This document shows, piece after piece, positions 1 through 64,000 of a stretch of 64,000 bases of DNA. Both the position numbers and the translations under genes were made by a program. How positions within the stretch are numbered: position 1 is the first letter of the stretch; every line of letters starts with the position of its first letter. The DNA is from Escherichia phage ZX4221, in sequence record OR498728.1. One strand, 5' to 3'. The notes below the pieces were generated by a model, which had not been told where the DNA came from, did not search any database, and saw only the letters and a list, made by a program, of their open reading frames with translations.

Positions 1-1100
1 GCCCCCTTAACATTTTCTTAACAATTTCTTAACAACCCCTACATAGTTATGCTTTTAAGGCACTTGTTAGCAACTTGTTAGCCCCTTGTTAAATATCTGT
101 TAAGACCACGTAAAAGCCTTGTAAGAGTCTTTAGCATAGCCTTTAAAGCCTCTGTAAAGCCCTATAAAGAGGTGTTTGTATAGTTGGGGTGTAATTACTA
201 GGAAGAGACTTAAAAGAGCTTACAAAGAGCTATAGAGAGCTTTTAAGAGGGCTATTTAGAGAATCACTAAGAGGGAAAGGGAACGATAAGAAAAGAGATA
301 GTGACCATGTTAATAGCTTGTTAAAAAGATTAAACACTTGTTAGGAACTTGTTAATTATCTTAACAAAATAACTCTTAAAAATTAACTTGTTAGCTCTTG
401 TTAGTCATCTGTTAAGACTCTGTAAAGTCTATGTATCAACTGTTAAGAACTTGTTACACCCTTGTTAGTTCTGTTAAGAATCTGTTAAGACCTCTGAAGA
501 GATGTTAAGAGGATGTAGTAGCTGTTAAGAGATTGTTAAGGATATTTTAAAATTCTGCAAAGTACTTGTAAGGGAGCTGTTAAGGGCTACCAAGCAGATA
601 TACATCTTCTACAGATATTTTTGAGTTCCTTCAAAGACCCTAAAAAATGACTTGATAGTCCTATTTTATAAAAATTTTAAAATTCTGAATAATTACCTAG
701 ACAGTATTCTAAAAATACAGGCATAAACAGGCTTATAAGATACCTTGTTAATACCGTGTTAGACCTTGTGAGATAAGGTCTGTAAAGATATTCCTGTTAA
801 GTTTGTTAAAACAGTCTATATAGAGGTTTAGTAATACCTAGTGAACACCTATAGAGGGTAACATAGCTGACATAGAGATTAAGAGGTGTATAGGTGCTTC
901 TAAGAGATTATAGAGAGGTGGTTAAGGTGATTGTATAGGTTGTTAAGAAGGCTTGTTAGAAGGCTTGTTAGAGGGCTATTTAGAAGGTTTATACAGAGGG
1001 CTATTAAGACCACTAGATAGATACTAAGATACTATATAGTACTATATAACTATATATATATATATATAGAGAGTAAGCTTAAGAAGGTTGTTAAGAAGGG
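1..1100. repeat. Iteron-like array of short (C/T)TGTTA(A/G) motifs, partly at 10-11 bp phasing; candidate origin or protein-binding array
   Basis: About 30 copies of CTTGTTAG/CTGTTAAG-type motifs read by eye (e.g. 65, 76, 87, 98 are 11 bp apart); second recurring motif TATAGAG(A/G)G; no ORF >=60 aa; window starts inside the region so its left edge is unknown. Confidence 0.55.
1051..1068. repeat. (TA)9 dinucleotide run, possible DNA unwinding element
   Basis: tatatatatatatatata seen directly, embedded in the motif array. Confidence 0.9.
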
Positions 1101-1157
1101 TAGATATTTTATTCACATATGATGGTGACCAAGAGGTTGGGACAACCGATAAAATTT

Positions 1158-1190
1158 TATAAAAATTAAAAAGCCCCCAATTAAGGAGGC
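1158..1190 (-). terminator. Rho-independent terminator ending the leftward operon
   Basis: On the minus strand GCCTCC-TTAATT-GGGGGC hairpin followed by TTTTTAATTTTT; lies just past the stop of CDS 1203..1796. Confidence 0.6.
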
Positions 1191-1202
1191 TCTTAAGATA
1201 TT

Positions 1203-1796
1203 TTAAATCAGTGTTTCCAGAACTGTCTTCAGTGATGACTTGGTTGTCTGATAAAAATGAGTAAATCCATTGTTGTTATCAAATACCTGCATCATGATAT
1301 CATCTCCCTTGATTGGGTACACTCGGATATCATAGTGGAACCCATTAAATACAGCAGAACCATTACAGAATGAACTGAAATCATCCACTGAGATATACTC
1401 CTCATGTCCTGTGATTTTTATACAGATACCCTTACTCGGTCTCTTAGGGTTAATATCTTCCATCACAGACATACTCTGTCCACCAAGAGAGACCATAGTG
1501 ACCACTTTACGGTTCTTCTGTCTGAAGTACATCTTAACTTTCTGCAAAGTGTCTTCATAGAATGGATAAGACCTTTCTACAAAGATTCCTTCTAATGGCT
1601 CTTTACCATTTTCAACTTCTCTGTTATGCCGCACTGCAAAGATAATTTGTTGGAACCAGTCAAGATTTTCTTCGGAGAGTGCTTCCCGAATATCATTCCA
1701 GTCAAGGACTAGGTAGTTGCCTTCAACATCTTTTAAGTTATCTTTTTCCATATCTATCACACCATTATCGTAAAACTTGGTAAGCTGGAACTGCAA
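1203..1796 (-). CDS. hypothetical protein (197 aa)
   Basis: ORF-track ORF; last gene of leftward operon; overlaps next ORF so true start may be internal; no motif recognised. Confidence 0.5.
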   Translation of the reverse strand: MQFQLTKFYDNGVIDMEKDNLKDVEGNYLVLDWNDIREALSEENLDWFQQIIFAVRHNREVENGKEPLEGIFVERSYPFYEDTLQKVKMYFRQKNRKVVTMVSLGGQSMSVMEDINPKRPSKGICIKITGHEEYISVDDFSSFCNGSAVFNGFHYDIRVYPIKGDDIMMQVFDNNNGFTHFYQTTKSSLKTVLETLI

Positions 1797-2229
1797 ACTT
1801 GTTGCCGTTGTTCTTAATGAGGTCTTCTTCTGTTACTAAGAATGTAAGACCAAACAAATGTAAATAGATGCTATCACACTCAAATATCTTAAATAGGTAT
1901 TTACCGTCATGATAAACAGATTCTACTACACCTTTTGCAACAACCTCTCCAGTCTTGAAGTCTTTAAGGCGGTATACATTACCAACTTTAGGAACTGTTT
2001 TCATCTCAGGTTCTTTTAGCTTCTCACCAACTTCTACATCACCTAGTAAGTTAGAACTTTCAAAAGCTATATGTTTCATATAAGCTTCTGAGCATTCCAA
2101 GATAAAACAATGCACAAGAGCCTTAGCAGCATGTCTTGAACAATTCAACTTATCACAAATCTCTTTGTACATTTTATCTTTAGTTGAATTGTTAAGCATT
2201 GCTTTTTGAACTACTACTTTAATTTTCAT
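1765..2229 (-). CDS. hypothetical protein (154 aa)
   Basis: ORF-track ORF, tightly packed with neighbours; no motif recognised. Confidence 0.5.
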   Translation of the reverse strand: MKIKVVVQKAMLNNSTKDKMYKEICDKLNCSRHAAKALVHCFILECSEAYMKHIAFESSNLLGDVEVGEKLKEPEMKTVPKVGNVYRLKDFKTGEVVAKGVVESVYHDGKYLFKIFECDSIYLHLFGLTFLVTEEDLIKNNGNKFAVPAYQVLR

Positions 2230-2641
2230 AAGCTCTCCGAATAACCTTGTTAAGCATCTCTAAAGTCAGCTTTCCAGATTCTAAATGTGGCACAATGAGT
2301 TTTAAAGCTTCTTCAACATCATGCACAACACCTATTATACCTTCTTCATAGGCTTCTACAAGGATGTCTTTTACACCGATATAACCTTCATTGATAAGTA
2401 TTTGCATATCAAAATCTTTTGATTGCTTGTTTAACTTACCTCTCCAATACCCATCAGCATTAAAAGATATCACTTCACACTCTTTAAAATCCATATCATC
2501 TGCATTGAATGGAGTAATTATTGTGCATTGGATTGGATACTCTACACCAGTGTCGTCAACATCAAAGACCTTCACAGAAGTGAGTGGTTTCTTTGTTTTA
2601 GAGCAGTAAACTGTCAATCTTTTACCAATAAGCTCTTTCAT
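2219..2641 (-). CDS. hypothetical protein (140 aa)
   Basis: ORF-track ORF in leftward operon. Confidence 0.5.
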   Translation of the reverse strand: MKELIGKRLTVYCSKTKKPLTSVKVFDVDDTGVEYPIQCTIITPFNADDMDFKECEVISFNADGYWRGKLNKQSKDFDMQILINEGYIGVKDILVEAYEEGIIGVVHDVEEALKLIVPHLESGKLTLEMLNKVIRRAYEN

Positions 2642-2694
2642 TTCGCTACCTTTTAAGTTTCTACAAAGGGGCTATCAAATAACCCCTCAAGCTA

Positions 2695-2919
2695 CTACTC
2701 AGACTTTTCAGTCTTTTTATCGGATTTCTTACTAGTCTTCTTCTCAGCTTTCTGCTCAGGTTCCTTCTCAGAAGTTGCCTTGATAACCATATCAAGAAGC
2801 TCTGATAGGTCACTCTTCAGCAGAGTAACAGGCTGCTCATTGTAGAAGTTTTTGTCAAGATAAACTTTGAACTCTTCAATAGAAGGAAATCCAAAAATTG
2901 GTACAGGTGTCTTAATCAT
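2695..2919 (-). CDS. hypothetical small protein with lysine/glutamate-rich C-terminus (74 aa)
   Basis: ORF-track ORF; C-terminal KKTSKKSDKKTEKSE tail. Confidence 0.4.
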   Translation of the reverse strand: MIKTPVPIFGFPSIEEFKVYLDKNFYNEQPVTLLKSDLSELLDMVIKATSEKEPEQKAEKKTSKKSDKKTEKSE

Positions 2920-2995
2920 TACTTAGTTTCTCCATAGGCATCTTTTAAGATTGCCTTGTTAATCATTTCAGCGATTGCAAAACGAACACATACAG

Positions 2996-3529
2996 CTATA
3001 ATTGTAGGTTGCATTCTTTACTTACCTCTTCAAGTTTAACCTCAGAGTCCTTAAGTCGTTTCTTATGAACTCTAAACCTCATTAGTGAGATGATGATACC
3101 AACTAAAGGGACAGCATACAAGTACCAAACATCATATACCTTTGCAGTAATCTGTGTAATGGTCAAATCTTGAGCTATAGAACTGATTGCTGATACTGCC
3201 AGTAATGTTGCTAAGAAAAATGCCAGTACCATTACTGTACTTAAACAACCTCTGGCATGGTGTTCATGCTTAATGCACTTATTCTTTTCGTCAACAACCC
3301 TGTTGTAGTCGTTTGTAAAGTCTCTGTAGAAAGCTTTCAAGTATTCTTTATTGTAGCCTTCAAAGCAACCTGTACCGTACCAATAATCACCACCGAAATG
3401 TGCTATGATACCAGTTTCTCCGTTTGGTTTAGTTACTCTCAAAGATGTGTGATGACGAGTATCTTGATAGTCTATTTTGTATCTTTCTTCGTAAATCATT
3501 TTCCAATCCCTCTCAATCGTTTGTTCCAC
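2996..3529 (-). CDS. hypothetical membrane protein (177 aa)
   Basis: ORF-track ORF; one clear hydrophobic segment (VMVLAFFLATLLAVSAISSIA). Confidence 0.5.
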   Translation of the reverse strand: MEQTIERDWKMIYEERYKIDYQDTRHHTSLRVTKPNGETGIIAHFGGDYWYGTGCFEGYNKEYLKAFYRDFTNDYNRVVDEKNKCIKHEHHARGCLSTVMVLAFFLATLLAVSAISSIAQDLTITQITAKVYDVWYLYAVPLVGIIISLMRFRVHKKRLKDSEVKLEEVSKECNLQL

Positions 3530-3714
3530 TCAAGGTCAACAAGTCTTTGTAGGACTTTCCCTCTAGGTGTTACACCTTTTAAATCTGCATCGTAGCAATG
3601 GTAAAAGTCACCTTCAGCATGTCTACCATAACATTTTCTGATGTTCTGACTTCTGCGATATTGTTCTAATAATGATATCTTATAGTAATCTTCAACTGTA
3701 GTTAGTTTTTTCAT
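3496..3714 (-). CDS. hypothetical protein (72 aa)
   Basis: ORF-track ORF; stop overlaps start region of downstream gene. Confidence 0.4.
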   Translation of the reverse strand: MKKLTTVEDYYKISLLEQYRRSQNIRKCYGRHAEGDFYHCYDADLKGVTPRGKVLQRLVDLEWNKRLRGIGK

Positions 3715-4379
3715 TCTTTCACCATAGCATTTCTGAACTGACGTTGAGTTTCTCTTGTAATTTCGTCTGGAGTAAACCCTGCTTTCAGCATATCTCTGAA
3801 AAGAACTTCTAAGTGATTCTTTTCAATGATGTAAATTGCATTCTGCACAGATGTTTTAAGTTCCTTCAGGTCACTGCTAATTTCTTCGCACTTGTTGACA
3901 ATCTCTGTATCAACTTTCTTAAAGACTGGCATGGTATATCTACGACCACCATTAGCAGCATCCATGAAAAATTTAAAAGATTCCTCAGAGTCCTTTAAAG
4001 CAATCCCGATAAAGTCCTTGTAAGCACCTGTGAAAGCTAAAGACTCAATCTCAGCAGTTGAGTAAACAGTTCCTGCACACAGTCTTGCAGAGGTACTAAA
4101 TGTGTAGCTTTGTGTTATGTCAAAGTCTAAGTTCTTCAGTGGTCGAAAATAAACTGTGCCAGTATGTGAGACATGTGTTACAACAGCCTCCACACTCTTT
4201 GAAGGGTTCTGTTTAACATACAGGATAATTTTATCGTGTTCTTTCACTTTAGGCATATCTATTCTCCGGAAACTAAAAAAGGGAACTACCTCTCGATAGC
4301 TCCCATCATAGTTAATATTGTATACTCGGTCAAGAGTATTTTTTAGGCAGTAATGCGCTACGCTTGTTGCTCTCTTCAC
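3711..4379 (-). CDS. hypothetical protein (222 aa)
   Basis: ORF-track ORF in leftward operon. Confidence 0.5.
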   Translation of the reverse strand: MKRATSVAHYCLKNTLDRVYNINYDGSYREVVPFFSFRRIDMPKVKEHDKIILYVKQNPSKSVEAVVTHVSHTGTVYFRPLKNLDFDITQSYTFSTSARLCAGTVYSTAEIESLAFTGAYKDFIGIALKDSEESFKFFMDAANGGRRYTMPVFKKVDTEIVNKCEEISSDLKELKTSVQNAIYIIEKNHLEVLFRDMLKAGFTPDEITRETQRQFRNAMVKE

Positions 4380-4911
4380 TCAATAGTGCGATAAATTCAT
4401 CACCTTTCCCTTTCCACGGACTGAATGTAGGGATGTGCTCTCTGATAGCCTCAATCACTGTTTTCAGGGCATTGTTCTTTAACCACCAATCAGACACTGC
4501 CGAAGCTACGATGTAGTAAGCACCATCATCTGTGAAGATTGGCTCAGAGATACATGGTGAAATCATAGTGGTAATGATAGAGCCATTATTCATGTAGTAT
4601 GTTCTTTTTTCAACCTTGTCAAGAAGTCTATGAAGGTCTGCAAAGAGACTTACCACCTCTTTATGGTCAATATCTTTTTCAAGATTTGCCCTGTATTTCA
4701 ATAGTGCAGCATCAACCTCTTTATCATTGAATTTGAAGTATTGGACTTCTTCATTCACACATACACTAATATTGTTGGTGTTTATCGTCAATTTGCACAG
4801 TTTGACTGGAGAGTTGATGTTGGTCTGGAAAAGTGCTACACAGCCTTCTACATTCCCGAAATGTTTGACTAGTGTAACTTCTGGTTGAATGTGCTCATGC
4901 TCTTCTGACAT
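4330..4911 (-). CDS. hypothetical protein (193 aa)
   Basis: ORF-track ORF; ATGA-type overlap with upstream gene at 4911. Confidence 0.5.
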   Translation of the reverse strand: MSEEHEHIQPEVTLVKHFGNVEGCVALFQTNINSPVKLCKLTINTNNISVCVNEEVQYFKFNDKEVDAALLKYRANLEKDIDHKEVVSLFADLHRLLDKVEKRTYYMNNGSIITTMISPCISEPIFTDDGAYYIVASAVSDWWLKNNALKTVIEAIREHIPTFSPWKGKGDEFIALLSEESNKRSALLPKKYS

Positions 4912-5255
4912 TACAGTTTCCTCATTAAATACTTTTTAAGTTGTGTGTTAGGTTTCTCAAAAACTTCTATAGAAGATATCTTGACAGATTCACCGCGCAT
5001 ACCAGTATGCTTGAAAATATAGTACTCTAACATCCCTATGTATTTTGCTGGTAAGTCATATTTTACGTACACCGTTACAGAATCTTCAAATTCAACAATC
5101 TTTGTACCATCTTTGTAGTTAAACTCTTTAGGATGGTTGTAATTGTCGATGTCGTACATTAAAAAGAGTCTTTTACGCTGCATATCTAGCTTATTTGTCA
5201 AAGACTCTTTGATATCTGAAAAGTTTTTATAGACTATGACATGGAGCTTACTCAT
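4911..5255 (-). CDS. hypothetical protein (114 aa)
   Basis: ORF-track ORF. Confidence 0.5.
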   Translation of the reverse strand: MSKLHVIVYKNFSDIKESLTNKLDMQRKRLFLMYDIDNYNHPKEFNYKDGTKIVEFEDSVTVYVKYDLPAKYIGMLEYYIFKHTGMRGESVKISSIEVFEKPNTQLKKYLMRKL

Positions 5256-5541
5256 CGTTAAACTCTCTGACGAAGAAATAGTTGACTTTGTTATTACCTA
5301 CCATAAGGTCAAAGCAGGTATTCTCAAAAGGCTTGTTGTAGGCATCATATGAAGTGTACGTATCAGCTACTTGTTTAGTGTTAAGCTTTTTACTTGATGG
5401 ATTTAAGAGGCCACCATACAGTTTCTTGATAGCCTCTTCTACAACAGACCAGATGATTTCGTCAGTAATTTCTTCGTACAGGTCAAGTTCACGCTCTAGT
5501 GAGAAGTCACAAATAGGGAAAATAACCTGCACTTTACTCAT
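5248..5541 (-). CDS. hypothetical protein (97 aa)
   Basis: ORF-track ORF. Confidence 0.45.
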   Translation of the reverse strand: MSKVQVIFPICDFSLERELDLYEEITDEIIWSVVEEAIKKLYGGLLNPSSKKLNTKQVADTYTSYDAYNKPFENTCFDLMVGNNKVNYFFVREFNDE

Positions 5542-5936
5542 TAACGAATAACCTGTGTGACTTGAATTGCTTCAGTTACGGACAAATCACCTACTTTCTC
5601 TTCTTTGATAAAAGTGAAGGTGAGTTCAACAGGTTCCTCCTCTTCTTGCTCAACTGGAATGCCGTTAAGCTCATCAAAGATTGATTGAGTTGTCCAGTCT
5701 TCTCCACCATCTGGGTAGTGGATTGCGTAAAGTGGAAACTCTAAATTATACCAAGCAAAAACAGGGCAACCATCTGCATCATCTCGACATCTGTGGAGAT
5801 ATGTGTTTGTGCCTTCAAAATGCAAATGGAGATTACCATTCTTCTCAAAGAGAATAGCATCTTGCAGGTCTAGTTCCTCATTTTCGCTGTAACGGCTGAC
5901 ATCAACTTTAACGTGAATATGACTGTTATTATTCAT
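5541..5936 (-). CDS. hypothetical protein (131 aa)
   Basis: ORF-track ORF. Confidence 0.5.
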   Translation of the reverse strand: MNNNSHIHVKVDVSRYSENEELDLQDAILFEKNGNLHLHFEGTNTYLHRCRDDADGCPVFAWYNLEFPLYAIHYPDGGEDWTTQSIFDELNGIPVEQEEEEPVELTFTFIKEEKVGDLSVTEAIQVTQVIR

Positions 5937-6327
5937 AAAAACCTCTCTCTGCTTGTTCGATTTTTGCTCTTAAAATTTCACAATGTTGAAAATGGTAGTT
6001 AGCTTCTTGTTCATGTGTTGCTAACTGCCTTTCAAGAACAGTTTTATAATAACCTGCAAGTTGCTCTTTTGTCAACGGGTGTTCTGAAATAATATCAAGT
6101 CCACTTTCGCCAAGAGGGTTGAATTGTCCATACTCATTGACATTGTAAGTCTCAAACTTGAACAGGCCATTGTTCACAGACTCAATAGGCGACAGTTCAA
6201 CAAGCTCTACAGTAAACCGTGTATACACCTTGTCGCCTCTTGAAACCACATTATTTCCGACAATGCGTACAAGCGAACCATTACGTGTGTACTTAAAAGT
6301 CCCAAAGTCACTAGCCCAAAGCTTCAT
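5929..6327 (-). CDS. hypothetical protein (132 aa)
   Basis: ORF-track ORF; followed on its strand by terminator at 6342..6368. Confidence 0.5.
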   Translation of the reverse strand: MKLWASDFGTFKYTRNGSLVRIVGNNVVSRGDKVYTRFTVELVELSPIESVNNGLFKFETYNVNEYGQFNPLGESGLDIISEHPLTKEQLAGYYKTVLERQLATHEQEANYHFQHCEILRAKIEQAERGFYE

Positions 6328-6341
6328 AATTTTCTCCTTAG

Positions 6342-6368
6342 AAAATAAAAAAGGCTCCCGAAGGAGCC
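6342..6368 (-). terminator. Rho-independent terminator after endolysin gene
   Basis: Minus strand GGCTCC-TTCG-GGAGCC hairpin followed by TTTTTTATTTT. Confidence 0.7.
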
Positions 6369-6378
6369 TATGAAGATA

Positions 6379-6843
6379 TTACTTTGGGTATACACTGTCA
6401 AGATAAATGTCAGCTTCCATTCTACGTCTGTTTTTCAGACCATTTGAAGTGACCTTCTTACCTTTGACTGTAACCTTGTTCCACCACTGCATAGCTTCTG
6501 CACAACCTACCTTGTTACCAGCATTGTGGCGCTTGATAAATGTAGAATCCTGCATAGCTGTGATACCGATGTTGTATGTTTCACTTACAAGTGCATCGAA
6601 CTCATTCTGAGAAGTTGGAGCCTTGATAGCTTTATTCACTGCTGCAACAAACTTCTCAACATCTGCGAGAAGATACTGTTCAGCTTGTTCAGCCGTGATT
6701 TTCATACCCATCTTAACAGGTTTTCCGTCAATACGGATTGTACCATACCCAATTGTTGGGATTCCGGCAGAGTCTTCGTAAGCCTCTAACTTCAGACCTT
6801 CAAAGAACTTAATAGCTTCTAAACCTTTTCTTGAGAGTTGCAT
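6379..6843 (-). CDS. endolysin, T4-lysozyme-like (glycoside hydrolase family 24)
   Basis: N-terminal FEGLKLEAYEDSAGIPTIGYGT matches the T4 lysozyme catalytic Glu/Asp/Thr region; 154 aa. Confidence 0.8.
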   Translation of the reverse strand: MQLSRKGLEAIKFFEGLKLEAYEDSAGIPTIGYGTIRIDGKPVKMGMKITAEQAEQYLLADVEKFVAAVNKAIKAPTSQNEFDALVSETYNIGITAMQDSTFIKRHNAGNKVGCAEAMQWWNKVTVKGKKVTSNGLKNRRRMEADIYLDSVYPK

Positions 6844-8228
6844 TATGCCTCCCCTGCTGGGTTAACTGTAACTGTTGCCGCATTAGATGTCACAGAGCCA
6901 CCTGCACCAGTAACTACACAGGTGTAGCTTCCTGCATCAGTAGTAGTTGCACCTTCTTTGGTGTAAGTTGCAGCAGTTGCGTCTAGGATGTTTTCCTCAC
7001 CCTTCTTCCACTGGTAACCTGTTGCACCTGTTGCCACAACATTCAGCGTTAAGGTCTCACCTTCAGTGATTTCTTGATTGGCTGGTTGTTGAGTGATGAC
7101 AGGAAGAGCATTAACGGTAACCGTTGCAGCATTAGATGTGACTGTTGTACCACCTGCACCAGTAACTACACAGGTATATGAACCAGCATCGGCAGGGTCT
7201 GCTTTAGCTTTCGTGTAAGTTGCACCAGTTGCGCTAGGGATGTTCACATTATCTTTCTTCCATTGATAACCTGTTGCACCTGTGGCCTCAATGCTCAGCG
7301 TCAAACTGCCACCTTCATTGACTACTTGGTTAGTTGGCTGCTTGGTAATAACTGGCAAAGCATTTACCGTGACAGTTGCAGGGTTAGAAGTAACAGAACC
7401 TCCAGCACCAGTTACAACGCAAGTGTAAGAACCTGCATCTGCTGGAAGCGCACCAGATTTGCTATAGTTAGCATTTGTAGCTGATGGGATGTCAGAGCCA
7501 TCTTTCTTCCATTGGTAGCCTGTTGCACCTGTTGCAGTAACTGATAAGTCAATGTTTCCACCCTCATTAATGGTCTGGCTAGAAGGTTGCTGTGTAATCA
7601 CAGGTAGTGCGTTAACAGTAACCGTTGCCGCATCTGAGGTAACACTTGTTCCACCATCTCCAGATACAACACAAGTGTATGAACCAGCGTCAGAAGGTGC
7701 TACAGATTGTTTTGTATAGGTTGCAGATGTGGCACTGGAGATATTCTCACCATCCTTCTTCCATTGATACCCAGTGGCATTAGTTGCGAGAACACTTAGG
7801 GTAAGTGCTCCACCTTCATTGACTGTTTGGTTTGTCGGTTGCTGAGTAATTACTGGTGGCTTAATGGCATCCTTCAACTTAGCATTCAACATTGAGAACG
7901 GTTTAACTCTTGCCAACCATTCACAATACACTGTGTCAACGTCTTTACCATTGATAATTGCATATTGTAAATCCATGAAGAAGTCAGAAGTTCTCATTTG
8001 AGCACCGACGCTGTAAAGCAAATCATCACTAAAAGGAACTTTGTAGTCTGGTTTGTAGTCAAACTTCTTAACCTCTGCGATATCAGCTTCAGGCCAATAT
8101 GAGCTATAGGTGAGTGGTAAAATAGCTTCTTGATATGTTCTAAAATCATATCTCTTACCAGCCTTTACATTTGCGATGAAGCCCTTCACAAATTCTTTGA
8201 AGTCTGGGTAAGTCTTTGCTTTAATCAT
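6843..8228 (-). CDS. protein with four tandem Ig-like repeats fused to an N-terminal domain paralogous to the next gene
   Basis: Four repeats of ~80 aa (VITQQP..NEGG..L..ATGATGYQWKKDG..AGSYTCVV..VTVN); N-terminal ~120 aa aligns by eye with 8225..8596. Confidence 0.6.
   Translation of the reverse strand: MIKAKTYPDFKEFVKGFIANVKAGKRYDFRTYQEAILPLTYSSYWPEADIAEVKKFDYKPDYKVPFSDDLLYSVGAQMRTSDFFMDLQYAIINGKDVDTVYCEWLARVKPFSMLNAKLKDAIKPPVITQQPTNQTVNEGGALTLSVLATNATGYQWKKDGENISSATSATYTKQSVAPSDAGSYTCVVSGDGGTSVTSDAATVTVNALPVITQQPSSQTINEGGNIDLSVTATGATGYQWKKDGSDIPSATNANYSKSGALPADAGSYTCVVTGAGGSVTSNPATVTVNALPVITKQPTNQVVNEGGSLTLSIEATGATGYQWKKDNVNIPSATGATYTKAKADPADAGSYTCVVTGAGGTTVTSNAATVTVNALPVITQQPANQEITEGETLTLNVVATGATGYQWKKGEENILDATAATYTKEGATTTDAGSYTCVVTGAGGSVTSNAATVTVNPAGEA
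6900..7860. repeat. Four ~240 bp tandem coding repeats (Ig-like domains)
   Basis: Nucleotide and protein periodicity visible inside CDS 6843..8228. Confidence 0.7.
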
Positions 8229-8596
8229 TTCTTTTTAGCCTCTAAACGTGCGTTTAATCTAAAATAGCCTTTATGTTGTGGAGACACATCACCAACAACG
8301 ATACCTTCAACTTTATAACCTTTACCGATTACATACTGGATATCCATAAGAAATGTACCAAGTCCTACAATGTGGAACATTGGATATAATAACTTATCTG
8401 AATCTGGGAGATTAATATCTGGGTTGTAGGTAGGTTGTTTACTAGTAGGTGTAATATCTTCTTCAGGCCATTTACTTAGTCTCCATGTCAAAGGTGTTGG
8501 GATAACATCATTAAGATTGTACCTCCCACCATTCTCCACGGAATGGATATAGGATTGTAGGAAGCAATAAAAGTCTTTTGCACTCTTAGCTTTCAT
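8225..8596 (-). CDS. hypothetical protein, paralog of the N-domain of the Ig-repeat protein
   Basis: Shared pattern K.K...DF..F....V..G.RY.......PLT....WPE.DI ... SD.LLY ... MD.QY.I with 6843..8228. Confidence 0.5.
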   Translation of the reverse strand: MKAKSAKDFYCFLQSYIHSVENGGRYNLNDVIPTPLTWRLSKWPEEDITPTSKQPTYNPDINLPDSDKLLYPMFHIVGLGTFLMDIQYVIGKGYKVEGIVVGDVSPQHKGYFRLNARLEAKKK

Positions 8597-8607
8597 TAAA
8601 TATCCTT

Positions 8608-8636
8608 ATAAATAGATAAAGGGGCATTAGCCCCTG
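8608..8636 (-). terminator. Possible rho-independent terminator
   Basis: Minus strand AGGGGC-TAAT-GCCCCT hairpin followed by TTTATCTATTT (interrupted T-run). Confidence 0.4.
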
Positions 8637-8643
8637 TTTACAC

Positions 8644-9234
8644 TTAAGCTTTGGTCTTAAGTAGGTTCTTAAGTTTTTTGAGATTCATGCTCTCGTCAAA
8701 CTTAAAACCAAATCCATTGACATAATCAATGAACTCGGATTTCTTACTAAGTGATAGCGCGTAACTCATATCAAAGTTATTACTTGTTTCTGCGTCTGGA
8801 CTAGAGTTCACATCAAATGAAATTTCTGTAGGCTCTTGCTTGCTACTTCTCATATTATCAATCAATAGGCATGTATAGTTCGCTGGATAGAAGTTTGCAC
8901 TACCATCAACATACCCATACTTATTGTTGTGAATAAGGTTTGAAAATACCTTAAGAAATGTTTCTGAGTCGTGGCATACAAGTTTGAATTGGCTGCATTC
9001 TCCAAGAGCCACTAAAGAATAAGGGCTTTCACTATCAATGTCGTAGTTTGGATTTGATGTTGTAACCGTCACACGCATCAAGTTATTAGCAATAGTCTTC
9101 TGCTTGAAAGAATTTGGGACATAGTGAAGACCTCTATCACACTGATTAACTAACTCTTTAAGTAGGTCATTTGCATATGGTGAATTAATTGATACAGAGC
9201 CATCACTATTATAGTTAAAACTTACTGTTAACAT
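8644..9234 (-). CDS. hypothetical protein (196 aa)
   Basis: ORF-track ORF. Confidence 0.5.
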   Translation of the reverse strand: MLTVSFNYNSDGSVSINSPYANDLLKELVNQCDRGLHYVPNSFKQKTIANNLMRVTVTTSNPNYDIDSESPYSLVALGECSQFKLVCHDSETFLKVFSNLIHNNKYGYVDGSANFYPANYTCLLIDNMRSSKQEPTEISFDVNSSPDAETSNNFDMSYALSLSKKSEFIDYVNGFGFKFDESMNLKKLKNLLKTKA

Positions 9235-9461
9235 TTTTCAGTTCTCCTGCGATTTATGATTTTGCTGCAATAGAGAAACGAAGTAAACTCACTGGAAGAA
9301 ACCATTAAGTGTTGTTCACTAGATTGAGCCATTGCCCTGAAATACATTCCAGTCAAAGCATCGTAGTGACTATTCTTTCCAATTGAGGTTATATAGCCAT
9401 GACTCTTTGCAGTTTTATATAAATCTATAATATCTGCGATTTCTAATTGGGAACTACACAT
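9228..9461 (-). CDS. hypothetical protein (77 aa)
   Basis: ORF-track ORF, first gene region of leftward operon. Confidence 0.4.
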   Translation of the reverse strand: MCSSQLEIADIIDLYKTAKSHGYITSIGKNSHYDALTGMYFRAMAQSSEQHLMVSSSEFTSFLYCSKIINRRRTEKC

Positions 9462-9702
9462 AGATAATCCTCTTGTCTTCTGTAATTTTGAAAGAACAGG
9501 TACAGACCAATTTCAGAGGATGAATAGTAGAGTGACTCTACCCTTTTTGATTCCTTACAGTGATTGGTATTTTTACCTTTCTTCGGGTTGTTTGATTTTC
9601 TCATTAAGTCTCCTTTGTAGAACAAGGCAGACCTACAGCTTTAAGTAAGATGGTACAGTAATCCATACAACAAGTCAAGAACTATTGCAAGTTAAAAAAG
9701 TT

Positions 9703-9727
9703 GTTGACAAAGGACTTGACAAGGTGT
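9703..9727. promoter_or_regulatory. Conserved double TTGACAA motif (copy 1) in divergent switch region
   Basis: GTTGACAAAGGACTTGACAAGGTGT; near-identical copy at 52310..52334; spacing to any -10 is not canonical. Confidence 0.45.
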
Positions 9728-9785
9728 AGGCTTATAAATACTTAGAAGATAACTTAAAAGGTTCCTCTAAAAAGGCTATTTAAAC

Positions 9786-9805
9786 AGATATCTTTCTGGA
9801 TATCT
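9786..9805. promoter_or_regulatory. Inverted repeat AGATATC-N6-GATATCT, operator-like
   Basis: Perfect 7 bp arms seen directly, ~50 bp upstream of CDS 9854. Confidence 0.35.
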
Positions 9806-9853
9806 ATCTTTTATCTTAAAAGCCTTTTAAGAGGTCTTATAAGAGGCATACCA

Positions 9854-10225
9854 ATGAAAAACAGAACAAACAAAGGCCAGTTTAAAAAAGGCCAGTCTGG
9901 AAACCCATCTGGAAGACCAAAAGGCTCTCGTAACAAAAGCTCACTTGTAAAAGCTCAACTGACCATTGATAATTCTGCTGAGTTTGCTGCAAAGTTGTTT
10001 GAGGCGATTGTTACAAGGGATGCTGCTAAGCTTGCAGAGTTCGGTTTAAACACAGATGACGTAACCATCAAGAGCATGATTGAGGTCGGTAAAACTATCA
10101 TGACTCACTCAGCAGGTGAGATGAAAGCAATTGCAGCAGATACTAAGAAGACCCCTGATAATGGTGGTCAACCACAGACAGATAACAAACCAACGTTCTC
10201 TGCTGTAGCGACTCTCAAAAAATAA
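9854..10225 (+). CDS. hypothetical protein with GNPSGRPKG motif (123 aa)
   Basis: ORF-track ORF; AAGAGG Shine-Dalgarno 8 nt upstream of ATG. Confidence 0.55.
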   Translation: MKNRTNKGQFKKGQSGNPSGRPKGSRNKSSLVKAQLTIDNSAEFAAKLFEAIVTRDAAKLAEFGLNTDDVTIKSMIEVGKTIMTHSAGEMKAIAADTKKTPDNGGQPQTDNKPTFSAVATLKK

Positions 10226-10237
10226 TTTTAAAAGGTG

Positions 10238-10267
10238 TTGACAGACTCTACAAAGTTACTCTAAAGT
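10238..10267 (+). promoter_or_regulatory. Possible sigma70-like promoter
   Basis: TTGACA at 10238, 17-18 nt spacer, weak -10 (TAAAGT). Confidence 0.3.
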
Positions 10268-10306
10268 CTGTCACATCAAACAACAAATGAGAAAAGAGAG
10301 TAAAAT

Positions 10307-11722
10307 ATGAGCGAATTATTTAAACATGCGCACCTTCATGCAGGTCGAACTGAAAATGGTGCTGTAAACCATACTTCATCAATGTCTGCTCTGGTAGACT
10401 TCTACAAAGCCGCTGGCTCAAGCCGTAGCAATGTAGAAATCTTACCAGACCTGTTCTACAAAGCTTTGCGTGAGGATGTTGATGTTGCAGTTCGTATTTT
10501 ACTGCATATGCGAGATGTACGAGAAGGTATGGGTGAGCGTAAAGCTTTCCGAACTGTTTTACTTCAAGCGATTGAAGATAAGGTTTTAGAACCTACACAG
10601 GTTCTTCGCATTATGGATAAGATTGCAGAGCTTGGTCGTTTTGATGACTTCAAAATCTTCGTAGGTACTCGTTTTGAGACAGATGCCTTCAAACATTTAG
10701 AAGCAGCATTACTAGACCCTGCAACAGCAGGTTTAGCGGCTAAGTGGTTACCACGAGTAAAACCACGCCACAAACAGTTTGTAAAACGTTTCTGTAAGTT
10801 TGCAAACTTAAGTGAGAAGGAGTATCGCACACTGTTATCTGCACTGTCCGATACGGTTGAGCAAAAAATCTCTGCTAATGAGTTTGGTAAGATTGACTAC
10901 AGCAAGATTCCTTCACTCGCTGCTGCACGTTACCAAAAGCTCTTTAACCGTAAAGATGGTGAACGTTACAAAGCTTATATCGAGTCACTCTCAAAGGGTG
11001 AGGCTAAGATTAACGCTGGTGCTGTTTACCCATACGATGTGATTAAATCTATCAAGTATGGTAATGCAGGTGTTGCTAATGAGCAGTGGAAAGCACTACC
11101 AAACTGGATGGCAGAGGGTGAAAACATCTTGTGTATGACTGATGTTTCAAGCTCAATGTCTTGGGTGAATCTTGGTTCAATCACTGCCCTTGATATTGGC
11201 GTATCACTTGCCTTGTATGTAGCAGAACGCAATACAGGTTGCTTTAAGAATGAGTTAATGGTTTATTCAACAAACCCTCACTTCATCGAACTGAGTGGTG
11301 ATTTGAGAAACCGTCACCGTCAGGTAATGCGTCATGTTGAATATGGTTCAACTAACTTACAAGCAGCTTTTGACCGCATTCTTGAAATAGGTAAGAGAAA
11401 CAACTTGACTCAGAAAGATATGCCAAGTAAGCTTATTATCTTCTCTGATATGGAGTTTAATCAGGTTGATGGTGCAAATGGTCGTACAAACTTTGAAGCA
11501 ATTCAGAGTAAGTACAAAAAAGCTGGATACGAAATGCCACAACTAGTATTCTGGTACTTAGCAAACCGTAATGGTACTTGCGAAGTATCTGTTAAAGATA
11601 ATGGTGTAGCAATGGTATCAGGGTTCTCTCCAGCCACTTTAAAAGCTCTGCTTGGTGGTGAGAAGTTTGACCCAATCAACGTAATGCTCAAAGCAGTAAT
11701 GGTTGACCGTTACATCTGGTAA
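10307..11722 (+). CDS. vWA (MIDAS) domain protein, putatively Ro60/TROVE-like RNA-binding protein
   Basis: 471 aa; C-terminal half has MIDAS-like TDVSSSM ... GSTN ... FSDME; N-terminal TENGAV...ALVDFYKAAGSSR resembles the start of TROVE domains from memory; good RBS; gene is certain, TROVE assignment is inference. Confidence 0.6.
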   Translation: MSELFKHAHLHAGRTENGAVNHTSSMSALVDFYKAAGSSRSNVEILPDLFYKALREDVDVAVRILLHMRDVREGMGERKAFRTVLLQAIEDKVLEPTQVLRIMDKIAELGRFDDFKIFVGTRFETDAFKHLEAALLDPATAGLAAKWLPRVKPRHKQFVKRFCKFANLSEKEYRTLLSALSDTVEQKISANEFGKIDYSKIPSLAAARYQKLFNRKDGERYKAYIESLSKGEAKINAGAVYPYDVIKSIKYGNAGVANEQWKALPNWMAEGENILCMTDVSSSMSWVNLGSITALDIGVSLALYVAERNTGCFKNELMVYSTNPHFIELSGDLRNRHRQVMRHVEYGSTNLQAAFDRILEIGKRNNLTQKDMPSKLIIFSDMEFNQVDGANGRTNFEAIQSKYKKAGYEMPQLVFWYLANRNGTCEVSVKDNGVAMVSGFSPATLKALLGGEKFDPINVMLKAVMVDRYIW

Positions 11723-11730
11723 AAAGTTTA

Positions 11731-11768
11731 AAAAGGGTATTGACAATGTGTTTAATACCCTTTAATAT
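11731..11768 (+). promoter_or_regulatory. Sigma70-like promoter for the tRNA array, embedded in a hairpin
   Basis: TTGACA 11740-45, 17 nt spacer, TAATAT 11763-68; flanked by 9 bp inverted repeat AAAGGGTAT/ATACCCTTT. Confidence 0.55.
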
Positions 11769-11830
11769 GTTCTACATAGAAACGAAATGAGAGCTTTTCT
11801 AAGATACTGAAAAATATTTTAAAAAAGTTC

Positions 11831-11860
11831 TTGACAACCACTAAAAAATAATGTTAAAGT
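11831..11860 (+). promoter_or_regulatory. Possible second promoter upstream of first tRNA
   Basis: TTGACA at 11831-36 with weak -10 about 17-18 nt downstream. Confidence 0.3.
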
Positions 11861-11886
11861 GGTTACATAGAGTTTGAAAAGTTTAT

Positions 11887-11963
11887 CTCTGTTTAGCTCA
11901 GCTTGGTAGAGCGTTCCGTTTGGGGCGGTAAGGCCGGAGGTTCAAGTCCTCCAACAGAGACCA
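11887..11963 (+). tRNA. tRNA-Pro (anticodon TGG)
   Basis: Hand-folded: acceptor CTCTGTT/AACAGAG, D-stem GCTC/GAGC, anticodon loop TTTGGGG, T-arm GGAGG-TTCAAGT-CCTCC, CCA encoded. Confidence 0.75.
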
Positions 11964-11970
11964 AATTAAT

Positions 11971-12048
11971 GTTCCAGTAGACAAAACGGTAAAGTCACCA
12001 CTCTTTCAAAGTGGATATTTGAGGGTTCAAATCCCTTCTGGAACGCCA
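11971..12048 (+). tRNA. tRNA-Glu (anticodon TTC)
   Basis: Acceptor GTTCCAG/CTGGAAC, anticodon stem CCACT/AGTGG with loop CTTTCAA, T-loop TTCAAAT, CCA encoded. Confidence 0.7.
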
Positions 12049-12055
12049 GTCTTGA

Positions 12056-12128
12056 CAGAAGACCAATTGCAGCAAACTTAATCTTATTCATCTGACACGA
12101 AATCGGACAAAGAAGAGATTTGGTCTGG
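12056..12128 (+). ncRNA. Stem-closed structured element A (CAGAAGACC ... GGTCTGG family), Y-RNA-like candidate
   Basis: 5' CAGAAGACCAA pairs with 3' TTGGTCTGG (7 bp); conserved 5' box CAGAAGACCnnnTnCAGCAA; inner hairpin AATCT/AGATT; directly follows tRNA-Glu. Confidence 0.4.
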
Positions 12129-12139
12129 TCATTAAGAAT

Positions 12140-12216
12140 TGCGGGTATAGAGAAAGGGCGTCTCACATGTCTCATTAGCATGGTATCGGCAGGTTCGACT
12201 CCTGCACCCGCCTCCA
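12140..12216 (+). tRNA. tRNA-Met (anticodon CAT), copy 1
   Basis: T-arm GCAGG-TTCGACT-CCTGC, acceptor TGCGGGT/ACCCGCC with mismatch at pair 1-72, anticodon loop CTCATTA; CCA encoded. Confidence 0.6.
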
Positions 12217-12222
12217 ATTTTG

Positions 12223-12283
12223 CAGAAGACCGTATTCAGCAACAAACTACTTTTTGCGGATAAAAGAAAAAAACACGGTCTGG
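12223..12283 (+). ncRNA. Stem-closed structured element B (same family)
   Basis: 5' CAGAAGACCGT pairs with 3' ACGGTCTGG (7 bp); same 5' box as element A. Confidence 0.4.
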
Positions 12284-12294
12284 CAATGTATTAA

Positions 12295-12371
12295 GGTTAG
12301 GAAGCACATAAGGTATGTGCGGTCGCCTGTTAAGCGAATGGCACAGGGTTCGAATCCCTGACTAACCGCCA
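12295..12371 (+). tRNA. tRNA-Asn (anticodon GTT)
   Basis: D-stem GCAC/GTGC, anticodon loop CTGTTAA, T-arm CAGGG-TTCGAAT-CCCTG, acceptor GGTTAGG/ACTAACC, CCA encoded. Confidence 0.7.
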
Positions 12372-12380
12372 AATTTAAAT

Positions 12381-12468
12381 GTGTCGTTATCCCGTAGATG
12401 GTAGCGGTGGGGACTGTAAATCCCTTGTCATTGAGACTCGGTAGGTTCGACTCCTACACGGCACACCA
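12381..12468 (+). tRNA. tRNA-Tyr (anticodon GTA), long variable arm
   Basis: 88 nt; acceptor GTGTCGT/ACGGCAC, anticodon stem GGGGA/TCCCT loop CTGTAAA, T-arm GTAGG-TTCGACT-CCTAC, CCA encoded. Confidence 0.7.
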
Positions 12469-12474
12469 AATAAA

Positions 12475-12552
12475 GGTTATGTAGTTTAATCTGGTTAAAA
12501 TACTCCCCTGTCACGGGAGATGATGAGGGTTCAAATCCCTTCGTAACCGCCA
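12475..12552 (+). tRNA. tRNA-Asp (anticodon GTC)
   Basis: Anticodon stem CTCCC/GGGAG perfect, loop CTGTCAC, T-loop TTCAAAT, acceptor GGTTATG/CGTAACC, CCA encoded. Confidence 0.75.
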
Positions 12553-12639
12553 AATTATAATAAGTATTTCAAGATGATGTTTTGAGAGGGCTATTTAGCC
12601 CCTCCCTTAAAGAGTTCTTACGAGTATTCTTTAAAGGAG

Positions 12640-12713
12640 CAGAAGACCAAATGCAGCAAGAATGTATGAAATTTCAAGCCAATTTAATTTTGAAAATTTA
12701 AACTTGGTCTGGC
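12640..12713 (+). ncRNA. Stem-closed structured element C (same family)
   Basis: 5' CAGAAGACCAA ... 3' TTGGTCTGG; inner hairpin AAATTTCAA/TTGAAATTT. Confidence 0.4.
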
Positions 12714-12725
12714 TCAACAAATTTA

Positions 12726-12857
12726 CAGAAGACCGTTTACAGCAAAACTTAAACAATCTATTTCTCCGGTAAAGAAAAGGCGAAGGTTCGATTCCTTCAC
12801 TCGGCAGATGTCGAGTTGGTGTAATGGTAGCACTTAAGATGATAAACAACGGTCTGG
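12726..12857 (+). ncRNA. Stem-closed structured element D enclosing a circularly permuted tRNA-like module; Y-RNA (YrlA-type) candidate
   Basis: Outer 8 bp stem AGACCGTT/AACGGTCT; inside, in order: anticodon-like arm TTTCT-CCGGTAA-AGAAA, T-arm GAAGG-TTCGATT-CCTTC, ACTCGGC-A-GAT-GTCGAGT acceptor hairpin, D-arm GTGT-AATGGTA-GCAC. Confidence 0.5.
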
Positions 12858-12860
12858 TAA

Positions 12861-12999
12861 TTATCTTTGTAGATAAGTTATTAAGCTTCCCTGTGAGTAT
12901 GCGACCACAAAGGTGAAAGGGTAGATTCTAGATTTAACCCGAAAAGACACATCGCTACAGACCTTAAGCAAGTCTGGGTAGCTTATCTACAAAGATAAT
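12861..12999 (+). ncRNA. Structured element bounded by a perfect 17 bp inverted repeat
   Basis: TTATCTTTGTAGATAAG (12861-77) and its exact reverse complement (12983-99) enclose ~105 nt with internal hairpins. Confidence 0.4.
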
Positions 13000-13004
13000 T
13001 TAAT

Positions 13005-13080
13005 GGAAGTGTAGCAGAATGGTGATGCGGCAGACTTTTAATCTGACAGGCGATGGGTTCGAATCCCTCCACTTCTACCA
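13005..13080 (+). tRNA. tRNA-Lys (anticodon TTT)
   Basis: Acceptor GGAAGTG/CACTTCT, anticodon loop CTTTTAA, T-loop TTCGAAT with imperfect T-stem ATGGG/CCCTC, CCA encoded. Confidence 0.6.
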
Positions 13081-13084
13081 ATAT

Positions 13085-13161
13085 GGTTCAGTCGCAGATA
13101 AGGTAATGCAGGGGTTTCATAAGCCCTATGAATGTGGGTTCGATTCCCATCTGAACCTCCA
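13085..13161 (+). tRNA. tRNA-Met (anticodon CAT), copy 2 (initiator, elongator or Ile-lysidine not resolved)
   Basis: Acceptor GGTTCAG/CTGAACC perfect, anticodon stem GGGGT/GCCCT loop TTCATAA, T-arm GTGGG-TTCGATT-CCCAT, CCA encoded. Confidence 0.7.
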
Positions 13162-13162
13162 A

Positions 13163-13238
13163 GCTGGTATAGTTAAGAAGGTTATAACACTCCCCTGATA
13201 AGGGAACATCGGTGGTTCGATTCCACCTACCAGTACCA
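13163..13238 (+). tRNA. tRNA-Ile (anticodon GAT)
   Basis: D-stem GTTA/TAAC, anticodon loop CTGATAA, T-arm GGTGG-TTCGATT-CCACC, acceptor GCTGGTA/TACCAGT, CCA encoded. Confidence 0.7.
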
Positions 13239-13253
13239 ATTCCAATAAAGTTG

Positions 13254-13282
13254 TTGACATTGAGATGTGACCACTTTATAGT
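13254..13282 (+). promoter_or_regulatory. Internal sigma70-like promoter within tRNA array
   Basis: TTGACA 13254-59, 17 nt spacer, TATAGT 13277-82. Confidence 0.55.
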
Positions 13283-13574
13283 AACTAAAATACTTCATAA
13301 TATGTATAATTCAAACACCAATACATGAGTGTTAGACGTAACACAATGTGGGGAAATTTGTTGTACATATTCTGAATAGTTTTCGTTGCGTAGCGTCTAT
13401 TTTGCAAACTTAAAATAAATGCAAACGACAATGTTTTTCTGGCAGTAGCTTGATAGGCTAAACACCAGTGAGGTCTTCCAACCCCTCATCAAAGAATTTG
13501 GCGTACTCGCCCACGGTATGATTAATAAGGTGGGCATCTTTAAGGGCTTTTTAAGAGAGTCTTTAAAGATTAAT

Positions 13575-13651
13575 GCACCCTTAGTTCAACTGGACAGAGC
13601 AAATGACTTCTAATCATTGAGTTACAGGTTCGAATCCTGTAGGGTGTGCCA
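13575..13651 (+). tRNA. tRNA-Arg (anticodon TCT)
   Basis: Anticodon stem AATGA/TCATT perfect, loop CTTCTAA, T-arm ACAGG-TTCGAAT-CCTGT, acceptor GCACCCT/AGGGTGT, CCA encoded. Confidence 0.75.
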
Positions 13652-13793
13652 AATAGTTAGCAGATTGCTTAGACGACCTTATCGGGTCTCCGTGTAAGGA
13701 GGTGGTCTGTATCTCATGTTTTCCAGAACATGTAAATAATCTGAGAAGGGGCTTTACAGTGTTGCGAAAATACGGTAAGCTTCGAATTATAGT

Positions 13794-13876
13794 GTGGGAC
13801 GATGTTAAGACTCTAAGGCATGAGCAACGGCCTCCAAAACCGTTTCAAAGGGGTTCAACTCCTCCGTCCCATGCCA
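13794..13876 (+). tRNA. tRNA-Trp-like (anticodon CCA) with atypical extended D-region
   Basis: Acceptor GTGGGAC/GTCCCAT, anticodon arm ACGGC-CTCCAAA-ACCGT, T-loop TTCAACT, CCA encoded; about 8 extra nt between acceptor and D-stem, so canonical fold not achieved by hand. Confidence 0.4.
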
Positions 13877-13889
13877 AAGTCTTATTAGG

Positions 13890-13977
13890 GGTAGGTAGCG
13901 GCTAATGGTAGCCAAACTGTCTTGAAAACAGTTGCCACTGTAGAGATACGGTGAGGGTTCGACTCCTTTACTTACCG
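13890..13977 (+). tRNA. tRNA-Ser (anticodon TGA), long variable arm, CCA not encoded
   Basis: Acceptor GGTAGGT/ACTTACC, 3 bp D-stem, anticodon stem ACTGT/ACAGT perfect with loop CTTGAAA, ~20 nt variable arm, T-loop TTCGACT. Confidence 0.6.
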
Positions 13978-14235
13978 CCTAATAAGATTTTACACCGTCC
14001 ATGCTTGCTCGCATTTTCGGTTTATCCCTCGTGTATTGTCGTACACACTGATAAAGCACCTAGTAGGTGTCACGGAGAAGAGATAATATCAAGCTCTCCA
14101 AAGGTTCTAGTCACCGGATTGAACAAGACTATGCAAAGACCTAAATAGGTCTTTTTAGAGGGCTTCTAAGGTTATTACAGCTTGTTGTGGAACCTTGTTG
14201 CTTAGGTTCTTAGAAGTTCTCTAAAAAGATTTAAT

Positions 14236-14312
14236 GCACCTATAGCCCAACTGGTAGAGGCAGCAGACTTAGAATCTGCTCAGTGTGAGTTCGAATCTCT
14301 CTAGGTGTACCA
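14236..14312 (+). tRNA. tRNA-Leu-type anticodon TAG, class I (short variable arm) architecture
   Basis: 77 nt; acceptor GCACCTA/TAGGTGT, anticodon stem GCAGA/TCTGC perfect, loop CTTAGAA, 5 nt variable loop, discriminator A, CCA encoded. Confidence 0.6.
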
Positions 14313-14319
14313 AATTAAT

Positions 14320-14395
14320 GCAGGTGTAGCAAAATGGTTATGCGGCTGACTCTTAATCAGTAAGACGATGGGTTCAATTCCCTCCACCTGTACCA
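14320..14395 (+). tRNA. tRNA-Lys (anticodon CTT)
   Basis: Paralog of tRNA-Lys(TTT): acceptor GCAGGTG/CACCTGT, anticodon loop CTCTTAA, T-loop TTCAATT with same imperfect T-stem, CCA encoded. Confidence 0.6.
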
Positions 14396-14401
14396 AACAT
14401 T

Positions 14402-14477
14402 GGGGATGTAGTTTACATGGTTAAAACATAAGTTTTGCAAACTTAAGTACAGGGTTCAATTCCCTGCTTCTCCACCA
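14402..14477 (+). tRNA. tRNA-Ala (anticodon TGC)
   Basis: G3:U70 wobble pair present in acceptor stem; anticodon stem TAAGT/ACTTA perfect, loop TTTGCAA; T-arm CAGGG-TTCAATT-CCCTG; CCA encoded. Confidence 0.75.
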
Positions 14478-14483
14478 ATTAGT

Positions 14484-14558
14484 GCATCCATAGTTTAAAC
14501 GGGAAAATTACAGTCTTCCAAACTGAGGTTGAGGGTTCGATTCCCTCTGGATGCTCCA
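14484..14558 (+). tRNA. tRNA-Gly (anticodon TCC)
   Basis: Acceptor GCATCCA/TGGATGC perfect, anticodon loop CTTCCAA, T-arm GAGGG-TTCGATT-CCCTC, CCA encoded. Confidence 0.75.
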
Positions 14559-14565
14559 AATTAAT

Positions 14566-14641
14566 GCTCCTATCGTATAATTGGCTATTACGGTTGCCTT
14601 GTAAGCAACTTATCAGGGTTCGAATCCTTGTGGGAGCACCA
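14566..14641 (+). tRNA. tRNA-Thr (anticodon TGT)
   Basis: Anticodon stem GTTGC/GCAAC perfect, loop CTTGTAA, T-arm CAGGG-TTCGAAT-CCTTG, acceptor GCTCCTA/TGGGAGC, CCA encoded. Confidence 0.75.
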
Positions 14642-14645
14642 ATTC

Positions 14646-14731
14646 AGAGGTCAAGTGAAAGACCGCTGGTGTCAACTGAAGACCGTAACAAATTCCACGG
14701 AGTTGAGTTAGCGGCACAACTTCAGACCTCT
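14646..14731 (+). ncRNA. Structured element E, divergent relative of the CAGAAGACC family
   Basis: Outer stem AGAGGTC/GACCTCT; contains CTGAAGACCGTAACAAATT resembling the family 5' box; nested stems CCGCT/AGCGG and CTGAAG/CTTCAG. Confidence 0.3.
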
Positions 14732-14736
14732 TTCAT

Positions 14737-14811
14737 ACTCGCTTAGTTTATATGGTAAAACATCACCCTTACAAGATGGAGAAAAAGGTTCAAGTCCTTT
14801 AGTGAGTACCA
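14737..14811 (+). tRNA. tRNA-Val (anticodon TAC)
   Basis: D-stem GTTT/AAAC, anticodon loop CTTACAA, T-arm AAAGG-TTCAAGT-CCTTT, acceptor ACTCGCT/AGTGAGT, CCA encoded. Confidence 0.7.
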
Positions 14812-14812
14812 T

Positions 14813-14890
14813 GTTCCAGTATCCCAATTGGCAGAGGATGCAAGCTCAAACCTTGTACTAGTGACGGTTCGAATCCGTCTTGGAACACCA
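14813..14890 (+). tRNA. tRNA-Leu-type anticodon CAA, class I (short variable arm) architecture
   Basis: 78 nt; acceptor GTTCCAG/TTGGAAC, anticodon stem GCAAG/CTTGT, loop CTCAAAC, ~6 nt variable loop, T-arm GACGG-TTCGAAT-CCGTC, discriminator A, CCA encoded. Confidence 0.55.
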
Positions 14891-14895
14891 ATTTT

Positions 14896-14971
14896 GCAGG
14901 ATTAGTTCAAATGGATAGAGCAACAGTCTACGAAGCTGTTAATAGGGGTTCGAATCCCTTATCCTGCGCCA
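14896..14971 (+). tRNA. tRNA-Arg (anticodon ACG)
   Basis: Acceptor GCAGGAT/ATCCTGC perfect, D-stem GTTC/GAGC, anticodon loop CTACGAA, T-loop TTCGAAT, CCA encoded. Confidence 0.75.
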
Positions 14972-14989
14972 GATAAGTAAGAGGAATTT

Positions 14990-15232
14990 ATGCAAACATT
15001 AATCGTCGTTGAACATGAAAATTCCAATAGTATTGAGTTTGTAAGGGTTCCCACTATAGATACCCACATTTTCTTGAAAGTCGGATGGGGATGTGACCCA
15101 ATAAAAGTAGAAAATTTTATTGGTCATTACTTTGGTGGAAGACAACTTAAAAGCGTCAATTTTGAGACAATGTTACCAGAAAACTCAGAAACAAATAATA
15201 ATGTTTATCTCCTTACGAGGATTAGACAATGA
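14990..15232 (+). CDS. hypothetical protein inside tRNA array (80 aa)
   Basis: AAGAGGA Shine-Dalgarno 6 nt before ATG; stop overlaps next start (ATGA). Confidence 0.45.
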   Translation: MQTLIVVEHENSNSIEFVRVPTIDTHIFLKVGWGCDPIKVENFIGHYFGGRQLKSVNFETMLPENSETNNNVYLLTRIRQ

Positions 15233-15786
15233 GATATCTGAAGTATGCTTCATGGATTTTCCTAGCTTTGTTAGACCCATTGGCAGCAACCTTAGCAGTT
15301 ATCTTAGCACCCTTTGTAGTCCCATTCTACAGTGAGAAGAAAGGCCATCTACCTTTTGGATTCAGATGGATGGAGACATATGACAACCCGATTGATGGCG
15401 ATGAAGGTCATATGAAACGATGGGCTAAGATTAGAAAGATTGGTAAGCTCGGTGTCTATATGCAGAGAGTTGGCTGGCTCTGGAGAAACAAAGCTTATAA
15501 CTTCTCTTACCATGTGTTAGGAAGAGATGTAAAAGATGTTACTAAGTGGAAAGGTAATATCAACGTGAGTTCTGACCCTGAAGATAATCAGACAGGTTAT
15601 CTCCTAATGTGGAACAGTAATGCTTGGGGATTATTTGCTTTTATCCCATCAATTAAAATCTTTGGTAAACAATTCTACTGGAGAATTTATGTTGGATGGA
15701 AACTTAAAAGTGTTGTCCCAGAAGAAAGAGCATTCTCAAGGGAAAGAGTTATGTTGGCATTCTTTATTCATCCACTGAGAAAGTAA
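15229..15786 (+). CDS. hypothetical protein with hydrophobic N-terminus inside tRNA array (185 aa)
   Basis: ORF-track ORF; translationally coupled to 14990..15232; N-terminal WIFLALLDPLAATLAVILAPFVVPF looks membrane-associated. Confidence 0.5.
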   Translation: MRYLKYASWIFLALLDPLAATLAVILAPFVVPFYSEKKGHLPFGFRWMETYDNPIDGDEGHMKRWAKIRKIGKLGVYMQRVGWLWRNKAYNFSYHVLGRDVKDVTKWKGNINVSSDPEDNQTGYLLMWNSNAWGLFAFIPSIKIFGKQFYWRIYVGWKLKSVVPEERAFSRERVMLAFFIHPLRK

Positions 15787-15794
15787 AGATTTAA

Positions 15795-15870
15795 AGGGGA
15801 TTAGTTTACAAGGTTAAAACCTCGGTCTTTGAAATCGAAGAAGTTGGTTCAATTCCAACATCCCCCGCCA
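15795..15870 (+). tRNA. tRNA-Gln (anticodon TTG)
   Basis: Anticodon stem TCGGT/ATCGA, loop CTTTGAA, T-arm GTTGG-TTCAATT-CCAAC, A1-C72 mismatch at top of acceptor, discriminator G, CCA encoded. Confidence 0.65.
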
Positions 15871-15872
15871 AT

Positions 15873-15951
15873 GCTCCATTACTCCAATTGGCAGAGAGGC
15901 CAGACTTAAAATCTGTGTTATGTATCGGTTCGAATCCGATATGGAGTACCA
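15873..15951 (+). tRNA. tRNA-Leu-type anticodon TAA, class I (short variable arm) architecture
   Basis: 79 nt; acceptor GCTCCAT/ATGGAGT, anticodon stem CAGA/TCTG, loop CTTAAAA, ~7 nt variable loop, T-arm ATCGG-TTCGAAT-CCGAT perfect, discriminator A, CCA encoded. Confidence 0.55.
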
Positions 15952-15956
15952 AATTT

Positions 15957-16032
15957 AGCGGTATAGCATAACTGGCAATGCAGCAGTCTCTGAAGCTGTC
16001 TTATTAAGGTTCAAATCCTTATGCCGCTGCCA
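15957..16032 (+). tRNA. tRNA-Gln (anticodon CTG)
   Basis: Acceptor AGCGGTA/TGCCGCT, D-stem GCAT/ATGC, anticodon loop CTCTGAA, T-arm TAAGG-TTCAAAT-CCTTA, discriminator G, CCA encoded. Confidence 0.65.
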
Positions 16033-16063
16033 CTTCTAAGGGTTCTTACGAGAGTCCTTAAAT

Positions 16064-16139
16064 GTGGCCTTATCATAAATGGTAATGACCCATGCTGTGA
16101 ACATGGTCTATACGGGTTCAAATCCCGTAGGTCACCCCA
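16064..16139 (+). tRNA. tRNA-His (anticodon GTG)
   Basis: Anticodon stem CCATG/CATGG perfect, loop CTGTGAA, D-stem TCAT/ATGA, T-arm ACGGG-TTCAAAT-CCCGT, discriminator C; no encoded G-1 (preceding base is T). Confidence 0.7.
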
Positions 16140-16145
16140 ATTTAT

Positions 16146-16221
16146 AGTCCAAGTAGCTTATATGGTTAAAGCGCGTGTCTGAAAAACATGAGAAGAGGGT
16201 TCAAATCCCACTGGACTACCA
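16146..16221 (+). tRNA. tRNA-Phe (anticodon GAA), irregular acceptor/linker geometry
   Basis: Anticodon stem CGTGT/ACATG, loop CTGAAAA, D-stem GCTT/AAGC, T-loop TTCAAAT; acceptor pairs only as 6 bp or with a 4 nt linker to the D-stem; boundaries uncertain. Confidence 0.55.
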
Positions 16222-16237
16222 ATTTCAAAGGTGCTTA

Positions 16238-16972
16238 ATGAAAGAGATGACAGAACAAGGTAAGGAGATTTTTAATCTCTTAAAAACCGGTAGAGGGTTT
16301 TCTAATCCCCTTATTACTGGTGCAGCAGTTCTCGGTGGAACCGTAGCTGCCTCTACATCACTTGTAAGCTCTATTAGCTCTGTAACAGACCCTACAATAA
16401 AGGATAAGCTTATTGCTGCTGGACTTACAACAGTTCTGCTTAACAGCTTTACAACGAGTCTGACAAGCACTACATCAACCACTAAGACACTGACAGATTA
16501 TGGTCAAAAGTCCATTGATGAGTTTTCATCACGTATGCAGGTAGCAAAAGGATATTCCAATGTTATGGGTGCAGCAGGAGAACAAGTCGGTTGTACACCA
16601 TTTAGTGGTATTATGGGTGTTGCTACAGAATATGGTCAAAAAGCTATTGACACAATTAACAGTGCACTAGATGGTGTTAATGATGTGTTAAGTGACTTAC
16701 AAGATGCTATTGATGAAGGTCTTGATACTATTTCTGATTTAGCTAACCAAGCTGTTAGCAAGATTAATGAAGGTATCTCGAAGATTACAGCTTATGCAGA
16801 TGAAGTTGTGCAGATGATTGAAGAAGAAGCTGCCCTTATTGCAGAGTACCTTAAAACGAATATCAATGGGTTCTTAGCAGGTATCTTACCAGACTGGTTT
16901 GATGATGCTTGTAAAACTGGTGTAATTGATACTATTGCAACACCAGAAATGAAGAACGCATTACAGAAATAA
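16238..16972 (+). CDS. hypothetical Ser/Thr-rich protein (244 aa)
   Basis: ORF-track ORF trimmed to first ATG with RBS (AAAGG) that does not overlap tRNA-Phe. Confidence 0.5.
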   Translation: MKEMTEQGKEIFNLLKTGRGFSNPLITGAAVLGGTVAASTSLVSSISSVTDPTIKDKLIAAGLTTVLLNSFTTSLTSTTSTTKTLTDYGQKSIDEFSSRMQVAKGYSNVMGAAGEQVGCTPFSGIMGVATEYGQKAIDTINSALDGVNDVLSDLQDAIDEGLDTISDLANQAVSKINEGISKITAYADEVVQMIEEEAALIAEYLKTNINGFLAGILPDWFDDACKTGVIDTIATPEMKNALQK

Positions 16973-16973
16973 T

Positions 16974-17066
16974 GGAAGATTAACCCTAAAAGGTAAGGGA
17001 GCAGTTTGCTAAACTGCCAGTAGCTGAGAAATCGGTGTACCAGTTCAAGTCTGGTATCTTCCTCCA
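16974..17066 (+). tRNA. tRNA-Ser (anticodon GCT), long variable arm
   Basis: 93 nt; acceptor GGAAGAT/ATCTTCC perfect, anticodon stem GCAGT/ACTGC perfect, loop TTGCTAA, T-arm ACCAG-TTCAAGT-CTGGT, CCA encoded. Confidence 0.75.
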
Positions 17067-17070
17067 ATTT

Positions 17071-17146
17071 GAATCCGTGACAGAAATGGCTATGTGCCTG
17101 TCTGCAAAACAGGTTTATAAGGGTTCGAGTCCCTTCGGATTCTCCA
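17071..17146 (+). tRNA. tRNA-Cys (anticodon GCA)
   Basis: Acceptor GAATCCG/CGGATTC perfect, anticodon stem CCTGT/ACAGG perfect, loop CTGCAAA, T-arm AAGGG-TTCGAGT-CCCTT, CCA encoded. Confidence 0.75.
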
Positions 17147-17183
17147 AGTTATTTTACTCTCTCTCAATTAAAATAATAATAAT

Positions 17184-17243
17184 GCCCTGCTATAAGTATT
17201 CTTCCTTTCGCTACCGAAGAGTATTTTTAGACAGGGCTTTTTT
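17184..17243 (+). terminator. Possible terminator after tRNA array (long-loop hairpin plus T-run)
   Basis: GCCCTG ... CAGGGC stem with ~42 nt loop containing an inner hairpin, followed by TTTTTT. Confidence 0.45.
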
Positions 17244-17308
17244 ACAGAGTTATACTTTATAAGAAGACTTATACAGTATGTCTCTGACGTACATTGTGGT
17301 TTCTCCTT

Positions 17309-17332
17309 GACGGTCTCTGTACCGTCTTTTTT
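17309..17332 (+). terminator. Rho-independent terminator
   Basis: GACGGT-CTCTGT-ACCGTC hairpin followed by TTTTTT. Confidence 0.7.
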
Positions 17333-17368
17333 AAGGAGAAACATGGTTAATTATTTGGAGAAAACATA

Positions 17369-17569
17369 ATGAGCGAGACCGTTTATAAAGAACTTTATGA
17401 AGCTAATAAGAAGCTAGAATTTATGCAGAACACTATCATGGCAATTGCAGACAGATTGTCTGTAGCAACAGGTATTGATATCAAAGAAGCCTCTATGGAT
17501 GCACTTCTTGATGCTGTTGATGCAAAGTTCGAAGTTAAGAAAGAAGAGACTGCTACAGACTCTGAATAA
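17369..17569 (+). CDS. hypothetical small protein upstream of large terminase (66 aa)
   Basis: ORF-track ORF with GGAGAAA RBS; too small to call small terminase with confidence. Confidence 0.45.
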   Translation: MSETVYKELYEANKKLEFMQNTIMAIADRLSVATGIDIKEASMDALLDAVDAKFEVKKEETATDSE

Positions 17570-17590
17570 TTCTATTTGCGGAGGTGCTTA

Positions 17591-19192
17591 ATGGACTTAA
17601 ATGCTGTTAAGCAGAAGCGAGTGGAAGATGTTAGGAAAGTCCTAGCTGGAGAGTTGGGGCTTTCTGATGAAGTAAAAGAAATTATCAAATCATTCGGTAA
17701 AGACCCCTCTAAATTCCTTCCAACTCAAATTCTGACTTTATTAAGATACACACCAGACCAAGTTAGACTTATCTTCAAATTGATGACTGATAAGAACTAT
17801 GTAGCCCCTCAGCCGGGTTCTCAAGAGGTCTTTTTAAATACTAATGCTGACTTGGTTCTCTATGGTGGTGCTGCTGGTGCTGGTAAAACTGCTGCATTGT
17901 TAATGGACTCTTTAAGGTTTATTGAAGACCCTAACTATAATGCTGTATATTTCCGTCGAAATACAACACAGTTACAAGGTGGTTTGTGGCCTGCTGCAAA
18001 GAAACTATTTGGTAAGTTTGGTGGGGTTCCTCACGAGCAGAAGATGACTATCACATTCCCTTCTGGGGCAACTATTAAGTTCACCTATCTAGAACTTGAA
18101 AAGCACGCTGAAGGTCATCAGGGTATTGAATACTCAGCTATCTACTTTGACGAAGGTACACACTTCTCTGCTTCACAGATTTCATACCTACAGACCCGTC
18201 TACGTTCTGGTGCTGAAGGTGATTCATACATGAAGATTTCTATGAACCCAGATAGAGACCACTTCATTTATGATTGGGTAGAGCCATTCTTAGATGAAGA
18301 AGGTTACCCAGACCCTGAGAAGTGCGGTCGTATTCGTTGGTATGTTATGAATGATGGTGTGATGGTTTCTGATTGGGAAAGAGACAAGATTCTTGAAATG
18401 TTCCCTCTTGAGATTCCCCAGACATACACCTTCATCTCTGGTACGATTGATGATAACCCAATTCTTGACTTCTTAGAACCTAAATATCGTGGTAAGTTGG
18501 AAAACAACACACCTGTAAACGTTGCAAGACTTCGTTTCGGTAACTGGAAGGCTCGTGCAGAAGGTTCAAACTATTGGCAAAGACAATGGTGTGAGATTGT
18601 TGATTCACTCCCAGAAGATGTGTTTGATGTCAGAGCATGGGACTTAGCAGCGACTTTACCATCTGAAATTAACCCTAATCCAGACTGGACAGCGGGTGTT
18701 AAGATGGGTAAATCTAAAAAAGACGGTTGCTATTATATCATTGATGTAGTAAGATTTAGAGATAGACCCTCTGGAGTCGAAACACAAATTAATTTGACTG
18801 CTGAAAGTGACGGTAAGCGAACTGGTATTTTTATCCCTCAAGACCCAGGCGCTGCTGGTAAATCCTATGCAACATCCCTCATCAGGAAACTTGCCGAGAA
18901 AGGTTATCGCGCAAGAGCTAAACCAACAAATAAAGATAAAGTTACCCGCTTTGCGGGATTTTCTGCTGCTTCTGAAGCTGGACTTGTAAAAGTCTTGAGA
19001 GGTAGTTGGAACGAAGCTTACTTTCAAGAACTTGAAGGTTTTTGTGGTGATGGTAAAACTAAAGATGACCAAGTGGATGCTACCAGCGATGCTTTCAACA
19101 GTCTTAACGAAGTTAAATTATTCAAGCCACCATCAATGGGTGCTCACACAGACTTAGTGAGAGGAAACCCATACGAGGGGCTTAGACGTTGA
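17591..19192 (+). CDS. terminase large subunit
   Basis: Walker A-like LVLYGGAAGAGKT near N-terminus; size and position ahead of portal; start set to ATG after GGAGGT RBS. Confidence 0.85.
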   Translation: MDLNAVKQKRVEDVRKVLAGELGLSDEVKEIIKSFGKDPSKFLPTQILTLLRYTPDQVRLIFKLMTDKNYVAPQPGSQEVFLNTNADLVLYGGAAGAGKTAALLMDSLRFIEDPNYNAVYFRRNTTQLQGGLWPAAKKLFGKFGGVPHEQKMTITFPSGATIKFTYLELEKHAEGHQGIEYSAIYFDEGTHFSASQISYLQTRLRSGAEGDSYMKISMNPDRDHFIYDWVEPFLDEEGYPDPEKCGRIRWYVMNDGVMVSDWERDKILEMFPLEIPQTYTFISGTIDDNPILDFLEPKYRGKLENNTPVNVARLRFGNWKARAEGSNYWQRQWCEIVDSLPEDVFDVRAWDLAATLPSEINPNPDWTAGVKMGKSKKDGCYYIIDVVRFRDRPSGVETQINLTAESDGKRTGIFIPQDPGAAGKSYATSLIRKLAEKGYRARAKPTNKDKVTRFAGFSAASEAGLVKVLRGSWNEAYFQELEGFCGDGKTKDDQVDATSDAFNSLNEVKLFKPPSMGAHTDLVRGNPYEGLRR

Positions 19193-19208
19193 TAGCTAGG
19201 TGAGAAGA

Positions 19209-20675
19209 ATGGCAGATATTACAGAAACACAAGAAAGCTTACCACCATTTAGAATGGGTGAAGTAGGTTCTTTGGGTCTGAAGGTTAAGAATGGTAGAAT
19301 CTATGAAGAACCTCGTCAGGCACTAAGGTTCCCTGAAAGTATTAAAACTTTCCAATTAATGATGCGTGACCCTGCTGTAGCAGCATCTGTAAATATTATT
19401 AAGATGTTTGTCAGAAAAGTCAACTGGAGATTCGTACCTCCAAAGGGAAAAGAGCAAGACCCTAAAATGCTTGAAAGAGCAGACTTCTTTAATTCTTTAA
19501 TGGATGACATGGAGCATGATTGGGCAGATTTTATTAACTCTGTAATGTCATTCTGCACTTATGGGTTCTGTGTTAACGAAAAGGTTTATAAGAAACGTCA
19601 GGGTAAAAAAGGAAAGTATCAGTCGAAATTTGATGATGGTCTAATTGGGTGGGCTAAATTACCAATCAGAAACCAGTCAACACTTGATAAGTGGTATTTT
19701 GACGAAGACTTTAGAAAAGTTACTGGTGTTAGACAAAATCTAAGAAATGTTTCACATATTGCTGGAGCAATTAATCTTGGAGAAAGACCACTAACAAGAA
19801 AACTTCCACGAGCTAAATTCATGCTGTTTAAGTATGATGATGAGTATGGTAACCCAGAAGGTCGTTCACCATTACTTAATGCTTATGTACCGTGGAAGTA
19901 TAAAGTACAGATTGAAGAGTATGAAGCTGTTGGTGTTTCAAGAGACTTGGTAGGTATGCCAAAGATTGGTTTACCACCAGATTATCTGGATGAAAATGCA
20001 GAACCTGAAAAGAAAGCTTTCGTACAATACTGCAAAACTGTTGTTAATGATATGATTGCTAACGACAGAGCAGGTTTAATCTGGCCTAGATATATTGACC
20101 CAGATACTAAAGAGGATATTTTTGAGTTCTCATTAGTTTCTAGACAGGGTGCTAAAGCATATGACACAGGTTCTATCATTGACAGATATTCTAAGCAGAT
20201 TATGATGGCATTTATGTCAGATGTTCTTGCTATGGGTCAGTCAAAATACGGTTCATTCTCTCTTGCAGATTCTAAGACAAGCTTATTAGCAATGTCAGTA
20301 GATATTCTGCTGAAGCAAATTAAGAACGTAATTAACCGTGACTTAGTTGCACAGACTTATGCTCTTAATATGTGGGATGACGAAGAACATGTACAAATCA
20401 CATATGATGATATCGAAACTCCAGACCTTGAAGCAATTGGTTCTTATATTCAGAAGACTGTTGCAGTAGGTGCTTTGGAAGTTGACAAAGAGCTATCTAA
20501 CAAACTTAGAGAGCATATTGGTCTTCCTCCTGCTGATGAGTCTCAGCCAGTATCTGAAAAGCTTTCTCCAAATAGCCAAAGCCGTTCAGGAGATGGTTAT
20601 AAGACCGCTGGAGAAGGTACTGCAAAGACACCTTCAGCGAAAGACCCAAGCACAGCAAATAAGGCAAATAAATAA
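19209..20675 (+). CDS. portal protein (putative)
   Basis: ~490 aa ORF immediately after large terminase; acidic C-terminus; assignment by position and size. Confidence 0.6.
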   Translation: MADITETQESLPPFRMGEVGSLGLKVKNGRIYEEPRQALRFPESIKTFQLMMRDPAVAASVNIIKMFVRKVNWRFVPPKGKEQDPKMLERADFFNSLMDDMEHDWADFINSVMSFCTYGFCVNEKVYKKRQGKKGKYQSKFDDGLIGWAKLPIRNQSTLDKWYFDEDFRKVTGVRQNLRNVSHIAGAINLGERPLTRKLPRAKFMLFKYDDEYGNPEGRSPLLNAYVPWKYKVQIEEYEAVGVSRDLVGMPKIGLPPDYLDENAEPEKKAFVQYCKTVVNDMIANDRAGLIWPRYIDPDTKEDIFEFSLVSRQGAKAYDTGSIIDRYSKQIMMAFMSDVLAMGQSKYGSFSLADSKTSLLAMSVDILLKQIKNVINRDLVAQTYALNMWDDEEHVQITYDDIETPDLEAIGSYIQKTVAVGALEVDKELSNKLREHIGLPPADESQPVSEKLSPNSQSRSGDGYKTAGEGTAKTPSAKDPSTANKANK

Positions 20676-21175
20676 TGGCTGAAGTTATCTCTATTTCAAA
20701 TGCTACACGAGTGCATTCGTATAGAGGTGTCCTTATCATTACTGATAAGCTATCTGTAGAGGCTGGCTCAAGGGTCAGCCTTTCAGGTTATGTTAGTGAT
20801 GGTGGAATCTCTGACGTTTTCACTATTTGTAGGTTACTTGATGCACCAATGAGTGGAAAACCGTTTATTTCAGGAAATTGTAGTGAAATTGTTAAAATTC
20901 CATTTGACAGTTCATGCCTTTTGGGTGTAAAGTTATATAACTGCGAGAATAAACGTATCAATGTTAATAGCATTGAAGCCGCTTTCATTACCCTCGACAC
21001 TGCATTTCAATCTCCAATGACAGTTAATAAAGAAACAAACAGACTTGAATACATTTTTTCACAAAATGATTACAAAGTACTTGTCAAAGGTAAAGTATAT
21101 GATATGATTGTAAATGTGGTAGATGAATCTGGTAACCATTCAACAGTCCTTAAACAAAAAGTAAGGTTTAATTAA
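20675..21175 (+). CDS. hypothetical head-module protein (166 aa)
   Basis: ORF-track ORF, start overlaps portal stop. Confidence 0.5.
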   Translation: MAEVISISNATRVHSYRGVLIITDKLSVEAGSRVSLSGYVSDGGISDVFTICRLLDAPMSGKPFISGNCSEIVKIPFDSSCLLGVKLYNCENKRINVNSIEAAFITLDTAFQSPMTVNKETNRLEYIFSQNDYKVLVKGKVYDMIVNVVDESGNHSTVLKQKVRFN

Positions 21176-21507
21176 TGGGAACATTAACTATTGATGGTAA
21201 GAATAAAATCCTCGCCACGCTAACCCCAACGACTATTATTTTACACAATGTAGACCCAACGGCAGACCCTACAGCAAATAAGGTTACTCAGCCAGTGGCT
21301 ATTTATTTTTCTGAACCGGATAATGGCTTAATTGCCTCAGAAGACACAGTTAATATTACTGTTCCAGCTTCTGCAACGGTCTCACACTATAGCTTGTGGG
21401 ATGCTAACGATAAATGCGTGGCAACTGGTGCTCTTAGCAAACCTCAATTCTTTGCTGAAGAAGGTATCTATGTTATCTCTTCAGTCTCTGTAGATTTAAA
21501 CAAATAG
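21175..21507 (+). CDS. hypothetical head-module protein (110 aa)
   Basis: ORF-track ORF, ATGA overlap with upstream gene. Confidence 0.5.
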   Translation: MGTLTIDGKNKILATLTPTTIILHNVDPTADPTANKVTQPVAIYFSEPDNGLIASEDTVNITVPASATVSHYSLWDANDKCVATGALSKPQFFAEEGIYVISSVSVDLNK

Positions 21508-21518
21508 GGTGAGTAAAA

Positions 21519-22865
21519 ATGAGTTCGAATATCTTCAGACTTGCTGATAGATTATTCAACCAACCTTTACTAGCCACTGAATCATTAGCTCACTCAGCAG
21601 CAACTTATGTGAATAACAGATTGCTGGGTGATGTCCAAGCAGCAGTAAACTTTGATAAACCCAAAGGTGATGCAAGAAGTCTTTTAAAAGTAAAAGATGA
21701 CATTGCTATTATCCCTATTATGGGTGGCTTAACTCACCGTATGACATTCATTGATGCAATGTGTACAGGTGGTCTAAGCTCTTATGAAGGTTTACGTAGA
21801 GGCTTTGATGAAGCTTTAGCAGACGAGTCAATCAAGACTATTGTTCTGCATATTGATTCTGGTGGTGGTGAAGCTTCAGGTTGCTTTGAATTAGCACGTC
21901 ACATTATGGCTTCAAGAGGCCAAAAGAAAATTATTGCTTATGTAGATGAGTTCGCTTGTTCCGCTGCATATGCTCTTGCATCTTCTGCTGAAGAAATTAT
22001 TGCGTCACCAGATGCAGATGTTGGTTCTATTGGTGTAATCATGGTTCATCAGGAATTAACTAAGGCATTTGAAAAGAATGGCGTAACAATTAACGTCATC
22101 AAAGCTGGTGAGTTTAAAGGTATGGGTTCACCATTCCAAGCACTTTCAGAAGAAAGCAAAGAAAGACTTCAAAAGAGAATTAATGATACCTACGCAACCT
22201 TTACAGGTTTTGTAGCTGAATCTCGTAATCTCTCTGAAGAAGCTGTAAAGAATACTGAGGCGAATGTTTATTCTGCTCAGGAAGCTCTTGAACTTGGTTT
22301 AATTAACTCAATCATGTCTCAAGATGATTTCTTAAATTACTTACAAGGTTCTGAAGAGGCTCCTGTAAGTTTAAACGTTAACAATTCAGGTGAAGAAATG
22401 ACTGAACAAGAAAAGCAAGAACTAGAAGCTTTGCGTCTTCAGGTTGCTCAAATGAAAGCTAAAGAACAGGAAGCTGCTTTGTCAGATTTGACTAATAAGA
22501 TTTCTGCTTCTGCTGAAGCTTTTGGGTTTGATGCAAAAGAAGCTGCAACGACTATTTTAGGTGCTGGTCTTGATAACCCTCTGAGTGTTCTGTTTATGAA
22601 TGCTATGGAAGGTGCTAACCAGAAACTTAATGAAACTATCGCGTCCCATGCTTCTGCAATGGAAGAAAAAGAATCAGAAATTACCAAGCTGAAAGAAACT
22701 GCTGGTGCTGTTCTTGAACACTCCAACGCTATGGAAGAAGTGGGTAATGACGGCGAAGCTGATTTGGTTGAAGAAGAAAAAGAACCAGCTAAGAATGCTT
22801 CCGAAGACACCGCTGAACAACGCAAACTGGCTCTCCAGAATGCTCTAAAATCTCTTATCAAATAA
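21519..22865 (+). CDS. prohead protease (S49/ClpP-like) fused to scaffold-like acidic coiled-coil C-terminus
   Basis: IAIIPIMGG ... HIDSGGGEASG ... SAAYALASSAEEIIASPDADVGSIGV resembles S49-family serine peptidases; C-terminal half is E/K/A-rich. Confidence 0.65.
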   Translation: MSSNIFRLADRLFNQPLLATESLAHSAATYVNNRLLGDVQAAVNFDKPKGDARSLLKVKDDIAIIPIMGGLTHRMTFIDAMCTGGLSSYEGLRRGFDEALADESIKTIVLHIDSGGGEASGCFELARHIMASRGQKKIIAYVDEFACSAAYALASSAEEIIASPDADVGSIGVIMVHQELTKAFEKNGVTINVIKAGEFKGMGSPFQALSEESKERLQKRINDTYATFTGFVAESRNLSEEAVKNTEANVYSAQEALELGLINSIMSQDDFLNYLQGSEEAPVSLNVNNSGEEMTEQEKQELEALRLQVAQMKAKEQEAALSDLTNKISASAEAFGFDAKEAATTILGAGLDNPLSVLFMNAMEGANQKLNETIASHASAMEEKESEITKLKETAGAVLEHSNAMEEVGNDGEADLVEEEKEPAKNASEDTAEQRKLALQNALKSLIK

Positions 22866-22876
22866 GGAACACAATA

Positions 22877-23254
22877 ATGGCATATCAAGGTTTTACTAAG
22901 TTAGGTAAAAGAGAACCTCTGAATGATATCATTCTTTGGGAACAGGTTACCCCAACAGGCCACTCTCGTAAAGAGTACACTCCACAGGCATCTACAGAAT
23001 ATCGTGTAGGCGAAGTTCTGAAAGCAGATGGTACTAAAGTTACAGCAGGACAAGAAGCTCAGGCTGATTCGGTATGTATCGTTAACTTTTATGCAGACCT
23101 GCAACTGTCTTACCACGGTCAGTTGAAAGTTGTTGGCATTTACCGCGACGCAGAACTAAAAGACCTGCTTACTCTTGAGTCAGGTGTTGATGCTGCCGCA
23201 GTCAAGACAGCTCTGGCTGCTAAAGGTATTGATTTCGTACCAACTGGCCTGTAA
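22877..23254 (+). CDS. hypothetical protein, possible head decoration protein (125 aa)
   Basis: Position between protease-scaffold and major capsid gene. Confidence 0.4.
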   Translation: MAYQGFTKLGKREPLNDIILWEQVTPTGHSRKEYTPQASTEYRVGEVLKADGTKVTAGQEAQADSVCIVNFYADLQLSYHGQLKVVGIYRDAELKDLLTLESGVDAAAVKTALAAKGIDFVPTGL

Positions 23255-23287
23255 TAACAATAATAAGACATTCTGGAGAATTTTACA

Positions 23288-24394
23288 ATGTTGACTAATT
23301 CTGAAAAAAGCAGATTTTTCCTTGCTGACCTGACTGGTGAAGTCCAGTCTATCCCAAATACTTACGGGTATATTTCCAACTTAGGTCTGTTCCGTTCAGC
23401 ACCAATCACCCAAACTACTTTCCTTATGGACTTGACTGATTGGGATGTTAGCTTGCTTGATGCGGTAGACCGTGATAGCCGTAAAGCAGAGACTAGCGCA
23501 CCTGAGCGTGTTCGTCAAATCAGCTTCCCAATGATGTACTTCAAAGAAGTTGAAAGCATCACTCCTGACGAGATTCAGGGTGTACGTCAGCCAGGCACTG
23601 CAAACGAACTGACTACTGAAGCTGTAGTACGTGCTAAGAAGCTGATGAAGATTCGTACCAAGTTCGATATTACTCGTGAGTTCCTGTTTATGCAAGCTCT
23701 GAAGGGTAAAGTTGTTGATGCTCGTGGTACTCTGTACGCTGACCTGTACAAGCAGTTCGACGTTGAGAAGAAGACTATCTACTTCGACCTTGACAACCCT
23801 AATGCTGACATCGACGCTGCTATTGAAGAACTGCGTATGCACATGGAAGACGAAGCTAAGACTGGCACTGTAATCAACGGTGAAGAAATTCACGTAGTTG
23901 TTGACCGCTTATTCTTCAGCAAACTGGTTAAGCATCCTAAGATTCGTGACGCTTATCTTGCACAGCAGACTCCGCTGGCTTGGCAACAGATTACTGGTTC
24001 TCTGAGAACTGGTGGTACTGACGGAGTTCAGGCTCACATGAACACTTTCTACTACGGTGGTGTTAAGTTTGTCCAGTACAACGGTAAGTTCAAAGACAAG
24101 CGTGGTAAGGTTCACACTCTGGTGAGCATTGACAGCGTAGCGGCAACTGTTGGTGTAGGTCATGCTTTCCCTAACGTTTCTATGCTGGGTGAAGCAAACA
24201 ACATCTTCGAAGTGGCATATGGTCCATGTCCTAAGATGGGTTATGCAAATACACTTGGTCAGGAACTGTACGTATTCGAATACGAAAAAGACCGTGACGA
24301 AGGTATTGACTTTGAAGCTCACTCTTACATGCTGCCATACTGCACACGTCCTCAGTTGCTGGTAGACGTTCGTTCTGACGCTAAACCAGACTAA
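23288..24394 (+). CDS. major capsid protein (putative)
   Basis: 368 aa ORF after protease-scaffold with strong AGGAG-type RBS; assignment by position and size. Confidence 0.6.
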   Translation: MLTNSEKSRFFLADLTGEVQSIPNTYGYISNLGLFRSAPITQTTFLMDLTDWDVSLLDAVDRDSRKAETSAPERVRQISFPMMYFKEVESITPDEIQGVRQPGTANELTTEAVVRAKKLMKIRTKFDITREFLFMQALKGKVVDARGTLYADLYKQFDVEKKTIYFDLDNPNADIDAAIEELRMHMEDEAKTGTVINGEEIHVVVDRLFFSKLVKHPKIRDAYLAQQTPLAWQQITGSLRTGGTDGVQAHMNTFYYGGVKFVQYNGKFKDKRGKVHTLVSIDSVAATVGVGHAFPNVSMLGEANNIFEVAYGPCPKMGYANTLGQELYVFEYEKDRDEGIDFEAHSYMLPYCTRPQLLVDVRSDAKPD

Positions 24395-24415
24395 TATTCT
24401 TAAGGAGGGTTATGA

Positions 24416-24865
24416 ATGTGTTATACAGGCGACCCAGCCAATAACCCTCTTGATAGAGTAAGAATCCTCTGCACAGACACCAATAATGATGAAATTCTTA
24501 TTGAGCAGTCTGTGCTAGAGTGGTTCTATCTAGAATCTGGAAAGGATGAAAAGAAAGCAGCCATCAAAGCTCTTAAATATTTACTCTTTCAAGTAGCCAA
24601 GATGGGAGATGAGAAAGTTGGTGGTGTTTATTTACGTAACTCTTCCAGATTCAAATCTCTGAAAGCTGTTTATGACGACCTTGTTAAAAGCTCTGTTTCA
24701 GGACTGCCCTATGCAGGTGGTATTAATCAGTGCGATATTGACATGCGTCGTCAGAATCCTTGCTCTGTCAAGAAATACACAGAATATGGTGATGCTGCCA
24801 GATACGAAGGCAGAGATTACTGCAACCGTGTTAATGGCGTATTTATTATCGAGCGAGATGAATAA
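24416..24865 (+). CDS. hypothetical protein, head-tail connector region (149 aa)
   Basis: ORF-track ORF with AAGGAGGG RBS. Confidence 0.45.
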   Translation: MCYTGDPANNPLDRVRILCTDTNNDEILIEQSVLEWFYLESGKDEKKAAIKALKYLLFQVAKMGDEKVGGVYLRNSSRFKSLKAVYDDLVKSSVSGLPYAGGINQCDIDMRRQNPCSVKKYTEYGDAARYEGRDYCNRVNGVFIIERDE

Positions 24866-25347
24866 TGGTTAAAAGGGTTATTCACCCCGCTAGAGCAAAA
24901 TTAGTCGGGGCTATGAAGAACTTGCAAACGGCTAATGCTCAAGTTGGGTATTTTCAAGAACAAGGTCAACATAGCTCTGGTTTTTCTTATCCTGCTTTAA
25001 TGTATTTACAAGAAGTTATTGGGGTTCCTTCAGCTTCTGGTAAAGTATATCGTAGGTTGTTTGAAATCACTATGATGCTAAACAGACAGACCTTGTTAGA
25101 GCAGACTAAGAAGAATCTATATAAGCAACTTAGTAGTCTTAACACAGACCCTTCAAATACCTTAGAAGCATTTGCAAAGAATGCTCAGAAGGCAATTAAA
25201 AGAGGTTTTGGTAATTCTGCTATCCTCCCTCCTAACGCACCTTCCACAGTCAAGAAAAAAGGCTTTAATGCACCTCTTGTTGAGACAGGTGACTTAAGGG
25301 AGAACCTTGCTTATAAAATTTCTACTAAGAAGGGTATTAAAAAATGA
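24865..25347 (+). CDS. hypothetical protein, head-tail connector region (160 aa)
   Basis: ORF-track ORF, overlapping start/stop with neighbours. Confidence 0.45.
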   Translation: MVKRVIHPARAKLVGAMKNLQTANAQVGYFQEQGQHSSGFSYPALMYLQEVIGVPSASGKVYRRLFEITMMLNRQTLLEQTKKNLYKQLSSLNTDPSNTLEAFAKNAQKAIKRGFGNSAILPPNAPSTVKKKGFNAPLVETGDLRENLAYKISTKKGIKK

Positions 25348-25745
25348 GGCTCTTAAACAGACACAGCTTTGTAGTAAAGCGTAAAGTCTCTGAAGATGGT
25401 TATTATAATGATGATGGTGATTGGGTAGCTTCACAAGATATTGTAGAGGTTAACTGTAAAGGTAATATCCAGCCGTATATCAAAGGTTCTGTAAAGAATG
25501 GTACACAGATTGCTTTACCGGAAGGTATTAGGCTTACCGATACAAGAATCCTGTATACCACATATAAACTTAGAACTTCAGATGATGTAGAGTGGAATGA
25601 GTCTGACATTGTTATGATTGATGGTCATGAGTATGAAGTATTTATGACTATGGATTGGTCACAGCAATTAGCCCATACGTCCCATTATGAATATATCATT
25701 ATTAGAAGGGATAAAATGAATGCAGTTAGAAACAGCAGAACTTGA
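25344..25745 (+). CDS. hypothetical protein, head-tail connector region (133 aa)
   Basis: ORF-track ORF. Confidence 0.45.
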   Translation: MRLLNRHSFVVKRKVSEDGYYNDDGDWVASQDIVEVNCKGNIQPYIKGSVKNGTQIALPEGIRLTDTRILYTTYKLRTSDDVEWNESDIVMIDGHEYEVFMTMDWSQQLAHTSHYEYIIIRRDKMNAVRNSRT

Positions 25746-26319
25746 AAAAGGTCTAGTTAGAACCTTAGTGGATGTTATTGGTCACAGACTAGCTCGTGAT
25801 AAAAATAATAGACCAAATGTAATTAGAGCTTACCCTTCTGATAACTCAAATGACAAAGGTTTAAAACCTGACCAACCATTTATTACCGTATATTGTCAAG
25901 ATGCTGCAACACCTTATGGTTGGGTTCTTGATAAGTTTGTTGAGGATGATGTAGTTTGCTACAGAATTGCTTTTCAGATTCCAGTATTAATTACGGTGAA
26001 TGGTAAAGGTGCTCACAGTATTATGCTTGAGCTTAAACAACGATTAGAGATGAGTTCAGTCAGGGATTTAATTCTTGAAGAGACAGGAGCTACAGTTTTA
26101 GACACTGGAGCTATCCCAAATGACTACACTTATCTTAATACAGATTTCGAAAATTCTGCACCTCTTGTTGTAACTCTTGTAAAAAATTCAGTCCTGAAAG
26201 ATGAACGTGGAGGTATTATTGAACGTGTCATTGTTGATGGTGAATTAGTTTACGAAGAAGGACAAGAGCCACCAGAATATACTATCCATCTAGATGTAGA
26301 CTCCAAAGGGGTAAAATAA
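25720..26319 (+). CDS. hypothetical protein, tail completion region (199 aa)
   Basis: ORF-track ORF. Confidence 0.45.
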   Translation: MQLETAELEKGLVRTLVDVIGHRLARDKNNRPNVIRAYPSDNSNDKGLKPDQPFITVYCQDAATPYGWVLDKFVEDDVVCYRIAFQIPVLITVNGKGAHSIMLELKQRLEMSSVRDLILEETGATVLDTGAIPNDYTYLNTDFENSAPLVVTLVKNSVLKDERGGIIERVIVDGELVYEEGQEPPEYTIHLDVDSKGVK

Positions 26320-27672
26320 ATGTGGAATCCAATTGTTAATGTAGATATTACATTGAACACCGCAGGAACTACAAGAGAAGGTTTTGGGCTACCACTATTT
26401 TTAGCTTCAACAGATAACTTTGAAGAAAGAGTCCGTGGTTACACTTCCTTAACTGAAGTTGCTGAAGATTTCGATGAAAACTCTGCTGCATATAAGGCTG
26501 CTAAACAACTTTGGAGTCAGACTCCTAAAGTAACCCAGCTTTATATTGGTAGACGTGCTATGCAGTACACTGTATCAATTCCTGACTCTGTTACTGAAAG
26601 TACCGATTATTCTTTAACTGTAGCTGTTAGAGGTGGAGTTTCTCAACCATTCCAGTACACTTCACAGTCAGAAGATACTGCTGAGAAGGTGTTACAGCAG
26701 CTTAAAACACAGATTGAAGCAGAACCTTCTGTAAAAGACCTTGTTACTGTCAATGTAACTGGTACTGGTGGTTCAGCAACAATGGTAATCACCAAAGCTG
26801 GTGACAACGACTTCGTGAAGGTTACTACTACAGCACAAACAGTGTCAATTGCAAGCACAACTGCTGACACAGCATCGACTGCTCTGGCAGCTATTGAAGC
26901 TTATTCGACTGACTGGTATTTCATTGCAGCAGAAGACAGAACTCAACAGTTTGTCTTAGCAATGGCTTCTGAGATTCAAGCTCGTAAGAAGATTTTCTTT
27001 ACAGCTAACTCTGATGTAGCAGCACTGCAAGGTACAGAATTAGCCAGTGCAAATGACGTTCCAGCACAACTTGCTAAGAATAAGTACACTCGTACAGTTT
27101 GCTTGTGGCATCACACAGCAGCAGAAGATTATCCAGAAATGGCATACATTGCTTATGGTGCTCCATATGATGCAGGTTCAATTGCTTGGGGTAACGCACA
27201 GTTAACTGGTGTAGCTGCTTCTCTACAGCCATCTAATCAAAGACCTCTGACAAGTATTCAGAAGTCAGCTTTAGATGCACGTCACTGTAACTTTATTGAC
27301 CTTGATGGTGGTGTTCCAGTGGTTCGTAGAGGGATTACTTCTGGTGGGGAATGGATTGATATCATCCGTGGTGTTGACTGGTTAGAATCAGACCTGAAAA
27401 CTTCTCTGAGAGACTTGCTAATTAACCAGAAGGGTGGTAAGATTACTTATGATGATACTGGTATTACCCGTATTCGTCAAGTCATTGAAACCTCTCTGCA
27501 AAGAGCAGTCAACAGAAACTTCCTGTCATCTTACACAGTTAATGTTCCTAAAGCCTCTCAAGTTGCTTTAGCAGACAAGAAAGCTCGTATCCTGAAAGAT
27601 GTTACCTTCGCAGGTATCTTAGCAGGGGCTATCTTGGATGTTGACTTGAAAGGTACAGTGGCTTACGAATAA
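26320..27672 (+). CDS. tail sheath protein (putative)
   Basis: 450 aa ORF directly upstream of a ~150 aa tube-like gene and the tape measure gene; assignment by synteny. Confidence 0.55.
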   Translation: MWNPIVNVDITLNTAGTTREGFGLPLFLASTDNFEERVRGYTSLTEVAEDFDENSAAYKAAKQLWSQTPKVTQLYIGRRAMQYTVSIPDSVTESTDYSLTVAVRGGVSQPFQYTSQSEDTAEKVLQQLKTQIEAEPSVKDLVTVNVTGTGGSATMVITKAGDNDFVKVTTTAQTVSIASTTADTASTALAAIEAYSTDWYFIAAEDRTQQFVLAMASEIQARKKIFFTANSDVAALQGTELASANDVPAQLAKNKYTRTVCLWHHTAAEDYPEMAYIAYGAPYDAGSIAWGNAQLTGVAASLQPSNQRPLTSIQKSALDARHCNFIDLDGGVPVVRRGITSGGEWIDIIRGVDWLESDLKTSLRDLLINQKGGKITYDDTGITRIRQVIETSLQRAVNRNFLSSYTVNVPKASQVALADKKARILKDVTFAGILAGAILDVDLKGTVAYE

Positions 27673-27687
27673 TAGAGGTAAATTGGA

Positions 27688-28134
27688 ATGGCTATGTATC
27701 AGCAATATTCCCCTAAAGACGTTGTGTGTAGCTGGAATGGTATTGCCATTGAAGGCTTTGCCCCAGACTCATTCTTACGTCTACAGAGAACATCACCACT
27801 TGTGACACCAGTTGTAGGTGCAGGTGGTCAAGTTGCTCTGACAAGAAATGCAGACAAGACAGGTACTATTGAGATTGAGCTAATGCAGACTTCTCTCTCT
27901 AATCAGATGCTTTCTGCAATTCAAGCTAAACAAGACAATATGGAACTTGAAGAAGATATCTCTTCTAACTTCGTAATCTACGACCCATCAGGCTCTGTTC
28001 TGGCAACTGGTATTAATGCTTGGTTGCAGGAACTACCACAGATTGAACTTGGTCGTGACCAGAACTCTAAAACTTGGATTTTTGGTTGTGAGAAGCTAGA
28101 CTACACTTCTACAATTCCAGCGTCAAGTGTTTAA
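27688..28134 (+). CDS. tail tube protein (putative)
   Basis: 148 aa ORF after sheath, followed by a strong terminator. Confidence 0.5.
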   Translation: MAMYQQYSPKDVVCSWNGIAIEGFAPDSFLRLQRTSPLVTPVVGAGGQVALTRNADKTGTIEIELMQTSLSNQMLSAIQAKQDNMELEEDISSNFVIYDPSGSVLATGINAWLQELPQIELGRDQNSKTWIFGCEKLDYTSTIPASSV

Positions 28135-28146
28135 TAAATCCTATAA

Positions 28147-28178
28147 GGGGGAGACTTTAAAAGGTCTTCCCCTTTTTT
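28147..28178 (+). terminator. Rho-independent terminator after tail tube gene
   Basis: GGGGGAGAC ... GTCTTCCCC hairpin followed by TTTTTT. Confidence 0.7.
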
Positions 28179-28207
28179 GTTTCTTTTAAAAGTATTAAGG
28201 AATCACA

Positions 28208-28606
28208 ATGAAAACAGAAGCTAGAGTAATTAATGGTAAGAAAGTAAATATCGTTCTGCTTGGGGCAAGAGATGGTATTAAGATGTCTATGAAGTTGGGT
28301 AAAATTGTTGTTCCAACCTTTGCACAGATGCTGTCAAGCCTGACTGATAAAGATAAGAAAGAAGCTCCAATGGTTCCATTTAAAGAACTTGTTGAGGCTT
28401 GTTTTGACAGAATTGAAGAAATTAACCTTGAAGAAATGGCTACCCTGCTATTTCAAGGGGCAACTGTTGATGACTTCCCACTTAATATTGATACATACTT
28501 CCAAGCAAACTATGGCGAATTTATTGATTACTTAGCATTTGCGCTGGAGGCAAACTTCGGAAGTTTTTTCGAAGCAAGCATTTTCAAAAGCCTAACTTCT
28601 CAGTAA
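28208..28606 (+). CDS. tail assembly chaperone (putative)
   Basis: 132 aa ORF upstream of tape measure. Confidence 0.4.
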   Translation: MKTEARVINGKKVNIVLLGARDGIKMSMKLGKIVVPTFAQMLSSLTDKDKKEAPMVPFKELVEACFDRIEEINLEEMATLLFQGATVDDFPLNIDTYFQANYGEFIDYLAFALEANFGSFFEASIFKSLTSQ

Positions 28607-28608
28607 AC

Positions 28609-28847
28609 ATGGGTAACACTCTACAGACACCACTAACTGATGCTGCTGTAGAGGCAACCTATGAAGAAGCAGACGAGATGAAATTTGTGCTTGCTATTTA
28701 TGGTATGGAAGGGTGTAAAGAAACACTTGACCAACTCTTTGCTATGACATTCTCTGATTTATTATCATTGAGACAATTTCTTGAAATTCAGAGGTCGTAT
28801 AAAGAGGAAATTGCTTACAACGAACTTAGAAGAGCAGGAAAAATGTA

Positions 28848-28848
<1 letters not shown>
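28609..28848 (+). CDS. hypothetical protein, possible second chaperone (79 aa)
   Basis: Small ORF abutting tape measure start. Confidence 0.4.
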
Positions 28849-34235
<5,387 letters not shown>

Positions 34236-34236
<1 letters not shown>

Positions 34237-35705
34237 TGGCAGGATTAACTACAACAGGATTACAAACTCTAAGATATCAGGAGATTTTTGATAATATCAA
34301 ATCAAGACTTCTTAGAGATATTTCACCCAACCTTGACGTTTCTGAAGATAGCCAATTAGGACTCTTCCTAGCTTCAATTGCAAGGTCTTTAGCAGATACT
34401 CATGAGATTCTATCAGAAATCTACGATGGGGGTACAATTGATAAGGCTGAAGGCTTTAACCTTGATGATATTACAGCTTTAAATGCGGTATACAGATATG
34501 TTGCTCAGGCAACAAGAGGTCAAGTTGAGTTTACTGGAACGACTGGTGCTACCATTCCTTCAACAACAAGATTAAGAAGTACTGCCGGAAACATCTTTTA
34601 TCCAGTTAATAATATTACCCTTACTCCATCATATTGTGTTGAAGCTATCCTTGAAGTTAACTCTTTACGAACTGATGCAGATTATGTTATTATTATTGAT
34701 AACGTCATTTTCTCATATAAACCAACCTCATCAGACACAATCACCACGCTTCTAACAAAATTAGCAGAAGCTATTAATGGTGGTATTGTAGCAAAAGCAG
34801 AAGTCATTAATGATGGAGCCTCACTAAGAGTCTATAAAGAAGAGGGTGATATCATTGCAAGAACAAACCCTATGGTTGTCACTGCAACAACATTTCTGAC
34901 CTTTACAAAAATTACAACTATTTCAGATGTAGTAGCTGAAGAGGTTGGTGCTACCCCTGCTTTGGCTGGTACGCTTATTGAGATTGAGACAACTGTTGAT
35001 GGTCTTGACAGTATTTATAACAGGTATGACTTAACAACTGGTAGAAACGAAGAAACTGACACAGAACTTAGACAGAGATATTTAGAATCTTTAGCAGTTA
35101 CTGGTGTAGGGACTTTGGATGCAATTGTAGCTGCTGTTAAAAGAGTTCAAGGTGTCTCAGATGCTTCAGGTGTTGAGAATGATACTGAAGAGACAAGCTC
35201 AGAAGGTCTTCCACCAAAATCTTTTAAGATTGTTGTAGTTGGTGGTCAAAATGATAATGTTGCTCAAGCAATCTGGGATACAAAACCTGCTGGTATTAGG
35301 GCTTATGGCTCAATTTTTGGTACAGCCCATGATTTAGGTGGTTTGGCACATAATATTTATTTTAGCAGACCAACACCAAAATACGCATTTGTTAAAGTCT
35401 CTTACTCTTTATATGATGAAGAAAGCTTGACAATCCCTGAAGAGGATATCAGAGACAGCATTGTACAAGGTATTAATGCTTATGGGAGAACTCTTAAGGT
35501 TGGTAATGATGTTATCCCTAACAGAATCTATGGATATATCTATGACGTAATTAAAGGTATTGAGATTAATGAGGTTAAAGTAGCCTTATCAAACAGTCAA
35601 TCAGTCCCACCTAGTGACGGGCAGTATACTACAGCAAGAATTACTGTTGACGGTGACCAATATACTGTTTGGGAAAGCAGCCAGTATACCATCACTAAGG
35701 AGTAA
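34236..35705 (+). CDS. baseplate J-like protein (putative)
   Basis: 489 aa ORF in wedge position; assignment by synteny. Confidence 0.45.
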
Positions 35706-35707
35706 TA

Positions 35708-36562
35708 ATGTTTGAAAAGATTGATAGTGTTTATTACAAAACACTTGATGAAAGGACTGTAACACAGTTTAAAGATAAATTTATCTATACAAGTATCTTG
35801 AAAGCAATCACTGATGAATTACAAACTCTAGAGGATGTTTGCTGGCAGATGCACACAGAGAGAAATATCAGGACGTCAGTAGGCCAACAACTTGATAACA
35901 TTGGCTCACTGATTAAAGTTCCTAGACCTTTAGGTGCAGATGATGAAACATATAGGGCTATGCTTTATATCCAAATCTTCCTAAGACGCTCTGACACCAC
36001 CCCAACATTCTTGCAAAAAGCAATTATGACGCTATATGGTGCAACTTTCTCTCAGATTTTTGAGCATATTACTCCTAAGACTGGTGGTATCGTTATCCGT
36101 ATCAACACTAGAAAAAGCGTTCTAGATGCTGCATATACATTGTCAAAGATTTCTGCAACAACTACTGGCTCCGCTGTCATCTTAAGAGATGTTACTTTAA
36201 ATGGAACTGCTTGGACTCCTGTAGAGGTTGCTGATTCATCACTTGCTATTGTTGATGATAAAGAGAACTGGTTTGTAACTGATGCTAACAGAGGTCTTGT
36301 CACAAATAACACTGGTGGCTCTCTGGAATCCAACTTAGTAGGTAGTCTTGCAGATGCTGGTGTTATTGATGGTTACTTTAGGGTTGACAGAACAGCAAAC
36401 TCACAGAGTGATGATTATATGACTGTAGATAGGTCCAATAATAGTGGCTATTTCATCGTTGGTAAAGAAGCTATCGCAGGTGGTGCATATGGAATCATGG
36501 CTGAGGTTGCACAAATTGTCAAAGGCAGAAAAGATAAATCACAACAAGAAGGAAATTCTTAA
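35708..36562 (+). CDS. baseplate wedge protein (putative) (284 aa)
   Basis: Position. Confidence 0.4.
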
Positions 36563-36864
36563 TGGCAGTTTTAAATTGGTCTACAAATGAAGTAGATACT
36601 GATGGTAACCAGTTAAAAGTTTTACCACCACCGGAAGTTCAAGAGACAGGTCTTTTAAAGGGTGAACCTATGGGTAGGCAGTGGTTCAACTATATTATCA
36701 ACTACCTGCTTAATAAAGTAAACGGCACTGTTGGTGAAGTTCGCTCATATGCAACTGAGCAACCAGATTTAGTGGCTAATGGCTGGAATCTGATTAAATC
36801 TGAGACAGGGACTGCATCAACAAGTACAGGAAACCTTTACACATATGAATATGTAGGAGCTTAA
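36562..36864 (+). CDS. hypothetical tail protein (100 aa)
   Basis: ORF-track ORF. Confidence 0.4.
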
Positions 36865-36866
36865 TA

Positions 36867-38042
36867 ATGGCAGTAGGTGAAATTCAAATTAGTGCCTTGC
36901 CACAAGCGGCCTTACCAGTTGATTTAAGTGATATCTTCCACCTTAAGCAAGGTGTTGAGGATAAAAGATGTACGCTTGAACAGTTGTTAGCACCTCACGC
37001 ATCTCTGAGGAATAATCCTCATGGTGTAACTAAATCACAAGTGGGTCTTGATAATGTTATTAACTCTCTCCAATTAGTTGCAGCCAATAACTTGTCAGAC
37101 ATTGTGAATGTTGCTGAGGCAAGAGCAAATCTACAAATTATGTCGTCAGAAGAAGTGAATAACTCAATTCAGCAACATATTGACGACAAAAGTAACCCAC
37201 ACAATACAACGAAAGCACAGGTAGGTTTAAGTAATGTTCAGAACTGGACAACATCTAATCTGTACAATGAAGATGCTGATAAGTACGCTACCGCGAGAGC
37301 AGTGAATAATTTATACAAAGCTATTCAAGCATCATATCCAGTAGGGACTATTCACCTATCTGTTAACTCTGCCAACCCATCCACTTACTTGCTTTGTGGA
37401 GGTACTTGGGAGTTAGTTTCTAAAGGTAGAGCACTGGTTGGTTATGATACAGATTCTAGACCTGTTGGTTCAACTTTTGGTTCTCAGACTGTAGTATTGA
37501 CAAATAACAATTTACCAGCACATACTCACTCTATCTATCTAACAGGGGGTGGTCATACACACTCTGCAAGTGTATCTATCTCTAGTTTTGATTATGGTTC
37601 AAAGAGTACATCAACTTTTGACTACGGTACGAAGGCAACTAACAGTGCTGGTGCTCACACCCACACATTTAGTGGAACGACAAGTAATGCTGGTAACCAC
37701 AACCATAGAGTACCTCTGAGGGGTAATGATAGAAGTGGGTCAAATGCTATTACCGCATCTGCTGATGCTGGGGTTGGTAATGCTTCATATACTGACTTAG
37801 CTGGTGCTCACACCCATAGCTTCTCAGGTACAACTGCATCATCTGGTGCTCATAGTCATACTGTTGCAATTGGTGCTCACAGCCACACTGTCAATATTGG
37901 TTCACACAGTCATACGGGCACTGTTACTGTTTCTAGCTCTGAGCATACACACTCAGGGACATCTGGTTCTGTTGGTGGTGGTCAAGCTTTCAGTGTTGAG
38001 CAGCCATCTTTTGTAGTATATGTGTGGCAGAGAACAGCTTAA
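36867..38042 (+). CDS. tail fibre protein (short), C-terminal His-box repeats
   Basis: Repeated HTHS/AHTH/HSHT motifs and C-terminus ...FSVEQPSFVVYVWQRTA shared with the next gene. Confidence 0.6.
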   Translation: MAVGEIQISALPQAALPVDLSDIFHLKQGVEDKRCTLEQLLAPHASLRNNPHGVTKSQVGLDNVINSLQLVAANNLSDIVNVAEARANLQIMSSEEVNNSIQQHIDDKSNPHNTTKAQVGLSNVQNWTTSNLYNEDADKYATARAVNNLYKAIQASYPVGTIHLSVNSANPSTYLLCGGTWELVSKGRALVGYDTDSRPVGSTFGSQTVVLTNNNLPAHTHSIYLTGGGHTHSASVSISSFDYGSKSTSTFDYGTKATNSAGAHTHTFSGTTSNAGNHNHRVPLRGNDRSGSNAITASADAGVGNASYTDLAGAHTHSFSGTTASSGAHSHTVAIGAHSHTVNIGSHSHTGTVTVSSSEHTHSGTSGSVGGGQAFSVEQPSFVVYVWQRTA

Positions 38043-38051
38043 TTTCTTTAC

Positions 38052-38072
38052 AGGGGCTTTGTAGCCCCTTTT
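38052..38072 (+). terminator. Rho-independent terminator
   Basis: AGGGGCT-TTGT-AGCCCCT hairpin followed by TTTT. Confidence 0.65.
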
Positions 38073-38088
38073 AAGAGGAAAATTTATA

Positions 38089-40638
38089 ATGGCAGATTAC
38101 AAATTGAGTCAATTAAACTCAATCGACACAATTCGTTCAGAAGACCTATTGCACATCAGAGTTAAGAAAAGACCTGAAATGTTGGGTGACGAAGACCGTA
38201 GAATGACCTATCAAGACTTCTTAGCTTCCTTCAAACTAGAAAGGTTTGTTCAGATTGCTGGGAGTACTATGGTTGGGGATTTAGGTATTGTCAAGTTACT
38301 TTACGGTGGTAAGGCAGTATTTGACCCAACAGGCTCTTCTGAGATTACTATTGGGGATATTTTAAAGACTTTTAAAATTAACTCAAATGGGCTTAAACTC
38401 ACTATTGCAGATGCCACAAGGTCGGCAACTGTTTATCATACTTTGAATAAACCAAGCCCTAATGAACTTGGTATGAGAACTAATGAAGAGAATGATGCAA
38501 GATATGCAAGGCTTGCTGTTACAAACACATTCTCTGGGACTCAGAACATTCAAGGTGATGCTAACTTACTTCGCCTTAGAAACCGAAATGCAAACAATGC
38601 ACAATACATTGAAGGTGTAAACCCAGATGGTTCAGCTAGATGGTGGGTTGGTATTGGTAGCAATGGTTCTGACGAAGTAAAACTGTACAATAACAAATAC
38701 AACTCAGTCTTGACTGTTGCAAGTAATATCTCTGTTAATAAGTCTTTAGCAATCACTGGACAAGTCCAACCTTCAGATTTCTCTAACTTAGATGCTAGAT
38801 ACTTTACTCAGACAGTTGCTAATCAGAGATTTGCACAGTTAGCTGGCAATAATACTTTTACAGGTGCTAACACATTTAGGACTATGAGTGTTATTTCAAA
38901 TGCTGCTGCTATCACACTGCAATGTGCATCAGCAAACGAATCACTGTATCTACTTGCAAAAGATTATGAAGGTGGAAACTTATGGTATCTTGGTAAAGGT
39001 AGTTCAGGTGCTGGTGTAACTATCTACAACTATACCACTAACACCTCTTTGGTCTTAGATGCTGCTGGAGTATCAGCAAATAAAAATGTCAGAATCACTG
39101 GACAAGTTCAACCTTCAGATTGGGCTAACATTGACTCTAGATATATTCCGGCAGCAACATTAAGTACAATTGCAAGAACTAATGCAAGGAATACTTTTAA
39201 TGGTGTACAGACAGTTGTTACGGATAATGAAGGTCTGATTGTTAAAAACTCTACTCAGAATAGACCATTATATATTCGTGGTGTGGACACTGCTAATGTA
39301 TCAAGATGGTGGATTGGTGTTGGTGGTGCTGATACGAATGATGTTACCCTAAATAACAGTTATTCTGGAACCCAATTGGTTCTCGGGAATACAACATCAT
39401 ACATTAACAAAACATTGACTATTGCTGGACAAGTTCAACCTTCAGATTTTTCTAACTTAGATGCTAGATACTTTACGCAAAGTGCTAGTGATAGCAGATA
39501 CCTAAGAATCAGAAGCACTAGCTTCAATGTGGGAAACACTGAGAAGTGGGCTAAAATTGCCACTGTTGTGATGCCACAATCAGCATCAACTGCTGTTATT
39601 GAGGTATTTGGTGGGTCAGGTTTTAATATTAATACACCACAACAAGCAGGTAAATGTGAAATTGTTCTGCGAACTTCAAATAACAATCCAAAGGGCTTAA
39701 ATGTTGTTGCTTGGAGAACATCAGATAACACCATCGTCAGGGATATTGGTTATGTGAATACTTCTGGAGACACCTATGATATTTACTATCTTGCTGGTAC
39801 GTATCAAAACAGCACAACGACAAGGGTTCAGTCTTCTAGGAATGCAAGTGTACAGTTGTTTGAAGTCCCACAGACATTTGATGATGCTCCACAAGGTATT
39901 GTGAAGGGTACAATTGCAAAATACTACACAAGTTTGCAAAAACCAACCCCTTCAGATATTGGTGCATACACTAAAGCAGAGACTGACCAGAAGATTGCAG
40001 ATGCAATTAGTGACTCTACAGACCTGAATAAAATCTATCCAGTAGGTATTGTGACGTGGTTTAACAGCAATGTTAACCCTAATACAGCACTTCCTGGGTT
40101 AACTTGGACGTACCTGAACAATGGTGTTGGTAGAACTATTAGGATTGCAGCAGCAAATGGTTCAGATGTTGCTACAACTGGTGGTTCAGATTCTGTAACG
40201 TTATCTGTTGGTAACTTACCTTCACACACGCATAGTTTCTATGCTACCACTTCATCATTTGATTATGGTACTAAGACGACAAATACGACTGGCAACCATG
40301 CTCATGATAGAGGTAACATGGAAATTTCTGGTGTGTTTGGTTGGTTCAGAAGTGATAACGGTGCATTCTACACTGCTAGTGGTGCATTTGTGATGGGTGG
40401 TAGTCAGGCTTCGCATGGCTTCACAGGCTCTAACTTCACTTATGGTGCGCCTGTTGATTTCCACGCGTCAAGAACTTGGACAGGTGTAACCAACACGACT
40501 GGTAACCACGCCCACAGTGTAGGTATTGGCGCTCACAGCCACACAGTTAGTGGTAACACAGGTGGTACTGGTTCTGGTTCAGCATTTAGTGTTACTAACC
40601 AGTTCTATAAGCTAATGGCTTGGGTAAGAACTGCTTAA
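38089..40638 (+). CDS. tail fibre protein (long), internal repeats and C-terminal His-box domain
   Basis: 849 aa; three internal copies of ...ITGQVQPSD(F/W)(S/A)N(L/I)D(A/S)RY...; C-terminal NLPSHTHSF ... GNHAHSVGIGAHSHTV ... MAWVRTA. Confidence 0.65.
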   Translation: MADYKLSQLNSIDTIRSEDLLHIRVKKRPEMLGDEDRRMTYQDFLASFKLERFVQIAGSTMVGDLGIVKLLYGGKAVFDPTGSSEITIGDILKTFKINSNGLKLTIADATRSATVYHTLNKPSPNELGMRTNEENDARYARLAVTNTFSGTQNIQGDANLLRLRNRNANNAQYIEGVNPDGSARWWVGIGSNGSDEVKLYNNKYNSVLTVASNISVNKSLAITGQVQPSDFSNLDARYFTQTVANQRFAQLAGNNTFTGANTFRTMSVISNAAAITLQCASANESLYLLAKDYEGGNLWYLGKGSSGAGVTIYNYTTNTSLVLDAAGVSANKNVRITGQVQPSDWANIDSRYIPAATLSTIARTNARNTFNGVQTVVTDNEGLIVKNSTQNRPLYIRGVDTANVSRWWIGVGGADTNDVTLNNSYSGTQLVLGNTTSYINKTLTIAGQVQPSDFSNLDARYFTQSASDSRYLRIRSTSFNVGNTEKWAKIATVVMPQSASTAVIEVFGGSGFNINTPQQAGKCEIVLRTSNNNPKGLNVVAWRTSDNTIVRDIGYVNTSGDTYDIYYLAGTYQNSTTTRVQSSRNASVQLFEVPQTFDDAPQGIVKGTIAKYYTSLQKPTPSDIGAYTKAETDQKIADAISDSTDLNKIYPVGIVTWFNSNVNPNTALPGLTWTYLNNGVGRTIRIAAANGSDVATTGGSDSVTLSVGNLPSHTHSFYATTSSFDYGTKTTNTTGNHAHDRGNMEISGVFGWFRSDNGAFYTASGAFVMGGSQASHGFTGSNFTYGAPVDFHASRTWTGVTNTTGNHAHSVGIGAHSHTVSGNTGGTGSGSAFSVTNQFYKLMAWVRTA

Positions 40639-40645
40639 TCCCTTG

Positions 40646-40674
40646 TTGACTGATTGTTAAGATGGTGTTAATAT
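40646..40674 (+). promoter_or_regulatory. Sigma70-like promoter
   Basis: TTGACT 40646-51, 17 nt spacer, TAATAT 40669-74. Confidence 0.45.
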
Positions 40675-40717
40675 TCTTTATGGGTATTCTCACCATCTTG
40701 GCTGATGAGGTGATTAA

Positions 40718-40915
40718 ATGCCTACAATCCTAGCAATTCTTCTAAAAAATCTAGGTAGCTTCTTCTGGAAACTCATTTTATCCCTTCTAAGTGAATACAT
40801 GATTGAGAAAGTGTTCTTTAAGCTTGCAAGATATCTTGCGAGTAAAACAGACACACCTATTGATGATGAGTTCGTAGATAACTTAGAAAAAGCTTTTAAG
40901 GGGGAGAATAAATGA
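40718..40915 (+). CDS. hypothetical small protein with hydrophobic N-terminus (65 aa), possible lysis-associated
   Basis: ORF-track ORF. Confidence 0.35.
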   Translation: MPTILAILLKNLGSFFWKLILSLLSEYMIEKVFFKLARYLASKTDTPIDDEFVDNLEKAFKGENK

Positions 40916-41283
40916 AGTGGCTAGAGGAAGCTTTTAAAAATAATATTGGTGCAATTGTAGTTGGTATTTTTAGTGTTATTGGGATGTATACCACCATGCA
41001 AGTCTCGGATGGTAAGCAAGAAGTGTCTGTCACAACAAAGTTACAGCAGCTAGATAATTATAGCAAATCTAATTACTCAGCTATTCGTGATTTACAGTCT
41101 GACATGAGACTGATTCAGCTAGGGATGGAGAACCAGAAAGTTCAGTTAGAGAATGTTAAGGGTGAGAATGCAAAACTTACTAAGACTCTTGATAAATTCT
41201 CTGACAGTGTGAACAATCTGGCTCAATCAGTATCAGCCTTGCAAGCTATTACTGAAAAGAACACAAAGAATACTGAAAAATAA
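40912..41283 (+). CDS. membrane-anchored coiled-coil protein (spanin- or holin-like candidate)
   Basis: One N-terminal TM (IGAIVVGIFSVIGMYTTM) followed by heptad-like Q/L/N-rich sequence. Confidence 0.4.
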   Translation: MKWLEEAFKNNIGAIVVGIFSVIGMYTTMQVSDGKQEVSVTTKLQQLDNYSKSNYSAIRDLQSDMRLIQLGMENQKVQLENVKGENAKLTKTLDKFSDSVNNLAQSVSALQAITEKNTKNTEK

Positions 41284-41290
41284 AATTTAA

Positions 41291-41315
41291 GGCTCCTTTT
41301 TACGGGAGCCTTTTT
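41291..41315 (+). terminator. Terminator at convergence point of rightward and leftward modules
   Basis: GGCTCC-TTTTTAC-GGGAGCC hairpin followed by TTTTT. Confidence 0.65.
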
Positions 41316-41318
41316 GTT

Positions 41319-42218
41319 TTACTTGCCTACTGACAGAGGTGCTTCAATCTTACCTGCATGTTGGTAGTTATTAATCCCACCAATAAAATCACTTGCTGTA
41401 AGATGTTTTAAGTCACTTAAAGTGTTAAGTGAGATACCAATCTCAAAAGTTGGTGCATGGAACTCTTCATTGTTCATCAGTTCATAAACCTGTTTCATAT
41501 GGTTCTGATAAATCTGAGTATCTCCAAAGACACCTATCAAGTACCGTGGAGTGTATCCAGTCATCTTACAAAGAACTTCCAGAATAAAACCGTAAGATGC
41601 AATATTAAACGGAAGTCCTAAAAAGGTGTCTACTGAACGTTGATACCATTGTAAGTCAACTTCACCCTCGTTAGTGATATAAATCTGAAACAGAACATGA
41701 CAAGGTGCTAAAGCCATTGAGTTTGCTGCAATATCTGCTGCATTCCAAGCATTAACAAGCATGTAACGGTCTGTGATATCACCCTTCATCTTCGCTACTA
41801 AGGTCTCTAGTTGGTCTACAACACAACCATTATGACCTTCAAAGTTTCTCCACTGAACTCCGTAGATTCTTCCACCTGCATCTTCTAACCAATCTTGTTC
41901 AGAGGAATAATTAGAGCTTAACCAGCGTTTAAAATCGTCTGACCAGATTGTCCAGCGTTCTCCATCATTTTCACCCCAAGTACGGTAACGGAGTTCACCC
42001 AGCTTATTCTCACCGTTCAGAAACCATAAAGCTTCACCGATAACTTGTCGTGTAAACACCTGTTTAGATGTTAAGAGTGGGAAACCAGTTCGCATATCAA
42101 AACGAAACTGAGGTGGAGCAAATGCAGAGATAACATCTCCAGTTCGTGTAGTACGCAGTTCACCAACTGATAAAACATGGTTCAGAATATTTTTGTAACT
42201 TGTATCTGCTTGTGACAT
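41319..42218 (-). CDS. thyA: thymidylate synthase
   Basis: ALAPCHVLFQIY ... QLYQRSVDTFLGLPFNIASY matches the ThyA active-site region (E. coli ALAPCHAFFQFY ... LYQRSCDVFLGLPFNIASY). Confidence 0.9.
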   Translation of the reverse strand: MSQADTSYKNILNHVLSVGELRTTRTGDVISAFAPPQFRFDMRTGFPLLTSKQVFTRQVIGEALWFLNGENKLGELRYRTWGENDGERWTIWSDDFKRWLSSNYSSEQDWLEDAGGRIYGVQWRNFEGHNGCVVDQLETLVAKMKGDITDRYMLVNAWNAADIAANSMALAPCHVLFQIYITNEGEVDLQWYQRSVDTFLGLPFNIASYGFILEVLCKMTGYTPRYLIGVFGDTQIYQNHMKQVYELMNNEEFHAPTFEIGISLNTLSDLKHLTASDFIGGINNYQHAGKIEAPLSVGK

Positions 42219-42219
42219 A

Positions 42220-42765
42220 TCAAAAGTGTCCTTTTACTTGTGGTGTATAGATATCAAAAGTTGCTTTTCCATCTGCTGATGGTCTTGACTGAATCTTAGC
42301 GAAAATTTTACGGTCATGCAACTTGTCAAAGAAGTTCTCAAAAGGTAGATACACAGTTGCCTCTTCAGTAACTTCATGGAAAACTGTATGGAACACTACA
42401 TCAGCATATGGTAAAGCACTGACAAGGATACCTGCACCACCAATTACGAAAACATCCTCTTCAATATTACTATCAAGATACTTTAAAAATGCTCCAAAAG
42501 AGTCTTTATGAGCTTTAGCAAACATAACATCATCTTTACTAAAATCTATACCGTAATAAGGCACAGAGTTTGTCAAGATAAGATTTTCACGTTCAGGTAA
42601 AGGTTTACTTCCCAGAGTCTTGAAAGTCTCGTTACCCATTACTACTAAATTGTCTTTAGTGAGTCTCTTAAACTCTTGCATATCCTCTTTATGTCGAGGC
42701 CACGGCATACCAGTTGGAGTACCAAACTCACCATTTTCACCACTTGCAAAGATTAATTTAATCAT
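42220..42765 (-). CDS. dihydrofolate reductase
   Basis: N-terminal MIKLIFA..NGEFG...MPW...LVVMGNETFKTLG..LPER.NLILT resembles DHFR; immediately upstream of thyA on the same strand. Confidence 0.8.
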   Translation of the reverse strand: MIKLIFASGENGEFGTPTGMPWPRHKEDMQEFKRLTKDNLVVMGNETFKTLGSKPLPERENLILTNSVPYYGIDFSKDDVMFAKAHKDSFGAFLKYLDSNIEEDVFVIGGAGILVSALPYADVVFHTVFHEVTEEATVYLPFENFFDKLHDRKIFAKIQSRPSADGKATFDIYTPQVKGHF

Positions 42766-43022
42766 TTTGTAAACCCTTTCTTAATGAACCAGTTGATAAC
42801 ATTCTTCACAGCTTTATTGCTATGGTAGATTAAGTGTGGCGTAGGCTGGTATGAACCATAAGCCCAGAAAGCAATAACTTCACTACACCCTGTACACCTT
42901 GTACTCTCTTCAGCAATATGACCGTTGACTATTTCACTTACCTCACCTTGTAAGTCTGTGCATCCACAATGTGGACAACGGATAGGTGCTCCGTCAGACT
43001 CATAGCAGTGTTCAATTTTCAT
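42762..43022 (-). CDS. zinc-ribbon protein (86 aa)
   Basis: CPHCGC ... CTGC cysteine pairs. Confidence 0.5.
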   Translation of the reverse strand: MKIEHCYESDGAPIRCPHCGCTDLQGEVSEIVNGHIAEESTRCTGCSEVIAFWAYGSYQPTPHLIYHSNKAVKNVINWFIKKGFTK

Positions 43023-43538
43023 TTATTTAACCTCAAAAACTGGTTCAAGAACCAATATAAAATCTACACAGTCATCTTCTTCATCCAGAATACCATCAAA
43101 GTTCTTAGGAACGAAGTCGAAGAGGCTCATAACAAAACAGTCAGAAGTAACCCTGATAGTTCCTCCCATGTTCTCTACAGTCAACACTGTACGACTTTCT
43201 TTTACCTCTCTCAGAAGATTACTCACAAAGTCATCTAAGAAGTACTTCATCAGTGACTTAAAACCTTTAGGGTAATCTGTACCAGAGTATGTTTCAATCT
43301 GGGGTACAAGCTTAACATTTATACTAGTCTTTGTTAAGAATGTGCTAGAGAACATGCTATCAGGTAACTTACAAACAGTCTTTCCAGTACCTTCATGCTC
43401 AATCTCAACAAAACCAGCTTCGTCGCCACATGTAACTATTTTAAAAGATGCTTCATTCTCATACTGTGAAGCCATAAACTTTTTAAGCATCACTTTAAGG
43501 AAATCTGCATGAGCATCTTGTAAGTATATATCAATCAT
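43023..43538 (-). CDS. hypothetical protein (171 aa)
   Basis: ORF-track ORF. Confidence 0.5.
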   Translation of the reverse strand: MIDIYLQDAHADFLKVMLKKFMASQYENEASFKIVTCGDEAGFVEIEHEGTGKTVCKLPDSMFSSTFLTKTSINVKLVPQIETYSGTDYPKGFKSLMKYFLDDFVSNLLREVKESRTVLTVENMGGTIRVTSDCFVMSLFDFVPKNFDGILDEEDDCVDFILVLEPVFEVK

Positions 43539-43551
43539 AGTTAATCACCTA

Positions 43552-43911
43552 TTATGGGAACAGACACTTGATGTCATCGTTTTTAAAAACAAAACTTGTG
43601 TAGTTGTGACCGTCAACATCCAGCCAAACCGCCTGAACATCTACACCATCAAGATTGTGGTGAAGCTCTTTGATGAAGTGGTCTTTCACAATCTGACTGC
43701 TGGTTGTTTCCAGCTTAATGTTTGAGATTGCTGAACCTACAGCCATATAACCCATGACGCGTTTCTTCTCAGTATGCTTAATCTTACCATCTTTGTAGGC
43801 CATAATGAGATTGGAAAGAATCTTCACACCATAATATTTTTCAAGGTGAGTCGGTACACCATAAAAACCTAATGCGAAGTTTTCAGAGTGGATAATGTTT
43901 TCACGTTTCAT
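43552..43911 (-). CDS. hypothetical protein (119 aa)
   Basis: ORF-track ORF. Confidence 0.5.
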   Translation of the reverse strand: MKRENIIHSENFALGFYGVPTHLEKYYGVKILSNLIMAYKDGKIKHTEKKRVMGYMAVGSAISNIKLETTSSQIVKDHFIKELHHNLDGVDVQAVWLDVDGHNYTSFVFKNDDIKCLFP

Positions 43912-43912
43912 A

Positions 43913-44242
43913 TTAATCTGCCAGCCTTAAATTAAAATTAACACCAAATTTTTCGCATACTTCCAACATATACTCAAGGGAGACATTACCAGTGAGGTGG
44001 ATTATGTTGGATACACGAGCCTGAGAGATACCACAAATTTTAGCAACTTGCTCTTGGGAAAGACCTCTGGATTTAATCTCTCTCTTAAAACGATGTGCAA
44101 CGAAATCTCTCATTTCGTCTACATCCATTGGACAAACATAACTCTCCATTTCAGCCTCTCTGTCAGCCTCCCAATCATCTTGTGGAGCATAAGGGTCAAA
44201 AACCTCATTCATCTTTCTTCTTCCGTTTGCGTGAAGTATCAA
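43913..44242 (-). CDS. helix-turn-helix DNA-binding protein (XRE-like)
   Basis: GLSQEQVAKICGISQARVSNI is a typical HTH signature. Confidence 0.6.
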   Translation of the reverse strand: MILHANGRRKMNEVFDPYAPQDDWEADREAEMESYVCPMDVDEMRDFVAHRFKREIKSRGLSQEQVAKICGISQARVSNIIHLTGNVSLEYMLEVCEKFGVNFNLRLAD

Positions 44243-44417
44243 TCAATGAATCTATGTTTGTAGCCCTAACCTTTTCACGTTCATCGTTAAGATAATCATC
44301 AAGAGCCTTTTCAATCTGTGAATCATCTTGACAGATAACTGTAAAGACTGTAAAGCCATCTGTATCGTCAATTATCTTACCATAACCGCTTCTGGGATGT
44401 AACTTTTTAAGAGCCAT
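44205..44417 (-). CDS. hypothetical small protein (70 aa)
   Basis: ORF-track ORF. Confidence 0.4.
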   Translation of the reverse strand: MALKKLHPRSGYGKIIDDTDGFTVFTVICQDDSQIEKALDDYLNDEREKVRATNIDSLIDTSRKRKKKDE

Positions 44418-44418
44418 A

Positions 44419-44802
44419 TTAGATACCTGTGCAGCTTCTGTTTTCTAAGAAATATTCAACACCGTACATAGATTTTTGCATCAAATCTTCTTTAAACTGG
44501 ATACGATGGTTGAGCATAGCCTGTACATCAATATCGTCATGGTGCTTCTCTTTAATATTTGCAGATTGCAGGAAATACTCTGCAAGAACACGATACTGAT
44601 AGTCAGTCACCTTATCTGTCATCTCTGTCAAAGACTCTTCAGAGATTGGTTTAAGTAGCTCACCATTAGCTAGGGCAACACCTTTTACAATCTGGCAAGT
44701 GTCTTCTGGAACACCTGATAAGTCCACATTTGGAAGTTCTGTTGCATTGACTGGTAAATTCATTGCCATAACCATTGCAGCAGCTAATAAAATCTTTTTC
44801 AT
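44419..44802 (-). CDS. secreted/periplasmic protein with N-terminal signal peptide
   Basis: MKKILLAAAMVMAMNLPVNA then polar sequence. Confidence 0.55.
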   Translation of the reverse strand: MKKILLAAAMVMAMNLPVNATELPNVDLSGVPEDTCQIVKGVALANGELLKPISEESLTEMTDKVTDYQYRVLAEYFLQSANIKEKHHDDIDVQAMLNHRIQFKEDLMQKSMYGVEYFLENRSCTGI

Positions 44803-44917
44803 AATGACCTCAAAGTTATATTAAATTTTGTATTACATTGAGTATAAAAATAAGCTATAACACCTGACTTGTCAACAGACTTTATAGCTTATTTGGCAGA
44901 TTTTTTATAAGGTTACT

Positions 44918-45291
44918 GCCATCCTTCCATACCAAACCTCACCTGACCTCGCCTAACCCTACCTTACCCCACCATACAGCACCTTATTAAAACACCCTGT
45001 TTAAAGACCTTTTAAAAAGGTAAGTCTCATTTTAATGTAGCTGAGACTAACTACCCATACCTCACCCTACCAGACCCTACCAGACCAGACCTTACCCTAC
45101 CAGACCCTACCGAACATCACTTAAAAACCCTCTTAGAAGACTCTTAAGTGATGTAATCGAATTTTAATGTAGCTCCGATTAACTACCCATACCTCACCTC
45201 ACCCAACCATACCATGCCTTGCCAGACCGCACCTTACCTCATTAAAAGACCCTCTTAAAAGACCTTTTAAAAAGGAGCCTCCGAAGAGGCT
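44918..45291. repeat. Composite intergenic repeat block I: three units of a pentamer-periodic CC tract (NNACC)n plus a conserved hairpin module
   Basis: Tracts such as ATACC TCACC CTACC AGACC CTACC AGACC AGACC TTACC...; conserved modules TTAAAAGACCCTCTTAAAGACCTTTTAAAAAG, GTCTCATTTTAATGTAGCTGAGAC and ATCACTTAA...TTAAGTGAT recur here and at 46428..46730. Confidence 0.7.
45265..45291 (-). terminator. Rho-independent terminator downstream of CDS 45303..45743
   Basis: Minus strand AGCCTC-TTCG-GAGGCT hairpin followed by CCTTTTTAAAAGG. Confidence 0.6.
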
Positions 45292-45302
45292 ACCTAGTCA
45301 AC

Positions 45303-45743
45303 TTAGAAAGGTTTTCTACGTTGCTTGTTAATGTTAGCTTTCATAGCAGCTAAATGGTTTTGCTGTTCAATCAGTCGTGAACGTTCTTGATGACTAAGCG
45401 CCATAGTGTTCACATTCTCAATTGCTTGAGTGGCTTGCTTTAAAGCTCGACCAATCTTACCAGACATTTTGCGTTTTGCAATAGTTGCTTGATGCTTAGG
45501 TTCAACCACACGATAACCAACACCCATTGAAGCAACCAGGTAAATCTTCTCTTCTTTAAGAAGCTTTTCAATAAACTTCTCAAGTCGGTTTAGACGTGTA
45601 AGTGCATAAGCCTTCATTTCATCTTCGTACTTAACAATGTCACCTTGATAAGTTGGCTTCACAATACCTAAGAAGGTGTCCATCTCGGAATGTGATACAG
45701 TGTCGCCGTAACTAAACTTTGCTGCTAATGCTTTTGTATTCAT
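45303..45743 (-). CDS. hypothetical protein (146 aa), cassette gene 2
   Basis: ORF-track ORF; flanked by the composite repeat blocks. Confidence 0.5.
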   Translation of the reverse strand: MNTKALAAKFSYGDTVSHSEMDTFLGIVKPTYQGDIVKYEDEMKAYALTRLNRLEKFIEKLLKEEKIYLVASMGVGYRVVEPKHQATIAKRKMSGKIGRALKQATQAIENVNTMALSHQERSRLIEQQNHLAAMKANINKQRRKPF

Positions 45744-45745
45744 AA

Positions 45746-46351
<606 letters not shown>

Positions 46352-46427
46352 TTAGTTGATTGTTAAGTTGTTTGTAAAGAACCCTCAACAGAAGACTCTT
46401 TAGAAACTTGGTAGATTTTTAACGTGG

Positions 46428-46730
46428 CTACTACCATCCACCCACACCGTGCCACACCACACCACACCATACCCAACTCCACCTAATCCTACCACACCTT
46501 ATTAAAAGACCCTCTTAAAGACCTTTTAAAAAGATAAGTCTCATTTTAATGTAGCTGAGACTAACTACCCATACCGAACCTCACCGCACCATACTACACC
46601 TGACACCACCTTACACCACCGCACCATACCTGACCGAGCTACACATCACTTAAAAACCCTTTTCAAAGACTCTTAAGTGATGCTGGTGAGTACCCGTTGG
46701 TTTATGCTGCTCAGTATACTCACCAAATTT
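46428..46730. repeat. Composite intergenic repeat block II: two units of the same CC-tract plus hairpin module
   Basis: CTACCATCCACCCACACCGTGCCACACCACACCACACC... tract and the same hairpin modules as block I; ends with inverted repeat GGTGAGTA/TACTCACC. Confidence 0.7.
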
Positions 46731-46736
46731 TCTATG

Positions 46737-46925
46737 TCAACAAATTTCTAATAAAGTTTTATGAAGATTTTGCTTAACAACCCGCCTCACATGCCTGTGC
46801 TCTTTCTTAATAAAGAGTGACCTCTTCTTGATAGAGCGCCTATTCTTGTAAGTGTTGCTAGGGTACTTATCATGAACCGGACAACAACTACCCGTATTTG
46901 TAAACTTGATAATCTCTCTTTTCAC
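46737..46925 (-). CDS. hypothetical small basic protein (62 aa)
   Basis: ORF-track ORF; Arg/Lys-rich. Confidence 0.35.
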   Translation of the reverse strand: MKREIIKFTNTGSCCPVHDKYPSNTYKNRRSIKKRSLFIKKEHRHVRRVVKQNLHKTLLEIC

Positions 46926-48061
46926 TATTCATAATCCCTAATAACTAGCCCGACAGGGAACTGTAAAGAACCCTTACGAGTCATCTTCTGGAACTGTACT
47001 GTTAAAGGCTTCCCGATAAACTCATCAGGATGCTCAGCAAGATACTGTTTCTTCTCATGAGTAGTCTTCCATGAGACATCTACAAAGACGTTAGGAAGAG
47101 TCTCTACAACGAACTTACCGTGGCCACGCTTATCAGTCTTTACACCAGTCACTTTAAACTCTTCAGTGTGCATCTTCTTATGCTTAATCAAGAAGTATGA
47201 ACGGTGACCACACTCGTAGAAAGATTCTTCAGAGATTGAGCGGTACATTGCACCTTCAAACTTAGCTTCAACCCACTTATCATGAGCTTCATCAAACTCT
47301 TCCCAAGAGTTAACACGGATAGTCTGTACAGGAACAACTCTACAGGTATCACCAAACTCAACAATGGGTGAGTTATCAATAACTTCACGACGCTCAGGCC
47401 AAGTTTTTGAATTGTCGCAGATATCATACCAGTAGAACTTAAGAAGGTGACGGTCTGGATTGTCAGCATTCTTAATCATAGACACAATATCTTCTAAGTC
47501 CCAACCATGAGCATAAATCTCACCATCAAAGTCTTCTACTTGTGGATGCAATTTAAGCAACAAAAGCAAATCTGGGATTAGTTCTTCTGGGACGTTGTAA
47601 ATAGTATTCTCACGAGAATAAGCCGTGAAGCTAACTAAATCAGCATCTCTTGAAATTCTACAACGTACACCATCAAGTTTTGGTTGAGCATCAGCAGGGA
47701 ATATTAAATACTTTGCATGACTCACCTTTGCAGCATCATGAGCAAGCTGCACACCTACCTTCTCAGTATTCTGTGCAGACTCTTTTGTGTAAGCATAACC
47801 TTTACGGTCAACTTGCTTTTTATACTTAGCAGCAACTTCAAAGAGAGCTTGCTGTTCAGCGTTACGCTCATTCTTTTTACCGATGTTTTTAGGTTCTGCT
47901 GTATACTCTTCAAACATCATCTTGCCATTTTCTTTACCGTAGGTTGTAATAACTTTGTCACCTACAGCAACACATGACCAGACATTGAAAGAGCCATCTT
48001 TATTTTGTTTGTACAGTATTGTCATTTTTAACCTCTGAGTGATACCAAGTGTAACAAGCAT
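46925..48061 (-). CDS. ATP-dependent DNA ligase
   Basis: KxDG adenylation motif (PKLDGVRC) in a 378 aa protein. Confidence 0.8.
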   Translation of the reverse strand: MLVTLGITQRLKMTILYKQNKDGSFNVWSCVAVGDKVITTYGKENGKMMFEEYTAEPKNIGKKNERNAEQQALFEVAAKYKKQVDRKGYAYTKESAQNTEKVGVQLAHDAAKVSHAKYLIFPADAQPKLDGVRCRISRDADLVSFTAYSRENTIYNVPEELIPDLLLLLKLHPQVEDFDGEIYAHGWDLEDIVSMIKNADNPDRHLLKFYWYDICDNSKTWPERREVIDNSPIVEFGDTCRVVPVQTIRVNSWEEFDEAHDKWVEAKFEGAMYRSISEESFYECGHRSYFLIKHKKMHTEEFKVTGVKTDKRGHGKFVVETLPNVFVDVSWKTTHEKKQYLAEHPDEFIGKPLTVQFQKMTRKGSLQFPVGLVIRDYE

Positions 48062-48218
48062 TACATGCGTAAAGCTCTAAGTCATTTTTATCTGGTTTAT
48101 GGAAACAGTTTGACCCACAACGACACCGGAATAGTTTACCATCAACACGAAGAATGAATGTTTCAAGCTCACCATCTTCTGTAAGAACTGCGTTCTTAAA
48201 TTTATCTTCTACAGTCAT
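48000..48218 (-). CDS. hypothetical Cys-rich small protein (72 aa)
   Basis: CRCGSNC ... CNAC cysteine pairs. Confidence 0.4.
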   Translation of the reverse strand: MTVEDKFKNAVLTEDGELETFILRVDGKLFRCRCGSNCFHKPDKNDLELYACNACYTWYHSEVKNDNTVQTK

Positions 48219-48520
48219 TTTCTCTTACCACCAATCTCTACGTCGATAACTTGAACATCGCCAGCAACATCAAACTTATGAATGATGCTTTCCACAGTGT
48301 AAGTCCAACCCCCAATGCGAACCAACTCACCTTCTCGTGGGACGATTGGATTACGTTGAGCTACGGTTGTAGTGGAGTGAACAACATCATAACAGTAGAT
48401 ATAGTTTACTAGGACTTCCATCGTAAAAACCTCACTCAATAACCGTAGTATGTGATTGACTATTTTTATCATATCTATAAGATGTTGTTGTTTGAGAGTT
48501 TGGACATCTGACAACAACAA
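48215..48520 (-). CDS. hypothetical protein (101 aa)
   Basis: ORF-track ORF; start probably internal as it overlaps the next gene. Confidence 0.4.
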   Translation of the reverse strand: MLLSDVQTLKQQHLIDMIKIVNHILRLLSEVFTMEVLVNYIYCYDVVHSTTTVAQRNPIVPREGELVRIGGWTYTVESIIHKFDVAGDVQVIDVEIGGKRK

Positions 48521-48668
48521 TATCTGTGCTTATTGCATCACCATTTAACTTATAGACTTTGCAATCTTGCATCTCTGGTGGGAGGCTATAAGAAGCGTTT
48601 TTGTCCTCGTAAGAGGGATTACAGCCAGATAGAAAAATAACACCAAGCGCAATTACTACTTTCCACAT
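48432..48668 (-). CDS. putative lipoprotein (78 aa)
   Basis: MWKVVIALGVIFLSGC: signal peptide with lipobox-like LSGC. Confidence 0.5.
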   Translation of the reverse strand: MWKVVIALGVIFLSGCNPSYEDKNASYSLPPEMQDCKVYKLNGDAISTDIVVVRCPNSQTTTSYRYDKNSQSHTTVIE

Positions 48669-48855
48669 AATACTTCTCCTATTTACTGTTCACGATGTTC
48701 TACTTCTCTGTACGTTCGTCGATAGTTTATAATAAGCTGTGCTAATTCGTTGCTTTTAACATCTGAACGTAGCAGTTGCCAATCAAAACCTTTACCGACT
48801 CTTCCATATAAACTAAAGAATTTTACTTTGCGTTTCATTTTGGTGTTCCCAATAC

Positions 48856-49083
48856 TCAGAGGTCAACGCTAATACGTTCACCCTTAAGGACTCCTGTACG
48901 GTCTCTTGCAATCTTACCGTCAACAATAAGGATATGCGCAGACTTTAAAGATTCACTATTAAAACCTTTTACGAACTTACTAGGCATCACCACAATAAGC
49001 ATCTCTTGAATCAACTCTGGAGTGTAGCAATTATCGTGAAGTTGCTGAATAACGTCTGCAAGTGTCATTTTTGATGTCTCCAA
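48856..49083 (-). CDS. hypothetical small protein, paralog of 49271..49489
   Basis: Shared C-terminal pattern (I/F)(V/A)(D/G)GKIA(R/K)D(R/K)TG.LKGER(I/V). Confidence 0.45.
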   Translation of the reverse strand: METSKMTLADVIQQLHDNCYTPELIQEMLIVVMPSKFVKGFNSESLKSAHILIVDGKIARDRTGVLKGERISVDL

Positions 49084-49274
49084 TATTCAATATCAATAAG
49101 TTCTTGTGCAATGCTTTTCAGATTACCTTTCAAGAAAACCTTCTCAGAACCTGAAAGAGATGAATTGTCAATTAACCTGTTCATTCTCTCAAACAACTTC
49201 TGCTTACGGTTCTTGATAGTTTCCTTTGAAGCACCTTTCATCATCGCTGCATGGGTTCTTCCACGGTGGCTCAT
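49065..49274 (-). CDS. hypothetical small protein (69 aa)
   Basis: ORF-track ORF between the two paralogs. Confidence 0.4.
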   Translation of the reverse strand: MSHRGRTHAAMMKGASKETIKNRKQKLFERMNRLIDNSSLSGSEKVFLKGNLKSIAQELIDIEYWRHQK

Positions 49275-49489
49275 AGTAAACTCTCAATATTTACACGCTC
49301 ACCTTTTAAGTAGCCTGTCTTATCTTTTGCGATTTTACCTCCAGCAATAAAGATATCTACTCTACGTAGAACTTCAGGGTTTACCTTCAAATTCCTACAG
49401 CTACTGCAAAGAACAATAAACATCCCTTCAATCTCTTTTTGAGAATAACCTGCACATTGCAACTGAACTTCAATCTCTGAAAGTGTCAT
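49271..49489 (-). CDS. hypothetical small protein, paralog of 48856..49083
   Basis: See paralog. Confidence 0.45.
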   Translation of the reverse strand: MTLSEIEVQLQCAGYSQKEIEGMFIVLCSSCRNLKVNPEVLRRVDIFIAGGKIAKDKTGYLKGERVNIESLL

Positions 49490-49550
49490 GTGACCTCCTA
49501 TACAAGATATAGTATAAGGTACTCTTCCATGAGCACCTTGTCAATACTAA

Positions 49551-52250
49551 TTAGTGTACTTCAAGCCAGCTTTTGCCAACCTTACCAGTACCTGTAACAA
49601 GCGTTTCTTTCTTAAGACCTAAGTTTTTAGAAGCTTGTCCATAATACCAGTCAGTAACTGCTTTCACATCTGCCGTCATACTCTCTGGACATTCCCAACT
49701 CGTCTCGTCGTGATATGCGCAGAGCAAACGAGCACCAATAGCTGGTTGACGACCATTCAACTTCATCAAACCTTCGTCAATCATACGACGACAAGCAAGG
49801 TTAATCGCCTCATTTTGAATCTGAGCCTCTGAACCCATTAGCAAATAATTCAATAACTTATGTGGAGATTTACACCACAACCAAGCTCCAGCAACCCTTA
49901 CAAAACCCCCTTTAGAGATTGCAGCAGTTTTACCAAACACCTCTTCAAGTGCCTTTTTAGTTGCTTTGTAGTCAGCTTCCAAGTCATCTAGCAACTTCTT
50001 AATTTTAGGCAAACGAATAAAGTAAGTCTGTTTAGTCAGTGCACCTTCCTGAGTAGTTGCAGCTTTAATCGTCTTAGCAAACTTCTCATCACCTGCACCG
50101 AACAGTAGTGCATAGATACCATTCTTAGCTTTCTTACGGCCCTTGCTAATCTCATGGAGAAGGTTCTCATCCTGAGTAGCTCGACAAGTCAAGATATCCT
50201 GCTCATCATTCAAGCTAAAGTAAATACTGTTCAGTGTGTGTGCATCAGTCCCTGAATAGACAACGTAAAGGTCGTTCTCAGAGTCATAGCGAAGGTACTT
50301 ATCAATCTCTGGGTTGAGGTACTCATCAAAGTGTTTGCAGTAATAGCGTCCATCTTCTTGACGAATAAACTCAATCTCTTCTTTACCTTGCGTTACCGCT
50401 TTGGTGAAGTCTTTGTCACCCATAAAGTTACAAAGAAGAACTAGCTGGGCTGAGTTCATGTCTACAGAGACAACGTTAGTACCTTCCTCACAAATCCATA
50501 CTGCCCTCATTGGTTCCCCATAGACAGCAGCACCAGACGGTACGTTTACAATACCATACTGTGTCATACGTCCAGTTGAAGTACCAAATACCATTGCACC
50601 AGCACTAAGGCGACCATCTGGACGAATCTGGTTCAACCAACCTTTTTCATCATCCTTTGAGTTCTCAATAGTTCTGCGTCGGTGCATCAAGGTATAGTAC
50701 TTAGCAATCTTCTGTCCAAGCTCACCTTCAATCGTATCATAAGATGATTCAGTAAGTTTTGGTGAAGTACGGATTAAGCAAGGCTCAAGCAAATCTGTGT
50801 ACTTCTTCACAGACCAGTTATGCTCAATGTATTGGACACCTTCATGTTCAACATAACTCAAACCACACCGTTCAACCATCTCCTGCCACTTAGGATGCTT
50901 GGTAATCATCTTTTTGTTGTCTTTGAAACGACAAACCTTAACAGGACGACCATCTGAGTCTTTCTTGTAGTTCCAGTCATCTGGAATCCAACCAACTGAT
51001 TTCAAGTAGTCTTTAACAACTGCTACCTGAGTCATACGAGAAACTTCGAACTCAATTGGTGTATATGGTGCATCAATCAAACCTGTGTAGCGACTTGACT
51101 CAAGTTCAAAGTGGTTAACAACATGACTGTTATAGTACTTCACAGTCTTAACTGTTTTTACTGGCTTCCAGTCTTTGCACTTCTTACCAATCTTTGCATT
51201 CAACTCATTGCAAATTGCACGAGCATCCTTCATTGCTACAAAACCTTCCTTGTACTCTTCACCAGTTACAGAGTTGGTTGGGGTATAGCAATTCCGCTTT
51301 TCAATGTTAAAAATCTTGGTAGTTGGTTTACCAAATGGCTTGATTTCATATGTCTGCATCTCACCGTTACGTACCTGTTGACGATACTTTGTCTTAGGGT
51401 ACTTGGTAATTCTTTTCAGTCCATCTGCATGACCAAACGCTTCAACATACTCATTCCAAGCTTTTGCAAACTCTTCTCCAGTAACTTTACCTTTGGTTTT
51501 AATAGTTGGAGGAAGATGTGGTTCAACTTCTGAAGCAAGCTCATTAGTCAACTTGTCAAGTTCCTTTACATGGAACTCCATAAGCTCTTTATCAGCTTTC
51601 CAACCATTGATAGCCTGTTGACTCATCCAGAAAGATGTTTCTTTAGCTCGCATGTAGGTTTCATAAGTATCTACGCCACACTTCTTCAGCTTGAGATATT
51701 CATTATCCAGTGCACGTTTAGTTTTGGCGTTAATACGAATATCCTCTACGACACGAGTGAAGATTTCTGCATTCCACACACCCCAATGTTCAATCTCTGG
51801 TTTACGTACACCAACACGAGCACCCCATGCTGCCAAGCCATGAGCACCTTTATAGCCCTTTGGAGTTGGTCTATCCATCCACTGAACACGAGACTGGATA
51901 AGAGAATCCTGAAAGAAATTACTCCACGGCTTACACTTTGGATTATCAAAGTTCCATAAATCAGGTGCAATGTGATTGAAAACCCACCAGTCATAACCCA
52001 GACCATTATGGATGCAAAGTCGTTTTGCCTTTAACGCAAACTCAATACCTTCACGCAAACCACCCTTGATGTACTTGGTGTATTTGTGACCGAGGATAGG
52101 CTCATCTGTAAAGACCCATACAGGTGGCTCTTCATCGTCAGATTTATAGTCTGCGAAAGCCATTACGTGCACTTTAGTGAACTCAAGGAGTAAACCATCA
52201 GTTTCTGTATCACCAACTAAATGTAAGTTTTTAAAATCTACGTTTTCCAT
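49551..52250 (-). CDS. DNA polymerase, family A, with 3'-5' exonuclease domain
   Basis: N-terminal DTETDGL (exo motif I); VDMNSAQLVLL (motif A-like); KNGIYALLFGAG (motif B-like); YHDE (motif C); start set to ATG following AGAGGGAG RBS. Confidence 0.85.
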   Translation of the reverse strand: MENVDFKNLHLVGDTETDGLLLEFTKVHVMAFADYKSDDEEPPVWVFTDEPILGHKYTKYIKGGLREGIEFALKAKRLCIHNGLGYDWWVFNHIAPDLWNFDNPKCKPWSNFFQDSLIQSRVQWMDRPTPKGYKGAHGLAAWGARVGVRKPEIEHWGVWNAEIFTRVVEDIRINAKTKRALDNEYLKLKKCGVDTYETYMRAKETSFWMSQQAINGWKADKELMEFHVKELDKLTNELASEVEPHLPPTIKTKGKVTGEEFAKAWNEYVEAFGHADGLKRITKYPKTKYRQQVRNGEMQTYEIKPFGKPTTKIFNIEKRNCYTPTNSVTGEEYKEGFVAMKDARAICNELNAKIGKKCKDWKPVKTVKTVKYYNSHVVNHFELESSRYTGLIDAPYTPIEFEVSRMTQVAVVKDYLKSVGWIPDDWNYKKDSDGRPVKVCRFKDNKKMITKHPKWQEMVERCGLSYVEHEGVQYIEHNWSVKKYTDLLEPCLIRTSPKLTESSYDTIEGELGQKIAKYYTLMHRRRTIENSKDDEKGWLNQIRPDGRLSAGAMVFGTSTGRMTQYGIVNVPSGAAVYGEPMRAVWICEEGTNVVSVDMNSAQLVLLCNFMGDKDFTKAVTQGKEEIEFIRQEDGRYYCKHFDEYLNPEIDKYLRYDSENDLYVVYSGTDAHTLNSIYFSLNDEQDILTCRATQDENLLHEISKGRKKAKNGIYALLFGAGDEKFAKTIKAATTQEGALTKQTYFIRLPKIKKLLDDLEADYKATKKALEEVFGKTAAISKGGFVRVAGAWLWCKSPHKLLNYLLMGSEAQIQNEAINLACRRMIDEGLMKLNGRQPAIGARLLCAYHDETSWECPESMTADVKAVTDWYYGQASKNLGLKKETLVTGTGKVGKSWLEVH

Positions 52251-52309
52251 TTTTACTCCCTCTAAAATCATTAACCTCATACATTACTGCAAAAAATTAT
52301 AAAAAGCAA

Positions 52310-52334
52310 GTTGACAATGTACTTGACAAGGTGT
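52310..52334. promoter_or_regulatory. Conserved double TTGACAA motif (copy 2) in divergent switch region
   Basis: GTTGACAATGTACTTGACAAGGTGT; matches 9703..9727 at 22 of 25 positions. Confidence 0.45.
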
Positions 52335-52422
52335 TAATCTTTGCGAAGTGGGTTTTTACTTAAAAGGTTACTTAACAGTTTAACTATACAGATACTTTAA
52401 AACTCTTAAAAGATTATTTAAT

Positions 52423-52464
52423 AGCTTTTAAAAAGCTTTAAAGTATAACGTATAGAATACGTTA
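52423..52464. promoter_or_regulatory. Two operator-like palindromes upstream of the rightward replication module
   Basis: AGCTTTTAAAAAGCT (perfect 15 bp palindrome) and TAACGTA-TAGAA-TACGTTA (7 bp arms). Confidence 0.35.
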
Positions 52465-52507
52465 AGATAAAAGATTAAAACTTAATAGTTACTTAAAAGA
52501 GGCTTAC

Positions 52508-52930
52508 ATGCAGAAAATGTTTGTTCACCCAGACATAGCTGACTTTGTTAGAGCTTTGCAGAAGTTGGAAGAACTTGACATTGCTGCTCAACGGGAATAT
52601 GCTCACCATCACAGGAGAATGGTTGATATACAACATGAAATAGAGTTGTCTGAAAACTATGAAGATGACTTAAAATGCTCTGTATTTGAGCATATGAAAG
52701 ATGTTGCTACAGCGAGACGTAAAGCTAAAGACACAGTTGCTTTACTAGATTCTCTTAAAAAGAGGTTGCAAAGTGGTACAGACCTGTGTAATCTAGCGTC
52801 ACTGATTAATGATGTTGAAACTTCTTGGGATAGACATTACTATCCACGTTCTGAAAAGACACTTGACTTTTCTTCATCCGAAAACTTAAAATGTTCTAGA
52901 AAGAAACTTAACCAACTGAGAGAGAAATAA
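52508..52930 (+). CDS. hypothetical protein (140 aa)
   Basis: ORF-track ORF, AAAGAGG RBS. Confidence 0.5.
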   Translation: MQKMFVHPDIADFVRALQKLEELDIAAQREYAHHHRRMVDIQHEIELSENYEDDLKCSVFEHMKDVATARRKAKDTVALLDSLKKRLQSGTDLCNLASLINDVETSWDRHYYPRSEKTLDFSSSENLKCSRKKLNQLREK

Positions 52931-52931
52931 T

Positions 52932-53744
52932 ATGAACACTACTGTAGACCAAATGCTTAAAGAAAAAGGTATTGACGAAGCATTCTTAATCAATGCCGTA
53001 GAAAGCATGGCTATGATTCTTCGTGGAAACAACTACACAGAACGGTTTATGCCTGCAAGCTATAACTTGCCTAAAGACAAGTCTGATAACGGTGCTTTTG
53101 CAGAACAGGTTAACATGATGTTGACAGACACTTCACTAGCTCTGGCATCTATCGCTGTTGGTGTTGACGCACTTGCTGAGTTCATTTTTTATGAAATGCA
53201 AAAGAATGACTATATCAGGATGTCAGACGAAAATAAAGAGCTGTTGCTGACTCAGGATAATGATTCCCTTATTGATACAATCATTGCATCAACAAGTGCT
53301 GTTATGGCTGCTCTTGAGAAGCGCATGGAAGAGAAGCTTTCACGATATGAAAAGTTTGATTGGGGTGTAGAAGAGTTAACCCCACGAATCAGAGAGATTA
53401 TCCAGCAAACTAAAGAGTCTTTAGCAGAAGCTGTGAAAGATGATTCTGTAGCTGATGTAGAACCACTACAGGTGAAGGTCGCTCTGATGATTCCAGCTAT
53501 TTCTACAATGATGAATATCGTTGCACTAATCCAACTTGCTCAGATGTTGGGTGTAACCATTGAGTTCGTTGAGGAGATGACTGGTGGTGTCAGTATGCAA
53601 GCAATCAATGATGTTTTGGTAAACATTGGTGCTTCAATCATTGAAGAGAAGCTTCGCATTCACTTTGGTGACGATTTTGTGAAGCAAGTCTCAGCTATGG
53701 CTGAAAAAGAGCACTCACAAATTACTAGTGAACAACTTCACTAA
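52932..53744 (+). CDS. hypothetical protein (270 aa)
   Basis: ORF-track ORF. Confidence 0.5.
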   Translation: MNTTVDQMLKEKGIDEAFLINAVESMAMILRGNNYTERFMPASYNLPKDKSDNGAFAEQVNMMLTDTSLALASIAVGVDALAEFIFYEMQKNDYIRMSDENKELLLTQDNDSLIDTIIASTSAVMAALEKRMEEKLSRYEKFDWGVEELTPRIREIIQQTKESLAEAVKDDSVADVEPLQVKVALMIPAISTMMNIVALIQLAQMLGVTIEFVEEMTGGVSMQAINDVLVNIGASIIEEKLRIHFGDDFVKQVSAMAEKEHSQITSEQLH

Positions 53745-53763
53745 GCATTTATAAATCTTACAA

Positions 53764-53786
53764 GCCTCCTTAATTGGGGGCTTTTT
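53764..53786 (+). terminator. Rho-independent terminator
   Basis: GCCTCC-TTAATT-GGGGGC hairpin followed by TTTTT; same hairpin sequence as the minus-strand terminator at 1158..1190. Confidence 0.7.
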
Positions 53787-53804
53787 AGTAATTAAGGGGA
53801 TAAA

Positions 53805-54548
53805 ATGAGTAATATTATTGCGTTTACTGGGAAGGCACGTTCTGGAAAAGATACCTCATGTTCTATTGTTAAGAATATCTTAGAAGATGAGTATGGCTAC
53901 AATGTTGCAGTAATGGCCTATGCAGACAATCTTAAGCTGTCTGCATCAAAGATATTTGACTTGACATGGAATGACCTGTACGGTGAAACTAAAGAGACTC
54001 CACAGGTTTTTGATTTATCATACTCTGAACTGATGTTCAAAGTTACAGAAGCTATGGAGTTCACCTTCAGAGATGAACGTTACCATATGGACTTTAAGCT
54101 TATGTCGGAGTTAACCGGACGATTAATCATGGAACTTAAGAAGGTTGCTAAGCCAACTCTATTGACACGTCTGGGATTTAGCAAGAAGTATAAATTCTCA
54201 TCAAGACAAATTCAACAGATTTGGGGCACTGAAGTAATACGTAAAGTTATGGGTGACAAATTCTGGGCTAAAGACCTTGAAAAAAGAATGGTAAACTTCT
54301 TTGACGTTTGCTCACTTAGGAATCAAGAAGGTGTTGTTTTAATCAGTGACTTAAGGTTTGACTCTGAAGCTGAGTGGCTGAGTAGATTTGCACACCAGAT
54401 TATTGAAGTAAAAAGAGACAATGTGGACAAGGTTTCATCACATGTTTCAGAAAATGGAATTTCTACTAAATATGCGCGTGACATTATCCATAATAATGGT
54501 ACTCTTGCAGACCTTGAAAGTAAGCTGAGAGCTATCCTGAAAATTTAA
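53805..54548 (+). CDS. deoxynucleoside monophosphate kinase (putative)
   Basis: N-terminal P-loop IIAFTGKARSGKDT typical of phage dNMP kinases. Confidence 0.55.
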   Translation: MSNIIAFTGKARSGKDTSCSIVKNILEDEYGYNVAVMAYADNLKLSASKIFDLTWNDLYGETKETPQVFDLSYSELMFKVTEAMEFTFRDERYHMDFKLMSELTGRLIMELKKVAKPTLLTRLGFSKKYKFSSRQIQQIWGTEVIRKVMGDKFWAKDLEKRMVNFFDVCSLRNQEGVVLISDLRFDSEAEWLSRFAHQIIEVKRDNVDKVSSHVSENGISTKYARDIIHNNGTLADLESKLRAILKI

Positions 54549-54556
54549 AAGAGAGA

Positions 54557-54757
54557 ATGAAGATGAGAGTAAAAGATAATTTTAAGGTTATTGACCATCG
54601 TTTAGTGGAACTCTCATCTCTTTCCAATGAGGTAATGATTGAACGTCTTAAGAGAGTTGAATCACGAAGGAAAGAGATTGCAGATGAGATTCATGAACTG
54701 GACAAGATTGAAAATGGATTGAAGGCAGAACTACAACGAAGAGGTGCTAATGTCTAA
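54557..54757 (+). CDS. hypothetical small coiled-coil protein (66 aa)
   Basis: ORF-track ORF. Confidence 0.4.
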   Translation: MKMRVKDNFKVIDHRLVELSSLSNEVMIERLKRVESRRKEIADEIHELDKIENGLKAELQRRGANV

Positions 54758-56735
54758 AGGTCGTAAATTGAAAGAGGCTGGTCAGTTTATTGGTCATTGT
54801 GCATGTCCACGTTGTGGTTCATCAGATGCTGGTTCAATCTACCATCATGACGATGATTCTTATTCAATGACTTGCTTTAGCTGTAACAAAGGTTTCCCAG
54901 AGTGGGATTTTGATAAAGGACAAATCGTGAGCACTTATTCTACTGGTTCAGATAATAAAAACCGTACTTTCCGTGGAATGGATTTAGACGATGTAAAAGA
55001 AAACCTAGAAGCAATGGACTTGAAAGATAGGAAGATTCCTGCAAAAGTCCTTGAACGTTTAGGTATCAAGGTTGACATTGATAGTGACGGTGAAATTGAT
55101 GCACATTTCTATCCAACTTACAAACGTAATGAAGATGGCAAACTAGAACATGTTGGTTATCGTGTTCGTCACCGTTACCCAGAAGACCATCCAAAAGAAC
55201 ACCTACGTGGTAAGTTAAAAGACTTTTCAGGTGGTGTTGGAGATATTAAAGGTGAACTGGCAATGTTCGGTTCATGGATTGCTCCAGAAGGTGGGAACCG
55301 ACTGTTCATCTGGGAAGGTGAGATGGAATGTGCGACAGCTATCTACATGACTTCTTTGGCGATTAAAGATAAGTCTCGTCGTAAGAATTACTGTCACGTA
55401 TCTGTTCCATCAGGTGCAAACATTAAGTCTATCAAAGACAACTATCAGTACATCACATCATTTGATGAGATTTACTTGTGCTTTGATAACGATGAAGCAG
55501 GTGCTAAAGCTACCAAAGAGGCGGCTGGTATCCTACCTATTGAGAAGGTTCGTTTGTTCCAGTATCCAGAAGGTGTAAAAGACCTTAACGAATGGTGGAC
55601 AAAGTTCTATAAAGAGAAAGACACAGTTCTGGAAGGATTTAAACAGCGTATCTACAACGCACCTCGTTACTGCCCTGCTGGTATCAAGAACTTTGCAGAT
55701 GGTTTTGAGGCAATGAAGAATCGTGGTCAGATTCCATTGATTCCTTTCCCAGAATCTTTCGGGGATTTGAACAGGTTGACTTATGGTGGTTATGGTTTAG
55801 GTGAGATTACAACTCTGGCAGCACCATCTTCAGTAGGTAAATCAGCATACACCCGTGAAATGATTTACACTGCTTGGAAGGAAACCGATTACAATATTGG
55901 TGTAATTCCAGTTGAAGATACCTATGAAGAGTTGATGGAGATGCTCTGTGCAATCCACCTGAGCAAGCAGATTTCTGAGATTCCTTATGACGAACGTGAT
56001 TGGGATGAATTAAAGGAAGCACACGCAGAACTATCTAAAGGTCGTCGTATCCACATCGTAGACCATCAAGGGGCAATTGACCAAGATAACCTGCTGGAAT
56101 TTGTTGACTATCTTGTTAACAGTTTAGACTGTAAGATTATTATTCTTGACCCTATTACGTTGGCTCTGTCACGTTCAGATACGGATGAAGAGGAAGTTTT
56201 GTCTGAACTATTGCGTCGTTGCAAACGCTACCAGTATGCACAGGTTAACGTCTGTCACGTTCGTAAGAGTGCAGGTGGTCAGAAAGCTAACTCTGAAGGT
56301 GGGGATATTTCTGAAGAGGATATCAAGGGTTCTGGTGCATACTTCCAGATTTCCATGAACAACATTCTGTTAATGCGTAACAAGGTTGACCCAGACCCTG
56401 TTAAGAAAAACTTGACAAAAATCAAGTTAACTAAGTGTCGTCGTCATGGTAAGTCAACAGGTATTGCTGGACACACTTGGTACAATCCAGATACAGGCCG
56501 CCTTATCAAAGCTTCTGGATGTGGTGTTGACATTGATGGTGCAGCAGAAAATATCCGTCAACAGTTTGGCATTGGTGAAGCTGAAGACCATTACGATGAC
56601 TCTTTACCTCATTATGAGGATGAAGTGTTTGACCGTGAGACTGGTGAAGTCTATACTGAAGAACAGCGTCAAAGCTCAACGATTCCACCTGTATTAAGTG
56701 AGGATGCAGATGACTGCCCGTTCGAAACTGAGTGA
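54750..56735 (+). CDS. bifunctional primase-helicase
   Basis: N-terminal zinc-binding CPRCGS ... CFSC; TOPRIM-like E ... CFDNDEAG; helicase Walker A AAPSSVGKSAYT; start set to first ATG after GAAGAGG. Confidence 0.8.
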   Translation: MSKGRKLKEAGQFIGHCACPRCGSSDAGSIYHHDDDSYSMTCFSCNKGFPEWDFDKGQIVSTYSTGSDNKNRTFRGMDLDDVKENLEAMDLKDRKIPAKVLERLGIKVDIDSDGEIDAHFYPTYKRNEDGKLEHVGYRVRHRYPEDHPKEHLRGKLKDFSGGVGDIKGELAMFGSWIAPEGGNRLFIWEGEMECATAIYMTSLAIKDKSRRKNYCHVSVPSGANIKSIKDNYQYITSFDEIYLCFDNDEAGAKATKEAAGILPIEKVRLFQYPEGVKDLNEWWTKFYKEKDTVLEGFKQRIYNAPRYCPAGIKNFADGFEAMKNRGQIPLIPFPESFGDLNRLTYGGYGLGEITTLAAPSSVGKSAYTREMIYTAWKETDYNIGVIPVEDTYEELMEMLCAIHLSKQISEIPYDERDWDELKEAHAELSKGRRIHIVDHQGAIDQDNLLEFVDYLVNSLDCKIIILDPITLALSRSDTDEEEVLSELLRRCKRYQYAQVNVCHVRKSAGGQKANSEGGDISEEDIKGSGAYFQISMNNILLMRNKVDPDPVKKNLTKIKLTKCRRHGKSTGIAGHTWYNPDTGRLIKASGCGVDIDGAAENIRQQFGIGEAEDHYDDSLPHYEDEVFDRETGEVYTEEQRQSSTIPPVLSEDADDCPFETE

Positions 56736-56991
56736 TAGTTATAAAAGAGAGGGGTTCATACCCTTCTTTGAAGAAAAAAGTTTAAATAAATTTCAGGAAG
56801 AGTGTTTGACAAAGATTGATAGGTTCTATAGAATGCTCCTCATGAAATGCGATGGGGAGGTTGCTATAAAAGAAGACTCCTACCAAAGCACGATTACAGT
56901 CATCATTACACTGCCTCAGCATAATATTAGTTGGCTGTTTATAATTAAAGAAAATGTGTTTGAATATCAAGTATATCGGAGAATATCATGA
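56698..56991 (+). CDS. hypothetical protein (97 aa), overlaps primase-helicase 3' end
   Basis: ORF-track ORF only. Confidence 0.3.
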   Translation: MRMQMTARSKLSDSYKREGFIPFFEEKSLNKFQEECLTKIDRFYRMLLMKCDGEVAIKEDSYQSTITVIITLPQHNISWLFIIKENVFEYQVYRRIS

Positions 56992-57137
56992 AACACTCTA
57001 AAGCATTTGAAAAAGTTTTTGGGGATTCCTTAAAAGCCACTGCTGGCAAACCAGCAAAATACTATGAAGAGAAGCGTGTAAGAACTGGAAAAACTGCACG
57101 CAAAGCAGCTTCTAAAGATAAGCACAACTTCCAGTAA
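56988..57137 (+). CDS. small basic protein (49 aa), not in ORF track
   Basis: ATG preceded by GGAGAA; reads MKHSKAFEKVFGDSLKATAGKPAKYYEEKRVRTGKTARKAASKDKHNFQ, lysine-rich. Confidence 0.3.
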   Translation: MKHSKAFEKVFGDSLKATAGKPAKYYEEKRVRTGKTARKAASKDKHNFQ

Positions 57138-57144
57138 TTAATGT

Positions 57145-57173
57145 TTGACAATAGAGTATCAACAAATTAGAAT
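57145..57173 (+). promoter_or_regulatory. Sigma70-like promoter
   Basis: TTGACA 57145-50, 17 nt spacer, TAGAAT 57168-73. Confidence 0.5.
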
Positions 57174-57209
57174 TGGTACTCTTCATAAATTGAGATAGAG
57201 GTTTAAATA

Positions 57210-58067
57210 ATGTCTAAAGTTGTTAAAATGAAAGCTCCGGTAGAGAAGTACAATGGTACTGAACGTCAAACTCTGCGTTACCTGCTGAAAGATGTTTGGT
57301 TTTATTACCTGAACACTTCCCCACGTCCGGGAAAAGGTAAATCCATTGATAAGAAATTCCCAGGAAAAGACTGCAACTACAGTGTTTCAATTCTGGCAGA
57401 AGATGGTAACAAGCTGTTTAAAGAGTTCACTAAGTCTAAGAAAAACCCAGAAGGTTGGGATAAGGTTACTACTGAAGCAGTTGATGCAGATGACTTCGAA
57501 GAGAAGTTTGGTTGCAAACCACCTTTTGAAGCAGACACTTACTACATCTTGAAAGTAAGTCGTGCAGCAGCTTATAAAGATGGTGCTGTGTGGACAGCTA
57601 AACAGTCATTCCCTGTAATGCTGATTGAAGAAGTAAATGGTAAGCGTGTAGCTGTTAAACAGCCGATGAAGAAAATCAAAGCTCAAGCATCTGATAAGCA
57701 TGAAGATGACAAGAACTATGATGTAATTCATCCAGATATTGCAGTTGGTAACGGTTCTTTTGGTAGTGTGATTCTTTCTACTCACTTCTACACCTTTGAG
57801 AACAATGTTCTGACAAAACCTATTCAGGAACAGTTTATCATTGATACACTTGTACCTTACACTGGTGGTAATGGTGCTAATGGCGAACCTGAACTGGATG
57901 AAGACGAACTGGCTATGCTTGGCCTTGATGGTGTTGAAGATAACGGTGAAATCACTGAAGAAGATGCAACAGACCACAAACCTTCGAATGATTCTGATGA
58001 TGGTGACGATGAAGACTTACCAGACCCAGATGACGAAGAAGATGAAGACTTCGATACAGAAGACTAA
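57210..58067 (+). CDS. single-stranded DNA-binding protein (putative) with acidic C-terminal tail
   Basis: C-terminus DSDDGDDEDLPDPDDEEDEDFDTED resembles the acidic tails of phage SSBs; strong RBS and promoter; terminator follows. Confidence 0.45.
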   Translation: MSKVVKMKAPVEKYNGTERQTLRYLLKDVWFYYLNTSPRPGKGKSIDKKFPGKDCNYSVSILAEDGNKLFKEFTKSKKNPEGWDKVTTEAVDADDFEEKFGCKPPFEADTYYILKVSRAAAYKDGAVWTAKQSFPVMLIEEVNGKRVAVKQPMKKIKAQASDKHEDDKNYDVIHPDIAVGNGSFGSVILSTHFYTFENNVLTKPIQEQFIIDTLVPYTGGNGANGEPELDEDELAMLGLDGVEDNGEITEEDATDHKPSNDSDDGDDEDLPDPDDEEDEDFDTED

Positions 58068-58086
58068 TCTCTAAAAGTTACTTTAA

Positions 58087-58113
58087 AGCCCTGTACTTAG
58101 TATGGGGCTTTTT
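58087..58113 (+). terminator. Rho-independent terminator
   Basis: AGCCC-TGTACTTAGTAT-GGGGCT hairpin followed by TTTTT. Confidence 0.6.
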
Positions 58114-58129
58114 CATATGGAGAGTCACA

Positions 58130-59170
58130 ATGGAGAAGTATACGCTAACAAAACTTCCCGATTCAGTTACACATGTCTTTATTGACTCTGATAGTATTGC
58201 CTATAAGGGTGCTTGTGTAGTTGAGAAAGCAAAATATAAATACGTCAATAAACTCACAGCAGAAGAATCTGAACCATTTGATAATGCAAAAGATGCTGCA
58301 AGATGGTTAGCAGACCAGAGAATCCTTGTAGAAGAGCTTGGCCTAACATTTGATGAAGATGAATGGGAAAGACAGACTTGGAAAGAAGCTAAGAGTGAAA
58401 AAGAAGCTATAATGGCGACTCAGCAGGTTCTTCAGGAATGGCTTAAGGTTGTTGGTAAAGAAAGAACTTGGGTAGGTTACTTAACAGAGAAGGGTGTACA
58501 TAAACATAAAGACGTTAAAGGTCTTGAGCACCAATATCAAGGTAACCGTAAAGATGCCGTCACACCAACACACTTAGTCGCTTGTCGTGAATATCTTTTA
58601 TCCAGACCAGAGTTCAAACTCTTAAAGGGAGGCTTCGAAGCCGATTCCATCGTAATTGCTAAAGCTGAAAAGATGGGTAAGAAGGCTGCTCTTATGAGTA
58701 TTGACAAAGACCTTCGACAAGCTGAAGGTACTTATTGCATTGATATGACTTATGAAAAGTCACCACTAATTTTTATTGCTGATAATAATGTTGGTGATAT
58801 CTGGGATTGTCCTATCAAATCAAAACCAAAAGCTGCAAAAACAGTTGGTGTAGGTTTTAAATTTTTGTGTTATCAGGCTGTTGCTGGAGATAATGCAGAT
58901 AACTACTTTGGCCTTAAAGGTGCTGGAAAAGTAGCTGTGATGAATGCTTTAGATGGTAAAGAGACTTATAAAGAGTGTCTTGATGCTATCTATGAACTCT
59001 ATGCTAAAAAAGAGTCTTATACCTATGTATCGTGGGATGGACAGACTGTTACCAAAACACCATTAGAGTTAATGGAACAGCATTTCTGGATAGCATATCA
59101 AGAGAGAAATCCAAAAGATAATTTCTCTTTTAAGAAATATAATTGGGAGCCGTGTATGAATGAAGATTAA
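58130..59170 (+). CDS. 5'-3' exonuclease / flap endonuclease (FEN family)
   Basis: VFIDSDSIAY, YQGNRKD, EADSIV and SIDKDLRQ match the conserved FEN/RNase H-like nuclease motifs. Confidence 0.7.
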   Translation: MEKYTLTKLPDSVTHVFIDSDSIAYKGACVVEKAKYKYVNKLTAEESEPFDNAKDAARWLADQRILVEELGLTFDEDEWERQTWKEAKSEKEAIMATQQVLQEWLKVVGKERTWVGYLTEKGVHKHKDVKGLEHQYQGNRKDAVTPTHLVACREYLLSRPEFKLLKGGFEADSIVIAKAEKMGKKAALMSIDKDLRQAEGTYCIDMTYEKSPLIFIADNNVGDIWDCPIKSKPKAAKTVGVGFKFLCYQAVAGDNADNYFGLKGAGKVAVMNALDGKETYKECLDAIYELYAKKESYTYVSWDGQTVTKTPLELMEQHFWIAYQERNPKDNFSFKKYNWEPCMNED

Positions 59171-59657
59171 AGGATTTGGCAATTGTCCTACCTATGGTCA
59201 TTGGGTATCTTTATGTGGGGAAGTTGACCCCACTAAACATTTTGGTTTTGTCTATTTAGTACACTGTAAGAAAACCGGACAATATTATATTGGAAAGAAA
59301 CAGCTTAATAGCGTGACCAAAAGAAAAGTTGCTGGCAAGACTCGGAAGAAAGTAGTCACTAAGGAGAGTGATTGGATGACTTATGAGACTTCTTCTGAGT
59401 ATATTAAAAAAGATATTGAGAACTTTGGAAAAGAATTTTTTGACTTTTACATTATCCAAACCTACTACACGAAAGGTGGTCTAGTTTATGGTGAAGCAAA
59501 CCTCCAACATAAATTCGATGTAATGACAAAAAGGATTGACTCTAAGCTCAGACTCTTCTACAATGCCAATATTGCAGCAATTAAGTTTATCACTAAAGAA
59601 ACTTATGAAGATGCTGAAAAAAGAATCCATAAGGTAATGAAAGCAAATTGTGCTTGA
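59160..59657 (+). CDS. GIY-YIG-like endonuclease (candidate)
   Basis: FGFVYLVHCKKTGQYYIGKK has VY(L)...YIG spacing like GIY-YIG nucleases; remainder not diagnostic. Confidence 0.4.
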   Translation: MKIKGFGNCPTYGHWVSLCGEVDPTKHFGFVYLVHCKKTGQYYIGKKQLNSVTKRKVAGKTRKKVVTKESDWMTYETSSEYIKKDIENFGKEFFDFYIIQTYYTKGGLVYGEANLQHKFDVMTKRIDSKLRLFYNANIAAIKFITKETYEDAEKRIHKVMKANCA

Positions 59658-59663
59658 TAACTA

Positions 59664-59909
59664 TTGAGAGAGAATAAAATGTTTAACAAAAGTAAAGCTG
59701 TGAGTCATGTAGCAAAGGTTGACAGCAAGATTGAAGAACTTGAGCGCATTCTTGCAAATGCCAGAGAGTCAATAATTAAAGAGGTTGAAGCTGTTGAATC
59801 TCAAATGCAGCACCTAATGCTTAAACGTCAAGAGTTACGTGAGCATCTGGAATATATTGAAACACGAGAGCTAAAAGTTAACAGATTTTTAAGGAGTCCG
59901 AATGTTTAA
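59664..59909 (+). CDS. hypothetical coiled-coil protein (81 aa)
   Basis: ORF-track ORF. Confidence 0.4.
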   Translation: MRENKMFNKSKAVSHVAKVDSKIEELERILANARESIIKEVEAVESQMQHLMLKRQELREHLEYIETRELKVNRFLRSPNV

Positions 59910-60657
59910 CTCAAGAGAATCAGTAAAAAACTGGAATCTTCGTTGCGGAAACACCCAAAAGCAACCTTACAGTGATGAGTATTGGGAATCTTTGAAATCC
60001 CAATCTCTGTGTATGCTTGAAGAAGCAAAAGAGCTTGTAAAAGCAATTGAAGAGAAAGACCCCATTGAGACACTGGATGCTCAGGCAGATTTGCAATACG
60101 TTCTTGACGGTCTGATTTATCTGTCACAACATGACCACAATGGCGCTATGGAAGCTGTTTGTCATAATAATGACCTGAAGTATACAGACAACTATGAAGA
60201 AGCTTTAAAGCGTCTTGCAGATGTTGAGAAGCGTACTGGTCAAGAGTGTATCATCAGAATGTCAGTGGTTGATGGTAAAGAATGGTATGCGATTGTCCGT
60301 GCAGCCGATGGGAAGATTATGAAGCAATCAAATCTCCCTAAAGTACAGCTTGGTGAATACATTGTAGAGCTTGAAAGCCAAGAACTTTTTGTGGTAGTAT
60401 CTGAGACATGCGTTATCTGCAAAGGTATTGTAGGTAGCTTAAAGGATTTGGGTGTAGATGGTTTTGTAGAAGTTAATCCAATTACCTCTAAAGCAGATAA
60501 AGATTTCTGTAAAGAGAATGGACTATGGATTGCAGATATTGTCTACTACGATGGTGAGCAGTTCCATGTAACCTCATACCCGAAACTGAATTATGATGCT
60601 AATAACCTGAAGTGCTGGTTAAAAGGGGTTGGTTATAATGGATTCACAGAACATTAA
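59902..60657 (+). CDS. hypothetical protein (251 aa)
   Basis: ORF-track ORF; acidic helical N-terminal region. Confidence 0.5.
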   Translation: MFNSRESVKNWNLRCGNTQKQPYSDEYWESLKSQSLCMLEEAKELVKAIEEKDPIETLDAQADLQYVLDGLIYLSQHDHNGAMEAVCHNNDLKYTDNYEEALKRLADVEKRTGQECIIRMSVVDGKEWYAIVRAADGKIMKQSNLPKVQLGEYIVELESQELFVVVSETCVICKGIVGSLKDLGVDGFVEVNPITSKADKDFCKENGLWIADIVYYDGEQFHVTSYPKLNYDANNLKCWLKGVGYNGFTEH

Positions 60658-60961
60658 TAAAGAAGGTGTGGCTCAGAAGAGCCACTTCTCAAACTACAAT
60701 ATTTCTATGACGGTGTTTATGAATGACCCGTTACTTGAGAAGTATGGTGAGACTCCAGATACACTTCTGGATAATGAACAAGTTTTAAAAGCAGTCCTGT
60801 ACAAATATGGGATTGATATTGAGAAAGAGTATTCCTTTGAAATCTGCCAACACAGAAATACTTTTGGTAAAGTTGTGATGGCTCCACTCTTCATGGGTGT
60901 AGAAAGAACTGACTATGGTTGGTTATATCTAAAAAGAAACTTGGAGAAATACCGTGTCTAA
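60629..60961 (+). CDS. hypothetical protein (110 aa)
   Basis: ORF-track ORF. Confidence 0.45.
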   Translation: MVIMDSQNINKEGVAQKSHFSNYNISMTVFMNDPLLEKYGETPDTLLDNEQVLKAVLYKYGIDIEKEYSFEICQHRNTFGKVVMAPLFMGVERTDYGWLYLKRNLEKYRV

Positions 60962-61295
60962 AGCAAAAAAGTTATCTTATGATGACATTATCTCAGGTGC
61001 TAAGTTAGGTGTTGACAGTATCGGACAAGACGTTAAGCACGGAGACACAGTTATGTACTGTGATGACCGAAGAGGGAGAAGTGCAATCTTGTTTGGAAGG
61101 ATTGTTTGCAAGATGCGAGGTAATTACGTTGTTGCAGACATGGATGTGAACGTTACACAAAAACTTGAAACACTTATGGATGATAATACATCATCATCAT
61201 GGTTCTTCCTGAATTGTATGCACACTTCTTCAGTCACAAAAGTAAGTGATAAGTTTTACGATATGTGGCAGAATGAGCAAATTTTCAAGATTTAA
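60954..61295 (+). CDS. hypothetical protein (113 aa)
   Basis: ORF-track ORF. Confidence 0.45.
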   Translation: MSKAKKLSYDDIISGAKLGVDSIGQDVKHGDTVMYCDDRRGRSAILFGRIVCKMRGNYVVADMDVNVTQKLETLMDDNTSSSWFFLNCMHTSSVTKVSDKFYDMWQNEQIFKI

Positions 61296-61301
61296 ACTAG
61301 G

Positions 61302-61324
61302 GAGCCTCTTTGGAGGCTCTTTTC
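61302..61324 (+). terminator. Rho-independent terminator
   Basis: GAGCCTC-TTTG-GAGGCTC hairpin followed by TTTTC. Confidence 0.65.
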
Positions 61325-61341
61325 ATCTGTAGGATTTAAAA

Positions 61342-63576
61342 ATGATTAAGACAATTAAAAAATCAAACGGTACAGTAGTAAACTTTGACCCAGAAAGACT
61401 GAATAAGTGGGCATCATGGGCAGATAAGCGTGGTATTATCTGGTCAGAAGTCACTATGGAAGCTATGAAACGTGTCTATGAAGGTTGCACTACAAAAGAG
61501 ATGCACCAAGCCATGATTGATGTTTGTGTTGATAAACAAACTCAAGAGTACTCAGATATGGCTGGACGGCTACTGCTGGGAATTATCTACAAAGAAGCCT
61601 TTGGAGGCTTTACTAAGGTTCCTACGTTGGTTACCTTCGTTAAAAATATGGAGAGAGCAGGACTTTGGGAGAAGATGGACTATTCTCAGGAAGAGCTTGA
61701 ATATCTGCAAGGGTACATTGTACACTCAAAAGATATCTCTTACGGTTATGCAGTCCTGAAACAGTTCAGAGACAAGTATGGTATCCGTGATATTAAAACG
61801 GGAAGACTTTTTGAGTCACCACAATTTATGTTTATGGGTATGGCTATGAAAGCCTTTGAGAAGCAACCAAAGCACCGTAGACTGCAAGATGTTATCAAGC
61901 TGTACACTTACCTATCTGACCTGAAGATTAACGCTCCTACGCCTTATCTGAATGGTTTAAGAGCTACTAAATCAGGTTATGCGTCATGCTGTTTGATTAA
62001 GGCGAATGATACCGCTGAATCACTTGGTATTGCTGCAAAGGTTGCTTATGATATGACTACAAAGCAAGCTGGTATTGGGATGCTGATGGAGACTCGTACT
62101 ATTGGTGATGGTATCCGTCAAAATACTATTGAGCACATGGGTAAACTACCTTATTACAAGCTTGTACGTTCATCTGTAGAGGCAAACAAACAAAAGAGCC
62201 GTGGTGGTTCAGCTAACAACTTCTACACCGCTCTAGACCCGCAGATTGAAGATTTACTGCGTTTGAAGCACCCTACAACGGTTCCTTCGAAACGTATTAA
62301 CGAGATGGACTACTCATTTGGTACAAATGATTATTTCTGGCAGTGTGTTCAATATGATACAGACTGGTTGCTATTCTCTTACAAGGATGCACCAAAGCTC
62401 TATGACATGTTCTACACAGCATCTGCTGATGAGTTTGCTATGGCAGTTGGTCACGCAGTACATTCAGGTGTTAAGCACAGACGGGTGAAGGCTCGTGAAA
62501 TTGCTAAACTGTTTATCCAGCAGCGTTATGCAACAGGCCGTGTGTACCCATTCTTCACGAATAATGCAAACACACATACACCATTTAAAGAGCCTTTGAA
62601 GATGTCAAACCTTTGTATGGAAATTGTGTTGCCAGTGTACGGCTTTGAGAAAGAGACAGACCTTTACAGAGATGATGCTGTGAAAGAGGATGGTGAGGTA
62701 GCTCTTTGCTTCCTAGCTAGTTTGGTTGCAGGGAGAATTTCAGAAGATGAATACGCTGACGTTGCTTATTATGCTCTTGCAATGGTTGACTCCGTTATTG
62801 ACCTTATGGATTATCCGTATCCGTCGATGCGTAACCATGTTCAGAAGCGTCGTTCTGTTGGTATTGGCCTTACAAATGTGGCTCATTACCTTGCAAAAAA
62901 CTACGTGAACTACTCTTCAAGAGCAGGTAAGACGAAGCTTCATGAGCTTGCTGAAATGCACTCTTACTACTTACACGAAGCTTCTTTAAGACTTGCTAAA
63001 GAACGTGGTGTACCTGAGTATATGCAGTTCACTAAGTATCCTGAAGGTTGGGTTCCTCCGAAGACAGCTAACAGGAAGATTGATGAGAAGCATGATGCAA
63101 AACTTCGTTATGATTGGGATGACTTAGCACAACGTATTAAAGAAAATGGTGGAATCCGTAACTCTGTATTAGAAGCTTACATGCCTAATGAGAGTTCTTC
63201 ACTGGCAACTAATACGACAAACGGCTTGTACCCAATTCGTGACTTTATTTTAACTAAAAAGTCTGCAACTGGTAACGTACTGTTTATTGTTCCAGATTAC
63301 GAAGAGTTGAAGTATGTCTATGAAATTGCTTGGGATATTGACACCTTTGACCTGATTGATTGTTATGCAATTGTTCAAAAGTTCACTGGTCAAGCTATCT
63401 CTTCAGATTTCTATGTTGACTACGCAAAAGCTAAGAAGGTATCATTGGCTCAAGCTTTGAAGTATATGATTTATGCCAACTCAGTAGGTATGAAAACCAT
63501 GTACTACCTTAACAGTCGCATTGGTGTAGGTAAATCTGCACTACAAGATGCTTATTGCGAGGGTTGTGGTGTTTAG
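61342..63576 (+). CDS. nrdA: ribonucleotide reductase large subunit (class I)
   Basis: 744 aa; active-site-like SNLCMEIVLP and C-terminal CEGCGV cysteine pair. Confidence 0.85.
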   Translation: MIKTIKKSNGTVVNFDPERLNKWASWADKRGIIWSEVTMEAMKRVYEGCTTKEMHQAMIDVCVDKQTQEYSDMAGRLLLGIIYKEAFGGFTKVPTLVTFVKNMERAGLWEKMDYSQEELEYLQGYIVHSKDISYGYAVLKQFRDKYGIRDIKTGRLFESPQFMFMGMAMKAFEKQPKHRRLQDVIKLYTYLSDLKINAPTPYLNGLRATKSGYASCCLIKANDTAESLGIAAKVAYDMTTKQAGIGMLMETRTIGDGIRQNTIEHMGKLPYYKLVRSSVEANKQKSRGGSANNFYTALDPQIEDLLRLKHPTTVPSKRINEMDYSFGTNDYFWQCVQYDTDWLLFSYKDAPKLYDMFYTASADEFAMAVGHAVHSGVKHRRVKAREIAKLFIQQRYATGRVYPFFTNNANTHTPFKEPLKMSNLCMEIVLPVYGFEKETDLYRDDAVKEDGEVALCFLASLVAGRISEDEYADVAYYALAMVDSVIDLMDYPYPSMRNHVQKRRSVGIGLTNVAHYLAKNYVNYSSRAGKTKLHELAEMHSYYLHEASLRLAKERGVPEYMQFTKYPEGWVPPKTANRKIDEKHDAKLRYDWDDLAQRIKENGGIRNSVLEAYMPNESSSLATNTTNGLYPIRDFILTKKSATGNVLFIVPDYEELKYVYEIAWDIDTFDLIDCYAIVQKFTGQAISSDFYVDYAKAKKVSLAQALKYMIYANSVGMKTMYYLNSRIGVGKSALQDAYCEGCGV

Positions 63577-63631
63577 TTTTAATAACTATGAGGGTCGTAA
63601 AAGACCCTCTAAAATTAACTTTGGAGAAACT

Positions 63632-63889
63632 ATGAAAGACCTAATAGAAAAACATGAGAGACCAATATACCTGTTCTACAAACCCCGCAAAACATTATAC
63701 TACGTGAGCAGCACAGGCATCATGATAAAGCAGAATGATGACTTATGGGTAACTGGAGCCTCTTACATCTCTACAGCAGATGGTAAAATCTACGCAAGAC
63801 CTTACGAGATGTTCAATGAAGAAAATTGGGAAGTTTTAGACAGAAAACAAGCCTTAGAGATGATAAAGAAAGGAGAAATCACACTATGA
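63632..63889 (+). CDS. hypothetical small protein between RNR subunit genes (85 aa)
   Basis: ORF-track ORF trimmed to ATG after GGAGAAA RBS. Confidence 0.4.
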   Translation: MKDLIEKHERPIYLFYKPRKTLYYVSSTGIMIKQNDDLWVTGASYISTADGKIYARPYEMFNEENWEVLDRKQALEMIKKGEITL

Positions 63890-64000
63890 TTAACCAACAC
63901 CCAATCTTTTTAGGTGGTGAAAGAAAAACATTTGACTCCCTTAATAAACACTACCCAAAAATCTTTGAGCTATACAAACAACAAAAAGCGCAAGACTGGT
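63886..64000 (+). CDS. ribonucleotide reductase small subunit (putative), 5' partial at window edge
   Basis: ATG after AAAGGAG RBS; N-terminus ...KHYPKIFELYKQQKAQDW resembles the NrdB N-terminal region; truncated by window. Confidence 0.45.
   Translation, partial: MINQHPIFLGGERKTFDSLNKHYPKIFELYKQQKAQDW

Follow-up and report, generated by a model that had tools for sequence, protein, structure and literature searches.

How is the transcription of a long phage tRNA array started when the array lies close behind a protein-coding gene, and could a single short hairpin between the two serve both of them? The sequence-only reading of the locus examined here had described a tRNA-array promoter embedded in a 9-bp inverted repeat, which could act as a terminator for the upstream vWA gene and as a promoter for the tRNAs. 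The observation was confirmed overall, and the interpretation was partly supported. As judged from the sequence, we lean towards the view that this promoter (P1) and its inverted repeat together form a composite 'stem-loop + promoter' cassette.

The vWA-tRNA locus and its predicted promoters

The window, that is, the whole 64-kb stretch of DNA analysed, was assigned to a Felix O1-like myovirus because megablast with positions 10300-13300 matched Felixounavirus. Approximately 300 phage records were matched, with 97-98% identity to Felixounavirus members such as UAB_Phi87 and vB_EcoM_Shy. A full phage of this type belongs to the Ounavirinae and has a genome of about 88 kb with 39% G+C. The 3-kb query, which spans the vWA-tRNA region, was covered to at least 80% in 243 of the 300 matching phage records.

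The features of the locus are listed in Table 1. The product of the vWA gene is labelled 'RNA-binding protein' in the NCBI annotation, and its VWA_2 match was weak. The tRNA array is led by tRNA-Pro. It is predicted to be fed by read-through from the vWA gene promoter (P0), by P1, by a second promoter (P2), and by internal promoters such as the one at 13254.

Table 1. Coordinates of the features at the vWA-tRNA locus and of distant promoters with a similar layout
Feature	Position	Strand	Evidence
P0, predicted vWA gene promoter: TTGACA (10238-10243), 18-bp spacer, TAAAGT; A/T-rich tract 5'	10238..10267	+	
P0 hairpin: core arms TGACAGACT (10239-10247) / AGTCTGTCA (10265-10273); outer pairs 10234-10237 / 10274-10277	10234..10277	+	
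vWA gene, 471 aa; DUF2828, DUF7788 and VWA_2	10307..11722	+	domain search
A/T-rich UP-like tract of P1, GGTAAAAAGTTTAAAAAGGGTA	11718..11739	+	sequence
5' arm of P1 inverted repeat, AAAGGGTATT	11732..11741	+	repeat search, conservation
P1 -35, TTGACA, perfect consensus	11740..11745	+	promoter scan; invariant in 36 distinct sequences
3' arm of P1 inverted repeat, AATACCCTTT, in 3' half of promoter spacer	11754..11763	+	repeat search, conservation
P1 -10, TAATAT (TAAGAT in Silverhawkium-type lineage)	11763..11768	+	promoter scan, alignment
P1 putative start-site region, TACATAGA	11773..11780	+	shared with P2; start inferred
P2: TTGACA (11831-11836), 18-bp spacer, TG-n-TAAAGT (TAAAGT at 11855-11860)	11831..11860	+	promoter and repeat scans, alignment
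P2 inverted repeat: AACCACT (11836-11842) / AGTGGTT (11858-11864)	11836..11864	+	repeat search
tRNA array, 26 genes	11887..17146	+	ARAGORN
-35 TTGACC (4333) in loop of 6-bp repeat ATACTC / GAGTAT	4322..4339	-	weaker case
-35 TTGACA (44875-44870) in loop of 13-bp inverted repeat (arms 44882-44894 / 44848-44860)	44847..44894	-	promoter, repeat and fold scans
TTGACA followed by stem AAGGTGCTC / GAGTACCTT, filling spacer and over -10	49516..49544	-	fold scan

An Rfam search of 9500-18000 at E <= 1 returned tRNAs and weak tRNA/tmRNA-like matches only, with none at 11723-11886; this region is therefore not a known RNA family. A non-coding RNA between P1 and tRNA-Pro was also considered and dropped, as 11781-11830 was the least conserved part between genera.

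In the Erwinia Kolesnikviruses, the slot between two promoters is occupied by a tRNA-like RNA, without a vWA gene. A TTGACA-N17-TAAGAT...CATAG layout likewise stands ahead of their tRNA-Pro. The difference in gene content between Kolesnikvirus and Felixounavirus at this locus would be compatible with cassette exchange, but it is a single case.

Arrangement of the P1 promoter and its inverted repeat

The sequence order downstream of the vWA stop codon (TAA, 11720-11722) was aaagtttaa AAAGGGTATT gacaatgtgttt AATACCCTTT aatatg. The arms given by the repeat search were 100% complementary with 12 nt between them, so that the inverted repeat is real and measures 10 bp, not the 9 bp claimed. The unit of promoter and repeat is placed 10 nt past the vWA stop codon and 124 nt before tRNA-Pro.

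The -35 hexamer starts 18 nt past the TAA, with a AAAAAGTTTAAAAAGGG tract upstream. With a spacer of 17 bp and a -10 hexamer matching at four of six positions, P1 reached 10 of 12 hexamer matches. Of the stem, 2 nt fall within the -35 and 1 nt within the -10. The -35 had been placed in the hairpin loop, which holds for GACA but not for the first two T's, these being the last bases of the 5' arm. The -10 TAATAT adjoins the hairpin just as described, with its first T doubling as the final base of the 3' arm. The tenth stem pair, T11741-A11754, was U-A in the window; 19 of the 36 distinct relatives had U.G instead.

P1 was supported as a predicted host sigma-70-type promoter that is rightly placed and oriented for the tRNA genes. 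Its transcription start would be an A at approximately 11774-11776, and its A/T tract appears to resemble the UP element consensus. A part of the original claim that did not stand is that of a single tRNA-array promoter, given P2 and the predicted internal promoters.

P2, P0 and distant promoters of similar layout

P2 lies 91 bp 3' of P1, between P1 and tRNA-Pro, and was equally conserved. The upstream A/T tracts of P1 and P2 form a 31-nt direct repeat with 77% identity. The octamer TACATAGA was found at an equal offset (+33 from the -35) in both promoters, and at P2 it occupies 11864-11871, directly after the inverted repeat. Exact matches to the pattern TTGACA-N27-TACATA in the window were P1 and P2 only.

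At P0, the 9-bp repeat overlaps both hexamers, which were conserved in 23 distinct relatives. P0, P1 and P2 thus show a similar layout, each with its own unrelated inverted repeat. The upstream A/T tract of the P1 unit was common to only P2 and P0.

The layout also recurred at distant promoters. At the minus-strand promoter 44875(-), the 3' arm spans the -10 TATTTT, and the unit had an MFE of -15.8 kcal/mol. The unit at 49544(-) had an MFE of -16.3 kcal/mol, and both were in the lowest 2% of GC-matched windows. Stems that were shorter or included G.U pairs were seen at 49544(-), 57145(+) and 4333(-), and the 6-bp stem of the last could be due to chance. Four of the 13 perfect inverted repeats of at least 9 bp in the window overlapped predicted promoters, namely P0, P1, the minus-strand promoter at 44875, and the -10 of a promoter at 46740. 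The hairpin-promoter layout is a property of a subset of promoters and not of all.

The sequence-only reading had proposed a search for further copies of the hairpin-promoter unit. In terms of sequence, this search gave nothing beyond the locus itself, as the half-site AAAGGGTAT was found only at the two arms and at an isolated position, 29147; in terms of layout, it was borne out by the other promoters. A metagenome scan with the -35 plus the -10/start-site pattern returned mostly the same phage group. An unrelated 174-kb contig (L048) had its own 7-bp inverted repeat at the same position; as a 20-nt pattern may match by chance in a collection of this kind, the contig counts for little.

Chance expectation and folding energies

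Consensus promoter matches were not enriched at 8000-18000 (20 versus 24.2 +/- 4.6 in shuffles). Perfect 10-bp inverted repeats with a loop of 3-25 nt numbered five in the window, and 2.1 +/- 1.6 were expected from Markov simulations. Taken singly, the P1 promoter and the P1 repeat are each within chance. The P1 unit is above chance because the repeat coincides with the promoter, because the layout recurs at neighbouring and distant promoters, and because the arms are conserved in Felixounavirus and Mooglevirus, with variation concentrated in the loop outside the hexamer.

The RNA fold of P1 (11723-11785) had a z-score of -2.66, and six of 200 shuffles folded as well; the DNA fold had a z-score of -3.60. 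The RNA fold of P0 was stronger (z = -3.63; 0 of 200 shuffles as good), and the P2 stem fold was weak (z = -1.48). Compared with GC-matched windows, the promoter set folded better (p = 0.007), and four of 16 promoter regions fell in the lowest 3% of GC-matched folding energies. Compared with random windows from the whole-genome background, it folded no better (p = 0.70). The general statement that promoters fold better than background was rejected, as it fails against random windows and the GC-matched signal was driven by those four promoters.

Conservation of the stems among relatives

The P1/P2 alignment comprised 8 annotated relatives, 27 close IMG/VR loci, and 15 metagenome contigs carrying P1, which were reduced to 36 distinct sequences from Felixounavirus and Mooglevirus. 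For P0, the alignment used the 110 nt that precede the vWA start codon, chosen without reference to the arms, in 23 distinct sequences. The positions of P1 and P2 were fixed in all 27 close IMG/VR loci, and the mean column identity across the whole intergenic region was 93%.

The P1 hexamers were invariant in the 36 distinct sequences, except for one -10 base (TAAGAT) in two of them. Among the seven spacer bases from the P1 -35 to the 3' arm (alignment columns 41-47), five varied. These are the loop bases outside the -35 hexamer, and only 3 of the 20 arm columns varied by comparison. The boundary between conserved and variable sequence inside the P1 spacer tracks the boundary between arm and loop. 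Promoter function alone should not constrain the 3' arm, which lies in the promoter spacer.

The P1 stem was paired in 99.4% of cells: seven of the ten pairs never varied, two varied one-sidedly (U-A to U.G), and one was broken in two sequences. The P0 helix of 13 pairs was paired in 99% of cells in the 23 distinct sequences, and it was kept in the relatives L028-L031 although their loop was largely replaced. The P2 stem was paired in 96% of cells and was broken in Mooglevirus, which has an alternative inner stem, AACACTA/TAGTGTT. In the phage Maleficent lineage, the outer stem of P2 was broken and the alternative inner stem was present.

Compensatory double substitutions were absent from the P0, P1 and P2 stems among the 36 and 23 distinct relatives. 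This leaves the pairing unproven, and the conserved arms could reflect a non-structural constraint. Covariation as a proof of the stems was rejected on this ground, with no pair at P0, P1 or P2 changed on both sides. All seven informative transitions in the three stems gave G.U on the plus strand, where about half of transitions would be expected to break pairing (p ~0.008 if the changes are independent). Five pair-breaking transversions were found in the three stems, three of them in Mooglevirus. The G.U bias gives a modest hint that the stems may matter as plus-strand RNA.

The P1 hairpin as a possible terminator

In Felix O1, the same hairpin at the orthologous position corresponds to the predicted rho-independent terminators t42 and t43 (PMC3185647, Table 2). 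t42 is gggtattgacaatgtgtttaatacccttt at 23547..23575 with a dG of -10.2, and t43 is its complement with -9.2 (Whichard et al. 2010, PMC3185647). TransTerm had placed the Felix O1 hairpin on both strands (PMC3185647). The proposal that the element terminates the vWA gene agrees with these predictions and with a hairpin right after the stop codon; as an intrinsic terminator of the plus strand, the element appears poor.

On the plus strand, the P1 hairpin contains 3 G-C pairs and a loop of 12 nt, and in its tail, UUUAAUAUGUU, three U's precede AAUAU. A lenient terminator scan gave 12 pairs, of which 3 were G-C, with a loop of 8 nt and AATATGTTCT as the tail. The better U-tract (UUUUUAAACUUUUU) belongs to the minus strand, where no gene needs one. 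The A-run of the P1 tract becomes a U-run past the hairpin on that strand, which is probably a by-product of the upstream A-run. The P0 and P2 hairpins were without any U-tract, and the clear terminators of the same genome differ in being G+C-rich with short loops and T-runs. The P1 hairpin therefore appears weak as a plus-strand intrinsic terminator, and these weak features make attenuation or 3'-end protection likelier than efficient termination.

The position of the hairpins relative to the predicted starts restricts their possible role as RNA. At none of P0, P1, P2 and 44875(-) does the 3' arm extend past the expected start site. A hairpin upstream of its own promoter's start would not be in the transcript of that promoter, and so it could form as RNA only when transcription reads through from the gene before it. 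The P1 hairpin lies 5' of the P1 start, so its RNA form would require read-through from the vWA gene.

Published data on transcription come from Felix O1, in which RT-PCR showed a peak at 25 min for ORF 42 and at 5 min for the tRNA-region ORFs 45-49 (PMC3185647). The different peaks indicate some temporal control. They fit separate promoters and are no proof of P1, because P45 (window 13254) could explain them. Five promoters were named in the Felix O1 paper, none of them at the P1 locus (PMC3185647), and Table S1 for UAB_Phi87 (BPROM) contains P0 and lacks P1 and P2. Mapping of transcript start or end sites for Felix O1-like phages was not found in the literature.

A proposed composite cassette and its alternatives

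In the cassette model, P1 (11740-11768) would be a promoter for host sigma-70, preceded by an A/T-rich tract, and the upstream half of a tandem pair with P2, and the tRNA array would be started independently of the vWA gene. The inverted repeat would exist as RNA only at the 3' end of P0-derived vWA transcripts. There, the hairpin would most likely attenuate read-through and/or protect the 3' end of the vWA mRNA, and RNA polymerase would then reload on the same DNA. The Felix O1 authors had raised the question of how transcription passes the many terminators (PMC3185647). For this terminator, the model would offer an answer: a promoter inside the hairpin and a second promoter 91 bp on.

The promoter could also be the only functional part of the unit, with a functionless inverted repeat. 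Conservation of the 5' arm has an independent explanation because the arm overlaps the proximal UP-like tract, with which it would be kept together with the -35; the 3' arm could be kept since the spacer beside the -10 affects promoter strength. Complementarity would then be incidental, arising from A-runs that lie opposite T-runs on either side of a short G3/C3 core, and about two perfect 10-bp inverted repeats per 64 kb occur by chance. The lack of covariation in the stems, the high conservation of the intergenic region as a whole, and the P2 stem, which is both weak and broken in Mooglevirus, fit this explanation as well. It accounts poorly, however, for unrelated stems in a like position at three adjacent and at least two distant promoters, when the chance of a stem of at least 9 bp was estimated from the chance density at ~0.002-0.004 per promoter. 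A conservation boundary that follows the arm/loop boundary in the spacer, seven of seven informative transitions compatible with G.U on the plus strand, and a P0 stem that survives loop replacement also speak for more than a promoter, and we consider the promoter-only explanation rather unlikely. An operator is quite improbable, although the geometry would suit one: a dimeric phage or host protein would bind both arms and switch the promoter off or on during infection. The arm centres are ~22 bp apart, about two helical turns, and the -35 and the edge of the -10 would be covered. Repressor sites typically overlap both promoter hexamers, as the P1 palindrome does. Conservation of both arms without covariation is expected of a sequence-specific site, and the temporal control of ORF 42 (25 min) and ORFs 45-49 (5 min) in Felix O1 would also agree. 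A second site was nevertheless absent from the 64 kb, where the half-site beyond the arms occurred only once, and the entirely different arms of P0, P2 and the other hairpin-promoters would require a separate regulator for each. No cognate regulator was identified. The strand-specific G.U bias is also unexpected for a site in double-stranded DNA, and the Felix O1 authors found no phage-encoded proteins that modify RNA polymerase (PMC3185647).

The remaining alternative likens the unit to the promoter-early stem-loops (PeSLs) of T4-like phages and treats it mainly as a recombination joint, a homology patch or hairpin-forming DNA through which the vWA cassette was gained or exchanged, and it does not exclude the stem-loop/promoter cassette reading. 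The vWA gene is indeed flanked by the similar promoter units P0 and P1, and in the Kolesnikviruses a tRNA-like RNA takes the place of the gene between two promoters. Furthermore, of the 42 internal synteny break ends counted across the ORFan regions of four Felixounaviruses, 22 lay at most 45 nt from a repeated stem-loop element (type A or B, described below), and these elements with their margins cover 12-17% of the ORFan-region sequence; the comparison is confounded, given that elements sit in almost all ORFan gaps, where gene-sized indels must end, and that break ends were counted again in several genome pairs. At the vWA-tRNA locus itself, the coverage in 243 of 300 records and the fixed P1 and P2 positions in 27 of 27 IMG/VR loci speak for stability. 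The only inter-genus difference is a single one, and whole-gene indels necessarily end in intergenic DNA. The P1 stem is unique, and its homology to other units is limited to ~20-30 nt of the A/T tract and the -35. A recombination joint is therefore very doubtful here, and nothing at this locus suggests the recombination role to which the sequence-only reading had alluded.

Three other structures were rejected. Cruciform extrusion is unlikely given loops of 12-21 nt, which disfavour it. An N4-type hairpin promoter is a geometric misfit, with no short-loop hairpin at the start site. A MerR-type spacer operator also does not fit, the spacers being 17-18 bp and not 19-20 bp.

Returning to the composite cassette, its value is chiefly in annotation and as a testable model, and it should be no surprise for phage specialists. 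It provides concrete predicted start and end sites for the tRNA array of a phage group in wide use for the biocontrol of Salmonella and E. coli.

Comparison with known systems

The closest known elements are the PeSLs of the T4-like phages RB49/phi1, PST/T4 and nt-1/KVP40 (Arbiol et al. 2010, PMC2839356; Comeau et al. 2014, PMC4122927). They consist, in order, of the upstream stop codon, an AT-rich tract, a near-consensus sigma-70 promoter and a stem-loop, which lies mostly between the boxes or over the -10 (PMC2839356, PMC4122927). PeSLs occur in many copies, in hyperplastic regions and at indel joints, and promoter and terminator activities were measured for those of RB49 (PMC2839356, PMC4122927). 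The likeness to promoter stem-loop elements drawn in the sequence-only reading was apt. The P1 unit shares the order of parts, including a near-consensus promoter in the gap after a stop codon, and its stem-loop is inside the promoter and overlaps the boxes. Its stem, AAAGGG...CCCTTT, resembles the nt-1 consensus A3-4G3-loop-C3T3-4. The dual role proposed is also alike, an upstream terminator or attenuator and a promoter for the next unit.

The differences are equally clear. The phage of the window belongs to the Ounavirinae and is not T4-like. The P1 unit is single-copy in sequence and lies in a syntenically stable region with no sign of mediating indels, whereas PeSLs are a multi-copy motif of hyperplastic regions; beyond P2 and P0, its layout was found again, without sequence similarity, at 44875(-), 49544(-) and 4333(-). 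P1 would drive tRNA genes and not an ORFan with a Shine-Dalgarno site. The P1 stem is rich in A/T and closes a loop of 12 nt, and the activities measured for the RB49 elements are putative here.

Elements closer to the PeSLs were found in the ORFan region, which lies outside the window and was taken from UAB_Phi87 (L061) and compared in UAB_Phi87, Barry, wV8 and BPS17L1. Type A has the form '(T)AAAGTAC-TTTACA-(A/G)GGGGCTTA-loop-[TAAAGT/TATCTT]AAGCCCC-AGATAAAGAG...SD-ATG' and is present in 5-6 copies per genome in these four phages. It is exactly of the RB49 PeSL kind, with a G4...C4 stem between TTTACA and the -10. Type B is a second stem-loop, GGGGAGGG...CCTTCCCC, with 2-5 copies. The two types are found in nearly all intergenic gaps of the UAB_Phi87 ORFan region and at indel joints of this hyperplastic region. 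The Felix O1 paper has them as 57-bp 'direct repeats', and the wV8 record as the features DR_1-DR_9; they were absent from the 64-kb window. The ORFan region was covered to at least 80% in only 43 of 252 records, and the vWA-tRNA region in 243 of 300. Elements of the PeSL kind thus exist in the Felix O1-like lineage, and the P1 unit appears to be a single-copy variant of them in a stable region.

These elements permit a broader reading, which we regard as possible yet tentative: hairpin-in-promoter cassettes across the early and accessory regions of Felix O1-like phages (Ounavirinae) may act as RNA on the upstream transcript and as DNA that reloads RNA polymerase, with the ORFan copies serving as gene-swap joints. 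The hairpin would then form or protect the 3' end of the upstream transcript just before the next start. If this is true, PeSL-type 'mobile regulatory cassettes' would not be peculiar to T4-like phages and would have had an independent origin or spread in an unrelated lineage of myoviruses; the vWA/Ro60-like gene with P1 would be a captured module ahead of the tRNA array. The promoter-stem-loop cassette idea, so far confined to T4-like phages, would be extended to the Ounavirinae, and the intergenic 'direct repeats' of wV8 and Felix O1 could be read as cassettes at gene-swap joints.

Compared with t42/t43 of Felix O1, the hairpin is the same; there it was treated solely as a terminator, and here it carries the embedded P1. 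The hairpin-as-terminator half of the present finding is already published as a prediction, and the embedded promoter is absent there.

A further parallel is found in the host. The rRNA operons of E. coli have tandem P1-P2 promoters with UP elements. As in the phage, two strong sigma-70 promoters with A/T tracts stand ~90-120 bp apart ahead of stable-RNA genes. The phage promoters have no sequence homology to those of the host, and their -10-to-start regions are A/T-rich (GTTCTAC, GGTTAC), whereas those of the host are G+C-rich. A further difference from the host is the inverted repeat that is wrapped around each of the two phage promoters.

Stem-loop elements and inverted repeats

The ORFan region beyond the window, examined in UAB_Phi87 (L061, covering 15500-40200 of that genome) and its counterparts in other Felixounaviruses (L062-L064), carries two stem-loop elements. 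An element of the type of the promoter-early stem-loop cassette (PeSL) of T4-like phages, TTTACA-GGGGCTTA-loop-[-10]AAGCCCC-AGATAAAGAG, was present in 5-6 copies per genome, and a second stem-loop, GGGGAGGG..CCTTCCCC, was present in 2-5 copies in the same region. Many synteny breaks among the four genomes adjoin one of these elements. Both are annotated in wV8 and Felix O1 merely as 'direct repeats'.

Within the window, the 10-bp inverted repeat GTTTCTCCTT / AAGGAGAAAC flanks a clean terminator (GACGGT..ACCGTC, then T6) and is predicted to base-pair with the ribosome-binding site that serves the ORF starting at 17343. This structure may couple termination with translation control. The two copies of CATCACTTAA-N19-TTAAGTGATG are separated by 1.5 kb and were found in large intergenic regions (44803-45302 and 46334-46924), and no promoter hexamers were detected within either copy. 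Possible roles for this pair are as an origin or as a site for protein binding. The first ~1000 nt of the window (from position 1) contain no genes and are dense in TTAACA / CTTAACA repeats.

Coordinates of the elements and loci (window positions unless a locus is named)
Feature	Location	Strand
10-bp inverted repeat GTTTCTCCTT / AAGGAGAAAC	17299-17342	
Inverted repeat CATCACTTAA-N19-TTAAGTGATG, two copies	45114-45154; 46644-46682	
Spacers and gap in tRNA array	12049-12139; 12217-12294; 13327-13574	
Extended motif TTGACAAGG	9716-9724; 52323-52331; 49536-49544; 4614-4622	+; +; -; -
Extended motif TTGACAAGG, beyond window	L061 gaps 12449-12527; 20976-21028	
Promoter with P1-like -10/start region	L048 (Ga0233341_1000001, 174 kb) 3354-3240	minus
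vWA / tRNA-like loci	10307-11722; L037-L041; L004 1322-1460	
ORFan-region stem-loop elements	L061 ~996-6000; also L062, L063, L064	

Promoter-like elements

The extended motif TTGACAAGG was located repeatedly at or near strand-switch regions. Of its four sites in the window, three have TG after the motif, and at 9704 and 52311 it takes the form of a doubled -35, TTGACA-N7-TTGACAAGGTGT. The motif may define a promoter class of its own or be the site of a regulator.

A promoter set among tRNA genes in the metagenome contig L048 has a -10/start region identical to that of P1, a predicted sigma-70 promoter 5' of the tRNA array, and its own 7-bp inverted repeat is positioned as in P1. Directly after this promoter lies a hammerhead-ribozyme-like core (CTGATGA, the stem GTTCC..GGAAC, then GAAAC).

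tRNA array and tRNA-like elements

Two inter-tRNA spacers share the repeated unit CAGAAGACC...CAGCAA.CAAACT...GGTCTGG, the ends of which are complementary, and the longer gap in the array gave weak tmRNA-like Rfam matches (E = 0.0012, score below the gathering threshold). These spacers and the gap may contain small RNAs or tRNAs that have degenerated.

The 'vWA' protein encoded directly upstream of P1 consists of DUF2828 and DUF7788. Its orthologue, Bas63 gp130, has a Ro60-like structure according to a preprint, in which some 'tRNAs' downstream of gp130 were suggested to be Y RNAs (PMC11482910). Large contigs of unrelated phages encode distant homologues of it (29-40% identity), which lie ~450 nt from tRNA arrays or have tRNA-like T-arm fragments downstream of them. 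In Erwinia phage Roscha1, the corresponding interval between two promoters has no vWA-type gene and instead holds an unannotated tRNA-like element, which scored 50 bits against Rfam tRNA. Its anticodon loop is short, and the element sits within an extra long stem, an arrangement reminiscent of the tRNA-like bacterial Y RNAs.

What the first reader, a model, noticed from the sequence alone, without database searches (positions are those of the whole stretch)
11887..17146. tRNA array covering all 20 amino-acid specificities, with isoacceptor pairs
27 candidate tRNAs were folded by hand: Pro, Glu, Met x2, Asn, Tyr, Asp, Lys x2 (TTT and CTT), Ile, Arg x2, Trp-like, Ser x2, Leu x3, Ala (with G3:U70), Gly, Thr, Val, Gln x2, His, Phe, Cys. 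Most encode CCA. A full set suggests heavy translational autonomy. Several show oddities: the two Lys genes share an imperfect T-stem, tRNA-Phe has a 6 bp acceptor or a 4 nt linker, and tRNA-His lacks an encoded G-1.
Basis: seen in the sequence. Interest (0 to 1): 0.4.

Follow-up and report, generated by a model that had tools for sequence, protein, structure and literature searches.

The report
Phage tRNA array with hidden RNAs
This is the already-described tRNA gene cluster of a Felix O1-like phage, but it also holds an unannotated, oddly built tryptophan tRNA and four small RNAs that look like partners of the Ro60-like protein encoded just upstream.

Summary
The window is a Felixounavirus, 97% identical to Escherichia phage pEP20.

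The array itself is known: Felix O1 was reported with 22 tRNAs, and Sf14 with 26 tRNAs for 19 amino acids. The 27th gene, "Trp-like" at 13794-13876, is rejected by both callers and is unannotated in 235 phage records. Across Ounavirinae it nevertheless keeps a cloverleaf through compensatory changes in 7 of 21 pairs. It has a CCA anticodon, G73, a CCA end, and an invariant 9-nt connector where tRNAs normally have 2 nt.

"Translational autonomy" is overstated. Codon matching is modest, and published knockouts found these tRNAs mostly dispensable.

Between the tRNAs lie four paralogous small RNAs (12053-12860). Each has a 6-bp stem, then UU, then NCAGCAA, and ends in UG. One carries a circularly permuted tRNA-like domain. 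They lie just downstream of a gene whose predicted fold is Ro60.

In 75 distant viral contigs encoding this protein, the signature occurs 60 times on the gene's strand and 2 times on the other. Its best Rfam match is the Dictyostelium Class I RNA family, always below threshold.

The parts
10307..11722 (+). Ro60-like protein gene (471 aa; Pfam DUF2828 + DUF7788, weak VWA_2), immediately upstream of the array
   Evidence: Pfam. AF2 model with pLDDT 87.7. The top 11 PDB matches are all Ro60/TROVE, E 3e-8 to 9e-6, TM 0.5-0.65. tblastn finds mycobacteriophage 'Ro-like RNA binding protein'.
11740..11768 (+). sigma-70-like promoter TTGACA-17-TAATAT
   Evidence: 10 of 12 matches. Consensus match only.
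11831..11860 (+). sigma-70-like promoter TTGACA-18-TAAAGT with TG, 27 nt before tRNA-Pro
11887..11963 (+). tRNA-Pro (UGG)
11971..12048 (+). tRNA-Glu (UUC)
12053..12131 (+). Y1: Class-I-like small RNA. Outer helix UGAC/GUCA; core 12061-12127 is GACCAA-UU-GCAGCAA...UUGGUC-UG.
   Evidence: (repeat family D7)
12140..12216 (+). tRNA-Met 1 (CAU). 1:72 is always a mismatch, G2:C71 and C3:G70 are present, and position 37 is U.
   Evidence: Rfam 28.5 bits.
12220..12286 (+). Y2: Class-I-like small RNA (core 12228-12282)
   Evidence: Rfam RF01414 22.9 bits.
12295..12371 (+). tRNA-Asn (GUU)
12381..12468 (+). tRNA-Tyr (GUA), class II
12475..12552 (+). tRNA-Asp (GUC)
12637..12715 (+). Y3: Class-I-like small RNA (core 12645-12711)
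12723..12860 (+). Y4: long form. It has the same terminal stem and motif, enclosing a circularly permuted tRNA-like domain: V arm, T arm 12782-12798, closed acceptor stem 12799-12816, D arm 12819-12833.
   Evidence: MFE fold. Alignment A5 is 96% paired against 42-50% when slid, with 3 of 7 closed-acceptor pairs compensatory.
12859..13000 (+). structured RNA closed by a 22-26 bp stem, directly before tRNA-Lys
   Evidence: I1; z -4.96, 0 of 200 shuffles fold as well.
13005..13080 (+). tRNA-Lys (UUU), weak T stem
13085..13161 (+). tRNA-Met 2 (CAU)
13163..13238 (+). tRNA-Ile (GAU)
13254..13282 (+). best sigma-70-like promoter in the region, TTGACA-17-TATAGT
   Evidence: 11 of 12 matches
13575..13651 (+). 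tRNA-Arg (UCU)
13794..13876 (+). non-canonical tRNA-Trp-like gene: anticodon CCA, G73, CCA end, and a 9-nt connector GAUGUUAAG between the acceptor and D stems
13890..13979 (+). tRNA-Ser (UGA), class II. It ends CCU, and its leader and trailer pair (13876-13889 with 13978-13991).
   Evidence: (I6)
14236..14312 (+). tRNA-Leu (UAG), 77 nt, no long variable arm
14320..14395 (+). tRNA-Lys (CUU), weak T stem
14402..14477 (+). tRNA-Ala (UGC), G3:U70
14484..14558 (+). tRNA-Gly (UCC)
14566..14641 (+). tRNA-Thr (UGU)
14737..14811 (+). tRNA-Val (UAC)
14813..14890 (+). tRNA-Leu (CAA), 78 nt
14896..14971 (+). tRNA-Arg (ACG)
14990..15786 (+). two embedded ORFs: 80 aa with no family, and 185 aa DUF7338
15795..15870 (+). 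tRNA-Gln (UUG), A1.C72
15873..15951 (+). tRNA-Leu (UAA), 79 nt
15957..16032 (+). tRNA-Gln (CUG)
16064..16139 (+). tRNA-His (GUG), T at -1, C73
16146..16221 (+). tRNA-Phe (GAA), 6-bp acceptor stem
16238..16972 (+). embedded ORF, 244 aa, DUF7217
16974..17066 (+). tRNA-Ser (GCU), class II
17071..17146 (+). tRNA-Cys (GCA)
17309..17332 (+). terminator-like hairpin plus T run after the array

Best explanation
The region is the tRNA cluster of a Felixounavirus.

Transcription and processing (inferred). It is probably transcribed rightward by host RNA polymerase from sigma-70-type promoters at about 11740, 11831 and 13254. A terminator-like hairpin sits near 17309. Host tRNA-processing enzymes probably cut the transcripts into individual RNAs.

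The tRNAs (shown). There are 26 standard-shaped tRNAs, mostly with U at the wobble position. They match the A-ending codons that the AT-rich phage uses far more than its host. They therefore top up, or replace, the host tRNA pool during infection. They do not make translation autonomous.

The 27th gene (structure shown, function inferred). It is a real, selected RNA: a tRNA-Trp-like cloverleaf with an invariant 9-nt insertion between the acceptor and D stems. I think it is most likely a working or specialised tRNA-Trp.

The interleaved small RNAs (family and gene association shown, binding inferred). Four small RNAs, Y1-Y4, lie between the tRNAs and are probably released by the same tRNA processing. 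They share a 6-bp stem, a single-stranded UU-NCAGCAA motif and a UG end. Y4 adds a circularly permuted tRNA-like domain, which is the architecture of bacterial YrlA Y RNAs.

They sit just downstream of a gene for a Ro60-fold protein. I propose they are its Y-RNA-like ligands, forming an RNP that acts on RNA during infection. A preprint reports that the orthologous protein of the related phage Bas63 counters the Ppl defence system.
For: Identity of the phage and prior knowledge of the array.

tRNA calls.

Codon match: AGA is used 10x more in the phage than in E. coli, ACA 3.7x, TCA 3.3x, CTA 3.1x, CCA 2.3x, TTA 2.1x. All have Watson-Crick phage tRNAs.

Trp-like gene:
- It is present in 235 phage records and almost never annotated.
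- On 10 Ounavirinae sequences, including Pectobacterium phages, 85% of cells pair, against 24-49% when partners are slid.
- 7 of 21 pairs carry compensatory changes, against 0 in the slid controls, and 0 of 500 shuffles reach the covariation score.
- The connector GAUGUUAAG is invariant.

Y1-Y4:
- Four paralogues are found in the window (family D7).
- The outer and inner helices covary among paralogues and orthologues.
- The Y4 fold is supported by alignment.
- They are absent from Arno18 and Wc4-1, which also lack the protein gene.

Protein fold: Ro60.

Generality of the RNA-gene link:
- The strict signature gives 53 hits against 2.5 expected in the annotated phage loci.
- In 75 IMG/VR contigs with 39-47% protein identity it gives 60 hits on the gene's strand in 40 loci. 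The opposite strand gives 2, and shuffles give 0.3.
- 48 of the 60 lie within about 460 nt of the gene.
- In those loci, 99 tRNAs lie on the gene's strand and 0 on the other.

YrlA link: the Rfam YrlA model hits the long-form elements of FBKp34 and mycobacteriophage MsGreen at 39 bits, E about 2e-5.

Literature: the Bas63 orthologue was reported as Ro60-like and as a counter to Ppl. Those authors only guessed that some 'tRNAs' might be Y RNAs.
Against: - No expression, processing, charging or binding data exist for any of these RNAs here. Promoters and terminators are consensus matches only, and the region holds no more of them than shuffled sequence.
- The Trp-like RNA fails both tRNA callers. 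It has three conserved non-standard pairs (10.25, 31.39, 49.65), so it may not fit TrpRS, EF-Tu or the ribosome.
- Y4 is not detected by Rfam YrlA even at E <= 10. The YrlA and Y RNA 'CGAA' motif is absent.
- The Y elements could be cis-acting sites on the mRNA rather than free RNAs.
- Only 40 of 75 distant loci show the strict signature.
- The tRNAs were mostly dispensable in laboratory hosts.
Confidence: 0.7

Rival explanations
1. It is only an ordinary codon-compensating tRNA array. The repeats between the genes are processing signals, spacer hairpins or decayed mobile-element remnants with no partner protein. The Trp-like sequence is a decaying pseudogene.
For: The array is typical of this genus and codon matching is visible. 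Homing-endonuclease genes are inserted in the array in relatives. Callers reject the Trp-like gene.
Against: A pseudogene would not keep 7 compensatory pair changes and an invariant 9-nt insert from Escherichia phages to Pectobacterium phages. The repeat signature follows the Ro60-like gene in unrelated phages that have no tRNA array nearby, 60 to 2 by strand. It is missing from the Ounavirinae that lack the gene.
Confidence: 0.12
2. The main role of the tRNAs is counter-defence. They replace host tRNAs that are cut or depleted by anticodon nucleases and similar systems, and their odd features (U37 in Met1, altered anticodon loops, odd stems) let them escape those nucleases. This can coexist with the best explanation.
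For: The tRNAs are mostly non-essential on laboratory strains and were proposed to be conditionally useful. In Sf14, 12 tRNAs differ from host tRNAs in the anticodon loop. One tRNA per amino acid, rather than only rare-codon tRNAs, fits replacement better than fine tuning. The neighbouring protein is reported to counter a defence system.
Against: There is no direct test here. Codon enrichment for the cognate codons is real. Several of the oddities would be expected to weaken normal function, such as His without G-1 and Phe with a 6-bp acceptor stem.
Confidence: 0.4
3. The stem plus UUNCAGCAA elements are cis-regulatory sites, for example autoregulatory binding sites or mRNA-stability elements of the Ro60-like gene's transcript. 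They would not be free small RNAs.
For: In many distant contigs a single copy sits 14-430 nt upstream of the gene, or just downstream, on the same strand. In KVP40 the motif lies about 25 nt before the start codon.
Against: - Tandem arrays of up to 7 copies occur.
- In this window the copies lie between tRNA genes, 330-1100 nt after the gene's stop.
- Long forms carry tRNA-like domains.
- The size and ends match free Dictyostelium small RNAs.
Confidence: 0.15
4. The likeness of Y1-Y4 to Dictyostelium Class I RNAs is chance or convergence, not common descent or a shared protein partner.
For: All phage scores are below the Rfam gathering score: at most 29.6 bits against 41.5. The spacer between stem and CAGCAA is one nt shorter in phages. 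The published direct binder in Dictyostelium is an RRM protein, not a Ro60-like one. I could not show that Dictyostelium encodes a DUF2828 protein.
Against: Out of 4227 families, RF01414 is the top non-tRNA hit in three independent phage loci: 7 tandem hits in LAh_6, and the only hits at all in A511. The stem length, motif position, the invariant U, C and CAA positions, the AAG start, the CUGU end and the length of about 58 nt all agree.
Confidence: 0.4

Closest known systems
tRNA clusters of Felix O1-like phages (Felix O1, Whichard 2010, PMC3185647; Shigella phage Sf14, Ross and Doore 2025, PMC12482277)
   Same: Same genes in the same order, at 82-97% DNA identity. Same codon-usage reasoning. 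Many of the tRNAs are already known to score oddly in isotype models.
   Different: Those papers list 22 tRNAs, or 26 tRNAs for 19 amino acids. Neither reports a Trp gene or the small RNAs between the tRNAs.
Bacterial and phage Y RNAs of the YrlA type with Ro60/Rsr (Chen 2014, PMC4201824; Thermus phage phiLo Ro60 with Yrl1/2, PMC12135203)
   Same: A Ro60-fold protein gene sits next to several small RNAs on the same strand. One RNA has a stem joining its ends plus V, T, closed-acceptor and D arms in that order.
   Different: The protein belongs to Pfam DUF2828/DUF7788, not TROVE. The RNA motif is UUNCAGCAA, not GNCGAA(N)G or CGAA. Rfam YrlA does not detect Y4. The RNAs are embedded in a tRNA array.
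Dictyostelium Class I RNAs (Rfam RF01414; Kjellin 2021, PMC7919456)
   Same: A 6-bp terminal stem starting with G. Directly after it lies an unpaired motif ending in CAGCAA, with the same invariant positions. They start AAG, end CUG(U), have a variable interior, are about 42-65 nt long, and have many paralogues.
   Different: Phage scores are below the gathering score. The spacer is one nt shorter. There is no DUSE promoter. The phage family also has long forms with tRNA-like inserts. Class I RNAs were reported to be unique to Dictyostelia.
T4 tRNA cluster with its two stable non-tRNA RNAs, and T4 tRNAs lacking encoded CCA (from my own knowledge, not checked here)
   Same: A phage tRNA operon that also yields small stable RNAs. 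At least one tRNA (Ser) needs host 3'-end repair.
   Different: The T4 small RNAs have no known Ro60-like partner. I did not compare sequences.

Membership tests
tRNA (Rfam RF00005 / ARAGORN) | Cloverleaf scoring above the caller's threshold | tested here: met
   26 of 27 by ARAGORN. 24 pass the Rfam gathering score. Met1 scores 28.5 against 29.
tRNA (the Trp-like gene 13794-13876) | Detected by automated callers | tested here: not met
   No call at default or -ps90, and a wrong fold at -ps80. Best Rfam score 23 bits.
tRNA (the Trp-like gene 13794-13876) | Four-arm cloverleaf maintained by evolution, with anticodon, discriminator base and CCA end | tested here: met
   7 of 21 pairs compensatory, 85% paired against 24-49% when slid. 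CCA anticodon, G73 and a CCA end in all 10 sequences.
tRNA (the Trp-like gene 13794-13876) | Two-nucleotide connector (positions 8-9) between the acceptor and D stems | tested here: not met
   The connector is 9 nt (GAUGUUAAG), or 11 nt in Pectobacterium phages, and its sequence is invariant.
tRNA (the Trp-like gene 13794-13876) | Aminoacylation and use in translation | not testable with these tools
   Needs charging assays or tRNA sequencing.
Bacterial tRNA-Leu (class II) | Long variable arm | tested here: not met
   The three Leu genes are 77-79 nt with 4-7 nt variable loops, in all relatives but one. Published isotype models still score them best as Leu.
Bacterial tRNA-His | Genome-encoded G-1 opposite C73 | tested here: not met
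   T at -1 in 11 of 11 loci; C73 is present.
Ro60 / TROVE proteins (ORF 10307-11722) | HEAT-repeat ring plus vWA domain fold | tested here: met
   AF2 pLDDT 87.7. The top 11 Foldseek PDB matches are all Ro60/TROVE over the full length.
Ro60 / TROVE proteins (ORF 10307-11722) | Sequence match to the TROVE family or to solved Ro60 proteins | tested here: not met
   Pfam gives DUF2828 + DUF7788 only. phmmer against PDB sequences finds nothing at E <= 1.
Ro60 / TROVE proteins (ORF 10307-11722) | Binds Y RNAs | not testable with these tools
   Genomic association only.
YrlA Y RNA (Rfam RF02553), for Y4 | Score above the gathering score of 69 bits | tested here: not met
   No hit at E <= 10 on Y4. 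Counterparts in FBKp34 and MsGreen reach 39 bits.
YrlA Y RNA, for Y4 | End-joining stem plus V, T, closed-acceptor and D arms, encoded beside a Ro60 homologue on the same strand | tested here: met
.
YrlA Y RNA, for Y4 | GNCGAA(N)G motif near the 5' end | tested here: not met
   The 5' region reads CAGAAGACCGUUUACAGCAA.
Dictyostelium Class I RNA (Rfam RF01414), for Y1-Y4 | Score above the gathering score of 41.5 bits | tested here: not met
   Y2 scores 22.9 and Y4 12.8; Y1 and Y3 are not listed. The best phage element scores 29.6.
Dictyostelium Class I RNA, for Y1-Y4 | Short stem joining the ends, conserved motif directly after its 5' strand, AAG start and CUG(U) end | tested here: met
   The spacer is one nt shorter than in Dictyostelium.
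Dictyostelium Class I RNA, for Y1-Y4 | DUSE promoter about 60 nt upstream; expression as a free RNA of about 60 nt | not tested
   DUSE is a eukaryotic promoter element and does not apply. Expression is not testable here.

The most novel reading that the evidence does not exclude
The four repeats are phage members of the same RNA family as the Dictyostelium Class I RNAs, and this family is the RNA ligand of DUF2828-type Ro60-like proteins. That would make 'Class I RNAs' a second kind of Y RNA shared by phages and eukaryotes. It would also make the protein plus RNA module, sometimes fused to tRNA-like bodies, a widespread phage RNP that works alongside phage tRNA arrays, perhaps in defence evasion.
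Probability: 0.35. Interest if true: 0.85.

Novelty: new variant of a known kind. Interest (0 to 1): 0.55.

Why it matters
The tRNA array as such adds nothing new. Two things inside it would matter if confirmed.

1. The Trp-like gene. Hundreds of sequenced Felix O1-like phages, several of them used for biocontrol and typing, carry an unannotated Trp-type tRNA. It has a conserved 9-nt insert at a position where tRNAs are nearly invariant. That is a natural test case for what TrpRS, RNase P, EF-Tu and the ribosome will tolerate. It would also change the count from 19 to 20 amino acids.

2. The small RNAs. The Ro60-like protein of these phages was recently tied to escape from the Ppl defence system, but no RNA partner is known. 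The four RNAs give concrete candidates with a defined motif that can be mutated.

If the match to the Dictyostelium Class I RNAs is real, it gives a testable protein partner for a 20-year-old orphan RNA class that was thought to be unique to social amoebae.

Tried and rejected
- **Relaxed ARAGORN thresholds** for the Trp-like gene gave only an implausible 88-nt fold plus many false calls. I replaced this with comparative analysis.
- **Sequence search of the protein against PDB chains** found nothing. The fold search was needed.
- **A first, permissive stem-plus-motif detector** was non-specific, giving dozens of hits in E. coli and on both strands. I replaced it with a strict signature and shuffle controls.
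- **Rfam YrlA on Y4** gave no hit.
- **Weak Rfam hits** were treated as chance: tmRNA at 13385-13574 (16.9 bits), permuted tmRNA, Plastid-ycf2 antisense to tRNAs, and microRNA families.
- **The promoter and terminator scan** is not enriched over shuffles. Only the three best + strand sites in the gaps are cited, as inference.
- **Whether Dictyostelium encodes a DUF2828 protein** could not be settled. The afdb50 library was unavailable. Literature searches for DUF2828, PF11443, UCP015417, TROVE plus Dictyostelium, and DDB_G0281243 were uninformative. Avesson 2011 and Aspegren 2004 are not held. The Chen 2014 supplements are not held.
- **Whether one CAU tRNA is a lysidine-type Ile2** I considered unlikely and did not follow up. 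ATA is rare in the phage at 2.3 per 1000, and published isotype scores for Ile2 are low.
- **A search for the bare motif in the literature** returned only unrelated siRNA sequences.

Full report
**What the window is.** The 5.6 kb around the finding is 94-97% identical over its full length to more than 200 phage genomes of the genus Felixounavirus. The best match is Escherichia phage pEP20. In annotated relatives the same stretch carries the same run of tRNA genes. It lies between a gene annotated as a 'DUF2828 family / RNA-binding protein' and the large terminase gene.

**Checking the observation.**
- Rfam's tRNA model passes its gathering score for 24. Met at 12140 misses by half a bit, 28.5 against 29. 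The long-armed Tyr is captured by the tRNA-Sec model.
- The drawn structures and a comparison of 11 related loci confirm each oddity:
  - Both Lys genes have a T stem with only three G:C pairs.
  - Phe has six acceptor pairs and a 3-nt linker. Suspvirus preserves this with a completely different stem sequence.
  - His has T, not G, at -1 in every relative, with C73.
  - Ala has G3:U70.
  - All genes but Ser(UGA) encode CCA.

**The 27th gene.**
- Neither caller accepts the 'Trp-like' sequence at 13794-13876. It is unannotated in nearly all of the 235 phage records that contain it. The literature says these phages cover 19 amino acids, and Felix O1 was reported with 22 tRNAs and no Trp.
- I aligned ten copies from four groups of Ounavirinae, including two Pectobacterium phages at 77% identity.
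- The alignment reveals an ordinary cloverleaf once a 9-nt stretch (GAUGUUAAG; 11 nt in the Pectobacterium phages) is allowed between the acceptor stem and the D stem. tRNAs normally have two nucleotides there.
- On this structure 85% of cells pair, against 24-49% when partners are slid. Seven of 21 pairs show changes on both sides, spread over all four stems, against none in the slid controls. No shuffle reaches the covariation score.
- The anticodon CCA, discriminator G73 and the CCA end are invariant, and so is the insert. Three non-standard pairs (10.25, 31.39, 49.65) are also conserved.
- It is therefore a selected, structured, Trp-type RNA and not a decaying pseudogene. Whether it is charged is unknown.

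**What the array is for.**
- From 63 long ORFs of the window and 52 annotated E. coli K-12 genes, the phage uses A-ending codons far more than the host: AGA 10-fold, ACA 3.7, TCA 3.3, CTA 3.1, CCA 2.3, TTA 2.1.
- The phage tRNAs, mostly with U34, are the Watson-Crick readers of just these codons. Cognate codons have a mean log2 phage/host ratio of +0.36, against -0.50 for the rest (p = 0.024).
- This agrees with the published view. It is a modest effect, however. Simple wobble leaves 24% of phage codon usage uncovered.
- A transposon-type knockout study of the related phage Bas63 found the tRNAs mostly non-essential. 'Translational autonomy' is too strong. Supplementing or replacing the host tRNA pool is the better description, and a counter-defence role remains open.
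- Strong sigma-70-like sites lie in the gaps at 11740, 11831 and 13254, and a terminator-like hairpin at 17309. These are consensus matches only.

- All three Leu genes are 77-79 nt, without the long variable arm of bacterial tRNA-Leu. Published isotype models still rank them as Leu.
- Met1 never pairs 1:72 (T, C or A opposite C). It has G2:C71 and C3:G70, and U at position 37.
- Ser(UGA) ends in CCU, and its leader and trailer pair over 9 or more bp.

**The small RNAs between the tRNAs.**
- A direct-repeat family of four copies (D7) marks hairpins at 12053-12131, 12220-12286, 12637-12715 and 12723-12860.
- Each has an outer 4-bp helix that differs between copies but stays complementary: UGAC/GUCA, UUGC/GCAA, GAGC/GCUC, UUAC/GUAA.
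- Inside that is an inner 6-7-bp helix GACCnn/nnGGUC, followed on the 5' side by UU-NCAGCAA and on the 3' side by UG.
- The fourth copy folds into a circularly permuted cloverleaf: a variable arm, a perfect T arm (GAAGG-UUCGAUU-CCUUC), an acceptor stem closed by a loop, and a D arm.
- Across nine relatives that fold is 96% paired, against 42-50% when slid. The closed acceptor stem exists in three different complementary versions.
- This is the layout described for bacterial YrlA Y RNAs.

**The neighbouring protein.**
- The 471-aa ORF at 10307-11722 matches only DUF2828 and DUF7788 in Pfam and no solved protein by sequence.
- A confident AlphaFold model (pLDDT 87.7) has Ro60/TROVE proteins as its eleven best PDB matches over the full length. 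These include the frog, Deinococcus and Thermus-phage proteins.
- tblastn links it to 'Ro-like RNA binding proteins' of mycobacteriophages and to homologues in about 700 phage records.
- A 2024 preprint reached the same structural conclusion for the Bas63 orthologue and showed that it counters the Ppl defence system. It only speculated that some annotated tRNAs might be Y RNAs.

**Is the RNA tied to the protein?**
- The two Pectobacterium Ounavirinae that lack the gene also lack the repeats.
- A strict signature was defined as: a 6-bp stem starting with G, two nucleotides, NCAGCA(A/T), and a 3' strand followed by UG. It gives 53 hits against 2.5 expected in the loci I had fetched.
- Outside the Ounavirinae, the true hits lie beside the gene in a Klebsiella phage (FBKp34), an Aeromonas phage (LAh_6, six copies), a Campylobacter phage and Listeria phage A511.
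- As a larger test I fetched viral contigs encoding relatives of the protein and scanned the 75 with only 39-47% identity:
  - 60 hits on the gene's strand, in 40 loci.
  - 2 hits on the other strand, and 0.3 expected from shuffles.
  - 48 hits within about 460 nt of the gene, and only one inside it.
  - 56 of 60 are preceded by AA or UA. The median short form is 58 nt.
- Long forms in FBKp34 and mycobacteriophage MsGreen are hit by Rfam's YrlA model at 39 bits, below threshold but with E about 2e-5.
- In three phages the hairpin-plus-motif is instead inserted into the anticodon-arm region of an otherwise normal-order tRNA-like RNA.
- The association is therefore shown. Binding is inferred.

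**An unexpected resemblance.**
- When small pieces are searched against all 4227 Rfam families, the best non-tRNA match of these elements is the Class I RNA family of Dictyostelium (RF01414):
  - Seven tandem full-length hits in LAh_6, at 19-29.6 bits. E-values, already multiplied by the number of families, go down to 0.003.
  - The only two hits of the whole search in A511.
  - Y2 in this window, at 22.9 bits.
- All are below the gathering score of 41.5, so I do not file them as members.
- The defining features given for Class I RNAs are nevertheless all present in the phage elements:
  - a 6-bp stem joining the ends,
  - an unpaired motif CCUUACAGCAA directly after its 5' strand, with U3, C6, C9, A10 and A11 invariant,
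  - an AAG start and a CUGU end,
  - a length of about 60 nt, a variable interior and many paralogues.
- The one difference is a spacer one nucleotide shorter.
- Class I RNAs were reported as unique to Dictyostelia. One of the four proteins pulled down with them, DDB_G0281243, has no known function.
- Pfam family PF11443 (DUF2828), from my recollection of its description, is found in eukaryotes and viruses. The Aeh1 annotation notes similarity to an Arabidopsis protein.
- I could not test whether Dictyostelium has such a protein. The link therefore remains a hypothesis.

**Verdict.**
- The tRNA array is already known, and the 'autonomy' reading is overstated.
- Two points are new here, as far as the literature I could search shows. 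The first is evolutionary evidence for a non-canonical Trp-type tRNA gene. The second is the identification of four Y-RNA-like small RNAs, tied to the adjacent Ro60-like gene, whose signature recurs next to that gene family across very different phages.

Noticed in passing
window 12859-13000: A 142-nt RNA closed by a near-perfect 22-26 bp stem (z -4.96; no shuffle folds as well). It lies between Y4 and tRNA-Lys. A duplex this long could be an RNase III site.
   Followed up: partly
window 12605-12635, 13536-13570, 14146-14233, 16033-16062: A/U-rich hairpins built on CUUUAAAGA/UCUUUAAAG-like arms sit just before runs of tRNAs. Two share the loop GUUCUUACGAG. The 14100-14235 piece has z -4.06 and the 13440-13574 piece z -3.12. 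They may be processing signals.
   Followed up: no
window 13876-13991: The leader and trailer of tRNA-Ser(UGA) pair (AAAGUCUUAUUAGG with CCUAAUAAGAUUUU). This extends the acceptor helix by about 9 bp with G73 bulged, and the gene ends in CCU instead of CCA. CHB7 carries a different Ser(UGA) allele with CCA.
   Followed up: partly
window 12140-12216: tRNA-Met 1 has an initiator-like acceptor end: 1:72 is never paired, and G2:C71, C3:G70 and a purine11:pyrimidine24 pair are present. It lacks the three G:C pairs of initiator anticodon stems and has U at position 37.
   Followed up: partly
window 14236-14312; L002 4045-4122, L004 7095-7172, L006 7666-7743: Felixounaviruses carry one of two unrelated versions of tRNA-Leu(UAG) at the same site, GCACCUAUAGCCC... 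or GGGAGAUUGACGG.... Both are class I in length. The first version resembles the phage's tRNA-Arg(UCU) acceptor stem and also occurs in Klebsiella phage FBKp34. This suggests cassette-like replacement.
   Followed up: partly
L008 8003-8116; L014 1494-1610; L016 7184-7305: Three distant phages have 114-122 nt tRNA-like genes with normal acceptor, D and T arms. A hairpin followed by UUUACAGCA (UUUACCGCA in Aeh1) is inserted at or in place of the anticodon arm. Two are annotated as tRNA-Asp and tRNA-Val.
   Followed up: partly
window 14642-14736: A structured 95-nt spacer (z -2.86) contains GAAGACCGUAACAAAU, which looks like a decayed copy of the Y-element 5' end.
   Followed up: no
relatives: L007 6257-6661, L006 7096-7437, and hits H7, H8, H12, H16: HNH homing endonuclease genes and a PD-(D/E)XK gene are inserted at different points of the array in different relatives. 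In SUSP1 one replaces the Trp-like gene region. The array is a hot spot for mobile genes.
   Followed up: no
window 14990-15786 and 16238-16972: Three protein ORFs sit inside the array and are conserved in relatives: an 80-aa orphan, DUF7338 and DUF7217. Arno18 and Wc4-1 keep an ORF of similar length (about 240 aa) just before tRNA-Ser(GCU), but I did not test its family.
   Followed up: no
supplement of PMC7919456: Among 'outgroup candidates' that the authors discarded, an Arabidopsis sequence (ath_can_1, UGUUUUCAUUACAGCAAUC...GAAAACUG, model score 40) has the same stem, motif and UG-end signature. A Capsaspora sequence has the stem and the motif but ends in UC rather than UG. Plants encode DUF2828 proteins.
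   Followed up: no
L025-L099: In 23 of 75 distant viral contigs the Ro60-like gene has tRNA genes within 3 kb. All 99 of those tRNAs are on the gene's strand. The link between this protein and phage tRNA arrays therefore extends beyond Felix O1-like phages.
   Followed up: partly

What the first reader, a model, noticed from the sequence alone, without database searches (positions are those of the whole stretch)
12049..12860. Four paralogous elements bounded by conserved CAGAAGACC...GGTCTGG termini
Elements at 12056, 12223, 12640 and 12726 each begin (T/G)(T/G)(G/T)(A/G)CAGAAGACC-nnn-T-n-CAGCAA and end GGTCTGG, with a 7-8 bp terminal stem (AGACCnn/nnGGTCT) whose three variable bases co-vary between copies (CAA/TTG versus CGT/ACG). 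That compensatory change argues for selection on RNA structure. Interiors differ, as in modular ncRNA families. A fifth, divergent relative lies at 14646.
Basis: seen in the sequence. Interest (0 to 1): 0.75.

Follow-up and report, generated by a model that had tools for sequence, protein, structure and literature searches.

The report
Y-RNA-like partners of phage Ro60-like protein
Four small structured RNA genes hidden in a Felix-O1-type phage's tRNA cluster belong to a widespread, undescribed RNA family that always sits beside a Ro60-like protein gene and carries the same signature as the "Class I" RNAs thought to exist only in social amoebae.

Summary
Four elements (12059-12128, 12226-12283, 12643-12712, 12729-12857, + strand) share AAG-stem-U-N-CAGCAA ... 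stem-CUGG, and the stem bases co-vary. The window is a Felixounavirus. The elements lie in its tRNA operon, 340-1000 nt downstream of a 471-aa DUF2828/vWA protein whose predicted fold matches Ro60 over its full length.

The same RNA "handle" (G-closed 6-8 bp stem, UUACAGCAA box, C-UG end) occurs next to DUF2828 genes in 65 distant phage contigs and 80 bacterial or archaeal contigs. It is almost always on the gene's strand: 95 vs 4 and 64 vs 6 hits. A covariance model built only from non-Felix members recovers E2, E1 and E3 at E = 1.5e-7 to 1.5e-3.

Interiors are modular. E4 and many relatives carry a permuted tRNA-like domain (T arm, closed acceptor-like hairpin, D arm), as in bacterial YrlA Y RNAs.

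Best reading: these are Y-RNA-like ligands of a Ro60-like protein. Binding is inferred, not shown.

The handle also equals that of dictyostelid Class I RNAs. A model built only from amoeba RNAs finds the phage elements (best E = 1.6e-4).

The proposed fifth copy at 14646 is not a member.

The parts
10307..11722 (+). Gene for a 471-aa Ro60-like protein (Pfam DUF2828 + DUF7788/vWA; PHROG 850 'RNA-binding protein'); the proposed protein partner of the elements
   Evidence: Pfam and PHROG hits. The AlphaFold2 model has pLDDT 89. The Foldseek top 12 PDB hits are all Ro60, E 4.5e-8 to 2e-6, TM 0.55-0.66, over the full length. Invariant residues D279, S281, S283, T349 and D381 form a MIDAS-like DxSxS...T...D pattern.
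10238..10267 (+). Sigma-70-like promoter upstream of the Ro60-like gene (TTGACA-18-TAAAGT)
   Evidence: consensus scan only.
11740..11860 (+). Two consensus sigma-70-like promoters (11740-11768 and 11831-11860) heading the tRNA/ncRNA array
   Evidence: The array contains 26 tRNAs on the + strand between 11887 and 17146.
12059..12128 (+). Element E1 (70 nt). AAG 12059-12061; 5' stem strand 12060-12066; box UUGCAGCAA 12067-12075; 3' stem strand 12120-12126; end CUGG 12125-12128. Lies between tRNA-Glu and tRNA-Met
   Evidence: Model R2, built from non-Felix members, scores it 32.6 bits, E 1.1e-6, with exactly these ends.
12226..12283 (+). Element E2 (58 nt). Stem GACCGU 12228-12233 / ACGGUC 12275-12280; box CAGCAA 12237-12242; small internal hairpin and an A-rich 3' tract
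   Evidence: R2 scores 35.6 bits, E 1.5e-7. Rfam RF01414 scores 22.9 bits over the full model. The amoeba-only model R1 scores 18 bits.
12643..12712 (+). Element E3 (70 nt). Stem GACCAA 12645-12650 / UUGGUC 12704-12709; box CAGCAA 12654-12659; internal hairpin UUUCAA...UUGAAA
   Evidence: R2 scores 21.9 bits, E 1.5e-3. Also.
12729..12857 (+). Element E4 (129 nt). The same handle (stem 12731-12737 / 12848-12854; box 12740-12745) encloses a permuted tRNA-like domain: V-like hairpin 12761-12777, T arm 12782-12798 (GAAGG-UUCGAUU-CCUUC), closed acceptor-like hairpin 12799-12816, D arm 12819-12833 (GUGU-AAUGGUA-GCAC)
   Evidence: The minimum-free-energy fold gives this four-way layout. There is a partial Rfam tRNA match at 12749-12799 (22 bits). 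Among Felix-like phages the acceptor-like stem has three compensatory versions, while the T and D arms are invariant. Relatives with the same layout match Rfam YrlA at E 1e-5 to 4e-8.

Best explanation
The four elements are genes for small stable non-coding RNAs that act as the RNA subunits of a Ro60-like ribonucleoprotein. They are analogous to Y RNAs (bacterial YrlA and YrlB).

Proposed steps:
1. They are co-transcribed with the phage tRNAs from the promoters at 11740 and 11831. They are released when the flanking tRNAs are processed, then trimmed to AAG...CUG(G). This step is inferred.
2. The 5' and 3' ends pair into a 7-8 bp stem closed by an invariant G:C pair. The single-stranded U-N-CAGCAA box follows the 5' strand directly. 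Together they form a constant 'handle'. The structure is shown by covariation.
3. The handle is the docking site for the DUF2828/vWA Ro60-like protein encoded just upstream. This is inferred from strict genetic linkage, strand bias and the Ro60 fold.
4. The variable interior is an effector module. In E4 it mimics the tRNA elbow (T loop, D loop and acceptor-like helix). It could recruit or distract tRNA-binding enzymes, as the tRNA-like domain of YrlA is recognised by RNase P, TruB and DusA. E1-E3 carry small hairpins.
5. The ribonucleoprotein probably acts in RNA or tRNA surveillance or in anti-defence during infection. The orthologous protein of the Felixounavirus Bas63 (gp130) was reported to counter the 'ppl' defence system.
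For: Structure:
- Terminal-stem covariation over 82 distinct handles: 98% of cells paired against 60% in shuffles, covariation score 0.995 against 0.22. The flanking pair not required by the descriptor is 90% paired as AU, UA or GC.

Linkage to DUF2828 genes:
- In 65 phage loci with DUF2828 genes only 38-47% identical to the window's, the descriptor finds 95 elements on the gene strand and 4 on the opposite strand.
- 67 of 116 looser hits lie within 500 nt of the gene.
- 44 of 65 loci have at least one element within 2.5 kb, and 6 more have one with the box variant CNGCAA.
- In 80 bacterial or archaeal contigs the counts are 64 against 6.
- The background in 41 unrelated viral contigs is 2.8 per 100 kb per strand, against 12.2 on the gene strand.
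- The T5 tRNA region, which has no DUF2828 gene, has no element.

Membership of the window's copies:
- Model R2, built without any Felix sequence, ranks E2, E1 and E3 as the three best hits in 92 kb (E 1.5e-7, 1.1e-6, 1.5e-3) and E4's handle fifth.

Protein:
- The fold matches Ro60, with MIDAS-like invariant residues.
- The PhageMaP preprint independently reports that Bas63 gp130 is Ro60-like, lies directly upstream of the tRNAs and counters ppl. It only guesses that some annotated tRNAs might be Y RNAs.

tRNA mimicry:
- E4's order V, T, acceptor-like hairpin, D is the order described for YrlA.
- Relatives match Rfam YrlA at E = 1e-5, 8e-5 and 4e-8.

Direct hint of a protein-RNA link:
- In several phages the shortest handles sit immediately before, or overlap, the ribosome-binding site or start codon of the DUF2828 gene itself.
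Against: - There is no expression, end-mapping or binding data. I found no RNA-seq for this phage group.
- Folding energies of E1-E4 are not significantly better than shuffles (z -0.5 to -1.9), so the case rests on comparison between sequences.
- The handle lacks the GNCGAA(N)G / CGAA motif that marks Ro60 binding in known Y RNAs.
- E4 itself does not match Rfam YrlA, and its relatives stay below that family's gathering score (41 against 69 bits).
- The DUF2828 protein has no detectable sequence similarity to Ro60; the similarity is of fold only.
- About 15 of 65 distant loci showed no element with my descriptor.
- Many loci also hold tRNAs, so part of the linkage could reflect a shared 'RNA island'.
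Confidence: 0.68

Rival explanations
1. The elements are stable tRNA-mimic or decoy RNAs that act on their own. For example, they could soak up host tRNA-targeting nucleases or tRNA-binding enzymes. On this view they are linked to the DUF2828 gene only because both belong to a phage 'tRNA protection' island.
For: E4 and many relatives mimic the tRNA elbow. Some relatives enclose a nearly complete tRNA core (L143 8352-8413, tRNA model positions 5-66, 55.7 bits). 5 of 50 short relatives have anticodon-stem-loop-like hairpins, against 0.2 expected. The elements sit among tRNA genes.
Against: The invariant part of the family is the handle, not the mimic. E1-E3 and most short members show no tRNA similarity. 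Elements occur beside DUF2828 genes in loci with no tRNA detected (L093). They are absent from the T5 tRNA array. Handles lie in the DUF2828 mRNA leader in several phages.
Confidence: 0.14
2. The handles are cis-acting operator or processing sites rather than trans-acting RNAs. The DUF2828 protein, or a host RNase, binds them within the polycistronic transcript to control processing, stability or translation of the operon, including autoregulation of its own mRNA.
For: 37-45 nt handles abut or overlap the Shine-Dalgarno sequence or start codon of the DUF2828 gene in KVP40-like and other phages and in many Clostridia contigs. The Felix elements lie between tRNAs in one transcription unit.
Against: In the window the gene's own leader has no handle. 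The four elements lie downstream, each with an elaborate and conserved interior, including a 90-nt tRNA-like domain, which a simple operator would not need. There are multiple tandem copies with different interiors per genome.
Confidence: 0.1
3. They are miniature mobile elements or recombination sites bounded by terminal inverted repeats (AGACC.../...GGTCT), or decayed tRNA genes.
For: There are short inverted termini and four copies in 800 bp. E4 contains tRNA-like arms.
Against: The termini keep complementarity, not sequence, across the family. The box is strictly asymmetric and the strand bias is strict (95 to 4). The positions are syntenic in all Felix-like genomes, with no empty sites and no target duplications seen. 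The tRNA-like part is permuted (T, closed acceptor-like hairpin, D) and its closed stem shows compensatory changes, so it is under selection rather than decaying.
Confidence: 0.03

Closest known systems
Bacterial and phage Y RNAs: YrlA/YrlB (Rfam RF02553; Chen et al. 2014, PMC4201824) and Yrl1/Yrl2 of Thermus phage phiLo (PMC12135203)
   Same: Small RNAs encoded within a few kb of, and on the same strand as, a ring-shaped HEAT-repeat + vWA protein. The 5' and 3' ends pair into a stem next to a conserved motif. The second domain is modular, and in YrlA it is a permuted tRNA mimic in the order V, T, acceptor-like hairpin, D. There are several different RNAs per locus. Relatives of E4 match the YrlA model at E 1e-5 to 4e-8.
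   Different: The protein belongs to DUF2828/DUF7788, not TROVE, and resembles Ro60 only in fold. The RNA motif is U-N-CAGCAA after the 5' strand, with a G:C-closed stem and a CUG end. It is not the GNCGAA(N)G / CGAA motif. No element reaches the YrlA gathering score, and E4 does not match at all. The Felix copies are embedded in a tRNA operon.
Class I RNAs of dictyostelid social amoebae (Rfam RF01414; Kjellin et al. 2021, PMC7919456)
   Same: The constant part is identical. It starts with (A)AG and has a 6-7 bp terminal stem whose structure, not sequence, is conserved. The 5' G always pairs with the C of a 3' CUG(U). The (CC)UUACAGCAA motif follows the 5' strand directly. The rest is variable, often with an A-rich 3' tract, and the length is about 40-70 nt. 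Some phage members contain the full 11-nt CCUUACAGCAA (L095/L100/L105). Both groups have members with a T-arm-like GGUUCGAnUCC module (asu_can_20, ppa_can_99; L102 5854, L150 5619). Box variants such as CUGCAA and CCGCAA occur in both. A model built only from 40 amoeba RNAs finds the phage elements: 18 hits with E < 0.2, all on the gene strand, best 31.5 bits and E 1.6e-4. It finds nothing above 13 bits in 362 kb of control contigs.
   Different: Class I RNAs are eukaryotic genes with their own DUSE promoter and were reported as unique to Dictyostelia. Their only proven partner is the RRM protein Rnp1A/CIBP. No phage element reaches the Rfam gathering score (best 24.9 against 41.5 bits). The window's own copies score weakly with the amoeba model (E2 18 bits, E 0.38). 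I could not establish whether Dictyostelium encodes a DUF2828 protein.
Stable non-tRNA RNAs in phage tRNA clusters (T5 RNAI, RNAIII, RNAIV, RNA1, RNA2 as annotated in AY692264; T4 species 1 and 2 RNAs, the latter from my own knowledge)
   Same: Small RNAs of unknown function interspersed with phage tRNA genes and co-transcribed with them.
   Different: The T5 region has no DUF2828 gene and no handle by descriptor or by either model, so these are not the same family.

Membership tests
DUF2828-linked 'handle' RNA family (defined here) | G:C-closed 6-8 bp terminal stem, 1-3 nt linker, C-A-G-C-A-A box, and a 3' strand followed by (U/C/A)G | tested here: met
   All four window elements fit. They are the only good + strand hits in the 64-kb window.
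DUF2828-linked 'handle' RNA family (defined here) | Significant score with a covariance model built from other members only | tested here: met
   R2 (no Felix sequences): E2 35.6 bits, E 1.5e-7; E1 32.6 bits, E 1.1e-6; E3 21.9 bits, E 1.5e-3. E4 scores only 15 bits, E 0.15, because its long insertion is penalised.
DUF2828-linked 'handle' RNA family (defined here) | Within a few kb of, and on the same strand as, a DUF2828/DUF7788 gene | tested here: met
   The gene is at 10307-11722 (+). The elements lie 337-1135 nt downstream on the + strand.
Y RNA / YrlA (Rfam RF02553) | Encoded near, and on the same strand as, a Ro60 (TROVE-domain) ortholog | tested here: inconclusive
   The neighbour has a Ro60 fold but no TROVE Pfam match and no sequence similarity to Ro60.
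Y RNA / YrlA (Rfam RF02553) | Terminal stem carrying the Ro60-binding motif GNCGAA(N)G / CGAA | tested here: not met
   The stem is present, but the motif is AAG-stem-UNCAGCAA. There is no CGAA.
Y RNA / YrlA (Rfam RF02553) | tRNA-like domain in the order V, T arm, closed acceptor-like hairpin, D arm | tested here: met
   Met for E4 only. E1-E3 lack it, like YrlB.
Y RNA / YrlA (Rfam RF02553) | Score at or above the Rfam gathering threshold (69 bits) | tested here: not met
   E4 has no match at E <= 10. Relatives score 41.4, 38.2 and 26.7 bits.
Y RNA / YrlA (Rfam RF02553) | Physical binding to the Ro60-type protein | not testable with these tools
   This needs EMSA, pull-down or CLIP.
Dictyostelid Class I RNA (Rfam RF01414) | Start (A)AG and end CUG(U), with the 5' G paired to the 3' C, and a short terminal stem conserved in structure only | tested here: met
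   AAG...CUGG in all four elements. Stem covariation is shown.
Dictyostelid Class I RNA (Rfam RF01414) | 11-nt motif CCUUACAGCAA adjacent to the 5' stem strand | tested here: inconclusive
   The window copies have (A/G)(A/U)U(U/A/G)CAGCAA, which is 7-9 of 11 positions. Distant phage members have all 11.
Dictyostelid Class I RNA (Rfam RF01414) | Score at or above the Rfam gathering threshold (41.5 bits) | tested here: not met
   E2 22.9 bits, E4 12.8 bits, L105 element 24.9 bits. My amoeba-only model gives up to 31.5 bits for relatives and 18 bits for E2.
Dictyostelid Class I RNA (Rfam RF01414) | DUSE promoter about 60 nt upstream; dictyostelid genome | tested here: not met
   This is a phage operon with sigma-70-type promoters. 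The feature does not apply to bacteria.

The most novel reading that the evidence does not exclude
The phage and bacterial DUF2828-linked RNAs and the dictyostelid Class I RNAs are one ancient RNA family, recognised through the same handle (G:C-closed stem + UUACAGCAA + CUG) by Ro60-like DUF2828 proteins. On this view Class I RNAs are not an amoeba-specific invention tied to multicellularity. They would be the eukaryotic branch of a second Y-RNA-like ribonucleoprotein system, parallel to Ro60 and Y RNA. That system would span phages, bacteria, archaea, giant viruses and eukaryotes, and phages would use it as an anti-defence or tRNA-surveillance device.
Probability: 0.35. Interest if true: 0.9.

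Novelty: new variant of a known kind. Interest (0 to 1): 0.82.

Why it matters
1. It gives concrete RNA partners, with exact coordinates and a searchable signature, to a large orphan protein family (DUF2828 / PHROG 850). That family is common in tRNA-rich phages. It also occurs in plants and a cryptophyte, and a tardigrade-genome study reports it among mimivirus-like proteins. A recent genetic screen implicated one member, Bas63 gp130, in countering a bacterial defence system, but identified no RNA.
2. It extends the Ro60 and Y RNA principle to a second, sequence-unrelated protein and RNA pair: a ring protein plus a stem-handle RNA with a modular, often tRNA-like, effector domain. This suggests the architecture is far more general than thought.
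3. It connects that pair to dictyostelid Class I RNAs. These abundant RNAs have been known for 20 years without a mechanism and were believed to be lineage-specific. The connection turns an open question into a testable one: do DUF2828 proteins bind Class I RNAs?
4. Practically, these loci are unannotated in hundreds of GenBank phage genomes, and they sometimes attract spurious 'hypothetical protein' calls.

Tried and rejected
- Promoter reading of the 5' box. E1 has TTGACA just upstream, but no -10 is found, E3 has no -35-like hexamer, and distant members lack it altogether.
- Ribozyme motifs (hammerhead, hairpin, twister). I considered these from the sequence, and Rfam gave no support.
- My first idea that GGUCUGG/GACC was a strand-swapped copy of the metazoan Ro-binding helix UGGUCCGA/UUGACUA. 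I dropped it once the family consensus showed that only G...C-UG and the box are constant.
- Sequence-level links of the protein to Ro60: none by phmmer or by a profile against PDB.
- Rfam at gathering thresholds: only tRNAs.
- Fifth copy at 14646: rejected.
- Thermodynamic support: the z-scores of E1-E4 are unremarkable.
- Dictyostelium DUF2828 protein. A plant-like query written from memory retrieved real plant DUF2828 proteins. A representative search and cluster look-ups then reached only plants and a cryptophyte. All homology searches are now spent, so the question stays open.
- Avesson et al. 2011, which lists the four Class I RNA-binding proteins, is not in the library.
- No RNA-seq of Felix-like phages was found.
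- The anticodon-stem-loop mimicry idea holds for only 5 of 50 short members and not for the window's copies.
Full report
**1. What is there**

- The window is a Felixounavirus (Felix-O1-like myovirus), 98.8% identical to E. coli phage vB_EcoM_Shy over the region.
- The finding lies at the start of a 26-gene tRNA array on the + strand, 11887-17146.
- Exact CAGAAGACC occurs at 12056, 12223, 12640 and 12726. Each is followed 53-125 nt later by GGTCTGG.
- Reading the sequence and about 40 related contigs from IMG/VR gives a common unit: AAG, then a 5' stem strand (GACC + 2-3 variable bases), then U-N-CAGCAA, then a variable interior, then the complementary 3' strand, then CUGG.
- The refined coordinates are E1 12059-12128, E2 12226-12283, E3 12643-12712 and E4 12729-12857.
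That stretch shares only GAAGACCGU. It has no box and no 3' partner, and it is a separate, conserved hairpin (z = -2.9).

**2. The neighbour**

- The ORF 10307-11722 encodes 471 aa with Pfam DUF2828 + DUF7788 + a weak vWA match, and PHROG 850 'RNA-binding protein'. It lies 337 nt upstream of E1 on the same strand.
- Sequence searches against PDB found nothing.
- An AlphaFold2 model built from 40 homologues has pLDDT 89. Its twelve best Foldseek hits are all Ro60 structures (frog, Deinococcus, Thermus phage phiLo) over the full length, E 4.5e-8 to 2e-6 and TM 0.55-0.66.
- The invariant residues D279, S281, S283, T349 and D381 fit a MIDAS site.
- A 2024 preprint independently noted that the orthologous gp130 of the Felixounavirus Bas63 resembles Ro60, lies directly upstream of the tRNAs and counters the 'ppl' defence system. 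It only speculated that some annotated tRNAs might be Y RNAs.
- In GenBank records of this phage group the four elements carry no RNA annotation.

**3. The elements belong to a large family linked to this protein**

- I fetched 65 phage contigs whose DUF2828 protein is only 38-47% identical to the window's. I scanned them with a simple descriptor: a G:C-closed stem of at least 6 bp, a 1-3 nt linker, CAGCAA, and a 3' strand followed by (U/C/A)G.
- The scan gave 95 hits on the gene strand and 4 on the opposite strand.
- With a looser descriptor there were 116 hits against 18, and 8-17 in block shuffles. 67 of the 116 lie within 500 nt of the gene.
- 44 of 65 loci have an element within 2.5 kb. 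Six more have one with the box variant C-N-GCAA right after the stop codon.
- In 41 unrelated viral contigs the rate is 2.8 per 100 kb per strand, against 12.2, and those hits look like glutamine-codon repeats.
- A second, independent set of 80 bacterial or archaeal contigs with DUF2828 genes (33-42% identity) gave 64 hits against 6.
- The T5 tRNA region has many tRNAs and several annotated stable RNAs but no DUF2828 gene. It has no element. L093 has five elements and no tRNA. The link is therefore to the protein gene, not to tRNA arrays as such.
- Over 82 distinct handles the stem sequence is nearly free while pairing is kept. The pair flanking the invariant G:C, which the descriptor did not demand, is AU in 57, UA in 10, GC in 4, GU in 3 and unpaired in 8.
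- A covariance model built only from 41 non-Felix members (R2) ranks E2, E1 and E3 as the three best hits in the window plus the T5 control: 35.6, 32.6 and 21.9 bits, E 1.5e-7, 1.1e-6 and 1.5e-3. The ends match exactly those inferred above. E4's handle is fifth.

**4. Modular interiors and tRNA mimicry**

- Family members fall into size classes:
  - 37-72 nt with a small hairpin and often an A-rich 3' tract. E1-E3 are of this kind.
  - 88-137 nt with a T arm, a closed acceptor-like hairpin and a D arm. E4 is of this kind.
  - A few enclosing a tRNA core in normal order (L143 8352-8413, tRNA model positions 5-66, 55.7 bits).
  - A conserved 233-275 nt class of unknown nature (Rfam gave no credible match for it).
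- E4 folds into a four-way junction. The handle continues into a short helix that carries a V-like hairpin, a T arm (GAAGG-UUCGAUU-CCUUC), a 7-bp acceptor-like stem closed by a tetraloop, and a D arm (GUGU-AAUGGUA-GCAC).
- Among Felix-like phages the T and D arms are invariant. The closed stem exists in three compensatory versions: ACUCGGC/GUCGAGU, ACACG/CGUGU and ACCCUUC/GAAGGGU.
- This order (V, T, acceptor-like hairpin, D) is the one described for bacterial YrlA Y RNAs.
- Three relatives match Rfam YrlA at E = 1e-5, 8e-5 and 0.17, and one of these scores 4e-8 in a local search. All are below the gathering score. E4 itself does not match.

**5. Most likely mechanism**

- Shown: a structured RNA family with a constant handle and variable modules. 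It has strict genetic linkage and co-orientation with a Ro60-fold protein, and tRNA-elbow mimicry in one subclass.
- Inferred: the RNAs are cut out of the tRNA precursor. Consensus promoters lie at 11740 and 11831, and none is predicted at the boxes. The handle is the protein's docking site. The interior recruits or distracts other factors, as in Ro60-Y RNA-PNPase complexes.
- An extra hint of direct recognition: in KVP40-like phages, several other phages and many Clostridia contigs, a minimal 34-45 nt handle lies immediately before, or over, the Shine-Dalgarno sequence or start codon of the DUF2828 gene. This is the arrangement of an autoregulatory operator. The window's own gene leader has none.
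- I put 0.68 on 'RNA subunits of a Ro60-like ribonucleoprotein'.
- The rivals are protein-independent tRNA decoys (0.14), purely cis-acting operator or processing sites (0.10), and mobile or decayed elements (0.03).

**6. Comparison with known families**

- It works like a Y RNA but fails membership. The motif is not GNCGAA(N)G / CGAA, the protein is not a TROVE-domain protein by sequence, and Rfam thresholds are not met.
- The only non-tRNA Rfam family that aligns end to end with the elements is RF01414, the Class I RNA of Dictyostelium: E2 22.9 bits, E4 12.8 bits, and a distant element L105 7791-7848 at 24.9 bits.
- According to Kjellin et al. 2021, Class I RNAs have these features:
  - They start with AAG.
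  - They have a 6-bp terminal stem conserved in structure only, whose 5' G always pairs with the C of a 3' CUGU.
  - They carry the 11-nt motif CCUUACAGCAA right after the 5' strand.
  - They are otherwise variable, about 60 nt long, and were reported as unique to Dictyostelia.
- That is the phage handle, feature for feature. Some phage members contain the complete 11-mer.
- The published sequences include members with a T-arm-like module (asu_can_20, ppa_can_99) and box variants (CUGCAA, CCGCAA, CUACAA). These parallel the phage members.
- A covariance model built only from 40 Class I RNAs of six dictyostelid species (R1) was run on 843 kb of DUF2828 loci. It gave 18 hits with E < 0.2, all on the gene strand and all at descriptor-defined elements. 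The best is 31.5 bits, E 1.6e-4, and ten have E < 0.002.
- The same model gave nothing above 13 bits in 362 kb of unrelated viral contigs and nothing in T5.
- The window's own E2 scores only 18 bits (E 0.38) with this model, so the link is carried by the family, not by this phage alone.
- I could not establish whether Dictyostelium has a DUF2828 protein. Plants and a cryptophyte do, and a tardigrade-genome study mentions DUF2828 among mimivirus-like proteins.
- Shared ancestry, or at least a shared reader protein, is therefore plausible but unproven. I give it 0.35.

**7. Verdict**

- The finding is real and its interpretation is right.
- The elements are new members of a previously undescribed RNA family that behaves as a new variant of the Ro60 and Y RNA theme.
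- The cross-kingdom match to Class I RNAs makes it of high interest.
- The main weakness is the absence of any expression or binding data.

Noticed in passing
window 12859-13004 (+): An unannotated 146-nt stretch right after E4 folds into a 24-bp stem closing a three-way junction. The minimum free energy is -45 kcal/mol, z = -5.7, and 0 of 200 shuffles fold as well. No Rfam match. Probably another structured RNA of the tRNA operon.
   Followed up: partly
window 14126-14235 and 13440-13574 (+): Two more unannotated gaps in the tRNA array fold far better than shuffles (z = -4.1 and -3.1). A consensus promoter (TTGACA-17-TATAGT) sits at 13254-13282 inside the array. Weak tmRNA-like Rfam hits cover 13327-13574 (17-20 bits).
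   Followed up: partly
It shares only GAAGACCGU with E4.
   Followed up: yes
window 13796-13889 (+): A tRNA-like sequence (GGGACG...CGUCCC acceptor-like ends, GGGGUUCAACUCC T arm) that ARAGORN does not call. Rfam tRNA-Sec scores it 23 bits. It is possibly a degenerate or unusual tRNA.
   Followed up: no
L091 5965-6008, L092 5964-6008, L098 5950-5990, L132 5903-5947, L141 5908-5950; L189/L194/L207/L214/L215/L219 about 3866-3917: Minimal 34-45 nt handles lie immediately upstream of, or overlapping, the Shine-Dalgarno sequence or start codon of the DUF2828 gene itself. This suggests translational autoregulation by the protein.
   Followed up: partly
L095 7853-8113, L100 7472-7733, L105 7850-8113 and about 12 similar loci; L111, L123, L125, L137, L145, L146 just after the gene: A conserved 233-275 nt RNA enclosed by the same handle (box CAGCAA or CNGCAA) follows a short element directly downstream of DUF2828 genes in one phage clade. 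Rfam gives no credible match.
   Followed up: partly
short family members, e.g. L113 5869, L186 660, L169 3915, L170 5448: 5 of 50 short members contain a 5-bp stem with a 7-nt loop CUNNNAA (for example UCAAA-CUUUUAA-UUUGA). This resembles an anticodon stem-loop. The expectation from shuffles is 0.2. None of the window's copies has one.
   Followed up: partly
Supplement files 48 and 56 of PMC7919456: Two dictyostelid Class I RNAs (asu_can_20, ppa_can_99) contain a GGUUCGAnUCC T-arm-like hairpin. The authors' rejected out-group candidates include an Arabidopsis locus (ath_can_1, CM score 40: UGUUUUC-AUUACAGCAA...GAAAAC-UG). Plants encode DUF2828 proteins.
   Followed up: no
L237 (phage T5, AY692264 30287-33086): T5's tRNA region carries six annotated stable RNAs (RNAI, RNAIII, RNAIV, RNA1, RNA2, RNA2H) of unknown function. 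None has the handle.
   Followed up: yes
window 15229-15786 and 16175-16972 (+): Two protein genes of unknown function (DUF7338; DUF7217) are interleaved with the tRNA genes. They were not examined further.
   Followed up: no
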